Assembly (NCBI GenBank): GCA_032718475.1
Contig: JAUCBJ010000527.1
Coordinates: 21,831-85,830 of the forward strand
DNA from: Nemertoderma westbladi
Taxonomy: Eukaryota > Animalia > Xenacoelomorpha
Reading direction: 5' to 3'
DNA: 64,000 nt
Shown here: positions 1 to 64,000 of the stretch, in pieces
Position numbering within the stretch: the first letter of the stretch is position 1
Layout of the letters: every line of letters starts with the position of its first letter
Made by a program: the position numbers and the translations under genes
Notes under the pieces: generated by a model
What the model was told of the DNA's origin: nothing
Database searches by the model: none
Seen by the model: the letters and a program-made list of their open reading frames with translations, nothing else

Positions 1-10
1 CACACTCTCT

Positions 11-196
11 GTGGGCCTTTATTAAATCTACCCGGGCGCGGGGTCACGCTCACTCGTAGTGGGCCTTTATTAAATCTACCCGGGCGCGGGGTCACGCTCA
101 CTCTTAGTGGGCCTTTATTAAATCTACCCGGGCGCGGGGTCACGCTCACTCTTAGTGGGCCTTTATTAAAACTACCCCGGGCGCGGGGTCACACTT
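11..196. repeat. 48-bp minisatellite, about 4 copies (may extend left of the window)
   Basis: Unit gtgggcctttattaaatctacccgggcgcggggtcacgctcactctta starts at 11, 59, 107 and 155. Confidence 0.9.
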
Positions 197-1050
197 CGAA
201 GCAGTCATCATCAACATCACTGACTAGTCAAATGTCTAGTAAGAAATTATCCCCCAGTAAACCCATAAAAATACGGTTTATAGTACTAAAAAATACCTAA
301 TATAAATAAAATTTATAAAACACAAATAAATAACAATATAAATTTATGTATAGATAATTAATTAATATATCAGATAATGTCAAAAATCGCAGTCGACCGC
401 ATTTGCTTTTCACTCATTCGGCACTTCTAACACTTCACAAAGAATATCCTATCCTATCCATACCCTATCCTACCTTACTCTATCCCCCTATCTACCCTAT
501 CCTATCTTAATCTATCCTACCCTATTATATCATGGCCTACTATATCCACCTAACCTACCCAGCCTATCCTAACCCTATCCTATATAACCCTATTATAATC
601 TAACTATATCCTTGTCCCATACCTTCCTCTGAAATATCCATCCACCCTCCCTGGTGGGCAGCCGTTCACTAGCAATGCTACTAGGTTGCCCTCCTTTACC
701 TATATATATATATTATATTTATATATATACTGATATATATTACAATAATTTATATTACAATAATTATGTGTGCCTTAATTATTATGTATATGTTTATATG
801 GGTAAAAATAAATAAATAAATCAATCATCATCATCAATAACTCTGGGGCGTTTAGGAGGTGGTATAATTCTCCTTCACTATCAGCATCATCTGAGGAAAA
901 ACAAAAATTCAAGTTCCTCCTACAACCTATATCCTTAGGACAGAGTCGCACCTTGCAAGGATGACTGAACAAGGGGTGGTAGGGGAAGGCAAGTTTATCA
1001 TTGAAGGTGATGCTGAAAGTGAAGGAAGATCTACAGAAATCTGCCCCTCA

Positions 1051-1707
1051 TTAAGGTCTGTCTCCGTTGCCAATACCAGTGGGACTGGTGGCAGTTGCAG
1101 TACTGGTAATAAGTTGACTAGGCCTAAAATTAGCAGCATAACTGCTATTAGTGGTACTAGTAGTGCCCATTCCCAAGCTAGTGGCACTATCAGTGGTACT
1201 GATTGGCACACTAGACGGAGCTCTAGAAGTACCACTAATATCAGCTTGTAAAACCCCAGCACAAGCAATGGAGCCTCTGATACCACTACCTGCCTGACTT
1301 CCTACGTTTCTATATTTTATAAAGTCATTGCCACTTAATGATATAACTTTGTTTAGGACACCCTTATCAACTTTTTTACCTAGCCGCGAAATAACCCAAT
1401 CAGACAATACTTCAGCCCCCTCCCCAACATTGTTTGCACCCATAATTTGCCTAACAACTGTATAAATAGAATCTTCTAGATTATTGATGACCTTTGTAGA
1501 TTTAGATTGGGACTGTGCTTCTTTAACTTCCTGCATTTGTAGTTTGGATTCTTCCTTACTTAAATTATGAAATTTCTGAAGATGTGTAGAGAGGTACTTC
1601 TGTGGCCTAGGGGTATCACAGTACATATAGCGAATTGGTTTCAAAGGAATAACTTTGGAGGGTCCAGTGCCAGTTGGGGTAGAATCATCGGAATCAGAAT
1701 AAGACAT
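1051..1707 (-). CDS. Hypothetical TE-associated ORF (218 aa) with a degenerate C2H2-like motif
   Basis: ATG-initiated ORF containing YMYCDTPRPQKYLSTHLQKFH and a Ser/Thr-rich tail; no family recognised. Confidence 0.3.
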   Translation of the reverse strand: MSYSDSDDSTPTGTGPSKVIPLKPIRYMYCDTPRPQKYLSTHLQKFHNLSKEESKLQMQEVKEAQSQSKSTKVINNLEDSIYTVVRQIMGANNVGEGAEVLSDWVISRLGKKVDKGVLNKVISLSGNDFIKYRNVGSQAGSGIRGSIACAGVLQADISGTSRAPSSVPISTTDSATSLGMGTTSTTNSSYAANFRPSQLITSTATATSPTGIGNGDRP

Positions 1708-2249
1708 ATTAGATAAGAAAGAGTGGAGAGTGAAAAAAGAAATATTAAATCAAATTGCAGTTGAGGTGATAACGTTAATAGAACAATTCGTAGATCAAAG
1801 ATAATACAGATTGATGTAGAAATTGAGTATATCGAAGAAATAATATTTATAGAAGAATGCAAATATTGCAGTTGAGTTGATAAAATTCGTAGAACAATTC
1901 ATAGATCGAAGTAAATAGAGATTGATATAGAAATTGAGTGAATGAAATTATTGCAGCTGAGTGGATAACATTCGTAGATCAAAGAAAATAGTCAGTTAAG
2001 GTTGTATTAAATAGATATTGACAATATTAAAGAAATTAATATTTATTGAAGATTTTATTGAAGATATATTTAATGAATATTAATATAATATGTCCAAAAT
2101 TGAAGGCAACAAGTGAAAATGTACCCTGGTTAAAACTTACCCAGCCAAAAATCTACCTCAATGTAAGGCAAAGGGTACATTTTGGTAGTAAAAATATACC
2201 TGCTCCTTTCCATCAATTGAAAGGGGTGATTGCTCAGGTTACAGGCGAT

Positions 2250-3461
2250 CTGGAATACCACGTTACGCGTCCTACATTTATTTTTTAGGCCGTTGTTGCA
2301 GGTGTAACAACCAACGTTCAGTAAGCTTAGTAAGGACGTTTGTACAGACGCGCAATAACACAACGAGCCGAGGTATTGTTGGGATGAAGAATTCGTTAGC
2401 CATAGCAGCGTACTAATACATCCCAGCAATACAGATTTTCCTTTGGAATGAATTTGGAAACCCCCGATTCCGGATATTTGGTATATCTGCAAATGGGTTT
2501 TCCAAATTTATCAGTACGTTTCATGTATCGCCCTCCCACACTGTTACAGCTGTGCGTTTGTAAAAATTGTAACTGATTTAGAAAATTGTTTTTGTCCCGC
2601 AAGTCTCGTACTAGTCCTTCCCCAATAAGATCATCTAAATCAGTTCCGAAACTCCCATGAAACTCCCATAAACTTTTAGATTGGCAGCAGATGCTAGATA
2701 GTGACACATCGACGTCCTCTGGAAATAATGTTATACCCATCCCATATGTACATGGGGTTTCTGGTCTTCTATGGCCTTCTGGTCTTGGAACTCGAACCTG
2801 GACCACAAGTTTTTAACATGTCCGCAGGTTGTTCTTTGCTGAACTGCAGCCAATGGAGTACGTAATGTACGGTGTGCACCCACACTCTGAGCAATACAAC
2901 ACCCCATGGAACAAGTTGAAACTTGTAGTCCTCTGTATGGCCGTATTTACATTTGATGGCGTTGGTAAAGGGCGCCATACCGGGTGTCTCACTGTCATTA
3001 CAAGTCAATGTAATAAAGTAGGTCCAGGGTCCATCCTTAATCAGAGTGGCCAGTTCGTTGACCTTTTTTCGAGAATTGATCTCGCTGAAGTTTAATTTAT
3101 TTTCCCTCATCCCAATACTTACTTTATTTAAGTTTAAAAATTCTAGACTGTGGTTTAGTACTAAGGATGCAGAGTTGTTATTGAGTTGCATGTTGAGTAA
3201 TATATCGAATGTAAAATCTAAATAAGCAAGTACTTTTGATGTTACACTCCCACCCCATAATCGTATCTCCAGGTGGTCAGAGAGAGAAGCGAGACCACGC
3301 TTGTTTTGATTTCTATTAGAATACAGAACCAAAAGGAGTGCACCTAATATAGAAATATCCTCCCTGGCAAAATAAAAAATAAGGGGAAATAAAAAGGCCT
3401 CGGTTGAAATTGGCCTGTTTGTGTGCGGCGTATTTACTACGTAAAACACCCAGATATTCAT
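2250..3461 (-). pseudogene. Helitron-like Rep (HUH endonuclease) relic, frameshifted
   Basis: Motif 1-like WTYFITLTCN in ORF 2769-3461. An alternative minus frame at ~2745-2810 reads LWSRFEFQDQKAIEDQKPHVH (HUH motif). QTHSC...CRYTKYP follows in ORF 2396-2806. Boundaries approximate. Confidence 0.7.
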
Positions 3462-4199
3462 TGAGTAGGATCCCCGAATTAATCCAGTGGGTCCACTACA
3501 ATTTCCTCGTCAACTTCCATTTCGGGATTCGAGTCGGGAGGGGAATATGTTGGACGATTTCCAACAAAGGTATCCGTTCTGTTATTTATGGTGGCAGATC
3601 CATGCTTGTAGCAGAGTCTGACATCACAATGTTCGTACGGTAGACCCCACAGACACCTCTATCTTGTGGTACGGGTGCAGTCTATTTTCCAGCACATTGA
3701 ACGATTCACTAAGTGCTGATGGATGAGGTGAAACTGAGGGTGGAAACAACATTTTATAATATTTTGACCAGCAAATTGTGACATTTGTTTATGCTTTGTT
3801 ATTAAGTTTTGATGTTGTGTTTTTTTTGATAAAATGAGAAATGAAAAGTGAGTAAAAATATTGGATCGCTGTATATTATTGTTTAAATATTTTTTTCCCA
3901 CTGTGTCCTGGAATGAAAATGTTTCGCCCCATTTAAATATGAGACCTTGCGAGTTACTGATACACTGAAGGTAATAAGTTTCATTTTTCATACATCAATG
4001 CTTCTAAATGCTCACTGATCACCTCACAATCATAAATATGCTTGTAAATGCTTTTGGATCATAAGGAACAAGGAGGGCAATCATATAAATAGTTTCAATA
4101 GATGATCAAGATTGGATTTATTTATTATTATTATTATTATATTTATTATTATTATTTATTTATTGCATAGTTATAATAAAACAATGTAACTGTACCTAA

Positions 4200-5480
4200 A
4201 TAGTGTATGATTTCATCACAAATTTCTGTATCTGTACACTGTAGGTACAGCCTATTGGCAACAAATGTATGGGGTGGGGTGTCTTCCTCATAAGAGTCTG
4301 GCGGCACGCAATCGCCACAGTAGCAGTAAGAGGTATAAGAGCCTCAGAAGGAAGGACCTTTCCCTTTGGTACCGCACTCTTATCAATTGGATATAATCCA
4401 GTTTTTCGGAATAATATTCTCAGGTTTTCCAATGAAGGCTTCTATGAAGAGGAGTTTCAAAAGCGTCGGAAATGTCGGCTTCTGGACCGTTTTTTTTTGC
4501 CGGGATTCATGGTAGAAGTCAATAAGTATCTTATACCAGGTTTTTTTTGGCAGGTCCGTAACATGCAACATCTAGAGGCTGCAAAGCGCTCGATGTGTGT
4601 GGAGACAGGCACACAGTGTGAACTCCTTCTTCCCTAGCCTTAGCTGTGGTTTGATAAGTGAGATGCAACCCATGGCCGTCAAAGAAGATAACAATTGCTT
4701 TGGTCTTCTTCTCATATTTCAGAAGTATATCTTCGAACCACATTTCAAAAATGAAGTCTCCCATCCAGCCAGTCCCACTCACGCTATAGCTTGTATTCTC
4801 TGGCCCCCCAATAACCCAAGAGTCCATAACTTGATTTCCCTTTCCTTTATACACCACATATGGTGGCATATACTCCCCAGATGCACTACCGCAGAAAAGA
4901 ACAGTATACATGGTCTTACTGTCTTACCCTCACTAGGAACCAAAAACTGTGCATCTTTGCTACCTCGGCGGTTGAAACACTTTCGAGCTTTCGGATCCAG
5001 GGCAAGACCAGATTTCGTCCAGATTGAAGAAACGCCCTGGTCTATCAGCTATATCAAGCTTAACTACAAAGATCATGTACCATGTGGAAGAAGCCATCGA
5101 TTAAGCCTTTTGCCCTGGCTACGGTAACATACTCAGGCTTTCTTTCACTAATTCATTGCTTCCATCTAGTTTTAAAGCTGATCAGCCAGTCGTATCCTGG
5201 AGTGATCTCAACAAAGCAAGTTGTTTCTACAGTTTGATCAAGATAAGACGTGACAAAAGTGGCTAGCACATTTGGTTCAAGTGGCCAGCCTAGATCTCCT
5301 AAGAATTCTAGTGCAGAAACTAAATATTCCTCAATCTCACGACTCAGTTCAGTTGGTCGACCTGCACCAAAATGATCAGTCCGACCCTTTATTGTAGGAC
5401 GTTTTTTAGTACCATCCCATTTATTTGAATTCCATTGACTTAGGGTGCTTTTAGGAATGAATACCCGTTTCTAGTTAAAG
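4200..5480 (-). pseudogene. pogo/Tigger-type (Tc1-mariner) DDE transposase relic with psq/CENP-B HTH N-terminus
   Basis: TVLFCGSASGEYMPPYVVYKG, GWM, FDGHGLH, PHTSSALQPLDV (DDE_1-type). The N-terminus at ~5470-5280 reads IPKSTL...GRPTELSREIEEYLV. Several frameshifts. Confidence 0.85.
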
Positions 5481-5859
5481 TTCTCTTAGACTCATTAGTT
5501 CGTCTTTAGATCTTTCGCATGTAATGTCGAGGCATTGCAGCATTGATCAGAATTTATACCAGAATCCTTAATCCTCTATGTGGTAGCAGCAATAGGTCGA
5601 CAGCAATAGGTCTATACTACTGCATGTATACACTACACAGGTTTGCATGTAGGCCTACCTGGTAAAAATATTGAAGGCTTGAAGACTAGGCCTACTGCAA
5701 TACAGAACTGCAGTGTATGTAATAAAATCATATCATAGGGTCTGTGGGTAGCCTATTAAATCTATCTTATTGCCTTGGTCATATATCCTACTGACACTGA
5801 CAATACTTACAGGTACCACTCAGGTAAATAATATAATCCATTGTTTAATCATTACTAAA

Positions 5860-6841
5860 GAAACTAACTGGCCATCTGTGGTACCTGAGGCAGGAAGTAG
5901 TACCTGTTAGTCTGGCAAATGATCGGGTCTCCAATGAACAAAAGGATAGGATTGCTATTGCGATGCTCGAAGCTAAACCAAATGATGATCGACGGAATCT
6001 TTCTGTGGGAGCAGTGGTCAAGAAAGGAACCAAGACTAGTCGTGAGGTTCCACCAAACAATGTAAACCTGAACAATGGCACAACTTTGGAGGATCTCATT
6101 GGCCCTGATTCATGGCTAATGCCCCAGTTGTTGGGGTTGTCATTTGATTGGTTACACCAAAAACCAGGAAGGATCTCGTGAATGACCTGTCAGAAAGACT
6201 TATCCGTACCCAGGCAATTTACAAAGGACTCCTTACTAAGGATGAGAAGGAACATCAAGCTGTACTACAAGTCGTTGAAGACAGTCGCAAGAAAGTTTCA
6301 GATTTTCAAAAGCGTACTCTCAAGGAAAGACTCTGATGGACCTAGTGTAGAAACATATACTGAAATTAATACAGTACTAACTTTGTTGAGTTGATTAGAT
6401 CATAGGTACTATTCTAATTGTTCTGTTATCTGTTGCATTGTATTTTCTATGTTTTATATACCAGTCCTGCCAAGAATCAAGTAGTGCTTTCAGAGTTATA
6501 TACTGGGCGATCGCGATATATGAAATTGCGTTATGATATATTAGTAATAGTTTAAAAAGTTACAAAAAGTATATATTCCAGCCATTCAAATGAAAGCTTA
6601 TGGCATTATGATCACATTAGTAACATCACATTTTTAAAAAAATGGAACCATAAAAAATTTATCGACTTCGCGATAAACTATACCGGCGTTTGATCCAGTA
6701 AACTTTATTAACCCCCAGTAGCCCACATGATAAAGTTATCACGAAACAGCTTATCATTTGGTGGTCAGTGACCAAATTGGAACAAATTCCATTAACAAGT
6801 CTTCATCATTTTGAAAAAAGTTAAAATTTCAGTGCAGTCTA
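5860..6841 (+). mobile_element. 3' part of a hAT-like (hATm-type) DNA transposon: C-terminal transposase relic and putative right end
   Basis: HLWYLRQEVVPVSL...LEDLIGPDSW...VNDLSER...LTKDEKEHQAVLQVVEDSRK. The candidate end ...cagtgcagtcta at ~6841 is tentative. Confidence 0.55.
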
Positions 6842-8169
6842 CTAGTCACTGATATTATTATAGATTGGTATGATTAGATAAGCCTACTGCTACAGTACTG
6901 GCCTACTACTGTCCGGAATTTTCCCAATGTCCGGAATAGACCCATATCCGAAATTACCCCATTATACCCTATAGGTTAGTAGGTCTAAAGTGATAAAAAA
7001 ACGCGAGCAAAGCGAGCGAAATTTTTTTATTTTAACAATGCAAAATGGATAAAAACGCTAGTGAAGCGAGTGAAATTTTTTATGGCTACCGTAATTACCG
7101 TATTTTTCTCATTAAATTGCAGTTTTGCACACACTTTATAACTTTTTTTTACACCTCATCCGCGCACTTTATGACTTGTAATATTCTGCACAGATTACCG
7201 TGCGCTTTTGGTGGTAGGCCTATTTTTCACACAATTCCGCTCACTTGTATTTCAATTCCGCACACTTTTACCGCGCACTATTTCAAAACTGCTCACTATT
7301 TCAAAACTGCGCACTATTTCAAAACCGCAAACAACACGTTGCGATTTTTGCACTCCATTTGCAGTCTGGGCAGGGCAGGCTGTATGCGGAGAAGGACTGG
7401 TGGACGAATTCTAAACTCCGACCAAGAAACTGCTGCCTGCATTACAATTATTTTGCGGTTGTGTTTGTGCCATTTTGTCATCCTAAACCAATATTGAACA
7501 GTTGAATGAGTATTAATAAGTTAAACCCACATTCACTGTGACCCTGTCCAATAGTGATAATTTGTAGCATTTTATTGCAATAAGTTATTTAAATACTTGT
7601 GTCATTAGGCCTACCAGTATTAAACCTTTGATATCTGAAGGATATCAGGGCATTGCATGTACTTACGCATGTTAATGCAATGTCTAGTGATGGTCCAGAT
7701 AATGTTCTTAAGAATTTGGTAAAAATAAAGGAAAGTCAATCCTGATTATAAAAAAGTGTAAGTCAATCAACAGCTTGGTTTAGTAAAAAGTTGGCAAGTT
7801 AATGCTGTAATGTTATATATATACCTAAAACTGTAAAAGAGATAAAACACTGATGTAAAATTGATAATATAAAAAGGAAAGAAAGTACATATATATACAT
7901 TATACAGTATATTTATATAAAATACTACTATAAAAAAAGGAAAGTAAATTAAACTGATCAAGTAAAAACTTGTCTAATGTGGATTCAGACTGTAGAGTGT
8001 CACTGTGTTACACAGTGTGTATAGCAGTACCGGGACAATTTTATAAGTCTGGAAGTTTGTTTAGTAACATTCCCCAATGTAACATACAAAGAAGATTAAT
8101 ATTTCAATCAGTCTCTATTAGTAGTCTATAGAGACATAATATTTATATTTATTTTTATTATATATTTTG

Positions 8170-8768
8170 TAGTAGGTAAGATCGGCATGCTGCATTGCAG
8201 CTGCATTTTTAAGAATGCTGTGCCGGCTTATCGACAAAATTGCACCGCCACAACTCCCTATCACCCATGACATTTGCTAGATCATCCGCATCTTCAAGGC
8301 CATTGTCCTTTAAGATGCGTCTCAAGAAAGTCATGGGCTGTCCACCATGCTTATTCACTCCATGAGGCTGCCAAATTACAAGATTATGCACTGGCTGGTC
8401 CTCACGGCGAAAGCAATGTCCTGCAAAGCGGAGGTGATTTTGTTCTAGTGTAAAGCTTGGGGGAACCAATGAGACACCTCCAATGTTATATAGTGTCTGG
8501 TTGGAAATGTGTGCATTGTACTTGACACAATGAACCCGGCGTAGCATTCTTGTGAATGTGCCATCCAGAGATTTGGTGTCCTCAGCAGTTAGAGCCCAGC
8601 ATGGACTCCCATAGATGAGTACTGGAACTACTGCAGCTTTAAATAATCGGACCCTTAAGTTTCCGATTAATTCTCGGTGACTTCCAAATCCTGGAAAGCC
8701 CATGCCTTTCCCTTACGTATTTAAAGGTCCTCACCTGACTTCCGGATCCATGATCCCAGGTAACAGAA
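8170..8768 (-). mobile_element. 5'-truncated RTE-clade LINE copy (same family as 45654-46682)
   Basis: Near-identical to the 46-kb copy (LFKAAVVPVLIYGSPCWALT...DKPAQHS) with the same 3' UTR aaatgcagctgcaatgcagcatgccgatc. Confidence 0.9.
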
Positions 8769-9305
8769 TATATACCTAGTGCAGTAGTGATAATGGATAA
8801 CATATTTTAAATATAAAGTTCATAGAAACGAAGTCTGGAAGTTGATTATGATGAATGACTGGAACGATTAAACCGCATCTACGGCAACCTCGCCAGCTCC
8901 AGCGGCTGGTGGTACACCGTCACCACCAACGTCGCCCTGTACCTGACCACCTCCAGCAGCTGGTGGTACGCAATCGCCCGCAACGTTACCAACGCCACCA
9001 TGGGCAGCTCCAGCGGCACCGAATCCCCTGACTCGCGGCACCCGTATCACCGGTGCAGTCACAGCCAACTGAATATGCCGCCGCTCGATTATGACATTGT
9101 TTTTCGCCATCGCCGAAGATATATCTGTATATGAATCACCGGCAGTGATGTGAGTTCACTGCCAGCGCTCTGCCGGGGATTCACCCAACCGACAACATAC
9201 CAGCCGCTGGCGTTGTTTACTCCCCCAATGGAATTCGAGACGAATTCGTCCAGTTGGTCGACGTCTGGTAACACTGTCAATGTGGTTGACAATTTCTCAT
9301 ATATT

Positions 9306-9656
9306 ACAACTACTAGGATTGGCATGCTGCATTGCAGCTGCATTTTTAAGAATGCTGTGCCGGCTTGTCAACAAAATTGCACCGCCACAACTCCCTATCA
9401 CCCAGACATTTGCTAGATCATCCGCATCTTTAAGGCCAGTGTCCTTTAAGATGCGTCTCAAGAAAGTCATGGGCTGTCCACCATGCTTATTCACTCCATG
9501 AGGCTGCCAAAGTACAAGATTATGCACTGGCTGTTCCTCACAGCAAAAGCAATGTCCTGCAAAGCGGAGGCGATTTTGTTCTACTGTCAAGCTTGGGGGA
9601 ACCAATGAGACACCTCCAATGTTATATAGTGTCTGGTTGGAGATGTGTGCATTGCA
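9306..9656 (-). mobile_element. Shorter 5'-truncated copy of the same RTE-clade LINE
   Basis: EQNRLRFAGHC...WQPHGVNKHGGQP, the same 3' UTR and a short agt tail. Confidence 0.9.
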
Positions 9657-10429
9657 TTTCTAAATTAATTTATATGAATTCCATCCAATTGCTAACACCA
9701 AAAAACTGGTGTAAATCAAAAATAGAGATGTTACAAATCATATTTAATGAAATGTAATTTTCAAAAAACGTCTCAAAAAATTGCCAAAAGTAGGGTTAAA
9801 AAATGGTGCTATAACTCGAAAACTACCCAATATTTTTGAAAACGGTTTTCACTTATAGACAATAGATTTTTAGGAAAAGTCATAAAATTTCAGATTCCCA
9901 ACTGCGTTTGTTTCAGAATTATAACAAAAAAACCACGGGGGGGGGGGGGGGATACTGAACAAATTGAGAAAGACGTAGAAAGTACTCATGAGCATGGTTA
10001 TCATAACACTGGTATTGACGAGTGGTATAGGTTGTGATGCTGACATGTACCCTTCAACGAGTGAGTCAGATTCCGAACCTAAATCTAGTAGTGAATCTGG
10101 TTCTGATGATGAATCAGGTTCTAGTATTGTTTCAGTTTCTAACAGTGATTCCGGGTCTAGTAATATATCAGGAAAAAAATAAGAAGCTAGATCTAATTCC
10201 ACCAACATTCTGTCCACCAGCGCAGATAACTACGAACTTATGAACATAATTAATATTGAGTAACGGTTTTATACACATTGATTAGAAAGCTTATTACACA
10301 TTTCTACCTACCTATTGACCTACCAATAGATGCGCGTTTAATGGTCATACAAACTACATACATACATACTACATAGAAACTCTAAGCCAGTTCCAACATC
10401 TAACTAACTATTACCATAGTTCTGCTGTC

Positions 10430-11060
10430 CCTAATCCATGCCCAACATTCTTGCGTGTCGGGGGCAATGACCTTTATAACAATGTGGAGATACATCTGAA
10501 ATTGCAGGCCGCCATCAGCATCACTGCATTCCACACTGTTACAGGATCAAGCATCTTTTGGCTGGAAGCTTTCAAGCACTCATGTAAGTGCCGGGGATTT
10601 TATTAAAAAATATAGTCTTTCAATATAATATATATATGGTCTAGATAGATCTATATTGTAATATAGACTTTCAATTATAATCTAATTAAATTCCAAAAGC
10701 AGGATGGATCCTAGGAAAGAGGTTTGTTTGATTGATTGACGGATTTTCTATGTCCCCTCTCCGAACCATCTCGTTATGAGTCTCGAGTGAGTACTCTCTA
10801 AACAAATAACAAGTAATAACACATATTGTTAAGTTAACATAGTGCTAAAGTTAGCATATGAAAAATGAGTCATGTGTGAATGCACAACTGAGTGTGTTTG
10901 AAAAGATATTGTGTAAACACTTTCAAATGGTTGAAATTGTAGGAATGCATGGAAGACCTGTCTGTACCCGTTGTATTATCTGATAAGATTATTATAGGGA
11001 AATAGCTCTTCTAGGCATCAACTGCACAACTGGCCAGCCTACAAGTATCACTTTGTTGCC
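10430..11060 (+). pseudogene. Degenerate tyrosine-recombinase-associated (Crypton-like) coding fragment
   Basis: ~10882-10965 reads AQLSVFEKILCKHFQMVEIVGMHGRPV, resembling the LSxxEKxLCxxFxRVEIxGKRGRxVP motif of animal YR elements. Many stops. Confidence 0.45.
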
Positions 11061-11199
11061 CACATGATATTGTTCCCCGAGAATGCTTCTGCCTCTTACC
11101 ACAAGCTGTCAATCAGGAATACCTCAAAGTTTATTTTCTCAAAGAATTCAAAGTGCCGCAAACTACCTCAAAGTGATTTTCTCAAAGAATTAAAAGTGT

Positions 11200-11830
11200 C
11201 GCAAAGTGCGAAAATTGTGTGAAGAGAGTCCACAATTGTCTCAAACGGAGACGTCAGATACCTTGGTGCCACATAGCTCGTGATTGCACCAAGGAGGGGT
11301 AGCAATAACATACCCAGGGGGGGGGGGGGCGGCCCGGAAAGCCAACCCCGAGAAAAGAACTCTACCCCACACCCGATAGTAGATTGAGTTCCAGCGGAAT
11401 TGAAGCGCACTTGAGTTTGATGCTATCTTCTCACCGGGAAGATAGCATGGGGGGAGTGTAAGCGGATTCAATTCCGCTTCATTACCCACCAGAAAATGGG
11501 ACCAGTGGCATTTAGCAATATGTTGGGGAGACGAGATTACCAATATTAATCTCGTCTCACAACCAACATGGGGGGGGGGGCTACACAAGCCACCAAGCCA
11601 CAGAGTGAATTTAGAGGTCAAGCCACCTCGGAGGGAATACAGCTAGTAGAGGCTAGCAACGGGGGGGGGGGGGGGGGGGGAAACACTCCCAAAGAGTGCC
11701 AAGGTGACAAGTAGTATATTAATTAGCCAATAGAGGGGAGGGAAGCAAGTGATAGGGAACAGGAAAGCATCCATTGGGTAGAAGGCCAAAGTAGAGTAAG
11801 AAAGTAGAGTAAGGGGTGAAAGCAATATTC
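11200..11830 (-). other. GC-rich, hairpin-dense non-coding segment (probably a retroelement UTR or terminal repeat; strand tentative)
   Basis: At least seven stems in 350 bp, e.g. atgctatcttc/gaagatagcat, gagacgagatta/taatctcgtctc, ccttggtgc/gcaccaagg, plus poly-G runs. Confidence 0.5.
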
Positions 11831-12229
11831 AATCTGTTAATCATATATTATCAGTCTATACCAGTTTACCAATCAGTTGTGCTATTCAATCTATTTAGGG
11901 CAGACCGGCAATAGTTTTAGACCGTCATCGGCACCACCATACCGGTAAATATTTTATCTGTATTTTCTGCATCTATTAATCTGTGCTATCATCGCGTACC
12001 TTAACTAATATCAAAGACAACAGCAACTCATACTGTTTTCCTAGTCGGCTTCGGCCAAAGCCAGTAGCACAATCCCTAGCAGAACGGTGATGCGTACTTC
12101 AACAACCCGGTCGGGATCTTTGATCCCGTCACAAATACATTAAAAACTATAATAAAAAAATCAACAAATATTATAGTAAATAAGTGCAAACAAATAACAA
12201 CAACAAATAAATAGACAAAAGAATACTGG

Positions 12230-12300
12230 TGGGTGCTACTCCTATCCCAAGTTTTGCTCCCAATAATTATACTGGTCCTCATTTTATCGACCCCAGAGGA
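12230..12300 (-). mobile_element. SINE fragment with Nin/Deu-like domain
   Basis: Reverse complement cctctggggtcgataaaatgaggaccag matches the recalled Nin-domain core. Confidence 0.55.
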
Positions 12301-12563
12301 AGAAAGTACAACACAAAGGAAATGTAGGTTTTCAAACGAATTGGAGACTGGCGATTAATACTGGTACATGTTAATATTATATGAATTATAGGGATTAGGA
12401 TTATATTATAGGATTTTTGCATTATATGAATGAAAATGCGATACTGTATTTAAGTTTGGTTGATTTTAATAACAGTATATTTGTATTAACTTTTCAGGTT
12501 CGTAACTGTAAGGAAAAAACTTAAAAAACATCAAAGGAAAGTCAATCGGTTGACATAGCTGCT

Positions 12564-13367
12564 ATGAGTGTTGAACAACCACTAAGTGGTTTCAATGTGG
12601 ACGACATTAAAGTGGAAGTAGAAGAGGAGTTGAACTATCTGACGCTTAATGGTTTTGAAAGAAGTAAATTCATAGCAACAACATTGTACCGCTTAGTCAG
12701 GTTTTATCATGGGGCAATTATTCTAGCTGATCTGCCATACATGCTAGACAATAGCATAGTATATGAATGCATTTGTCACGATTTCGTCCATTTGTGGAAG
12801 GTGGTAAAAAATGTAACAGACTTGAATGAAAACGCCTTATTCACCCCGAGTTTCATTGATGTTTGCCGCCAACTGATTGTGATGGAGAAAATAGGGAGCA
12901 TTGACCCTGGTTATCTGAACGAGACTGCCACTGCAAAGATAGGTTTGTTCTTGCTGACAGAGAAGCTCTGTAATAAGATGACTGTACAGATATCCCGATC
13001 TAATCGAAAGTTTTGGCACCCATCCATTTCTGATGCGAAGAGTTCGTTCATAATGGAGGCTGTGGATCCTGCAGCCATGGATAAACAATTGTCATCTGAA
13101 TATGCCCGTATGGGTTTGCAAGTAAACCCATTTGTAGTTCTACTTAAAGATTCCTCACAGAGCGTCGTTATCTATAATGTTCTTCGGTTCCAGCGGCCAA
13201 CCCTTCTGCAAGGTGTTGACCTAGCTTTTAAGTTGTCGAATGTGTGTTACTTATGGTATCCAGCTGCATCGGTTCCTGTGTGGCTCTTTTTGGAGCACAT
13301 TTTTGGGGTCCCACCGTCCGAAATATCTTCTAAAGTCTCAAGTCTTCTCTCCGACTTAAAGTTGTAA
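12564..13367 (+). CDS. C-terminal exon of a CACTA/EnSpm-type accessory (SAMD3-like) TE protein
   Basis: Open 267-aa frame ending LLQGVDLAFKLSNVCYLWYPAASVPVWLFLEHIFGV...SKVSSLLSDL; an upstream ttttcag acceptor-like site lies near 12497. Confidence 0.55.
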   Translation: MSVEQPLSGFNVDDIKVEVEEELNYLTLNGFERSKFIATTLYRLVRFYHGAIILADLPYMLDNSIVYECICHDFVHLWKVVKNVTDLNENALFTPSFIDVCRQLIVMEKIGSIDPGYLNETATAKIGLFLLTEKLCNKMTVQISRSNRKFWHPSISDAKSSFIMEAVDPAAMDKQLSSEYARMGLQVNPFVVLLKDSSQSVVIYNVLRFQRPTLLQGVDLAFKLSNVCYLWYPAASVPVWLFLEHIFGVPPSEISSKVSSLLSDLKL

Positions 13368-13799
13368 TTGTTTGTGAAACATTTCAGGTATCATATGCCT
13401 TACATATCTATAACGAACGGACTTGCCTATATTTAGGGCATGCATGTATACCAGTAATACTTTTACACTAATGAAAGTATGTATAATGTATATTCATTGT
13501 TTTGTTGTTATATTGTTTATTGTATTCACTATCTGTTTGACTTTTATTTTACTTCTATTTCTTTGCAAATATGTTTCATTATATTTTGCTTATTAATTGT
13601 AGAATATTATTCCTTAATACTTACTTAATGGATTACTATAATTGTATTTCTAATTATATACAGTAGTGTTATTATGAATGGAAGGTGAATGTGTTTTATT
13701 TGTTTTTCGCAGTATAGTCAGTCAGTTTAAGAAAGGGAATCAAGGCTGCGATAAAGGGGTAAAAAATAACACCAACATTTTTCTACATTCCCATTGTTT

Positions 13800-15430
13800 C
13801 TATTCTGTAGTATTCATTTTCTAGGTCAAACTAACATTTGTTGGCAATAATATCAACACAACATTATTTTTTGTTCAGTTGGAATATTATTATTTTATGC
13901 GGAATGACAGTGTATGGTTCATCAAACACTTTAGCATGCCATATCACAGTGTTCCACTCCGATAGTGCCCAGACTTCCTTATTCTTTAAGTGACTTTCTA
14001 TTCGAGCATGGATCGAATCCACTGGCATATTGGTATGCCTGGAAGTAGGAATATCAGCCTGATGCGAGAAACGTTCGGAAGACGGATTAGTACTTGATTT
14101 ATGGTGGTGATTATAATTCGATTCTTATTCTGTCCACTGGTGCTGTCACAGAAAAGGTCTATTTTTTTCACATTAGGGCACCTGACATTCAGATCAATAA
14201 GACTCTTATGGAGCACAGAAGCCACCTCAATAGATCCCCGCTTCACCGTGTTCTCTCCCCAGATATAGCAATATCCCTTTTTAGTTCCACTCTCAAAAAC
14301 AGACACATTATAGATAGCAAACCGGCGGGAATATCTGATAAGCATCGAGTTAGCGTGTGGTGTGTTAAGAACTTTCTGCAGATCATAGCTCAAACACCAG
14401 TACTCATCTGTCTCACGTTCTTGGGCTCGTTTAAACACCTGGGCAATGGCTTTCTTTTCATCTTGATGGCACCCATAAATCTGAGGATCAAGATCAGGGT
14501 CTTTCCTTTGGAAGCGAACACACAAAACACACTTATCTTTCTTTGGGATATGAAATCCCAAATTGAACTCCGATTTGAATATTCTGCGAAAAACTGAAAA
14601 CTTCACTGGATTGGGCACCTTTGAGACATAGATACGATGCAAATTTTTTTCACTCTCTAGACTCCTTGGAAGATACTTTCGGCTGGATTCTTTTCGACAA
14701 TTGTGTGAGCTCATTGCTTGGAGCTCAGATATGAACTTCCGAACATCTTCTTCTCGCTTCGAGGCCGTTCGGTTATTTGCACCTCCTGATTGGCTACCCG
14801 TCAAAGATCCATGATCAGTTGTACCTCTTCTAACTGGACCACTTCTAACTATAGATTTTAGCAACCCCTCACCAACATCTAAAGTACACTCTATAAATTG
14901 TCTGCACACTGGAATCTTCTTCCTATCTTTGTATAGGTTCCACTTCACAGAAACGTTCTTCGGCTGTCGTTTCTTCTCATCATTGTCTGTGGGACGATGT
15001 CTTTCCACAGCATCCTTCTCCAGCAATGTCCTCAGATAGGCATGTTGTTGCTCCCTACTCCTAAAAGCGCTATAGTAATGATTGTACTGATCCAATCTTT
15101 CTTCCTCCATCCAGTTGTCACGGCAGCTCCGGGCACAGTTTTCTTTACACGGCACGGCCCTCATCGATTTTGATTTTCGCACCTTTCCCTGTGTAACATA
15201 TTCTTTACCTCTCAGCCGCGCTAATCTCTAATCTCAGCCGCTCAGTATTACAGGTAACCGGCCCACTCCGTTTTTGGCGGCTCTTTTTTGAGCATTTGGA
15301 GGTCCCACTGTAGCATCAATGTCCCCATTAAAGATCGATTCCTCGTCAGTACTAAACCTAAACTCTTCTTCCATTGGCCCACTCCCTCCGTCACTATCCT
15401 CGGCCACAATAAAACCTCCGAACGACATTG
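13800..15430 (-). pseudogene. Sola1-type DDD transposase, frameshifted and 3'-truncated
   Basis: FNLGFHIPKKDKCVLC, SYDLQKVLNTP, YSRRFAIYN, CYIWGE...RGSIEVAS, DSTSGQNKN, and FLLPG then (after a frameshift) HTNMPVDSIHARIE. Confidence 0.8.
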
Positions 15431-16411
15431 TATTAGCTGATTCGTATTATCGTATAAGACTGGAAGACAGGTTGACTCGAGTATAGTAAGTTGTAACCAG
15501 TATTATACCGGTACGACTACCGTATAATAAAATTATTGTACAGCCAGCATGTAATCTGAACTGCAGTATTGAATATTAAATTTCCCGCCAAAGTATCTAC
15601 TTAAAAGCTTACTACTATTACTACTTTACTACTTTTGTTACAATTGGGACATTTAGATACATGCATTTCTGAAATTATACATCGATAAAGTGAGAACTTG
15701 AGAGGTTTCAGGGGAATTTGGGATATTTTGAAAAAACGATTTTCGAAATTTGGCATTTGGGATATTATGTTTTTTGATATAACTTGTAAAATAATTGGAA
15801 TATTGCAAAACCGCTTTGAGTGACTACAAAGATGATTCCTTCGATAATGACATTTTTGAATACTAAATCCTCTTTATTCTTGCAAATGTATCCCATGGAA
15901 ATCAGGAAATGTATTCACTCCCAAAGCACTTTATCCATTACCAGGTGAGGGTACAGATCCCATTTTTTCTTCTACGCCCTACCGGCAGACCAGTACCGAT
16001 GGCCGCCACTGGTACAGTCGCGCAGTCGTGGTCATCTATTAACAGTCATCTGTAACATCAACACCAAATAACAGTCTGTCGCAATTCAGGGTCAGGGACA
16101 TGTTATCTATATACATATTTATAACAAATAATAATAAATTTGCAGCACCACCCAGCAGATGATATTTATTTTCACAAGATTCCGTCTGATAGATATGTTG
16201 CCCCAGCCTTGCTGAAAAATTTTTCTGATCAGTCAAGTAGAATAGCTTCTCAGGTACATTATAGTCAACTGGGATTGGCAAAATCGTACAGTTGTCCGAA
16301 TACCGTATGGGAAGGAGATATTAAATAACCCGTATATAATATATATTAATATTAATATTAATAATAATAATAATATTATAAACCCGTATAACGCTAGTAA
16401 CAAGATAATAC

Positions 16412-16802
16412 TATATTATATAGCTGCCTCAATTATTTGGCTAGAGAGGTGCCATAATATCAAATTGAAAGCAATGAAATTAAGAGCAATGGGTTACATG
16501 ACATGGGATGTGAAACAGGATTTTATGGTGAGGAATATTTGGGTAGCTTTTTTGAAATTGGTTCTGTTTCAGATGGCAAAGATAGTAACTTAGAGATTAG
16601 CTGTACTAATTAATAAAGCGATAAGTTACTATCTTTGCCATCTGAAACAGAACCAATTTCAAAAAAGGTACCCAAATATTCCTCACCATAAAATCCTGTT
16701 TCACATCCCATGTCATGTAACCCATTGCTCTTAATTTCATTGCTTTCAATTTGATATTATGGCACCTCTCTAGCCAAATAATTGAGGCAGCTATATAATA
16801 TA
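16412..16802. repeat. Long inverted repeat: two 181-bp arms with a 29-nt spacer
   Basis: 16412-16592 is the reverse complement of 16622-16802; one mismatch seen (ggtagc vs ggtacc). Confidence 0.95.
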
Positions 16803-17069
16803 TCTGTTCTTGAACTGACTAGAATGCTGGAAGATTTTAGTCACCATTGGGTTATTAGTAATCATCTTCCCGATTATGGTATCCAAGAAACATATGATTG
16901 TTTCCTTACCGTCGTGGGCCTTCTCGTCGGATATTTCAATGGTGCTTTCTGTTCCATTTTGCAACCACATCGCCGTTGTAAATATCTTAATCACCTCCCT
17001 ATTCCAATGGGCACTCTGTGCCTCATCCTGGTAATAACAGGTAAGGTCAGTGGCGAAGTCTACCTGCAA
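16622..17069 (-). pseudogene. Sola2-type transposase fragment
   Basis: QVDFATDLTCYYQDEAQSAHWN...ISDEKAHD...SSQFKNRY matches the DFxEN...QDExQxxHW...SQFKN pattern. Confidence 0.65.
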
Positions 17070-17129
17070 TAAGGCGGATGTTGAAACAACCGAAACTTAT
17101 CAACATCTATCTGCTTGCATTGAAACGTT

Positions 17130-17355
17130 TGAAGTCTATACGCCAGCGTTTGTTGCCTGATGAGAAGGCCCATATGCAATACAACACCCAACTTCAGAAT
17201 ACTTCGAAAAGGGTTATGCCATTAGGATGACAAACCTAGAAGTTGTTACTGACCAGACGTACTACCTTCCGCATCACTATGAACGACATTCAGATACACT
17301 CGAAAAGGTGCGTGTGGTCAATGACTGCACTGCCATCTTTCAGGGGATGTCCCTT
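17130..17355 (+). pseudogene. BEL/Pao LTR-retrotransposon pol fragment
   Basis: YYLPHHYERHSDTLEKVRVVNDCTAIFQGMSL resembles YLPHH...KLRVVFDASA..G.SLN. Confidence 0.6.
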
Positions 17356-18254
17356 CAGGGATGTACAATAATACTAAAACGTTATGATTTTAATGTTATT
17401 AAATGCATGGTATTATCTTGTAATAGGCCTACATAGAGTTTCCATATAAACACGGTTATTTCTATAAATGCAATAACTTATTACATCTGAACGTGTGGTT
17501 TGTTTTATAATATAATAGAGTAAGAATTGGTGAAACGCTATTTATTAATATTATAATCATAATGTGAATAATAATGTTAGCATTATGTGAACACCCGTTT
17601 AAAACAGTGAAATGAAACCCACAACACAATGCTTTTATGCTCTTATTATCTTATAGCAAATATATCTAACAACTGTAATATATAATAATGTCTGGTGACC
17701 CGTAATGTAGTGCTAAGCTGCTAACCTTGTAGATATAAAAACACATAACTTTCCGATACCCAATAGGGCATCTACAGTAATACAATTTTATTATTATTTT
17801 TGCAAGAAACAATTAAAACAATTAAAATGTATAATTATAGGTAGGCCCTCAATCCCAAGCTTTTTATTTCCATTCCACCAGCCATTCTTCTGTTTTCTCT
17901 CTTTCCTCTGCTTTCTCTATATCTTTATGGCCAGTACTACACAGGGTCTTTAGACCCTGCTAGTGCTGGATCTTTAAATTCCGGACTTCCACAATACTCC
18001 CTTTGGTTATGTAACAGGCTCCCACACAGAAGGGGTTCATTCATTGGTCCCGTCTCTTAACATAACGTACGTATTTCTAGTTCTTTCCCTGATACAGGGG
18101 CAACACTGTCCTCGGCGTCGGCCACATATAAGACAATAACTAAAATTTATTAGTTATATAAATATCATTCAGTAAGTATGTAAGGTACCCAATAAACTAA
18201 ACAACTCAGTTGGATAATGATATACGCTTTCGGTGGCTGTAAAGCTACAATGTG

Positions 18255-18684
18255 GCTCTAATTATGCAAATTTTCTCGTTTCCAAAGTAGTTTACAAGAA
18301 GCTGACTGGGATAGCTTGTATAGCACAAAGGACTCTGTTGTATCAGGCTGGACTTCAAAATTCATTGCCTGTGCTAGCACCGCCATACCAAACAAACAAG
18401 TTATAATTCGTCCAAATGATAAACCCTAGTACAATACATATTTGCGTCGCCTAGCACGTCAAAAGAATAGGTTGCACAACACAGCGAAGCACTGTGTAGG
18501 TATCCAAACACAGCAGGTCTGGATAAATTTTCGACACACCCAAAATAAATATATTTCAGAATGTCGGTTGGCCAAACTTAATTATTTTTTTAAACTATCT
18601 GAAAAACTTTACTCCACATCATTAACAAGCAAACAATGGTGGGCTCATTGCAAGCGCTTGATGGGTAAACATGTAATTCAATGA
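18255..18684 (+). pseudogene. CR1-group LINE ORF2 fragment (EN-RT linker)
   Basis: ADWDSL...AIPNKQVIIRPNDKP*YN..LRRLARQKNRLH...KQWWAHCK. Confidence 0.65.
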
Positions 18685-19269
18685 AACAACAGAGTGATCA
18701 CTGGACCCAAGAGGACTGGAAATATTAATGCCCGTGACTGTATTGGTTAATGTTTTAATTATTGGCATTAATAAAGTTGCACTTGGAGCAGTAATCATGG
18801 TTGGTTAAACAAAAAATGAAAAATTTATAAAATGACCCACCCCCGGGGCAAATAACGTTGTTGAAAAACATGGACCAGGTAGGGTTAAATGTCAACATTT
18901 TGCTAATGTGGATAACAAAAGTCTACATGTCGCCAGGCAGGGGTATAACTTTCTTTATATAAGTTGGACGAAAATGTATTAATTCTCAAGTCTAGTGGAA
19001 TTTATTGAAATGAACCTGCTCTAAATGACCCAAAGAACAAGCATATGGAGTGCTTGATGTGCTCACCACCTGACTTCCCCTAATGTGGCTGACTATAACT
19101 ATTTGACCTTGTCATTGTCATGTTTCTTAAACCATAATCGGTAATCCCCCCCCCCCCCCTCCCCCCACAAGAAATAACCAAATAAAAGTTTAAAAATATA
19201 AACACAATAAAATATAATAAAATATAATGTCGAATAGCACAACAAATTCTAAAAATGTTGAATATAATA

Positions 19270-19925
19270 ACAATTTCAAAACATTTAATAATTTCAAAAA
19301 TCTAAATATAGCACAACAAATTAAATAATACGAATTTACTGAGTCCCATGACTGTATGAGTGAACTAGTAGACACGATATTTTGGTCCCTCTCTGCTGTA
19401 TAACTGTGGTGCCAGCCTTTAGATTGGGAGGCTAGAATCAAATATACATTGGAAAAGAAGATACTTTTTCAATATTATATACATTTCAAAACATATCTAA
19501 TAATTTCTAAAATCTAAATATAGCACTACAAATTAAAAAAATACGAATTTACTGAGTCCTAAGACTGTATGAGTGAACTATTAGACACGATATTTTGGTC
19601 CCTCTCTGGTGTATAACTGTGGTGCCAGCCTTTAGATTGGGAGACTAGAATCAAATATACATTGGAAAAGAAGATACTTTTTCAATATATACATTTCAAA
19701 ACATATCTAATAATTTCTAAAATCTTAATATAGCACAACAAATTAAATAATACGAATTTACTGAGTCCTATGAGTGATAGGCACGATATTTTGGTCCCTC
19801 TCTGGTGTATAACTGTGGTGCCAGCCTTTAGATTGGGAGACTATAATCAAATATAGATTGGAAAAGAAGATACTTTTTCAATATACATTTCAAAACATAT
19901 CCAATTTCTAAAATCTAAATATATT
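19270..19925. repeat. ~210-bp tandem repeat, about 3 copies
   Basis: cgaatttactgagtcc...gtataactgtggtgccagcctttagattggga...ttggaaaagaagatactttttc recurs at ~19331, 19544 and 19753. Confidence 0.9.
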
Positions 19926-20139
19926 GCATATATACTGCTGTGGTGCTAGGCTTTATAATGTGAGAATAAAATCCCATAGTGCCATAGACGAAAATTCCAC
20001 CTCTAAATATAACACAACGAACGCTAACACAACGAACTCTGAACAACTCATAAATGATAAAGAATAATGGTAAAGAACGAAGTTTCATAACTCTTTTTCA
20101 ATCAAAATTTTTGAATATGATTTCTTTTTGTCACTGAGT

Positions 20140-20332
20140 ACTTGCTGTACCCAATTTCTTTTTCTTACTGGGTGCTATTGACTATTTATTTTTGATGCTG
20201 GGTGCTATGGCCGATTTCTTTTTGTTGCTGGGTGCTATGGCTGATTTCTTTTTGTTGCTGGGTGCTATGGCCGATTTCTATTTGTTGCTGGGTGCTATGG
20301 CCGATTTCTTTTTGTTGCTGGGTGCTATGGCC
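20140..20332. repeat. 30-bp minisatellite, about 6 copies
   Basis: Unit ttgctgggtgctatggccgatttctttttg. Confidence 0.9.
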
Positions 20333-20339
20333 CTGTGGG

Positions 20340-20900
20340 TGCTATGTGCTCTTGGGGTTTTATGATGGTGTCATATACATTGCATTGGGTCTTGAGAGAC
20401 TGTGCCATTGATTTGGCGTCCCGATTTTGGTCTCTCTCTGACCCCGCCAGATCCTGATAAAGGAAACTAACTGTAGGCCTATGGCGTACAGCTGTTTTGC
20501 ACACTTTGGTCACTTGCGCCCCTGTAATTTATATACAAATTCCTAGAAGATCATACGTCTCAGGTAATAGTACGAATATTTGCGACCTGTAAGTTTTTGC
20601 AGTTTTATGATTTTCGACGTTTATGGTCCACGAACCTTTACTAAAGTTTGCACTCCTACAGTTATTATCTGTCATATTCAGAAGCGGAGAAGATCGTGAT
20701 GCAATGCTATATGTAATTACAGACATTAAATAAGATTGCATCTGCCATAATGGCACATTGATTTCATTGAGCATAGGTAACGACTTAATAGCATCTCGAA
20801 TCGTGCTGGAAATAGAAGTTGTCTCGAACATGGATAATTATGTAAGTGTAGGCATCGTATTACCCGCCCATAAATGATTGGTTAAGTCTTTCTTCAGATT
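20340..20900 (-). pseudogene. Tyrosine-recombinase-like domain relic (downstream copy)
   Basis: ASRSSPLLNMT...VENHKTAKTY (ORF 20529-20831), then TKVCKTAV...AKSMAQSLKTQCNVYD (ORF 20325-20513), resembling YR box I and box II with the Tyr. Confidence 0.5.
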
Positions 20901-21054
20901 GCTCATCAAACAAGCGATTGTTTGTTTGGCAACAATAACGTCACTCCGGGAATTTTTTGACTATTTTTTGAAAAATGAACCTAATTTTTTTTTAAAATAG
21001 CCAAATAATTAGTGTCACAAACATTAAAATCACAATTGGGTGTTTATGCGTACA

Positions 21055-21600
21055 TTATATAAAAATTTTGGAGGTTATTGGAGGTGTTAATAGGAGCTGA
21101 TGTAGAGCATTACGGGCAGCTAATACATTTTTAACTCCAAACTTAGAGTCTATGCAAGCGGTTTTTTCTGAGTGTGCTAAATAGAACGATACAGCTTTCT
21201 GAGTTTCTTCGTCAAAACCCATAGCTGCAGTCTCTAACAACTTGCAACAAGCCGTGGGAGTTAAATTGTGGTATGGAATTTCGGGGAATGTGTCGTAAAG
21301 TCTCTTTAATTCCAGTCCAGGGCTAATGAATTGCTTACCTAATGTATTTAGAAAGACATATTTTAGATCATTAGTAATATCTACAGATTTGGGTTGCATT
21401 CGAACGATTTTAGGTCTAATATTTTCAATATAGAATACAATTTCGTCATAGAGATCATCTGATAAGCCAAAATGGGCAAGCAACTCAGAAACAGCAACAA
21501 CATGTATACCATCCCCACAGAATTTAGGTTGCCCCCCACGACGAAACTCAGAAAGCTGTAAAGTGCTCACAACCATCGGTCTTTGTACTTCTAGAACCAT
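21055..21600 (-). pseudogene. Tyrosine-recombinase-like domain relic (upstream copy)
   Basis: QRPMVVSTLQLSEF...YIENIRP...YVFLNTLG...LTPTACCKLLET...FYLAHSEKTA. Confidence 0.55.
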
Positions 21601-21689
21601 AAGGCGGGGCCATGAGGCACCTCACATCAAGCAACAACTTCTAGAACCATAAGGCGGGGCCATGAGGCACCTCACATCAAGCAACAACA
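21587..21689. repeat. Exact 50-bp tandem duplication
   Basis: acttctagaaccataaggcggggccatgaggcacctcacatcaagcaaca occurs twice; ctagaaccat at 21591 and 21641. Confidence 0.9.
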
Positions 21690-22147
21690 AGAATAACAAG
21701 ACGTAGAGAAGGGCTCACAACAAGAAGGTAATCTGTCCTATTTATTTGTTTTTGGCTTAGTAAATTTTGTTTTGCTAATTCAACTTGCTCCTTAACTTTA
21801 CTATCTGTTATAATACGTATAGTTTCTCGTGGATCTCTATCTACAAACTTTTCATAGTCTTCTATCCTACATTGTATAATTCTCTTACTTATGGGGTTAG
21901 AAATACTCGACTTTTGGAAGGCTTGGTGAGCATCGAAACAATCTTTAAATTGGTCCCACAGTAGTAAGGATATTTCTGATCTTCTTGTAGGACAAAAATT
22001 GCCAGTGTACCGGTATATACAATAGGCCTAGTTAATTCGTCACCTGATGCTAACTTTTCTCTTGATATTGGTACCGGCAGACATGGCTATTATGTTATCT
22101 CTCTAATCGTTGCAGATTTGTTGCATATATGATCCATTCCACAGGAA

Positions 22148-22242
22148 ATGACTGACAAACAACTAATACCGGTACATAATGTAACTGGCATTTGTTTCAA
22201 ACAAATGCCAGTTACATTATGTATTACTTCTTTGTCAGTCAT
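22148..22242. repeat. Palindrome: perfect 25-bp arms around 1 nt, plus outer 12-bp arms
   Basis: tacataatgtaactggcatttgttt-c-aaacaaatgccagttacattatgta (22173-22223); outer atgactgacaaa/tttgtcagtcat. Confidence 0.9.
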
Positions 22243-23699
22243 GTTGCGTCGTTATGGCAAGCCCCGTCATCTGTAAAGTGTAAAGTTAAATGAGTAAATC
22301 TAAATAATAACAAAATGTCCGTTAAATAAGTTACAAATAATAGTTTTTAAATCAAAATATTGAACAATCCAGTAAGCAAGTTAAAAAAACACATTACATA
22401 TAGAGATGCAGAGTATGCACTATGTAAACTCTATAATTACTAATTGCCAGTCAACCCTTGACTGCCTTGGTATAAAAGCGTGAACTCTATTATCAGTGAA
22501 ACAAGCAAAATATTTAATTTTAAACTTACCTGTATGTTTGAAGTGTGACACGATACGTTCCACGTAGGAAGTAGAGGTTCAATGAATATATTCAGGGAAA
22601 AGAAAGATATTACTCTAAGTAGATTCAATATTGTCTATTGAAAAAAATGTATTTCATTTTTATATTTTTGACTCTGTTTTGAATATAATCCACCTTATTC
22701 AAATTCAGTCACACTTTAGCTGAAGTAAAATAATATAGCAAAGTGGATGGGAACTTTGTAAAACACTTAATTTGCACTTTGCAGCTGTCTTTCTAAACCA
22801 AAATAATAGTATAATAATAAAACGAACGAATATGAATAACTTAAAAATGAAAATGTGTTTTTACCATTTTAATGTATGACGATTTCTGTACCTGTACTTA
22901 TAGTTCACAGGTTGTTAACAGCTCGTATGGTGAGATTAAGTTAACCGTTGTTTATTCATGTCACGATGAAATGTGCTATACTACTTGAACTACTTACTAC
23001 GTTGTTTAATCAAAAAAATAACTGTTGTAAATAATATACTAATATGTTATTAAGTCTAATTTGTTTATAACAGAAAACTGTATAGACTAATGACCGATAA
23101 TAAACCAATGACTAATTGTGTTATATATGGAACAGGAATAAAGCATGACAAAAAAAATGGAACACCCCATCTGTCTTCGGTACATTGAGTTCAGTCAGTT
23201 TGACCTGAATTAATTTGTCTGTTGAATGTGTCAGTTTGTGTTTAACCCATGTTTTTAGATCCCCCATCACCTCTGTCAGTAACGTCTTGGCTGTCAGGTT
23301 CCTATCTATTAGTGTAAAGTTCGGTGAGTCAGCGAGGAATGACAAAGTATCCTAACTAAAGTCCCTACACAGTGTTTTGTCAGTTTTAAGTTCAGTAAAA
23401 GGCGTCATTCCCAAATGGCAAACTGTAATTGTGGTACTGGTCCAACCCCCTGTCCGGTGTCGTGTAATTTTGCCATTGGAACAGAGCCTCATCACATGGT
23501 ACAGTCATCACCCCCCGTATGCAGTCATGTACGTCCTCTGTATCATACCGTGGTGTCCGTGGTGACGTCATTTGCTCCACAAATTCCAGAACCAGAAAGG
23601 CGCGGTTGGAAACGGACTGAGCAATATCGGATCTGTTCTCTAAACAAGAGTCTCCGATTTTCCCAGCCGCTCGTCAACCACGTGGCAATCTGGGTCCGA

Positions 23700-24430
23700 A
23701 ATTAATGCCCAAATGGGTTCCATGGTCCCACGACCTTTACGGAACCCATTCTGATTTCCACAGAGCAGTCTCTCAATGGGATCCCTGATGCGATTTAATA
23801 GAATTCTATTGTGTATAGCTTTTGCAGCAATCGAGATCAATGAGATTCCCCGAAAAGAACCATAGAGTGTTAGGTTGTCCTTCTTGGGAACTGGCACCAA
23901 CTTATTTGTTTTCATTTCTTGTGGGACTCTTGTTGTTCGGTACATGTCTACTATGATGGGATAGATGAGCTTTAAACACTCAGGTATTTTAAAGACCTCA
24001 GGGGGAACACCATCTATTCCACTGGTACGATTGGTCTTAATGCTCTTTGCAGCAGCCTTCACTTCTGCAATGGAGATATCGCCAATTGGAATATCTGGGA
24101 GTACAGACTCAAGACACTTTTACTTCTATAAAGTTATCAGGCAATACCCTGTCATTATTGAGGAGCCTTTCAAAGTGGGCCTTCCAACCATTGAGGCGAT
24201 CGGCTGGTGATTCAGCCTTAACCTTGGTGGTTGGTTGGCTTTTCCGCCCAGTAAGCAAGTTGATCGATTTCCATGCCTGGGATGATTGCCTGCTGTCGTC
24301 AGCATCATTGATGGTATCAACCTGTTGGTTTATTAGCTCCTGTAGATTAACAGAGTACTGCCTGTTCAGGGACCTAGATGCAGCCTTAACTGCATTCTTG
24401 GCCGCTGTAGTCTGTTTGAGTCGGGTCTCT
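23700..24430 (-). pseudogene. RTE-clade LINE fragment (N-terminal part of RT)
   Basis: SGIDGVPPEVFK...VPVPKK..L...FRGISLISIAAK...NRILLNRI...NQNGFRKGRGT. Confidence 0.85.
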
Positions 24431-24899
24431 TTCTACGCCTTATATAAGTCATTTCAGCACTTCTGCATGAAGCATGAAGCATAGCCATCCATTGATAGCT
24501 GCATTGGTGTAAGTGCCAATCAACTAGTTGGAGTGCTCTGGTGTAATGGCTTTCTACATGGGTGTAACTCTAGGTAGACGACAGCATTGGCGGGTTCAAG
24601 TCTCCCTCACACTCAAGCGTCATGTCTCCCCACACGGGCTTTTTTTTTCGATTAATTGATATAATTTCAAAACGGCTGAACCAAAACTGGAAAACAATAT
24701 ATGGCAGGATAGTGCAATAATTAGTTAACACATGTTGTGAATTACAATTATTGTAACATACAGTAAAATAAGGATGCGAATTTTCATTAGTTGTAAAGGG
24801 TAAAAATTTACTTTTGAACACAGAAAACGTTTATTGACAATAAAACAAATTCCCATTCTTAAAGAAGAAGAATGGGAAGTCAGATGGACTAGATAATCT

Positions 24900-26560
24900 C
24901 CCTTACGAAACATTAAAGGGATCAATATCTCTAACACTCTATCTGTGGACAATGCTATTTAACATTTGTTTGGTAACTGGGTCATTGGTTTCTACATGGA
25001 AACATAGCATCCTAAAGGTCCTATATAAAGGTAAAGGTTCAAGAGATGAAGAGAACAACTATCGAGGTATAGCCCTTCTGTGTAACCCTTTCAAGGTGCT
25101 TACAAGGCTTGTTGGGAAGCGGCTCCGTGAGTTCCTCCATTCTAAGATTCCTAAAGACCAGTTTGGTTTCATGCCAGGTCGATCAACCATTCAACCGTTG
25201 CAGCGTCTACTAACTCGGATCAAAGGAAATCTATCAGAACCAAGGAAACCTCTTTATGCCGCCTTTATCGATTTCCAAAAAGCCTTCGATTCGGTGCCAC
25301 GATCTAAAGTACTGTACAAATTGGAACACGTGTTCAAGGTAAATGGGAGATTATTGCGTCTAATTAAATGTATTCTAAGCCCAAATTTCATATATATTTC
25401 TGATGGTTTGAGGAAATCTAATCCTGTGAGGCAAACTCAAGGATGCCAACAGGGCGATAGGCCCGTTTCTTTTTATATTATACATATGGGACTTAATAAT
25501 GTTTATTACGAGAGTAGACGAAGCAATTGTGGTATTCTTATTCGCTGATGACCTTTTGTTCTTCTCTGATAACAAGGACGCTTTACAGGCTGCACTCAAT
25601 GCCACCAGCAGATAGATGGGCTTCCATCAACGGCCTTACTGCAAACCTGCGAAAATCGCAAATCATCAAATTCAGAAGAGGGGGGCGCCTATGTGGGGCT
25701 GATAAGTTTTTCTACAATTCCAGTCACCAGTTGAAATAGTAAATCATTACACTTATCTCGGAATAGTACTACAACCAACCCTTTCATTCACTCGACACAT
25801 AATTAACACCACATGCAAATCGTTTAAAGTGATCCATTCTATCAAACAACCCAGCCTTTTATCTCTCAACACAGCAATCAAGTTATTTACAATCAAAATC
25901 GAACCAATCATCAGTTATTGGCTCACTGTTATATGGGAATTTCTGAAATCAAAGGACTTTGAGAACCTGGACAAGATTAAGTCATCGTACCTTAAAAGAG
26001 TTCTGTCAGTACACAAATCTGCTCAGAACAGGCTTGTCCTGGCGCTGAGTGGAAGCAAGAACCTGTGTATGGATCTGCAACAAAAACTCAATCTCCCCAA
26101 AACTCCCGAATTTAATAAATACAAAACTGGGGTCAATTCGAAGAACAACAAAATAATTCCAGAATTCTGGCGTTCTCCCGGATTTACAAACCCAAAATGG
26201 AGAACCTCAAACTATAAAAACCGGCACATCATCACACGGGTGTCTATACATGGGTTTCATCACCTAATTTGTAAAAACCCCGCGTTTCACGAGACTGCAG
26301 ATGAATGCGTCTGCCGATTGTGGGACGCCAGAGCCAGCCGATACCACATTTTAAATTGTCACAAGAATGATGCACCCCTTGTGAACTGGGCAAATACAAA
26401 ATGATCCCATGTAAATGGAAGAACTGCATTTTATTTTATTTTGTATATATTTTATAATAATTTGTATAGTTGTGTGTGTTATTGATGTAATTTTAGCCTA
26501 ATTTCTCGTTCCTACTGTAGAAGTGCCATCCTTTTGGCTTAATTAATAATAATATTAAAA
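24900..26560 (+). mobile_element. 5'-truncated non-LTR retrotransposon: frameshifted RT with C-terminal Cys/His knuckle and A-rich tail
   Basis: KGKG...NNYRGIAL, QFGFMPGRST, FIDFQKAFDSV, QGCQQGD, FADDL-like, YLG, and HGFHHLIC...CVC..W...YHILNC. Confidence 0.85.
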
Positions 26561-26734
26561 AAAAATAAAACAAAAAATAACCAACAGGTCATAAAACATT
26601 GTTGCACGGGTGTAGCCTACATGTATTTTACACATTTTTGTATGGTATTGTTAAATAATTTATAATAGTTTTTGAGTTATTAAAAAAAATCAAGTCTCCC
26701 CTAAAGTCAAGTCTCCCTCACTCACCCTACTCCT

Positions 26735-26850
26735 ATCTCAGTAATTCAACTGGTTCTCATTTGATTGAAGCCAGTTAAGGAAAGGCTGAGTGGATCCAGG
26801 CGGGGCTCGAACATACAACCAAGGGATCAACCAACAGTCGTCCTAACCTG
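26735..26850 (-). mobile_element. tRNA-derived SINE (Nin/Deu-like domain), degenerate
   Basis: The reverse complement has a B box (gttcgagcc) followed by ccactcagcctttcc...aaatgagaaccagtt. Confidence 0.6.
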
Positions 26851-27580
26851 CCTTTTTTTTATAAAAGGTTTAGGTACATAGTGTATCTAAACCTACTGTG
26901 TATACTATATTAAACACCTAAAACATGGTGTAGACCTACAAATTATCACATCCTACAGCACATAGTGCTCGGAATAGACACAAAAAACCAAGTCAAGTCT
27001 CTCATTTAATGAATTCCGTGAACTATAGTTCCAATGTAAGTAACCCCCTGCTGGTGTGTTACTGTGTTTCATAATGTTCCTTATGTATAACAGTTTAAGT
27101 AATCAATAACACTTTGTTAACTAAAGCTGGATAATAATTGTGCTGCATGACGATTGTGCTCGACCTCTGCTTGAGTTTCTTATCATGGCTGCTCAGTGTG
27201 ATACCAAACTTATTAATGAAGTAGTAATGTAAGTAGTATGCTAAACAACGTGATTGAGACAGCGTCTGCCATAGTCTACCATGTTAAAGAATTTGCCGAA
27301 CGGCTCTTGCCCCGCCTACTTACTATGATTACTATTGTTGCCCCACCCACTTACTATGGTTACCATGGTTACCATTGTGCATATGTAACATATGTCACCG
27401 CTGTGTATATATGTGACATACGCGGTATAAGACTAGTTTGCAGGCGGAAGTAATTTAATTAATTCGTGTCTACCGGTCGGCGTTTGACCTTGAACCGCAA
27501 TAGGTAAAACCCAATATAGTAAGTGGGTTGCAGACGTTTGTTATTATAAAAGTCTTTAACATGATTTGATTATTCTACCT

Positions 27581-27870
27581 ATGGGGCGAGCCATGAAGTG
27601 AGTGATAGCGTCGAAGTGTGAGTGATAGCGCCGAAGTAAGGTTATGACGCAACAACTAAAAAAGGTAAATAAACACAGACTTATGGGGGCGAGCCGTGAA
27701 GTGAGTTCTTCCTCATCCACAACATCATTACCACTACCACCATCACCCGACGTCCCCTTCATTCCTTTCCAACATTGAAAAAATGGGGCGAGCCATGAAG
27801 CGAGTGAAGCCTTAGCATATGGGCGCCATTAATGAGTTGTGGGGCGAGCTACGGCGAAGTAAGGTTATTG
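27581..27870. repeat. Subterminal dispersed repeats ggggcgagc(c)atgaag / cgaagtaaggtta
   Basis: Four copies at ~27582, 27685, 27784 and 27840. Confidence 0.7.
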
Positions 27871-27957
27871 TATTTATAATATTATCATTATACCAACAAA
27901 TTTGATTATTATACTTAAATCCATCACCATTACTATTTTAAAATTTCTTCCACCACC

Positions 27958-28398
27958 TCACCCATTTATCCCGCTATCCTCGCTATCTACATCCACCACA
28001 TTATTGCCATTACCTCCGCCACCGCCTAACATCTCTAACATTCCCATCAACATTTCAATCCTTTCTTCCATTGCCTTCTCCCGTGCGCACCTCTCAGCCT
28101 CCTTTGCTCTCCTATCCCCCTCAGCCGCCATCTCCAACTCCCAATCTTCCCCCCACACACTCTTGTTTTTCTTCGCCTCTTCCTCCATATAATACTTTTT
28201 TTCTATCACCTCCCACGCATTCCTAGGCTCTAACAATCTCTGCACTCGCGCTTCTTCTTTTTCTGTCAAATACATTGCTACCAGTATCATTTCATTCTCA
28301 TTATCATCTCCATCCTCCACAATCTCATCATCCTCGATACTCTCATCATCCTCTACAATCTCATCCACCACAATCTCATCTTCTCTAACCACATCCAT
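27958..28398 (-). CDS. Acidic, coiled-coil hypothetical viral protein (146 aa), copy 1
   Basis: ATG ORF with a D/E-rich N-terminus and charged helical middle. Confidence 0.55.
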   Translation of the reverse strand: MDVVREDEIVVDEIVEDDESIEDDEIVEDGDDNENEMILVAMYLTEKEEARVQRLLEPRNAWEVIEKKYYMEEEAKKNKSVWGEDWELEMAAEGDRRAKEAERCAREKAMEERIEMLMGMLEMLGGGGGNGNNVVDVDSEDSGING

Positions 28399-28590
28399 GT
28401 ATAATATGTATAATAATAATAATAATAAATACCGGTAAATGCGTGTATAATAAATAAATAACTAAATCTATATAACATTTTTATTTCAACCGATAATTCA
28501 TTAAACCCACAGATAATAATTTAACCGTTACCATGACACCAACCAGAAACATGGTCTATTTATATAATAAAGTTTCTACCGCTCGAAGAT

Positions 28591-29889
28591 TCACACTGAA
28601 TGTTTATTCTTCTTTATTTGAGGTTGCCCATTAGTCTCGATTTCATTGAAAATGTCTTCACCATCATCCGTATCATTGACGATGTCCTCTTCAAAGTCGC
28701 TGATATCTTCATACTCATAGCTAGGTGTTTTATTCACGATGAGATCAATTTTTCGCTTAAGCGCTTGTTCTTTCATGGCTTTAGGTGTTTTCATCTTCAT
28801 CTGAGCGCTCACACCCCCAACGAGGGTATCAATATCCTTATAATCATTCTTTTTTTCAGTGCTGTCTACCTGTTCATTTTCTGGAATCGCGGGCAACCAG
28901 ATTTTTTTCTCATCCATTTTCTTAGCAGCGACTTTTACTGCTTCGGACGTCTTCAGCTGAGTAGCATTGTTCGGCATTTCCACTTTCATTAGTTCCTCGT
29001 CCGTTAATTCATCAATCGCAGCCTCAACAACTAACTTTTTAATCGGTAGAAACTCACACCCAGACGGAATATCGTGGTCCGCGTACTTCTGTAATTGCTT
29101 AATTATCTCGACATTTGCGTTGTTTCGAGGGATGAAAATAACCTTGGTGTCGAAGTTGTGGGACAAATATATCCCGTTTTTGTTAACGGTTGATGTGTAC
29201 CTCATACTAACCTCATCGATATTCTCGTTAACATTCTTATCTATGTTAAAGTCGAGCAAACAGAATTCATCCGCTCTGAGATTCAACCCATCGTAATATA
29301 TAACACCCTTTCGCTGTCTACCTATATCATCCACTTCCCAAACGCCGACAAATCGTTGCCCTTCAAAGTCGTAGATATATCCAATGTACCCACAATCTTC
29401 GAACTCCATAAAATTCTCATCATGAATTTCCTTCTTTTTTGGTTCAATACGGGAAAGAACGACTTTGCCGTAGAAGCTTTGTAAGTAATCTATAATTTTT
29501 CGCGAGATAAAAATTGATGCGCCGTTTTTCCCAATGCGTAAGTACGCATGATTTATCGGTGTTATAAGCAAATTGCCTCAGGTGTATTCCTTGTAATATT
29601 CAATGGCTATTTTATTATAATTGAGGAAGTCAAACAGGAATCTTATGTTCTGGTAAGTAAGACTTACCGATTCTTGTACGACGTTGCGTCCTTTGGTATC
29701 ACCCCAACGGTTGAATCGAACGTATTTCCCGTTAAATGCTTTTATTTCTATTCCTTCCCCCAAACACTCGAGGCCCCACACACTCTTACCTGTAATCACC
29801 GATACGTATGGGGCGGGCACACTATCAGTAGAGCTACCGCTTAATGACATCATTTTTGGTTGTGATGGTTTCACAGATTCCATCAACAA
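28591..29889 (-). pseudogene. PC4-like ssDNA-binding/coactivator-like gene interrupted by one in-frame TGA (29578-29580), copy 1
   Basis: ORFs 29578-29889 and 28591-29571 are in the same frame (EYT*GNLLITP). KYVRFNRW...SVSLT and RFVGVWEV...GLNLRADEF resemble PC4 folds; acidic tail. Confidence 0.5.
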
Positions 29890-30522
29890 ATTTTGCGAAA
29901 TATTAATAATTAAGTGTAAAAATAAAATACAATAATATCGCGCTATACAATGTGCGAAAAATATGATAATGAATGAATTAACCAGAATGACATGATAATG
30001 AATGAATGAATTAACCAGAATGACAAAATAAAGTATTTTACAGACGTATTTATAATATAATGATGGGCTATCGGGAAAACGGGTATATTTTAACCACTCA
30101 ACCGGATTAATCGCTATTGTCGTGAGAGAATTTTTCTGAAAAACTTCCTATAAATTTCAAGGGAAATATTTATTTACGCTTAAATTGGTTGACGTAAGTG
30201 GTGACAGCTTTGCAGCGGCGATTAATGCGGCCGGCCGATAGAAATTTCTATAGACACACCCCCAAATTTCTACAGAATATTACTCACGGTTAAATTGATT
30301 GACGTCAACTGTATTAACTGTGTAGCTTCTTAGAAGTTTCATAATTTTAAGCATGAGCGAATTTAATTTAATGTCGGGATCGCAAACTTTTCTCTCACGA
30401 CAGATATTTTTCTGTAATCACATTTATTACTAAAAACGAATGATTGTGCCGCGCGAGCGGCGTTTTAAAGACACACCCATTATAAATATACCCATTGGTC
30501 AAAATATTATTGATTAAGCAAC
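29890..30522. promoter_or_regulatory. Bidirectional promoter region of the element (copy 1; copy 2 at 32758-33390)
   Basis: Lies between divergent ORFs. Inverted 13-mer tgtcgtgagagaa (30118-30130) / ttctctcacgaca (30390-30402), two taaattg(g/a)ttgacgt boxes and TATA-like tataaata at 30481. Confidence 0.55.
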
Positions 30523-30821
30523 ATGGCAATACTGGGGCAGCTTGAGTCTATAGATAAGATCATTTTTTCAAATATATTATTTATTGTTACCTTTCTTTTA
30601 GGACTTTTTTTAGGTAAAATACGGCATAATAAAAAAATGTTTCCAATAATACAAGCTGAAAATAGTTACCGCGGTCCTAATTCAATTATTCCGATTAAAA
30701 TTGAATTGTTAAGCCCAGCAGCTCGGGCACCTGTATGCGGTTCATATAGCCCAGCTGGGATTGACATATATAGCGCCGTGAATAGAACAATAGAGCCGCA
30801 CTCACGGATGTTAATTGAGAC
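30523..30821 (+). pseudogene. Truncated copy of the dUTPase-like gene, broken at the duplication junction
   Basis: Identical to 33391-33689 up to MLIET, then reads into unrelated duplicated sequence. Confidence 0.85.
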
Positions 30822-30825
30822 CACC

Positions 30826-31266
30826 TCACCCATTTATCCCGCTATCCTCGCTATCTACATCCACCACATTATTGCCATTACCTCCGCCACCGCCTAACAT
30901 CTCTAACATTCCCATCAACATTTCAATCCTTTCTTCCATTGCCTTCTCCCGTGCGCACCTCTCAGCCTCCTTTGCTCTCCTATCCCCCTCAGCCGCCATC
31001 TCCAACTCCCAATCTTCCCCCCACACACTCTTGTTTTTCTTCGCCTCTTCCTCCATATAATACTTTTTTTCTATCACCTCCCACGCATTCCTAGGCTCTA
31101 ACAATCTCTGCACTCGCGCTTCTTCTTTTTCTGTCAAATACATTGCTACCAGTATCATTTCATTCTCATTATCATCTCCATCCTCCACAATCTCATCATC
31201 CTCGATACTCTCATCATCCTCTACAATCTCATCCACCACAATCTCATCTTCTCTAACCACATCCAT
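30826..31266 (-). CDS. Acidic, coiled-coil hypothetical viral protein (146 aa), copy 2
   Basis: Translation identical to 27958-28398. Confidence 0.55.
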   Translation of the reverse strand: MDVVREDEIVVDEIVEDDESIEDDEIVEDGDDNENEMILVAMYLTEKEEARVQRLLEPRNAWEVIEKKYYMEEEAKKNKSVWGEDWELEMAAEGDRRAKEAERCAREKAMEERIEMLMGMLEMLGGGGGNGNNVVDVDSEDSGING

Positions 31267-31458
31267 GTATAATATGTATAATAATAATAATAATAAATAC
31301 CGGTAAATGCGTGTATAATAAATAAATAACTAAATCTATATAACATTTTTATTTCAACCGATAATTCATTAAACCCACAGATAATAATTTAACCGTTACC
31401 ATGACACCAACCAGAAACATGGTCTATTTATATAATAAAGTTTCTACCGCTCGAAGAT

Positions 31459-32757
31459 TCACACTGAATGTTTATTCTTCTTTATTTGAGGTTGCCCATT
31501 AGTCTCGATTTCATTGAAAATGTCTTCACCATCATCCGTATCATTGACGATGTCCTCTTCAAAGTCGCTGATATCTTCATACTCATAGCTAGGTGTTTTA
31601 TTCACGATGAGATCAATTTTTCGCTTAAGCGCTTGTTCTTTCATGGCTTTAGGTGTTTTCATCTTCATCTGAGCGCTCACACCCCCAACGAGGGTATCAA
31701 TATCCTTATAATCATTCTTTTTTTCAGTGCTGTCTACCTGTTCATTTTCTGGAATCGCGGGCAACCAGATTTTTTTCTCATCCATTTTCTTAGCAGCGAC
31801 TTTTACTGCTTCGGACGTCTTCAGCTGAGTAGCATTGTTCGGCATTTCCACTTTCATTAGTTCCTCGTCCGTTAATTCATCAATCGCAGCCTCAACAACT
31901 AACTTTTTAATCGGTAGAAACTCACACCCAGACGGAATATCGTGGTCCGCGTACTTCTGTAATTGCTTAATTATCTCGACATTTGCGTTGTTTCGAGGGA
32001 TGAAAATAACCTTGGTGTCGAAGTTGTGGGACAAATATATCCCGTTTTTGTTAACGGTTGATGTGTACCTCATACTAACCTCATCGATATTCTCGTTAAC
32101 ATTCTTATCTATGTTAAAGTCGAGCAAACAGAATTCATCCGCTCTGAGATTCAACCCATCGTAATATATAACACCCTTTCGCTGTCTACCTATATCATCC
32201 ACTTCCCAAACGCCGACAAATCGTTGCCCTTCAAAGTCGTAGATATATCCAATGTACCCACAATCTTCGAACTCCATAAAATTCTCATCATGAATTTCCT
32301 TCTTTTTTGGTTCAATACGGGAAAGAACGACTTTGCCGTAGAAGCTTTGTAAGTAATCTATAATTTTTCGCGAGATAAAAATTGATGCGCCGTTTTTCCC
32401 AATGCGTAAGTACGCATGATTTATCGGTGTTATAAGCAAATTGCCTCAGGTGTATTCCTTGTAATATTCAATGGCTATTTTATTATAATTGAGGAAGTCA
32501 AACAGGAATCTTATGTTCTGGTAAGTAAGACTTACCGATTCTTGTACGACGTTGCGTCCTTTGGTATCACCCCAACGGTTGAATCGAACGTATTTCCCGT
32601 TAAATGCTTTTATTTCTATTCCTTCCCCCAAACACTCGAGGCCCCACACACTCTTACCTGTAATCACCGATACGTATGGGGCGGGCACACTATCAGTAGA
32701 GCTACCGCTTAATGACATCATTTTTGGTTGTGATGGTTTCACAGATTCCATCAACAA
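31459..32757 (-). pseudogene. PC4-like gene with in-frame TGA (32446-32448), copy 2
   Basis: Identical to copy 1, including the stop. Confidence 0.5.
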
Positions 32758-33390
32758 ATTTTGCGAAATATTAATAATTAAGTGTAAAAATAAAATACAA
32801 TAATATCGCGCTATACAATGTGCGAAAAATATGATAATGAATGAATTAACCAGAATGACATGATAATGAATGAATGAATTAACCAGAATGACAAAATAAA
32901 GTATTTTACAGACGTATTTATAATATAATGATGGGCTATCGGGAAAACGGGTATATTTTAACCACTCAACCGGATTAATCGCTATTGTCGTGAGAGAATT
33001 TTTCTGAAAAACTTCCTATAAATTTCAAGGGAAATATTTATTTACGCTTAAATTGGTTGACGTAAGTGGTGACAGCTTTGCAGCGGCGATTAATGCGGCC
33101 GGCCGATAGAAATTTCTATAGACACACCCCCAAATTTCTACAGAATATTACTCACGGTTAAATTGATTGACGTCAACTGTATTAACTGTGTAGCTTCTTA
33201 GAAGTTTCATAATTTTAAGCATGAGCGAATTTAATTTAATGTCGGGATCGCAAACTTTTCTCTCACGACAGATATTTTTCTGTAATCACATTTATTACTA
33301 AAAACGAATGATTGTGCCGCGCGAGCGGCGTTTTAAAGACACACCCATTATAAATATACCCATTGGTCAAAATATTATTGATTAAGCAAC

Positions 33391-34023
33391 ATGGCAATAC
33401 TGGGGCAGCTTGAGTCTATAGATAAGATCATTTTTTCAAATATATTATTTATTGTTACCTTTCTTTTAGGACTTTTTTTAGGTAAAATACGGCATAATAA
33501 AAAAATGTTTCCAATAATACAAGCTGAAAATAGTTACCGCGGTCCTAATTCAATTATTCCGATTAAAATTGAATTGTTAAGCCCAGCAGCTCGGGCACCT
33601 GTATGCGGTTCATATAGCCCAGCTGGGATTGACATATATAGCGCCGTGAATAGAACAATAGAGCCGCACTCACGGATGTTAATTGAGACGGGTGTTAAAA
33701 TATATTTACCCGCCAATTATTTTGGAAGAATTACGCCGACTTTTAGCTTGACAAAAATTGGCATTGATGTTGCAGAATGTGCGGTCGATTCCAGCGTCGC
33801 ACGCGGTAATATAGATCAACTTGTAATTATATTGATTAACAACACATCTAAGGAATACGTTGTAACATCCGGTGATAAAATATGCCAGCTTATATGCCAA
33901 CAATGTAATGCGGCAATACTCTACGTTTCTAATATTTATTCGGATGATTATTTTGGGGTTTTACCGACGAATTTAACGCCGTATGGGGAAGAGATTAATT
34001 CGGCATTTTACCGCGCATATTAA
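33391..34023 (+). CDS. dUTPase-like protein with N-terminal hydrophobic helix, probably catalytically inactive
   Basis: PAGIDIYS (motif 1), GRITPTFSL (degenerate motif 2), CAVDSSVARG (degenerate motif 3), GDKICQLI (motif 4). Motif 5 (RGxxGFGSTG) is absent. Hydrophobic segment IIFSNILFIVTFLLGLFLG. Confidence 0.8.
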   Translation: MAILGQLESIDKIIFSNILFIVTFLLGLFLGKIRHNKKMFPIIQAENSYRGPNSIIPIKIELLSPAARAPVCGSYSPAGIDIYSAVNRTIEPHSRMLIETGVKIYLPANYFGRITPTFSLTKIGIDVAECAVDSSVARGNIDQLVIILINNTSKEYVVTSGDKICQLICQQCNAAILYVSNIYSDDYFGVLPTNLTPYGEEINSAFYRAY

Positions 34024-34316
34024 ATATGTGACATTAAACGCATAACACCAAACTCGGGTGGTGACACATGTCAATACTATTTCAATACTCTTACACGTGA
34101 TTATACAACATAGTTAATAGAGCATATAAATAGGATAATGTCAGTTCAGTAAATTTTGGTTGGTTAAACGCTTTCTAGTGTGGGTGGCTGGTTGACCGGG
34201 TATTGGATATATTTATCTACATAAAATCTGCCGCATCTCATTCATCGGCATATTGTAAATATGTTTTCTGTACCTACGTTAATAAATATATTATAATCGT
34301 AATAATAATAATTATA

Positions 34317-37300
34317 ATGATGGAGATTAATTGCGTTTTTTGCAGTTGTACTATACTTAAGAAAAATTATTTACGGCATTTACGCACACATTTCGATGGG
34401 TATGTTTGCGATAATTGTAATTGCCGAACTACTTCTGAAAGAATAGCAATATTTCACAGTAATAGATGTTGTGGGTTGTCTCGTCCGAATTACACCTACT
34501 GTGGTTACACGCTATCCTGCCCGACATGCTCTGATGATTTTGAAAACTTCGATTCATATATCGAACATAGTTGCCATCAAAACCACTACAATTCCCGCAA
34601 ACGCAAACATAACCAAAAACAATCAGAACCGACATTTCAACCGGATCTCAACGTTGGTTTGCCTGTAAGCATCACAAACAGCTCAGATACATCCAACGAA
34701 GGTTTTCATCTCTCAACAACATGCCACGAATCCCGCGTTCAGGAATATACCCATAATGTGTCATCTAATGAGATGTATCCAGATGTACCGAATTATTTAA
34801 ATTATATGGGGTTATATGCTTCACGTGCTTTTAACACGACGGCATCGGTTTTTATTGATATGTTTTATAAAGTGTGGTTAATTGCTTCGGTGATAATGGA
34901 ACGCGACGATGCTAATTATACTTTACAAGAAGAATTCCATTTTACTTCGATCGGTACAGATAATTATATTGAAAATAGCCCAGATTTTGACGAATGGTAC
35001 TACACAGTCATTTCCCATATCGGTGAAAAAATATCGCAATTTATTAGGCGGGGTAGCGGCTGGAAACTTGTAACTCTATCGCGCATCAAACTTACTATTG
35101 CGTCATACTTGCGATCGGCATATCGTTTTGGACATAGTGGCGATGCCAACCAATCAATCCCAACGAAATTAAAAAATAAACATTCTGTAATAAATGTACC
35201 GTGTAATGAAGGTGAATGTTTTAAGTGGGCGGTCCTGACAGCAAAATTTTCAAAACATATATCGGATGATCACACACTGCGCCATGTTTCACGCCAAAGT
35301 TCTTATAATCAGTATTTAGGGTTTTTTAATTTAAGCGAATTAGACTCTACCCTATCATGGAAACTAAATATTCTAAAGTTTGAAAAAAATAATCCAAATT
35401 ATTTAATAAATTTATTGTATTTTGATAGAAGTAGTGAAAAAATTTCCTTTCTACGACAACCAAGTGCTAAAAAAGCTGAAGGTAAAAGATTGCTAAATTT
35501 ATTGCTTATTGAACGTCAAAATTTAACCTCAACAAATCACATCGTTGGGGTTTCTAACTTAAATAGATTATTTAATGGTTGTGGGGAAGGCAATAGCAAC
35601 GATCATTGTCATCGTTGTGAGCGGTGTATTCGCGGTTTCTACAGTCCAAATGCGTTAGAACGCCATAGATTATGGTGTTGGCAAGGCGGGCGCCAAATAG
35701 AGGAGATGCCATCTAAACTGAATTTACGCTTTACTAATTACTATAAGTCTGTGAGCACACCTTTCATAGTATATATGGATTTCGAAGTGGTACTAGCCCC
35801 AACAAATAATGTAAAAAAATATTATATAGCCGAACATCTCCCGTCGGCTGTTTCATATTTGATTGTCTCCAATGGTGAATTAATTAACCCCCCAAATTAT
35901 TTTTTGTCTACATTTAGGCAAAATATCGATAATAACTCGGTACAGAATTTTATCGATAGTCTGGTTTTTGATTTATTTAAGTGTTATGAATGGTCTACTT
36001 TTAACACACACCACCCCAAACACCTGGATCACACACAATACCAAGCTTATATGCGTACCACAAATTGCTTTAATTGTAAATCATTTTTCCGGAAAGATAT
36101 AAATCCAAGTGTGATGCATCACAACCATTACAATGGGGCTTTCATTGGTGCGGCGTGTATTTCCTGTAATAAACAATTAAGCGTTAAACGTCACCTATTC
36201 CCAGTTGTCTGTCATAATTTTTTTTTTTATGATTCACATTTAATTTTACAAAAAGGGTTTGCCGGTAGTAAATATAAAAATTGGAACATTGAAACCATTG
36301 CAAAAAATACTGAAAGATATATCTCACTCCGCATCGATATTCCAACGTCAGAAGCACTTAACGTGCTTGGTTATGCTATTCCAGAAAAGGACGTAAGAGG
36401 GCTCCCAACCAGCAAATCAATAACTATACAGTTTATTGATTCATTCGCATTTATGGGATTTTCCCTTTCTGCTTTGGCTGGGTTTTTGGCAAAAGATGTG
36501 TCAGATTTAACAACCGTTATTCCGCACACCGTGAAGCAAATGAGAAAATTATATCCAAATGTTACCGACGAAATTTTACGTCGTAAGTCAGTTTTTCCTT
36601 ACGAATATGTCGATTCCTTAAGTAAATTGGAGGATACTAAATTACCGCATCCAAAAGAGTTTTACAGTGAATTAACATTATCATCTATTAGCCCCGAAGA
36701 ATATACATTTGCACATCTTTCGTGGGAGCAATTTCAATGTAAGACACTTTTTGATTATTTGGAAGCTTACTTACATCTTGACGTTTTGCTGCTAGCCGAT
36801 ATTTTTGAAAATTTTCGCGCATATTGTACTAAACATTATTCGCTTGAGGTGTCGAACTATTACACGATGGCGGGGGTTAGTTGGGACGCGGCTTTGAGAT
36901 TGTCCAAATCACATATTCGTCTACTTGCAGACCATGAAATGTATTTAACATTCGAAAATTCCATTAGGGGTGGGGTTTCTTACACCAACCTTCATATGGC
37001 AAATGCGAATATACCAGGCACAGAAACATACGACCCTAATAAACCTGAAGCTCATTTATATAATTTAGATTTCAACAGTTTATATAGCGGTTCTTTGTCG
37101 GAGAAACTTCCTTATTCTGACTTTGAATGGTTGGATGTTGATAGTGTCGATATCATGAGTCTGGAAATTGACGATATATTTGGATACTTCGCAATTGTAG
37201 ACCTTGAATACCCAATGTCTATTCATGATGCCACAGCTGAGCTTCCATTTGCACCGGAGCATATTAAACTCGATAGTAGGTATCTCAGCCCGCACATGAA

Positions 37301-38387
37301 AAGTCTTTGGCGACATTATAATGGTGATAAAATTTTCAATAGCCCAGCAAAAAAATTGATGTTAACCCAATTTGATAAGTATGAGTACGGCGTGCATCTA
37401 AAATTATTGCGCTTTTATATTCATCATGGTATGCGTTTGATTAAAGTTCATAAACTTATTAGATTTAAGCAAGGTTACATTTTTAAGGATTTTATTGAAT
37501 ATAACACACAGCTAAGAAAAATTGCGCGCAATGACTTTTATGATAAGTTTCACAAAGGAACAAATAACGCGCTTTTCGGGAAAAGCATGGAGAATATACG
37601 GGACCGTGTCTCATTTCGCTTATGTAATTCAATCGAGAAATGTGACTTATTATTATCCAAGCCGAATCACGAAAATTTAATTATGTTCACTGATTCATTA
37701 TCAGGTCACGTCCTATCTAAGGCTGCGGTTTGTTTGCATAAACCTATTTTTTTAGGCCAAGCTGTGTTGGACTTGTCAAAGTTAGATTACTACACTTTTT
37801 TCTACGATAAGTTAAAGCCCATGGAAGCCGAATTAAATTGTAGTATAAATTTGCTAGGTGGGGACACGGATTCTTTTTTTTTACAGTGTGTTGGTTTATC
37901 CCAACACCAATTTTTATCTGCGTTACAATCAAAAAAAGTTTTAGACTGTTCAAATTACCCTATTACGCATCCGTTGTATACAGTAGAACAGAAAGGGAAA
38001 TATAGATATTTAAAGGATGAAGGGAAGTCTATCCCGTTTGACCAGGTTATTTTACTTAGACCAAAATGTTATAGCTTTCGTGGGGGGTCAGTTCCAAAAC
38101 GTGTCGCTAAAGGCGTAGGAAAAATGGTTATAAAAAAGAAACTCTCCCACGAATCATATTTAAAAGTATATAACGAGGTTAGCGAGCATTACGAATACAG
38201 TCAAAGGTTTCAATCTAATTTACATAAAATATACACCGTTTCACAAAGAAAAAAATCGCTAACACTGTGGGAAGATAAAAGGTACTACACATCGACTAAT
38301 GAAAGTCTACCTTACGGTCATTATAAAACACATTTGGATCGTAAAGCGCCTGCCCCTAAGCTTTATATGCCGCCCATTATAGAATAG
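34317..38387 (+). CDS. Protein-primed family B DNA polymerase (Polinton/adintovirus type), ~1356 aa
   Basis: Uninterrupted ORF; first in-frame ATG at 34317. N-terminal C2H2-like fingers, RGSGW, CFKWAV, ExoI YMDFE, EndoVII-like HHNHYNG..GAACISCN, ExoII HN..YDSH, FIDS, KSVFPYEY, ExoIII DVLLLADIFENFR, IRGG, DFNSLY, KGTNNALFGKSMEN, GDTDS, LRPKCY, KGV, DKR, LPYGHY. Confidence 0.95.
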   Translation: MMEINCVFCSCTILKKNYLRHLRTHFDGYVCDNCNCRTTSERIAIFHSNRCCGLSRPNYTYCGYTLSCPTCSDDFENFDSYIEHSCHQNHYNSRKRKHNQKQSEPTFQPDLNVGLPVSITNSSDTSNEGFHLSTTCHESRVQEYTHNVSSNEMYPDVPNYLNYMGLYASRAFNTTASVFIDMFYKVWLIASVIMERDDANYTLQEEFHFTSIGTDNYIENSPDFDEWYYTVISHIGEKISQFIRRGSGWKLVTLSRIKLTIASYLRSAYRFGHSGDANQSIPTKLKNKHSVINVPCNEGECFKWAVLTAKFSKHISDDHTLRHVSRQSSYNQYLGFFNLSELDSTLSWKLNILKFEKNNPNYLINLLYFDRSSEKISFLRQPSAKKAEGKRLLNLLLIERQNLTSTNHIVGVSNLNRLFNGCGEGNSNDHCHRCERCIRGFYSPNALERHRLWCWQGGRQIEEMPSKLNLRFTNYYKSVSTPFIVYMDFEVVLAPTNNVKKYYIAEHLPSAVSYLIVSNGELINPPNYFLSTFRQNIDNNSVQNFIDSLVFDLFKCYEWSTFNTHHPKHLDHTQYQAYMRTTNCFNCKSFFRKDINPSVMHHNHYNGAFIGAACISCNKQLSVKRHLFPVVCHNFFFYDSHLILQKGFAGSKYKNWNIETIAKNTERYISLRIDIPTSEALNVLGYAIPEKDVRGLPTSKSITIQFIDSFAFMGFSLSALAGFLAKDVSDLTTVIPHTVKQMRKLYPNVTDEILRRKSVFPYEYVDSLSKLEDTKLPHPKEFYSELTLSSISPEEYTFAHLSWEQFQCKTLFDYLEAYLHLDVLLLADIFENFRAYCTKHYSLEVSNYYTMAGVSWDAALRLSKSHIRLLADHEMYLTFENSIRGGVSYTNLHMANANIPGTETYDPNKPEAHLYNLDFNSLYSGSLSEKLPYSDFEWLDVDSVDIMSLEIDDIFGYFAIVDLEYPMSIHDATAELPFAPEHIKLDSRYLSPHMKSLWRHYNGDKIFNSPAKKLMLTQFDKYEYGVHLKLLRFYIHHGMRLIKVHKLIRFKQGYIFKDFIEYNTQLRKIARNDFYDKFHKGTNNALFGKSMENIRDRVSFRLCNSIEKCDLLLSKPNHENLIMFTDSLSGHVLSKAAVCLHKPIFLGQAVLDLSKLDYYTFFYDKLKPMEAELNCSINLLGGDTDSFFLQCVGLSQHQFLSALQSKKVLDCSNYPITHPLYTVEQKGKYRYLKDEGKSIPFDQVILLRPKCYSFRGGSVPKRVAKGVGKMVIKKKLSHESYLKVYNEVSEHYEYSQRFQSNLHKIYTVSQRKKSLTLWEDKRYYTSTNESLPYGHYKTHLDRKAPAPKLYMPPIIE

Positions 38388-38396
38388 CGGATTGTG

Positions 38397-38819
38397 ATGT
38401 CTTTTAGTATTGTCAACAGTAATATAAGTTTGAGGTTGGGTGATGGGTGCATATCATTCGATGTGCTGGCTAAACGAATTCGAAATGGAAAACTCATCTT
38501 AAAGCCTTACCAATATATCGCCAAAATTTGCGGATGGACGTGTCTCTTTTTCCCGAGCGGTAAGGTCACTGTACTCGGTAAATCACCTAAAATAAAAAAA
38601 ATTATTAAGTATATATATAAGCATACTGATTATAAACTAACTTTTATTTCAATCAATAGCCAAACTTATATTATTAACAATCTAGACATAGACTATAGCA
38701 AATTAATGAAAACGGTTGGGTTTCATTTTTTAGATAATTATTATAATGTGGAGGTGAAATATGAGCCGGAGATATTTAATAATATTCTTGTGCAGTTTTA
38801 TCGATCAATTAGGGTCTAA
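38397..38819 (+). CDS. Viral-type TATA-binding-protein-like gene, truncated in its second repeat
   Basis: SIVNSN...IRNGK...TCLFFPSGKVTVLG (cf. TBP TALIFSSGKMVCTG) and VKYEPEIF (cf. SYEPELF). Starts 9 bp after the PolB stop; the sequence switches to another TE at ~38805. Confidence 0.7.
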   Translation: MSFSIVNSNISLRLGDGCISFDVLAKRIRNGKLILKPYQYIAKICGWTCLFFPSGKVTVLGKSPKIKKIIKYIYKHTDYKLTFISINSQTYIINNLDIDYSKLMKTVGFHFLDNYYNVEVKYEPEIFNNILVQFYRSIRV

Positions 38820-38947
38820 TTAGCCTAATTGGGAGGTGTCACCCAGACAGTCTGGCGCCAATGACACCCAATGACACCCTATGGGTGATAATAGGGTGTC
38901 ATATGACACCCAATGGGTGTCAGTGAGGTCTAACTTTCGCAAAGCCG
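38806..38947. mobile_element. End of an unidentified DNA transposon/MITE that truncates the Polinton-like element
   Basis: Abrupt compositional change; repeated tgacaccc/gggtgtca motifs in both orientations. Confidence 0.4.
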
Positions 38948-38949
38948 TG

Positions 38950-39420
38950 CAAACCCCTACTACAAGAGTCTACTACGACGTTTCATTATCTGGATACTAG
39001 GAGATAATGAATGGACCTACACAGATCGGCTCAAATCACTTAAACATACTCCCCCTTTCTCTCTACCTACAACTCCTAGATTTGATGACGCTGTCGAAGA
39101 TTATCGCTGGGAAATGCGACATCAACTGGGAAGAACACCTTAAACTCAACAAACCATCAAACCAAAATACTCGTTCAAGTGATCGGATTTTATCTAATGT
39201 TGCGCGGCCGAAAAAATGCAAATCAGAACAAAATTTTTGATTCCGAATACCTTACATTGCAAATGCATTACCAAAGCGAATTTTACAAACAATGTAGGAC
39301 TTAAATCTCGTCTGATCGACTTATTTTGGAGATATTTCATAAACCCTACTCAAGTGATATTCACTGTAGCTGGTCAGTGTGCTTCAGCTGCGTCTTGATG
39401 AACTGTAGAAACATAACTCT
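38950..39420 (+). pseudogene. CR1-group LINE ORF2 3' end relic
   Basis: LNILPLSLYLQLLDL...TRS...RPKKCKSEQNF...LKSRL..LFW and a terminal Cys cluster. Confidence 0.55.
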
Positions 39421-39568
39421 CATCTCGATGATTTATACCCATAGATAATGACTTATATTGTATACTGCTTTATTAATTAATACAAATTTTATTTCATTAA
39501 ATTTTATTGCATCTCATTTTAAATTTAATACGCCATTTTTACGACATAAAATCCGACACTTTTATTAA

Positions 39569-41176
39569 GGGGGGGGTACACCCCCCCCCAGGTCAAAATT
39601 TTCATTTTTTGTTTTTTTATTTCATCTAGAGTAGAATTTAATGCGGATTTCAAATCTGGAAACGGCTTAGCGAGATCTCTTTTACTTCTCGAGTAATGGC
39701 TGGTTTTCCGTCTGTATGTCTGTCTGTCTGTCCATCGAAATATTAAAAAGGGCATAAAATAAGCAATCTGAAATATTTACTGTTAGGATTTTTCTTAAAG
39801 TCGATGTCTGTTTTAATATTTGGAATTATCTAATCACTATGTCTGTATATCAGCCTGTCTCTCAGTTTGTCTGTCTGTTTGTCTGTCTGTCTGTTTGTCA
39901 ACATGTCCGTCAAATTTTAATTAATATATATTTAATAGATATTTGTGAGTTTTGTATTACATATTGAAAAGTTGTCTAATGGACTAGTTGTCTACTAGTA
40001 ATAAAAAATGTGAACCATTATATAACAATAGCTAGTAATAATTATTCTGGGAAACAACCATAAACTTATTTTTTTTTAAATTCCGCAGGCTCTGAGAATA
40101 ATTCACGTGCTGCGCGAAGTCTTCATGTGCAGCATGAACTTTTCATGTGCCGCGTGAAGGCTTCTCATTCTGATCAAAAAGCTTTCCGAGGTGCTCGATT
40201 AATTAACGTGCTTTATGAAGAATTTAAGTGCTACGTGAAACCTTCACCTGCTGCGCAAATGTCTCACGTGCTGCGCGAAGGTTTCACATGCTGCGCAAAG
40301 CTTAATGTTCTGTGTAAAGGCTTGTAATAAAATTATGTGGAAATTTTTATATAATTTTGAATGTTTCTTAAGGTTATCTCATTATTCCATGACTATTTAT
40401 TACTAAATGACGAAATAGTATGCGATCAAATCAATACGCCAAAATGTAATTTGTTGACGTGCTGCGCGAAGTGTTTTTTGGCAAGCACTCTAAAATTATT
40501 TTAACAGGTTGTTAAAAGTGGGTAGGGGTTTTTTTGAACCAAATTTCATGAAATCCATTGAGAAATCACAAAATATGGATAGGGGATAACCAATGGGAAA
40601 AGAAAAGGAGATACCAGTACTGAAAATAGCGGGAACATTTGAAATATATTGTTCTTAAACTTTAAATGCGTTTATCTCGGAACTGTATTTTTCACATTCA
40701 AAATACTACTACTCGGCCATTTCTTAACCAATTTTTGAAATTTTTTTTTTGTTTGATTTCTTTTCGGGTTTTGATCAAAAGTTATCGGTTAGAATTTTGA
40801 ATTGTGCCATATTAATTTCTTGAAATTAGTTAATATCTATTAAGTAATAATTAATATTAGTTAATAATATTTAAAAAATATTTAAGACCTAAATAAAAAA
40901 TGTAACCGATAAGTTTTGTGGAGCCGAGGATGCTGATTCAGAAAAACCAAGTTTTGAAAATTTTCGCCCAAAATTGTGAGACTAGTAGTGTTTTTAGTGA
41001 AATTAACAATTTCGCTGGTGGCCGCTAGAGGGCGACGCAAATTTGAAAAAAAATTTTTTGAACCCAATCTTTGGCCATATTTTAATCCCCCGAAAGGTAT
41101 AAAATATACAAAATTACACACAAGCAGAAATTATAGCCATTTGCAAAAAAGGTCCATAGGGGGGTGTACCCCCCCC
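39569..41176. mobile_element. Non-autonomous DNA transposon with TTAA TSD (Kolobok-like)
   Basis: ttaa|ggggggggtacacccccc ... ggggggtgtacccccccc|ttaa; no ORF; internal cacgtgctgcgcgaag repeats. Confidence 0.8.
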
Positions 41177-41432
41177 TTAATACGAATATATATTTCATCT
41201 TATTTTAATACACATAATTTATTTCATTCCATGAATGACAACCAGTCTTCTGACCCTTTTAACTTTTTCGTTTAATCTCATAATTAGCACGGCCTTTTTG
41301 AGACCAATTACAGTAATAATTTTAATTCGGAGTATTTTAATGTACTTTAATTAATTTTTAACTCATGATTTAAACTACGTATATGTTTTTTTATGGGGGA
41401 AACCCCATCACCATAATACTATAGTTTCCTTA

Positions 41433-44400
41433 TAGTTATCCTTTGGCACTCACTCCTTCTCTTACTCAGCACCCATCGTTTTTAATAAAAATACCCCGTT
41501 ACAACCTAGTTTCCTTTGGCACTCACTCCTTCTCTTACTCAGCACCCATCGTTTTTAATAAAAAATACCCCGTTACAACCTAGTATCCTTTGGTGCTCGC
41601 TCCTTCTCTTACTCAACACCTATCGTTTTTAATAAAAATACCCCGTTACAACCTAGTATCCTTTGGCACTCGCTCCTTCTCTTACTCAACACCTATCGTT
41701 TTTAATAAAAATACCCCGTTACAACCTAGTATCCTTTGGCGCTCGCTCTTTCTCTTACTCAACACCTGTCGTTTTTAATAAAAATACCCCGTTACAACCT
41801 AGTATCCTTTGGCGCTCACTCCTTCTCTTACTCAACACCTGTCGTTTTTAATAAAAATACCCCGTTACAACCTAGTATCCTTTGGCACTCGCTCCTTTTC
41901 TTACTCAACACCTGTCGTTTTTAATAAAAATACCCCGTTACAACCTAGTATCCTTTGGCACTCGCTCCTTCTCTTACTCAACACTTATCGTTTTTAATAA
42001 AAATACCCCATTACAACCTAGTATCCTTTGGCGCTCGCTCCTTCTCTTACTCAACACTTATCGTTTTTAATAAAAATACCCCGTTACAACCTAGTATCCT
42101 TTGGCACTCGCTCCTTCTCTTACTCAACACCTATCGTTTTTAATAAAAATACCCCGTTACAACCTAGTATCCTTTGGCACTCGCTCCTTCTCTTACTCAA
42201 CACCTATCGTTTTTACTAAAAATACCCCGTTACAACCTAGTATCCTTTGGCACTCGCTCCTTCTCTTACTCAACACCTATCGTTTTTACTAAAAATACCC
42301 CGTTACAACCTAGTATCCTTTGGCACTCGCTCCTTCTCTTACTCAACACCTATCGTTTTTAATAAAAATACCCCGTTACAACCTAGTATCCTTTGGCACT
42401 CGCTCCTTCTCTTACTCAACACCTATCGTTTTTAATAAAAATACCCCGTTACAACCTAGTATCCTTTGGCACTCGCTCCTTCTCTTACTCAACACCTATA
42501 GTTTTTACTAAAAATACCCCGTTACAACCTAGTATCCTTTGGCACTCGCTCCTTCTCTTACTCAACACCTATCGTTTTTAATAAAAATACCCCGTTACAA
42601 CCTAGTATCCTTTGGCGCTCGCTCTTTCTCTTACTCAACACCTGTCGTTTTTAATAAAAATACCCCGTTACAACCTAGTATCCTTTGGCGCTCACTCCTT
42701 CTCTTACTCAACACCTGCCGTTTTTAATAAAAATACCCCGTTACAACCTAGTATCCTTTGGCACTCGCTCCTTTTCTTACTCAACACCTGTCGTTTTTAA
42801 TAAAAATACCCCGTTACAACCTAGTATCCTTTGGCACTCGCTCCTTCTCTTACTCAACACTTATCGTTTTTAATAAAAATACCCCATTACAACCTAGTAT
42901 CCTTTGGCGCTCGCTCCTTCTCTTACTCAACACTTATCGTTTTTAATAAAAATACCCCGTTACAACCTAGTATCCTTTGGCACTCGCTCCTTCTCTTACT
43001 CAACACTTATCGTTTTTAATAAAAATACCACATTACAACCTAGTATCCTTTGGCACTCGCTCCTTCTCTTACTCAGCACCCGTCATTTTTAATAAAAATA
43101 CCCCGTTACAACCTAGTATCCTTTGGCACTCGCTCCTTCTCTTACTCAACACTTATCGTTTTTAATAAAAATACCACATTACAACCTAGTATCCTTTGGC
43201 ACTCGCTCCTTCTCTTACTCAGCACCCGTCATTTTTAATAAAAATACCCCATTACAACCTAGTATCCTTTGGCGCTCGCTCCTTCTCTTACTCAACACTT
43301 ATCGTTTTTAATAAAAATACCCCGTTACAACCTAGTATCCTTTGGCACTCGCTCCTTCTCTTACTCAACACTTATCGTTTTTAATAAAAATACCCCGTTA
43401 CAACCTAGTATCAGTTGGCACTCGCTCCTTCTCTTACTCAGCACCCGTCATTTTTAATAAAAATACCCCGTTACAACCTAGTATCCTTTGGCACTCGCTC
43501 CTTCTCTTACTCAACACTTATCGTTTTTAATAAAAATACCACATTACAACCTAGTATCCTTTGGCACTCACTCCTTCTCTTACTCAGCACCCGTCATTTT
43601 TAATAAAAATACCCCGTTACAACCTAGTATCCTTTGGCACTCGCTCCTTCTCTTACTCAACACTTATCGTTTTTAATAAAAATACCACATTACAACCTAG
43701 TATCCTTTGGCACTCGCTCCTTCTCTTACTCAGCACCCGTCATTTTTAATAAAAATACCCCGTTACAACCTAGTATCCTTTGGCACTCGCTCCTTCTCTT
43801 ACTCAACACTTATCGTTTTTAATAAAAATACCACATTACAACCTAGTATCCTTTGGCACTCGCTCCTTCTCTTACTCAGCACCCGTCATTTTTAATAAAA
43901 ATACCCCATTACAACCTAGTATCCTTTGGCACTCGCTCCTTCTCTTACTCAACACTTATCGTTTTTAATAAAAATACCACATTACAACCTAGTATCCTTT
44001 GGCACTCGCTCCTTCTCTTACTCAGCACCCGTCATTTTTAATAAAAATACCCCGTTACAACCTAGTATCCTTTGGCACTCGCTCCTTCTCTTACTCAACA
44101 CTTATCGTTTTTAATAAAAATACCACATTACAACCTAGTATCCTTTGGCACTCGCTCCTTCTCTTACTCAGCACCCGTCATTTTTAATATAAATACCCCA
44201 TTACAACCTAGTATCCTTTGGCACTCGCTCCTTCTCTTACTCAGCACCTGTTGTTTTTAATAAAAATACCCCATTACAACCTAGTATCCTTTGGCACTCG
44301 CTCCTTCTCTTACTCAGCACCTGTTGTTTTTAATAAAAATACCCCGTTACAACCTAGTATCCTTTGGCACTCGCTCCTTCTCTTACTCAGCACCTGTTGT

Positions 44401-47400
44401 TTTTAATAAAAATACCCCATTACAACCTAGTATCCTTTGGCACTCGCTCCTTCTCTTACTCAACACCTATCGTTTTTAATAAAAATACCCCGTTACAACC
44501 TAGTATCCTTTGGCACTCGCTCCTTCTCTTACTCAACACTTATCGTTTTTAATAAAAATACCCCATTACAACCTAGTATCCTTTGGCACTCGCTCCTTCT
44601 CTTACTCAACACTTATCGTTTTTAATAAAAATACCACATTACAACCTAGTATCCTTTGGCACTCGCTCCTTCTCTTACTCAGCACCCGTCATTTTTAATA
44701 AAAATACCCCGTTACAACCTAGTATCCTTTGGCACTCGCTCCTTCTCTTACTCAACACTTATCGTTTTTAATAAAAATACCACATTACAACCTAGTATCC
44801 TTTGGCATTCGCTCCTTCTCTTACTCAGCACCCGTCATTTTTAATAAAAATACCCCGTTACAACCTAGTATCCTTTGGCACTCGCTCCTTCTCTTACTCA
44901 ACACCTATCGTTTTTAATAAGAATACCCCATTACAACCTAGTATCCTTTGGCACTCGGTCCTTCTCTTACTCAACACTTATCGTTTTTAATAAAAATACC
45001 ACATTACAACCTAGTATCCTTTGGCACTCGCTCCTTCTCTTACTCAACACTTATCGTTTTTAATAAAAATACCCCGTTACAACCTAGTATCCTTTGGCAC
45101 TCGCTCCTTCTCTTACTCAGCACCTGTCATTTTTAATAAAAATACCCCATTACAACCTAGTATCCTTTGGCACTCGCTCCTTCTCTTACTCAGCACCCGT
45201 CATTTTTAATAAAAATACCCCGTTACAACCTAGTATCCTTTGGCACTCGCTCCTTCTCTTACTCAGCACCCGTCATTTTTAATAAAAATACCCCGTTACA
45301 ACCTAGTATCCTTTGGCACTCGCTCCTTCTCTTACTCAACACTTATCGTTTTTAATAAAAATACCACATTACAACCTAGTATCCTTTGGCACTCGCTCCT
45401 TCTCTTACTCAGCACCCGTCATTTTTAATAAAAATACCCCGTTACAACCTAGTATCCTTTGGCACTCGCTCCTTCTCTTACTCAACACTTATCGTTTTTA
45501 ATAAAAATACCCCGTTACAACCTAGTATCCTTTGGCACTCGCTCCTTCTCTTACTCAGCACCCGTCATTTTTAATAAAAATACCCCGTTACAACCTAGTA
45601 TCCTTTGGCACTCGCTCCTTCTCTTACTCAACACTTATCGTTTTTAATAAAAACGGTGACACAGAACCATTTGAAGTGTTATGGGACGTCCTCCAAGGAG
45701 ACACACTTGCACCATTCTTGTTCATTATTGTGGTTGACTATGTTCTACGCATGTCCTTAGATCATCATAATGATGATGGGGTGATGATAACTCCACCTAC
45801 TGGCTCCAGAAGTCGAGGAAATCCTGCCAAGTACCTAACTGATCTAGACTTTGCTGATGACTTAGGAGTACTCTCAGAATCATTAGAGGGAGCCCAGCGG
45901 CTCCTCAGCTCATTAGAACATGCTGCTTCTAGTGTTGGTCTTTTTATTAACTCCAGAAAGACCAAAATTCTGACAGTTAACTTTGAAAGTCCTCAGCAAG
46001 TCTCTGATCGGATGAGCATAAGCTCAAAGGATGGTATGCTTGAGCATGTGGACGACTTCTGTTACCTGGGATCATGGATCCGGAAGTCAGGTGAGGACCT
46101 TCGAATACGTAAGGGAAAGGCATGGGCAGCCTTGAATAGGCTTTCCAGGATTTGGAAGTCACCTAGAATTAATCGGAAACTTAAGGTCCGATTATTTAGA
46201 GCAGCAGTAGTTCCAGTACTCCTCTACGGGAGTCCATGCTGGGCTCTAACTGCTGAGGACACCAAATCTCTGGATGGCACATTCACAAGAATGCTACGCC
46301 GGGTACATTGTGTCAAGTACAATGCACACATCTCCAACCAGACACTATATAACATTGGAGGTGTCTCATTGGTTCCCCCAAGCTTGACACTAGAACAAAA
46401 TCGCCTCCGCTTTGCAGGACATTGCTTTCGCCGTGAGGACCAGCCAGTGCATAATCTTGTACTTTGGCAGCCTCATGGAGTGAATAAGCATGGTGGACAG
46501 CCCATGACTTTCTTGAGACGCATCTTAAAGGACACTGGCCTTAAAGATGCGGATGATCTAGCAAATGTCATGGGTGATAGGGAGTTGTGGCGGTGCAATT
46601 TTGTTGACAAGCCGGCACAGCATTCTTAAAAATGCAGCTGCAATGCAGCATGCCGATCCTAGTAGTAGTAGTAGTAGTAGTAGTTTTTAATAAAAATACC
46701 CCATTACAACCTAGTATCCTTTGGTGCTCGCTCCTTCTCTTACTCAACACTTATCGTTTTTAATAAAAATACCCCGTTACAACCTAGTATCCTTTGGTAC
46801 TCGCTCCTTCTCTTACTCAACACTTATCGTTTTTAATAAAAATACCACATTACAACCTAGTATCCTTTGGCACTCGCTCCTTCTCTTACTCAGCACCCGT
46901 CATTTTTAATAAAAATACCCCGTTACAACCTAGTATCCTTTGGCACTCGCTCCTTCTCTTACTCAACACTTATCGTTTTTAATAAAAATACCACATTACA
47001 ACCTAGTATCCTTTGGCACTCGCTCCTTCTCTTACTCAGCACCCGTCATTTTTAATAAAAATACCCCATTACAACCTAGTATCCTTTGGCACTCGCTCCT
47101 TCTCTTACTCAACACTTATCGTTTTTAATAAAAATACCCCGTTACAACCTAATATCCTTTGGCACTCGCTCCTTCTCTTACTCAGCACCCGTCATTTTTA
47201 ATAAAAATACCCCATTACAACCTAGTATCCTTTGGCACTCGCTCCTTCTCTTACTCAGCACCCGTCATTTTTAATAAAAATACCCCGTTACAACCTAGTA
47301 TCCTTTGGCACTCGCTCCTTCTCTTACTCAACACTTATCGTTTTTAATAAAAATACCATATTACAACCTAGTATCCTTTGGCACTCGCTCCTTCTCTTAC

Positions 47401-50400
47401 TCAGCACCCGTCATTTTTAATAAAAATACCCCATTACAACCTAGTATCCTTTGGCACTCGCTCCTTCTCTTACTCAGCACCCGTCATTTTTAATAAAAAT
47501 ACCCCGTTACAACCTAGTATCCTTTGGCACTCGCTCCTTCTCTTACTCAACACTTATCGTTTTTAATAAAAATACCACATTACAACCTAGTATCCTTTGG
47601 CACTCGCTCCTTCTCTTACTCAGCACCCGTCATTTTTAATAAAAATACCCCGTTACAACCTAGTATCCTTTGGCACTCGCTCCTTCTCTTACTCAACACT
47701 TATCGTTTTTAATAAAAATACCACATTACAACCTAGTATCCTTTGGCACTCGCTCCTTCTCTTACTCAGCACCCGTCATTTTTAATAAAAATACCCCGTT
47801 ACAACCTAGTATCCTTTGGCGCTCGCTCCTTCTCTTACTCAACACTTATCGTTTTTAATAAAAATACCACATTACAACCTAGTATCCTTTGGCACTCGCT
47901 CCTTCTCTTACTCAGCACCCGTCATTTTTAATAAAAATACCCCGTTACAACCTAGTATCCTTTGGCACTCGCTCCTTCTCTTACTCAACACTTATCGTTT
48001 TTAATAAAAATACCACATTACAACCTAGTATCCTTTGGCACTCGCTCCTTCTCTTACTCAGCACCCGTCATTTTTAATAAAAATACCCCGTTACAACCTA
48101 GTATCCTTTGGCACTCGCTCCTTCTCTTACTCAACACTTATCGTTTTTAATAAAAATACCACATTACAACCTAGTATCCTTTGGCACTCGCTCCTTCTCT
48201 TACTCAACACCTATCGTTTTTAATAAAAATACCCCGTTACAACCTAGTATCCTTTGGCACTCGCTCCTTCTCTTACTCAACACCTATCGTTTTTACTAAA
48301 AATACCCCGTTACAACCTAGTATCCTTTGGCACTCGCTCCTTCTCTTACTCAACACCTATCGTTTTTACTAAAAATACCCCGTTACAACCTAGTATCCTT
48401 TGGCACTCGCTCCTTCTCTTACTCAACACCTATCGTTTTTAATAAAAATACCCCGTTACAACCTAGTATCCTTTGGCACTCGCTCCTTCTCTTACTCAAC
48501 ACCTATCGTTTTTAATAAAAATACCCCGTTACAACCTAGTATCCTTTGGCACTCGCTCCTTCTCTTACTCAACACCTATAGTTTTTACTAAAAATACGCC
48601 GTTACAACCTAGTATCCTTTGGCACTCGCTCCTTCTCTTACTCAACACCTATCGTTTTTAATAAAAATACCCCGTTACAACCTAGTATCCTTTGGCGCTC
48701 GCTCTTTCTCTTACTCAACACCTGTCGTTTTTAATAAAAATACCCCGTTACAACCTAGTATACTTTGGCGCTCACTCCTTCTCTTACTCAACACCTGTCG
48801 TTTTTAATAAAAATACCCCGTTACAACCTAGTATCCTTTGGCACTCGCTCCTTTTCTTACTCAACACCTGTCGTTTTTAATAAAAATACCCCGTTACAAC
48901 CTAGTATCCTTTGGCACTCGCTCCTTCTCTTACTCAACACTTATCGTTTTTAATAAAAATACCCCATTACAACCTAGTATCCTTTGGCACTCGCTCCTTC
49001 TCTTACTCAGCACCCGTCATTTTTAATAAAAATACCCCATTACAACCTAGTATCCTTTGGCGCTCGCTCCTTCTCTTACTCAACACTTATCGTTTTTAAT
49101 AAAAATACCCCGTTACAACCTAGTATCCTTTGGCACTCGCTCCTTCTCTTACTCAACACTTATCGTTTTTAATAAAAATACCCCGTTACAACCTAGTATC
49201 AGTTGGCACTCGCTCCTTCTCTTACTCAGCACCCGTCATTTTTAATAAAAATACCCCGTTACAACCTAGTATCCTTTGGCACTCGCTCCTTCTCTTACTC
49301 AACACTTATCGTTTTTAATAAAAATACCACATTACAACCTAGTATCCTTTGGCACTCGCTCCTTCTCTTACTCAGCACCCGTCATTTTTAATAAAAATAC
49401 CCCGTTACAACCTAGTATCCTTTGGCACTCGCTCCTTCTCTTACTCAACACTTATCGTTTTTAATAAAAATACCACATTACAACCTAGTATCCTTTGGCA
49501 CTCGCTCCTTCTCTTACTCAGCACCCGTCATTTTTAATAAAAATACCCCATTACAACCTAGTATCCTTTGGCACTCGCTCCTTCTCTTACTCAACACTTA
49601 TCGTTTTTAATAAAAATACCCCGTTACAACCTAATATCCTTTGGCACTCGCTCCTTCTCTTACTCAGCACCCGTCATTTTTAATAAAAATACCCCATTAC
49701 AACCTAGTATCCTTTGGCACTCGCTCCTTCTCTTACTCAGCACCCGTCATTTTTAATAAAAATACCCCGTTACAACCTAGTATCCTTTGGCACTCGCTCC
49801 TTCTCTTACTCAACACTTATCGTTTTTAATAAAAATACCATATTACAACCTAGTATCCTTTGGCACTCGCTCCTTCTCTTACTCAGCACCCGTCATTTTT
49901 AATAAAAATACCCCATTACAACCTAGTATCCTTTGGCACTCGCTCCTTCTCTTACTCAGCACCCGTCATTTTTAATAAAAATACCCCGTTACAACCTAGT
50001 ATCCTTTGGCACTCGCTCCTTCTCTTACTCAACACTTATCGTTTTTAATAAAAATACCACATTACAACCTAGTATCCTTTGGCACTCGCTCCTTCTCTTA
50101 CTCAGCACCCGTCATTTTTAATAAAAATACCCCGTTACAACCTAGTATCCTTTGGCACTCGCTCCTTCTCTTACTCAACACTTATCGTTTTTAATAAAAA
50201 TACCACATTACAACCTAGTATCCTTTGGCACTCGCTCCTTCTCTTACTCAGCACCCGTCATTTTTAATAAAAATACCCCGTTACAACCTAGTATCCTTTG
50301 GCGCTCGCTCCTTCTCTTACTCAACACTTATCGTTTTTAATAAAAATACCACATTACAACCTAGTATCCTTTGGCACTCGCTCCTTCTCTTACTCAGCAC

Positions 50401-53400
50401 CCGTCATTTTTAATAAAAATACCCCGTTACAACCTAGTATCCTTTGGCACTCGCTCCTTCTCTTACTCAACACTTATCGTTTTTAATAAAAATACCACAT
50501 TACAACCTAGTATCCTTTGGCACTCGCTCCTTCTCTTACTCAGCACCCGTCATTTTTAATAAAAATACCCCGTTACAACCTAGTATCCTTTGGCACTCGC
50601 TCCTTCTCTTACTCAACACTTATCGTTTTTAATAAAAATACCACATTACAACCTAGTATCCTTTGGCACTCGCTCCTTCTCTTACTCAGCACCCATCGTT
50701 TTTAATAAAAAATAACCCGTTACAACCTAGTATCCTTTGGTGCTCGCTCCTTCTCTTACTCAACACCTATCGTTTTTAATAAAAATACCCCGTTACAACC
50801 TAGTATCCTTTGGCACTCGCTCCTTCTCTTACTCAACACCTATCGTTTTTAATAAAAATACCCCGTTACAACCTAGTATCCTTTGGCACTCGCTCCTTCT
50901 CTTACTCAACACCTATCGTTTTTACTAAAAATACCCCGTTACAACCTAGTATCCTTTGGCACTCGCTCCTTCTCTTACTCAACACCTATCGTTTTTACTA
51001 AAAATACCCCGTTACAACCTAGTATCCTTTGGCACTCGCTCCTTCTCTTACTCAACACCTATCGTTTTTAATAAAAATACCCCGTTACAACCTAGTATCC
51101 TTTGGCACTCGCTCCTTCTCTTACTCAACACCTATCGTTTTTAATAAAAATACCCCGTTACAACCTAGTATCCTTTGGCACTCGCTCCTTCTCTTACTCA
51201 ACACCTATAGTTTTTACTAAAAATACCCCGTTACAACCTAGTATCCTTTGGCACTCGCTCCTTCTCTTACTCAACACCTATCGTTTTTAATAAAAATACC
51301 CCGTTACAACCTAGTATCCTTTGGCGCTCGCTCTTTCTCTTACTCAACACCTGTCGTTTTTAATAAAAATACCCCGTTACAACCTAGTATACTTTGGCGC
51401 TCACTCCTTCTCTTACTCAACACCTGTCGTTTTTAATAAAAATACCCCGTTACAACCTAGTATCCTTTGGCACTCGCTCCTTTTCTTACTCAACACCTGT
51501 CGTTTTTAATAAAAATACCCCGTTACAACCTAGTATCCTTTGGCACTCGCTCCTTCTCTTACTCAACACTTATCGTTTTTAATAAAAATACCCCATTACA
51601 ACCTAGTATCCTTTGGCACTCGCTCCTTCTCTTACTCAGCACCCGTCATTTTTAATAAAAATACCCCATTACAACCTAGTATCCTTTGGCGCTCGCTCCT
51701 TCTCTTACTCAACACTTATCGTTTTTAATAAAAATACCCCGTTACAACCTAGTATCCTTTGGCACTCGCTCCTTCTCTTACTCAACACTTATCGTTTTTA
51801 ATAAAAATACCCCGTTACAACCTAGTATCAGTTGGCACTCGCTCCTTCTCTTACTCAGCACCCGTCATTTTTAATAAAAATACCCCGTTACAACCTAGTA
51901 TCCTTTGGCACTCGCTCCTTCTCTTACTCAACACTTATCGTTTTTAATAAAAATACCACATTACAACCTAGTATCCTTTGGCACTCGCTCCTTCTCTTAC
52001 TCAGCACCCGTCATTTTTAATAAAAATACCCCGTTACAACCTAGTATCCTTTGGCACTCGCTCCTTCTCTTACTCAACACTTATCGTTTTTAATAAAAAT
52101 ACCACATTACAACCTAGTATCCTTTGGCACTCGCTCCTTCTCTTACTCAGCACCCGTCATTTTTAATAAAAATACCCCGTTACAACCTAGTATCCTTTGG
52201 CACTCGCTCCTTCTCTTACTCAACACTTATCGTTTTTAATAAAAATACCACATTACAACCTAGTATCCTTTGGCACTCGCTCCTTCTCTTACTCAGCACC
52301 CGTCATTTTTAATAAAAATACCCCATTACAACCTAGTATCCTTTGGCACTCGCTCCTTCTCTTACTCAACACTTATCGTTTTTAATAAAAATACCCCATT
52401 ACAACCTAGTATCCTTTGGCACTCGCTCCTTCTCTTACTCAGCACCCGTCATTTTTAATAAAAATACCCCATTACAACCTAGTATCCTTTGGCACTCGCT
52501 CCTTCTCTTACTCAGCACCCGTCATTTTTAATAAAAATACCCCGTTACAACCTAGTATCCTTTGGCACTCGCTCCTTCTCTTACTCAACACTTATCGTTT
52601 TTAATAAAAATACCACATTACAACCTAGTATCCTTTGGCACTCGCTCCTTCTCTTACTCAGCACCCGTCATTTTTAATAAAAATACCCCGTTACAACCTA
52701 GTATCCTTTGGCACTCGCTCCTTCTCTTACTCAACACTTATCGTTTTTAATAAAAATACCACATTACAACCTAGTATCCTTTGGCACTCGCTCCTTCTCT
52801 TACTCAGCACCCGTCATTTTTAATAAAAATACCCCGTTACAACCTAGTATCCTTTGGCACTCGCTCCTTCTCTTACTCAACACTTATCGTTTTTAATAAA
52901 AATACCACATTACAACCTAGTATCCTTTGGCACTCGCTCCTTCTCTTACTCAGCACCCATCGTTTTTAATAAAAAATAACCCGTTACAACCTAGTATCCT
53001 TTGGTGCTCGCTCCTTCTCTTACTCAACACCTATCGTTTTTAATAAAAATACCCCGTTACAACCTAGTATCCTTTGGCACTCGCTCCTTCTCTTACTCAA
53101 CACTTATCGTTTTTAATAAAAATACCCCGTTACAACCTAGTATCAGTTGGCACTCGCTCCTTCTCTTACTCAGCACCCGTCATTTTTAATAAAAATACCC
53201 CGTTACAACCTAGTATCCTTTGGCACTCGCTCCTTCTCTTACTCAACACTTATCGTTTTTAATAAAAATACCACATTACAACCTAGTATCCTTTGGCACT
53301 CGCTCCTTCACTTACTCAACACTTATCGTTTTTAATAAAAATACCCCGTTACAACCTAGTATCCTTTGGCACTCGCTCCTTCTCTTACTCAACACTTATC

Positions 53401-56400
53401 GTTTTTAATAAAAATACCCCGTTACAACCTAGTATCAGTTGGCACTCGCTCCTTCTCTTACTCAGCACCCGTCATTTTTAATAAAAAATACCCCGTTACA
53501 ACCTAGTATCCTTTGGCACTCGCTCCTTCTCTTACTCAACACTTATCGTTTTTAATAAAAATACCACATTACAACCTAGTATCCTTTGGCACTCGCTCCT
53601 TCTCTTACTCAGCACCCGTCATTTTTAATAAAAATACCCCATTACAACCTAGTATCCTTTGGCACTCGCTCCTTCTCTTACTCAACACTTATCGTTTTTA
53701 ATAAAAATACCACATTACAACCTAGTATCCTTTGGCACTCGCTCCTTCTCTTACTCAGCACCCGTCATTTTTAATAAAAATACCCCGTTACAACCTAGTA
53801 TCCTTTGGCACTCGCTCCTTCTCTTACTCAACACTTATCGTTTTTAATAAAAATACCACATTACAACCTAGTATCCTTTGGCACTCGCTCCTTCTCTTAC
53901 TCAGCACCCGTCATTTTTAATAAAAATACCCCATTACAACCTAGTATCCTTTGGCACTCGCTCCTTCTCTTACTCAACACTTATCGTTTTTAATAAAAAT
54001 ACCACATTACAACCTAGTATCCTTTGGCAATCGCTCCTTCTCTTACTCAGCACCCGTCATTTTTAATAAAAATACCCCATTACAACCTAGTATCCTTTGG
54101 CACTCGCTCCTTCTCTTACTCAGCACCCGTCATTTTTAATAAAAATACCCCGTTACAACCTAGTATCCTTTGGCACTCGCTCCTTCTCTTACTCAACACT
54201 TATCGTTTTTAATAAAAATACCACATTACAACCTAGTATCCTTTGGCACTCGCTCCTTCTCTTACTCAGCACCCGTCATTTTTAATAAAAATACCCCATT
54301 ACAACCTAGTATCCTTTGGCACTAGCTCCTTCTCTTACTCAGCACCCGTCATTTTTAATAAAAATACCCCGTTACAACCTAGTATCCTTTGGCACTCGCT
54401 CCTTCTCTTACTCAACACTTATCGTTTTTAATAAAAATACCACATTACAACCTAGTATCCTTTGGCACTCGCTCCTTCTCTTACTCAGCACCCGTCATTT
54501 TTAATAAAAATACCCCGTTACAACCTAGTATCCTTTGGCACTCGCTCCTTCTCTTACTCAACACTTATCGTTTTTAATAAAAATACCACATTACAACCTA
54601 GTATCCTTTGGCACTCGCTCCTTCTCTTACTCAGCACCCGTCATTTTTAATAAAAATACCCCGTTACAACCTAGTATCCTTTGGCACTCGCTCCTTCTCT
54701 TACTCAACACTTATCGTTTTTAATAAAAATACCACATTACAACCTAGTATCCTTTGGCACTCGCTCCTTCTCTTACTCAGCACCCATCGTTTTTAATAAA
54801 AAATAACCCGTTACAACCTAGTATCCTTTGGTGCTCGCTCCTTCTCTTACTCAACACCTATCGTTTTTAATAAAAATACCCCGTTACAACCTAGTATCCT
54901 TTGGCACTCGCTCCTTCTCTTACTCAACACCTATCGTTTTTAATAAAAATACCCCGTTACAACCTAGTATCCTTTGGCACTCGCTCCTTCTCTTACTCAA
55001 CACCTATCGTTTTTACTAAAAATACCCCGTTACAACCTAGTATCCTTTGGCACTCGCTCCTTCTCTTACTCAACACCTATCGTTTTTACTAAAAATACCC
55101 CGTTACAACCTAGTATCCTTTGGCACTCGCTCCTTCTCTTACTCAACACCTATCGTTTTTAATAAAAATACCCCGTTACAACCTAGTATCCTTTGGCACT
55201 CGCTCCTTCTCTTACTCAACACCTATCGTTTTTAATAAAAATACCCCGTTACAACCTAGTATCCTTTGGCACTCGCTCCTTCTCTTACTCAACACCTATA
55301 GTTTTTACTAAAAATACCCCGTTACAACCTAGTATCCTTTGGCACTCGCTCCTTCTCTTACTCAACACCTATCGTTTTTAATAAAAATACCCCGTTACAA
55401 CCTAGTATCCTTTGGCGCTCGCTCTTTCTCTTACTCAACACCTGTCGTTTTTAATAAAAATACCCCGTTACAACCTAGTATCCTTTGGCGCTCACTCCTT
55501 CTCTTACTCAACACCTGTCGTTTTTAATAAAAATACCCCGTTACAACCTAGTATCCTTTGGCACTCGCTCCTTTTCTTACTCAACACCTGTCGTTTTTAA
55601 TAAAAATACCCCGTTACAACCTAGTATCCTTTGGCACTCGCTCCTTCTCTTACTCAACACTTATCGTTTTTAATAAAAATACCCCATTACAACCTAGTAT
55701 CCTTTGGCACTCGCTCCTTCTCTTACTCAGCACCCGTCATTTTTAATAAAAATACCCCATTACAACCTAGTATCCTTTGGCGCTCGCTCCTTCTCTTACT
55801 CAACACTTATCATTTTTAATAAAAATACCCCGTTACAACCTAGTATCCTTTGGCACTCGCTCCTTCTCTTACTCAACACTTATCGTTTTTAATAAAAATA
55901 CCCCATTAAAACCTAGTATCAGTTGGCACTCGCTCCTTCTCTTACTCAGCACCCGTCATTTTTAATAAAAATACCCCGTTACAACCTAGTATCCTTTGGC
56001 ACTCGCTCCTTCTCTTACTCAACACTTATCGTTTTTAATAAAAATACCACATTACAACCTAGTATCCTTTGGCACTCGCTCCTTCTCTTACTCAGCACCC
56101 GTCATTTTTAATAAAAATACCCCGTTACAACCTAGTATCCTTTGGCACTCGCTCCTTCTCTTACTCAACACTTATCGTTTTTAATAAAAATACCACATTA
56201 CAACCTAGTATCCTTTGGCACTCGCTCCTTCTCTTACTCAGCACCCGTCATTTTTAATAAAAATACCCCGTTACAACCTAGTATCCTTTGGCACTCGCTC
56301 CTTCTCTTACTCAACACTTATCGTTTTTAATAAAAATACCACATTACAACCTAGTATCCTTTGGCACTCGCTCCTTCTCTTACTCAGCACCCGTCATTTT

Positions 56401-59400
56401 TAATAAAAATACCCCATTACAACCTAGTATCCTTTGGCACTCGCTCCTTCTCTTACTCAGCACCCGTCATTTTTAATAAAAATACCCCGTTACAACCTAG
56501 TATCCTTTGGCACTCGCTCCTTCTCTTACTCAACACTTATCGTTTTTAATAAAAATACCACATTACAACCTAGTATCCTTTGGCACTCGCTCCTTCTCTT
56601 ACTCAGCACCCGTCATTTTTAATAAAAATACCCCGTTACAACCTAGTATCCTTTGGCACTCGCTCCTTCTCTTACTCAACACTTATCGTTTTTAATAAAA
56701 ATACCACATTACAACCTAGTATCCTTTGGCACTCGCTCCTTCTCTTACTCAGCACCCGTCATTTTTAATAAAAATACCCCATTACAACCTAGTATCCTTT
56801 GGCACTCGCTCCTTCTCTTACTCAGCACCCGTCATTTTTAATAAAAATACCCCGTTACAACCTAGTATCCTTTGGCACTCGCTCCTTCTCTTACTCAACA
56901 CTTATCGTTTTTAATAAAAATACCACATTACAACCTAGTATCCTTTGGCACTCGCTCCTTCTCTTACTCAGCACCCGTCATTTTTAATAAAAATACCCCG
57001 TTACAACCTAGTATCCTTTGGCACTCGCTCCTTCTCTTACTCAACACTTATCGTTTTTAATAAAAATACCACATTACAACCTAGTATCCTTTGGCACTCG
57101 CTCCTTCTCTTACTCAGCACCCGTCATTTTTAATAAAAATACCCCATTACAACCTAGTATCCTTTGGCACTCGCTCCTTCTCTTACTCAGCACCCGTCAT
57201 TTTTAATAAAAATACCCCGTTACAACCTAGTATCCTTTGGCACTCGCTCCTTCTCTTACTCAACACTTATCGTTTTTAATAAAAATACCACATTACAACC
57301 TAGTATCCTTTGGCACTCGCTCCTTCTCTTACTCAGCACCCGTCATTTTTAATAAAAATACCCCGTTACAACCTAGTATCCTTTGGCACTCGCTCCTTCT
57401 CTTACTCAACACTTATCGTTTTTAATAAAAATACCACATTACAACCTAGTATCCTTTGGCACTCGCTCCTTCTCTTACTCAGCACCCGTCATTTTTAATA
57501 AAAATACCCCGTTACAACCTAGTATCCTTTGGCACTCGCTCCTTCTCTTACTCAACACTTATCGTTTTTAATAAAAATACCACATTACAACCTAGTATCC
57601 TTTGGCACTCGCTCCTTCTCTTACTCAGCACCCGTCATTTTTAATAAAAATACCCCGTTACAACCTAGTATCCTTTGGCGCTCGCTCCTTCTCTTACTCA
57701 ACACTTATCGTTTTTAATAAAAATACCACATTACAACCTAGTATCCTTTGGCACTCGCTCCTTCTCTTACTCAGCACCCGTCATTTTTAATAAAAATACC
57801 CCGTTACAACCTAGTATCCTTTGGCACTCGCTCCTTCTCTTACTCAACACTTATCGTTTTTAATAAAAATACCACATTACAACCTAGTATCCTTTGGCAC
57901 TCGCTCCTTCTCTTACTCAGCACCCGTCATTTTTAATAAAAATACCCCGTTACAACCTAGTATCCTTTGGCACTCGCTCCTTCTCTTACTCAACACTTAT
58001 CGTTTTTAATAAAAATACCACATTACAACCTAGTATCCTTTGGCACTCGCTCCTTCTCTTACTCAGCACCCGTCATTTTTAATAAAAATACCCCGTTACA
58101 ACCTAGTATCCTTTGGCACTCGCTCCTTCTCTTACTCAACACTTATCGTTTTTAATAAAAATACCACATTACAACCTAGTATCCTTTGGCGCTCGCTCCT
58201 TCTCTTACTCAACACTTATCGTTTTTAATAAAAATACCCCGTTACAACCTAGTATCCTTTGGCACTCACTCCTCCTCTTACTCAGCAACTGTCGTTTTTA
58301 ATAAAAATACCCCGTTACAACCTAGTATCCTTTGGCACTCGCTCCTTCTCTTACTCAGCACCCGTCATTTTTAATAAAAATACCCCGTTACAACCTAGTA
58401 TCCTTTGGCACTCGCTCCTTCTCTTACTCAACACTTATCGTTTTTAATAAAAATACCACATTACAACCTAGTATCCTTTGGCACTCGCTCCTTCTCTTAC
58501 TCAGCACCCGTCATTTTTAATAAAAATACCCCGTTACAACCTAGTATCCTTTGGCACTCGCTCCTTCTCTTACTCAACACTTATCGTTTTTAATAAAAAT
58601 ACCCCGTTACAACCTAGTATCCTTTGGCACTCACTCCTCCTCTTACTCAGCAACTGTCGTTTTTAATAAAAATACCCCGTTACAACCTAGTATCCTTTGG
58701 CACTCGCTCCTTCTCTTACTCAGCACCCGTCATTTTTAATAAAAATACCCCGTTACAACCTAGTATCCTTTGGCACTCGCTCCTTCTCTTACTCAACACT
58801 TATCGTTTTTAATAAAAATACCACATTACAACCTAGTATCCTTTGGCACTCGCTCCTTCTCTTACTCAGCACCCGTCATTTTTAATAAAAATACCCCGTT
58901 ACAACCTAGTATCCTTTGGCACTCGCTCCTTCTCTTACTCAACACTTATCGTTTTTAATAAAAATACCCCGTTACAACCTAGTATCCTTTGGCACTCGCT
59001 CCTTCTCTTACTCAACACTTATCGTTTTTAATAAAAATACCACATTACAACCTAGTATCCTTTGGCGCTCGCTCCTTCTCTTACTCAACACTTATCGTTT
59101 TTAATAAAAATACCCCGTTACAACCTAGTATCCTTTGGCACTCGCTCCTTCTCTTACTCAACACTTATCGTTTTTAATAAAAATACCCCATTACAACCTA
59201 GTATCCTTTGGCACTCGCTCCTTCTCTTACTCAGCACCCGTCATTTTTAATAAAAATACCCCGTTACAACCTAGTATCCTTTGGCGCTCGCTCCTTCTCT
59301 TACTCAACACTTATCGTTTTTAATAAAAATACCCCATTACAACCTAGTATCCTTTGGCACTCGCTCCTTCTCTTACTCAGCACCCGTCATTTTTAATAAA

Positions 59401-59543
59401 AATACCCCGTTACAACCTAGTATCCTCTGGCGCTTGCTCCTTCTCTTACTCAGCACCTGCGTTATTAATAAAAATACCCCATTACAACCTAATATCCTTT
59501 GGCACTCGCTCCTTCTCTTATTCAGCACCTGTCGTCTTTAATA
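41433..59543 (+). repeat. 73-bp satellite array (~234 monomers, ~18 kb) derived from an L2-type LINE ORF2 3' segment
   Basis: Unit aaaaataccccgttacaacctagtatcctttggcactcgctccttctcttactcaacacttatcgtttttaat with strict 73-bp periodicity. One frame reads KIPRYNLVSFGTRSFSYSAPVVFN and continues into the LINE C-terminus. Confidence 0.97.
45654..46682 (+). mobile_element. 5'-truncated RTE-clade LINE inserted in the satellite, with (AGT)n tail and 14-bp TSD
   Basis: Open RT 3' half (VLQGDTLAPFLF, DLDFADDL, FCYLGS) with stop at 46629. TSD gtttttaataaaaa at 45640-45653 and 46683-46696. Confidence 0.95.
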
Positions 59544-59737
59544 GCTTACCATCATCCCGCAGAACTGCAGCCGATCTCACTACCTTCCGTCGTGGTCTAA
59601 AAACTGAACTATTCAACAGGGCCTTCCAGTAACACTCAATTAAATTATTCCTCTATCCTTTTCCAGCGCCTTCGAATCTGACTTCATGGAGTTAGGGCGC
59701 TCTAATAATAACTGCTTAATTATTATTATTATTATTA
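59470..59737 (+). mobile_element. 3' end of an L2-type LINE (ORF2 C-terminus, stem-loop UTR, (ATT)n tail)
   Basis: FGTRSFSYSAPVVFNSLPSSRRTAADLTTFRRGLKTELFNRAFQ* (stop 59632); UTR stem agcgcc...ggcgct; attattattatt tail. Confidence 0.85.
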
Positions 59738-61104
59738 AGATTTTATGTCAGAAGTCTGTAAAGTTGTCGAACTATCATCATACCAAAGTTCGTACCATAT
59801 GATTGAAATTTGATAATATAAGATAAGATATTGAACAATTCCTACAGTATACTGTACGTGCATGGTAAATGTGAAGTGTGCCCTGCATGCAAGTACATCA
59901 TTAATTCAACTATAATATTCAACAATAATTCAACATTTCTTGTATAGTTGGTAGCCAAACAGGTAAGCACTGATAATATTATCTCTTATATTATAGGGCG
60001 ATATAAAACTGACACCAGAAACCAAAAAAATTATTACCGAGCTCATTAATAATCGAGGGACCAGCAGCTACTTGAATGGTCGTTGGATGGTTTACAAAGA
60101 TGAAAGTGGGGTCAGTTTTTTTTTTTACAACTTCGTGTAAATCTAATTATAATTATATATATAGAGAACATGGACTCGTATTCGTTTATTTCTAGTAAAA
60201 CTGGATTTACTCAACAACAAAAAAATCAATTATTATTTATTGTTTATCGTTTAAAAATACAAATTATTATATTTGATTAAATAATTAATATAAAAGCGCA
60301 TTAAGGTAAATAAAGGATATAAAGAGGCATATTATAATTTACAAATTTTTTGTTATTATTATCAACGAAACGAACGTTGATAATTCGACGAAACGCACAG
60401 GCTTAGGTTCTGATCCGCCACTAATAAACCAAAACAACATTTTAATACTGTCCAGCACACTGTACTGTAGGATAGCAGTGCATTGAAATAGAACTAACGC
60501 CGATATAAACAATCTTATTATAGGTTTTAAACGTAGGCCTATAATAGTATAAGTAATATTGTCAAGCTCACACTTTTGTGAACATCCGACCAAATTGAAT
60601 AGTACAAATAATACTAAATCTACTAAATAAATATTAAATGCTAAAATTCCAACTAGGCCTACTGTTGCAGATTTCGACTGATAATATAAAAACCATTTCT
60701 AATATTGATAAAATAATTCATGTGAATGAATACTCAATGTTACAGCCAGCAGCGGTAAATTAAATGTTATTTTATTTAAAAGGCTGGAAATTAATATGTG
60801 CTGTATATTTAATTAACAAAACATTAATTTTCATGGTCTGAGCGGTTAATTACGTAGATTAATTTTTGTAGTAAATTCAAGAATTGTTCCTCATTTATTT
60901 AATACATTATTCCAGAATTGGGTTGTACCATTTACCTTTGGATCCATCAACCCAAATCTTATTTTGCCCGTTGAGTTAGCCAGAATTTGGTTCGCTAAAC
61001 ATACATGCATTCGATTGGTCCCGCGTACAACCCAACAAAATTACATCGAATTTATCCTCGGCAATGGCTGTTGGTCATCGGTAAGTTAACATCTAATGCG
61101 ATCT

Positions 61105-62009
61105 TAATGCAAATTGTATTACAATAATACTGTAGGGTTGGGTTGGTGCACGAAAAAATTGTTGGGCTAAAAACATTTGAATCAAGGCTTACAATTGTGA
61201 ACAGAACAATTACAAACTAATAAAATAGAAATAGAAAATAAGCAAATTGATCAGTAGATAGAATCATCTTGTTTCTTGCGTTATACGGGTTTATGAGGGT
61301 CCTGAATCCGATGGAATCAATAAAAACAGCACTGGACATCGTAAACTTGTACTTTTTGGTGATGGGTACGAAATTTGGTGCTAGCACCAAAATTTTCCAA
61401 ATTACGCCGAAAAATACACGTAGCAATGATCTGGCATATTAGAAATGTATTCCATTAGAATCAGCGCCCTAGAAAACCTGAAAATGTCAATTTATAGCAT
61501 CGTATAAGTGAATTAAAAATTTTGTGTTCTAACTGAAAAGTGCTGGTTACTTGTTTTTTTCATTTTTTTCCTACTCAGAGAGGACAGTCATTTATAGTAA
61601 TCATATCATTTTTAAATATTTTCCAATGTATTTTGCGCCCCAGAAAACCTGTATTGAAAATCAATTAGCCGAAAAAAGTAACTTTCAAATTTTGTGAAAA
61701 TTGTGCACTACTTGTAATTTTGGTGCTGCAATATAACCACCCCAGTACATTTTTTCGAAAATTTTTTTTTTCGGTCGGATCCAGACTAGTGATACCTACG
61801 CACAAACAGAAAATCAGTCGTTTTCGTAAACAATTGTAGATTTTAGAGGGGGGGGGGGGGTCAATATGACCCCCCCCCCCCCCCCGGTATTTGTACAACA
61901 TTTTATAGCCCGGTACTAATAGGGTTAATGCAAATTGTGTTACAATAGGGTGCACGAAAAAATTGTTGGGCTGGAAACATTTGAATCAAGGCTTACAATT
62001 GTGAACAGC
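61105..62009. mobile_element. piggyBac-like non-autonomous end flanked by an ~90-bp direct repeat
   Basis: cccggtactaataggg|ttaa at ~61910-61928. ttaatgcaaattgt...ggtgcacgaaaaaattgttgggct...caattgtgaacag occurs at ~61105-61204 and ~61925-62009. Confidence 0.45.
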
Positions 62010-62436
62010 ATTTTTATCAATGTTCTTCAACATGAATTGAATTACTTATAGTGTCAAAAGATGCGCCAGACTTTCCGCTTTCAATAGATAAGCCACTTTT
62101 GAAATGATTGAGATTAAATGTGTATTTAAATGGATAGAAAATCGCTGTCCATAGAAACCAAGATAAAAATTTAACGGAGCACTGCGTAGTGACGTCAAAT
62201 CTGTAACAGCCAATCACAGTCGATTTTCAAAATTGGCTTTCCGCGCATAATTAATCTCGCAATTTCGAACGTTTCCTCGCGTTTTTACAAAAAGCACACC
62301 CCGCCACTCGATTCAGGGCACCTTGCTACCCTTTATTAAATTGTTTCTAGCCCAACAAGTTTTTCGCTAACCAACCCTATATAGAACTGTATTGATATAT
62401 ATTTATAAAAAATATAATTTTATTTAGTTATTAGTT

Positions 62437-63240
62437 ACTACTACTACTAGATCGTGTGAACTCGGACAGTGGAAATGAGATCATTCCAGCTTCCCGATTC
62501 CCCATAGTTTCGTTTCTCTCAAGTTCAGTGTTTCTTTCCAGCTGGTCTAATATGTCATAGCCGGTCGTCCACGGCTACGCTTTCCTTGTGTTGGTTGACT
62601 GACAGAGAAGTAGATCTGGTATGACCTCATGTTTACTTATCCAGCAGTGCCCACTGAATCTTAATCTGAGTTCCATCAAATCGTTGTTAGAGTGATTTCA
62701 TCAGTGTCCAGGTTTCACCGTATTGCCGTATAAAAGTAAACTTTCCACTGTGTCTCGAAAGAACTTAATCTTCTGGTACCTGGAAAGGTCTGGTCTGATT
62801 TCCAGATGGTTATCCAGATAGTCATTTTTGATAGAGCCACCCGTGCCTTTGCTTTCCTAACTTATATCTCTTCTATCCACATGACCCAAAGTACTGAAAG
62901 TCGTCAACTTTTCTTAGTTGATAATTATTATCGTTTGTTATCAACTTTTACATTTATATGCAATCTAACCTCCTTAACAGCCCACTCCACTTTATTCAGT
63001 AGAAGCTGACATTTCATTAAAGAGCAGGGCGATGTCATCCGCAAAGTCGGTGTACAATGACAGTACAATTACGAATAGTACTGGCGCAAATGTGTCACCT
63101 TGCAGTACCCCAGTTAGGATTGAGAAGAACTCAGTTTCATCATTTGGTGGGAGTAGTACCTGAGCTTCTGTGTCACAATATAACAATCCAATGCCAGCGA
63201 CAATTACTTATGGTATTCCATAAGATCTTATGATTTGAGA
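62437..63240 (-). pseudogene. Decayed RTE-clade LINE (second family) with (AGT)n tail
   Basis: GVLQGDTFAPVLF, TDFADDIALL, LRFSGHC-like motif; actactactact at ~62438. Confidence 0.8.
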
Positions 63241-64000
63241 CAGGGGGAGAAACTGGATGCAAAGCCCGCTTTGGCGAATTATTATCCCGCCCCAATGTTA
63301 AATTCTCAATTTAGGGATAGCAGCAGGTTACAGTGGAACGTTATTTTAACCAAAACAATAAACTAAACACAATAGAACAGGTTACAGTTTTATTTTTGAT
63401 CGTAAGCAGCGGTTATTTGAATCCAATTTCCCCTGGATAGGGATGAATTTTTATTGCATCCAGTCCCCCCCCCCCCCCCCCCCCCCCCTATTTTTGAAGG
63501 ATTTCCTGCATTTTACCTCTATGGATGGAGTCAAATGTTTTCTGTATTTTTGAACAAATGTTAGGACTGCGGTGAGATTCTTTGAATTAATTCCCTCAAT
63601 CAGTTATCGTAGGGTAGCACAGAACAAGTACCTGAGCTACAGTAGGCCTATTGTTGATCTATTTGGTCGAAATCCATTTTGGCTCTTATGCAGCCAGTTT
63701 CTCTATGTGAGGCCTAATTCTATATAGTTTAATTTTGTTGTATATGTTGGCAGCTATTACAAGCAGACAGATCCCACAATAGTTTGTTGGTATACCGAAG
63801 TATCCTTTCTTAGGGAGAGGCTTTAGTTGACTTTTAGTCCAAATTGGTGGTGGCATTTACCCTTTGAGCATCCGGTTGCAAACATCAAATAGTGGTCTGT
63901 TTAGCACTTCTCTTTTCCATACCTCTGCAAGGATTTCATCTGATCCACTCGTTTATGATTAGACATACGTTTAATGCTTCTTTAAAGTTCGGCGGAAGTG

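What the first reader, a model, noticed from the sequence alone, without database searches (positions are those of the whole stretch)
27232..38819. Polinton-like endogenous virus with an apparent transcription kit: TBP-like, PC4-like and pseudo-dUTPase genes around an intact pPolB
Seen: a fully open pPolB with its exonuclease and polymerase motifs; 9 bp downstream a small intronless TBP-fold ORF; upstream a dUTPase-fold ORF and, divergently, a PC4-like gene; and an AGTAGT candidate terminus. Known: the canonical Polinton core is pPolB, RVE integrase, ATPase, protease and major/minor capsid, and viral TBPs are best known from large DNA viruses. Inference: this may be a poorly described pPolB virus lineage that supplies its own TBP and PC4-type factors to redirect host Pol II. 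The right arm is missing here, so its integrase and capsid type are unknown.
Basis: partly seen in the sequence, partly recalled or inferred. Interest (0 to 1): 0.85.

Follow-up and report, generated by a model that had tools for sequence, protein, structure and literature searches.

The report
Broken Maverick carrying a TBP-like gene
This is the left half of a virus-like Maverick transposon whose last gene is a cut-short relative of the cell's TATA-binding protein; intact relatives keep that gene and likely use it to steer the host's RNA polymerase to their own genes, but the proposed 'transcription kit' shrinks to this one gene.

Summary
Real but narrower than proposed. 27232-38819 is the left arm of a multi-copy Maverick/Polinton. 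Its AGTAGT end is confirmed by different flanks in public runs, and its 1356-aa pPolB is open. The ORF 9 bp downstream is a true TBP-family relative (44 bits against a profile of 51 homologues; best of 2000 shuffles 9), but it lacks about 40 C-terminal residues, and the right arm is absent from the window. Three of 113 related loci carry the gene, all in the window's pPolB clade; two also have integrase and packaging ATPase. So this is a TBP-bearing Maverick lineage, not a new virus type. The PC4 label is suggestive only, and such a protein would more likely serve DNA replication. The dUTPase-like gene lost catalytic motifs and gained a predicted membrane anchor. A 'TBP' label already appears in Starrett 2021 (Fig. 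5 legend); my searches found no analysis of it. The scan noted Maverick TBPs before on other DNA (63 notes, at least 6 genomes). My test for a matching late promoter box in relatives was not significant.

The parts
27232..27237 (+). Left terminus of the element, (AGT)2 end motif
   Evidence: Different flanks join at 27232 in runs X1, X2, X3; flank contigs end at or leave the window's sequence at 27231. (AGT)2 is the commonest Maverick end motif (PMC8097293 passage).
27232..27950 (.). Terminal and subterminal region with 31-, 20- and 25-bp direct repeats; presumed left TIR whose partner is not in the window
   Evidence: inner boundary not determined
27952..30821 (.). First copy of an exact 2870-bp tandem duplication: copies of the 146-, 272- and 101-aa ORFs and a truncated dUTPase-like ORF (30523-30897)
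   Evidence: 100% identical to 30820-33689; ORFs
30826..31266 (-). 146-aa acidic ORF (32% D+E), no family, no LxCxE motif
31459..32277 (-). 272-aa ORF with acidic C-terminal half, no family
32446..32751 (-). 101-aa ORF, possible PC4-like fold (unproven)
   Evidence: AF2 single-sequence model pLDDT 42 with strand-strand-strand-helix order; 8 of the first 22 listed Foldseek rows are PC4-family chains, all E 0.7-1.3; VIA-align best Z 3.5, to an unrelated fold
32752..33390 (.). Divergent intergenic region with TATAAATA on each strand (32915 minus, 33349 plus), two CRE-like and one E2F-like word
   Evidence: function inferred, motif names recalled
33391..34023 (+). dUTPase-fold ORF, 210 aa, predicted membrane segment at residues 13-31, motif II altered and motif V missing; likely pseudo-enzyme
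34125..34146 (+). TATAAATA plus TCAGTT initiator-like word upstream of pPolB
   Evidence: function inferred
34317..38387 (+). Open protein-primed DNA polymerase B, 1356 aa, divergent class (no PF03175 hit), N-terminal Cys/His clusters and an Endonuclease-VII-like insert near residues 584-617
   Evidence: Endonuclease_7 hits in close relatives
38397..38819 (+). TBP-like ORF, 140 aa, lacking about 40 C-terminal residues relative to homologues; the element copy breaks near 38803-38819
   Evidence: contigs of runs X1 and X3 leave the window's sequence at 38803

Best explanation
This is the left arm of a multi-copy Maverick/Polinton element, broken inside its TBP-like gene, whose intact relatives likely use that TBP-like protein as their own promoter-binding factor to draw host RNA polymerase II to element genes, probably the later virion genes. 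Shown: terminus, open pPolB, TBP homology, truncation, and co-occurrence of the gene with integrase and ATPase in relatives. Inferred: pPolB and its neighbours are early genes read by host TFIID from canonical TATAAATA boxes. The TBP-like protein would bend DNA with the three kept phenylalanines and recruit host TFIIB through the kept acidic second stirrup, while the remodelled first stirrup would change sequence or partner specificity. The 101-aa protein, if PC4-like, more likely binds the displaced single strand during pPolB replication. The dUTPase-like protein is likely a membrane-anchored pseudo-enzyme with a non-catalytic job. This copy itself is likely dead.
For: Window ORF scores 44.3 bits against a profile of 51 homologues built without it; best of 2000 shuffles 9.2. 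Relatives pass Pfam's TBP cut-off: L034 E 4e-12, L038 2e-15, L081 5e-13. A 4-sequence profile hits 35 PDB TBP sequences, best E 1e-13. All 3 TBP-bearing loci of 113 lie in the window's pPolB clade (17 of 38 rows, SH-aLRT 100; FastTree 0.999 on 108 rows). 0 of 21 out-of-clade loci of 12 kb or more with integrase and ATPase carry it. L034 and L038 have rve+chromo integrase and ATPase. In the 51 homologues three phenylalanine columns (50/51, 51/51, 51/51), two asparagine columns (49/49, 50/51) and both glutamates of E-x-E-L-F-P (50/51, 51/51) are kept. The gene is under purifying selection between L034 and L081: dN 0.50, dS 2.84, near saturation; pPolB 0.27 and 2.52. TATAAATA lies upstream of 4 of 6 window genes. 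Precedent for a viral TBP mimic that directs host Pol II to late genes: KSHV ORF24 (PMC12529657 abstract).
Against: No expression, binding or promoter data for this element. The shared upstream words in relatives (TTAAGC in 5 of 14 L034 genes, CATAAA in 7 of 13 L038 genes) were found after the fact. A best-6-mer null was as good in 163 of 300 and 15 of 300 shuffles, and TBP-less elements have shared upstream words too. The late genes of this element are not in the window. The TFIIB contact of the second stirrup is recalled, not tested. The homologue set is dominated by one subfamily; the window and L038 sit on long branches. The clade association is one evolutionary event, and 5 of 8 in-clade loci are too short to score. 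Most Mavericks lack the gene, so it is not needed for the life cycle in general.
Confidence: 0.55

Rival explanations
1. The TBP-like protein is a decoy. It would titrate host TFIIB, TFIIA, NC2 or Mot1/BTAF1, or occupy host TATA boxes, damping host transcription instead of activating element genes.
For: The second stirrup is kept while the first is remodelled. No significant element-specific box was found. In the window the gene sits 9 bp behind pPolB among early-type, host-manipulation-like ORFs.
Against: The DNA-facing asparagine and phenylalanine columns are nearly invariant, which a pure protein decoy would not need. In L038 the gene lies directly before the ATPase and integrase genes.
Confidence: 0.2
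2. The TBP fold serves replication or packaging. It would bend the AT-rich terminal repeat to help terminal-protein priming by pPolB, working with the small single-strand-binding protein, much as host DNA-bending factors help adenovirus origins (recalled).
For: Tight linkage to pPolB: 9 bp in the window, about 1 kb in L034 and L081, with two small conserved ORFs in between. A divergent TBP can bind single-stranded DNA (Giardia, PMC12209930 abstract and passages).
Against: The gene is 5.5 kb from pPolB in L038. The conserved acidic stirrup points to a transcription partner (inference). Out-of-clade elements replicate without it.
Confidence: 0.12
3. One reading: TBP-like and PC4-like proteins form a joint initiation kit of a separate pPolB virus lineage.
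For: PC4-family chains cluster among the top Foldseek rows for the 101-aa model (8 of the first 22 listed). L034 and L081 have two small conserved ORFs next to their TBP-like gene.
Against: No significant PC4 hit by any method. The small ORFs of L034/L081 do not match the window's ORF and L038 shows no counterpart. Relatives are standard Mavericks.
Confidence: 0.1
4. The TBP-like ORF is a captured host gene fragment with no role in the element.
For: It is truncated in this copy and scores under Pfam's cut-off (15.4 versus 22.9 bits).
Against: It is intronless and closer to element-borne homologues (44 bits) than to any solved cellular TBP (18 bits). It recurs across the pPolB clade and is under purifying selection in relatives.
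Confidence: 0.03

Closest known systems
Mavericks/Polintons of animals; adintoviruses of Starrett et al. 2021 (PMC8502044), divergent 'Beta' PolB class
   Same: (AGT)2 end, pPolB, accessory ORFs upstream of PolB; relatives have rve+chromo integrase, ATPase, PLA2 or pX-like and capsid-like genes. That paper's supplementary maps also label dUTPase and SSDBP genes.
   Different: Carries a TBP-like gene, found in 3 of 113 related loci. The dUTPase is degenerate with a predicted membrane anchor. This copy lacks the right arm. The Beta assignment rests only on weak or absent PF03175 scores, not on a tree with the paper's reference sequences.
The 'TBP'-labelled gene in Fig. 5 of Starrett et al. [quoted passage not shown]
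   Same: A TBP-like gene in a pPolB element is already in print as a figure label.
   Different: No analysis of residues, distribution or function in the sections read. The figure is not visible, so which element and host carry the label is unknown to me.
Beta/gamma-herpesvirus TBP mimics (KSHV ORF24; PMC12529657, abstract and outline read)
   Same: A virus without its own RNA polymerase encodes a TBP-fold protein; proposed working analogy.
   Different: ORF24 uses an extra C-terminal domain and is predicted not to bind TFIIB directly (section heading). The Maverick protein is a bare 165-200-aa saddle that keeps the acidic second stirrup. No matching late box was shown here.
Cellular and archaeal TBP (PF00352; PDB 4wzs_D, 2z8u_A, 1ytb)
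   Same: Two-repeat layout, LIF-x-SGK-like strand and YEPELFP stirrup align.
   Different: About 20-25% identity, first stirrup shortened to R-P-x-M, no N-terminal tail; this copy lacks the end of repeat 2.
PC4-like single-strand-binding proteins (human PC4, MoSub1, phage T5 4bg7; PMC7549692 passages)
   Same: Predicted strand-strand-strand-helix order; non-significant clustering of fold hits.
   Different: No significant sequence or structure match.

Membership tests
Maverick/Polinton | Protein-primed DNA polymerase B | tested here: met
   Open 1356-aa ORF; motifs; 4055 homologues; tree
Maverick/Polinton | (AGT)2 or (AG)3 end motif at a true terminus | tested here: met
   Different flanks join at 27232 in 3 of 4 runs; motif per PMC8097293
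Maverick/Polinton | Paired terminal inverted repeats and 5-8-bp target-site duplication | tested here: inconclusive
Maverick/Polinton | rve integrase | tested here: inconclusive
   No trace in the window, arm missing; present in clade relatives L034 and L038
Maverick/Polinton | Packaging ATPase, protease, double-jelly-roll capsid | tested here: inconclusive
   Absent from the window. Relatives: ATPase with sub-threshold A32/IVa2 hits. L034 capsid-like ORF matches a PF21738 protein at pairwise E 6e-6. L034 protease label is by eye; no protease hit in PDB.
TBP (PF00352) | Homology to the TBP fold | tested here: met
   Through relatives and profiles; the window ORF alone is below Pfam's cut-off
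TBP (PF00352) | Complete two-repeat saddle in this copy | tested here: not met
   ORF ends at profile position 148, before the last strands and helix that homologues have
TBP (PF00352) | Four intercalating phenylalanines (PMC12209930 passages) | tested here: not met
   Three kept in the family and the first-stirrup one not clearly kept; two present in this truncated copy
TBP (PF00352) | TATA binding and TFIIB recruitment | not testable with these tools
   Needs biochemistry
PC4 (PF02229) | Sequence or fold match | tested here: inconclusive
   No profile hit; low-confidence model with non-significant PC4 rows
Trimeric dUTPase | Fold homology | tested here: met
   Pfam E 6e-16; 55 PDB sequences, best E 3e-18
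Trimeric dUTPase | Five catalytic motifs (numbering recalled) | tested here: not met
   Motif II Arg-Ser replaced, motif III partly changed, motif V absent: match ends at profile position 107 of 129, against 129 of 129 for L112's dUTPase

The most novel reading that the evidence does not exclude
One whole pPolB clade of animal Mavericks encodes a stand-alone mini-TBP that takes the place of host TFIID on its virion-gene promoters. That would be a one-protein early-to-late switch evolved independently of the herpesvirus TBP mimics. In this lineage it travels with a PC4-like replication protein and a membrane-anchored pseudo-dUTPase, which would parallel adenovirus E4-ORF1 (recalled).
Probability: 0.35. 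Interest if true: 0.75.

Novelty: new variant of a known kind. Interest (0 to 1): 0.45.

Why it matters
How Mavericks time their genes is open: they have no RNA polymerase, and particles have not been observed (PMC8097293 abstract listing). A clade-wide, selected TBP-like gene gives a concrete, testable handle on that question, and a natural experiment on which TBP surfaces can be rewired. This copy is a poor specimen, since the gene is cut and the late genes are gone. Its value is that it adds a long-branch member (best pPolB relatives 36-39% identical) and shows the family was mobile recently in this host.

Tried and rejected
Single-sequence searches with the TBP-like ORF found nothing: 12 candidates with none at E<=0.01, and 0 hits among 1.84 billion representatives. 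Its single-sequence AF2 model was unusable (pLDDT 35) and was not fold-searched. TBP-alignment and 101-aa scans of viral contigs confirmed no locus. The PC4 family search covered only 6 of 28 requested records, 0 hits. Atlas hits for the 101-aa and 272-aa ORFs were under 0.9, leads only. Fold searches of the 101-aa model in BFVD and VIA-align gave nothing significant. The homodimer prediction for the 101-aa protein gave no verdict. The small ORFs of L034/L081 do not match the window's ORF or a PDB sequence. The late-box idea was not significant after correcting for the motif search. No RNA holder was listed, which says nothing about expression. The flank continuation seen in runs X1 and X3 is not in the window, so no target-site duplication could be read. 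My early label 'Alpha adintovirus' was dropped after reading the class definition. Whether the 2870-bp duplication is real or an assembly artefact was not settled: no joint across it was among the rows shown, and 51 rows were hidden. Literature searches without a dedicated paper on Maverick TBP or PC4. TBP/TATA had 0 occurrences in four Polinton papers searched. The library lacks most subscription papers, Repbase was not available, and bioRxiv supplements and the slide-format supplements of PMC8502044 could not be seen; any of these may already describe the gene.
Full report
OBSERVATION. The pPolB motifs lie at residues 488, 633, 819, 918, 1080 and 1182 (labels recalled). It has no PF03175 hit, but 4055 of 7993 scored candidates match at E<=1e-30, the best at 36-39% identity. 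The element without the duplication is about 8.7 kb. Whether the duplication is biological or an assembly artefact is not settled.

ENDS AND COPY STATUS. Four public DNA runs from at most three samples hold the stretch. At 27232, contigs with different flanks join the element in X1 (5), X2 (4) and X3 (3). In X1 and X3 the unique flank continues past 27231 with other sequence. So AGTAGT at 27232 is the real end, of the (AGT)2 type that is commonest in Mavericks (PMC8097293, passages), and the insertion is probably polymorphic. Contigs inside the element have depths of 2538-2932 in X1 against 119-126 for the flank (table 8). The tool warns that this is no copy number, but it agrees with many near-identical copies. 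On the right, contigs of X1 and X3 leave the window's sequence at 38803. A hairpin repeat, a MITE-like element and an 18-kb satellite follow. A tblastn of 953 ORFs from related loci finds no integrase, ATPase, protease or capsid remains in the window, and the flank continuation is absent too.

THE TBP-LIKE GENE. Alone it is marginal: Pfam TBP E 0.016, under the cut-off; best PDB hit a microsporidian TBP at E 0.015; nothing in two large searches. Related loci settle it. Of 113 pPolB loci (33 viral, 80 metagenomic), three carry a TBP-like ORF: L034, L038 and L081. All three pass Pfam's cut-off. A profile of these three plus the window hits 35 solved TBP sequences and 93 database proteins. A profile of 51 homologues, built without the window but picked with a profile that included it, scores the window ORF at 44.3 bits; the best of 2000 shuffles scores 9.2. 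The ORF ends just after the second stirrup and lacks about 40 residues, including the fourth phenylalanine position and the last helix. In the 51 homologues three phenylalanine columns, two asparagine columns and both glutamates of the second stirrup are nearly invariant, while the first stirrup has become R-P-x-M. Four phenylalanines kink the DNA in canonical TBP (PMC12209930, passages); that the second stirrup contacts TFIIB is recalled. The homologues are mostly one subfamily, and the window and L038 are long branches. Their genomic context was not read, though several lie on contigs of 12-20 kb. Between L034 and L081 the gene shows dN 0.50 and dS 2.84, with synonymous sites near saturation.

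WHAT KIND OF ELEMENT. In pPolB trees the window falls in one clade with all three TBP-bearing loci (108 rows, FastTree 0.999; 38 of those rows, 17-row clade, SH-aLRT 100). Both in-clade loci of 12 kb or more carry the gene, as does the short L081. Five in-clade loci have under 2 kb downstream of pPolB and cannot be scored. None of 21 out-of-clade loci of 12 kb or more with integrase and ATPase has it. This is one clade, so one event, not many independent ones. L034 has rve+chromo integrase, an ATPase with a weak A32 hit, an Adeno_PX protein and a capsid-like ORF. L038 has integrase, ATPase, PLA2 and KilA-N genes. These are the standard features of Mavericks/adintoviruses (PMC8502044, sections 7, 8 and 10 read; bioRxiv 2023.08.22.554363, passages and section 8). 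The weak PF03175 scores fit that paper's divergent Beta class; this was not tested against its reference sequences.

THE OTHER TWO GENES. The 101-aa ORF has no profile hit and no Atlas hit above 0.81. Its single-sequence model is poor (pLDDT 42) but shows three strands and then a helix. 8 of the first 22 listed Foldseek rows are PC4-family chains, at E 0.7-1.3, while VIA-align ranks unrelated folds first. I put a PC4 fold at about 60%. Even so, PC4-like proteins are general single-strand binders and the phage T5 one is a replication factor (PMC7549692, passages). Adintovirus maps already carry an SSDBP label, and pPolB copies by strand displacement (recalled), so a replication role is likelier than a coactivator role. 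The dUTPase fold is certain. Motif II is altered, motif V is missing, and an N-terminal hydrophobic segment is added, so 'pseudo-dUTPase' is fair, but nothing ties it to transcription.

MECHANISM. Four of the six window genes have TATAAATA upstream, pPolB with an initiator-like word as well, which fits early genes read by host machinery. The word is not rare (9 in 27 kb of flank). I take the TBP-like protein of intact elements to be a promoter-binding factor that recruits host Pol II to element genes, probably late ones, by analogy with KSHV ORF24 (PMC12529657, abstract and outline). The late-switch lead came from earlier scan notes. My own test gave weak results. TTAAGC precedes 5 of 14 L034 genes against 1 of 262 genes in TBP-less loci, and CATAAA precedes 7 of 13 L038 genes. 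A best-6-mer null did as well in 163 of 300 and 15 of 300 shuffles. The switch is therefore an inference at about even odds; decoy and replication roles remain open.

NOVELTY. A 'TBP' gene label is in the Fig. 5 legend of Starrett et al. 2021; the figure itself could not be seen. Seven searches and term look-ups in four Polinton papers found no analysis of Maverick TBP or PC4 genes. Subscription papers, Repbase and some supplements were out of reach. The scan has 63 earlier notes on Maverick TBPs in at least 6 other genomes, two with the same PC4 pairing; none matched this sequence. Verdict: a new variant of a known kind. It is a truncated, divergent member of a TBP-bearing Maverick clade, the gene is real, and the 'kit' is not shown. 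Interest 0.45.

Noticed in passing
window 27231/27232: In runs X1 and X3 the unique flank contig continues past 27231 with other sequence. This suggests an allele without the insertion, so this insertion is likely polymorphic and recent.
   Followed up: partly
window 41437-59543: An 18-kb satellite of about 248 copies of a 73-bp unit, interrupted near 46057-46673 by a fragment that matches LINE-like pieces at 8177-9659 in inverted orientation.
   Followed up: no
window 39563-41182: A 1.6-kb element with perfect 24-bp inverted ends that include TTAA; MITE-like, family not determined.
   Followed up: no
window 38810-38950: A small hairpin-rich repeat directly after the break in the TBP-like ORF.
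   Followed up: partly
window 27784: 29, 35, 36 and 9 contigs with unlike flanks join just before 27784 in the four runs: a separate short repeat family seems to share the element's subterminal GGGGCGAGC word.
   Followed up: no
window 33391-34023: The dUTPase-like ORF has a hydrophobic stretch at residues 13-31 (mean Kyte-Doolittle 2.45) followed by basic residues: a predicted membrane-anchored pseudo-dUTPase.
   Followed up: partly
L034:7095-8161 and L081:4454-5492: Two small conserved ORFs between pPolB and the TBP-like gene, no Pfam or NCBIfam hit, dN below dS; they look like doubled strand-strand-strand-helix proteins by eye.
   Followed up: partly
L112:751-1526: An out-of-clade Maverick has an intact dUTPase and, by eye, a BIR-like ORF directly upstream of pPolB, so dUTPase beside pPolB is not tied to TBP.
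   Followed up: partly
P0167-P0218: Many database entries of 77-102 aa are only the C-terminal half of the TBP-like protein; short gene calls or spliced genes, not examined.
   Followed up: no
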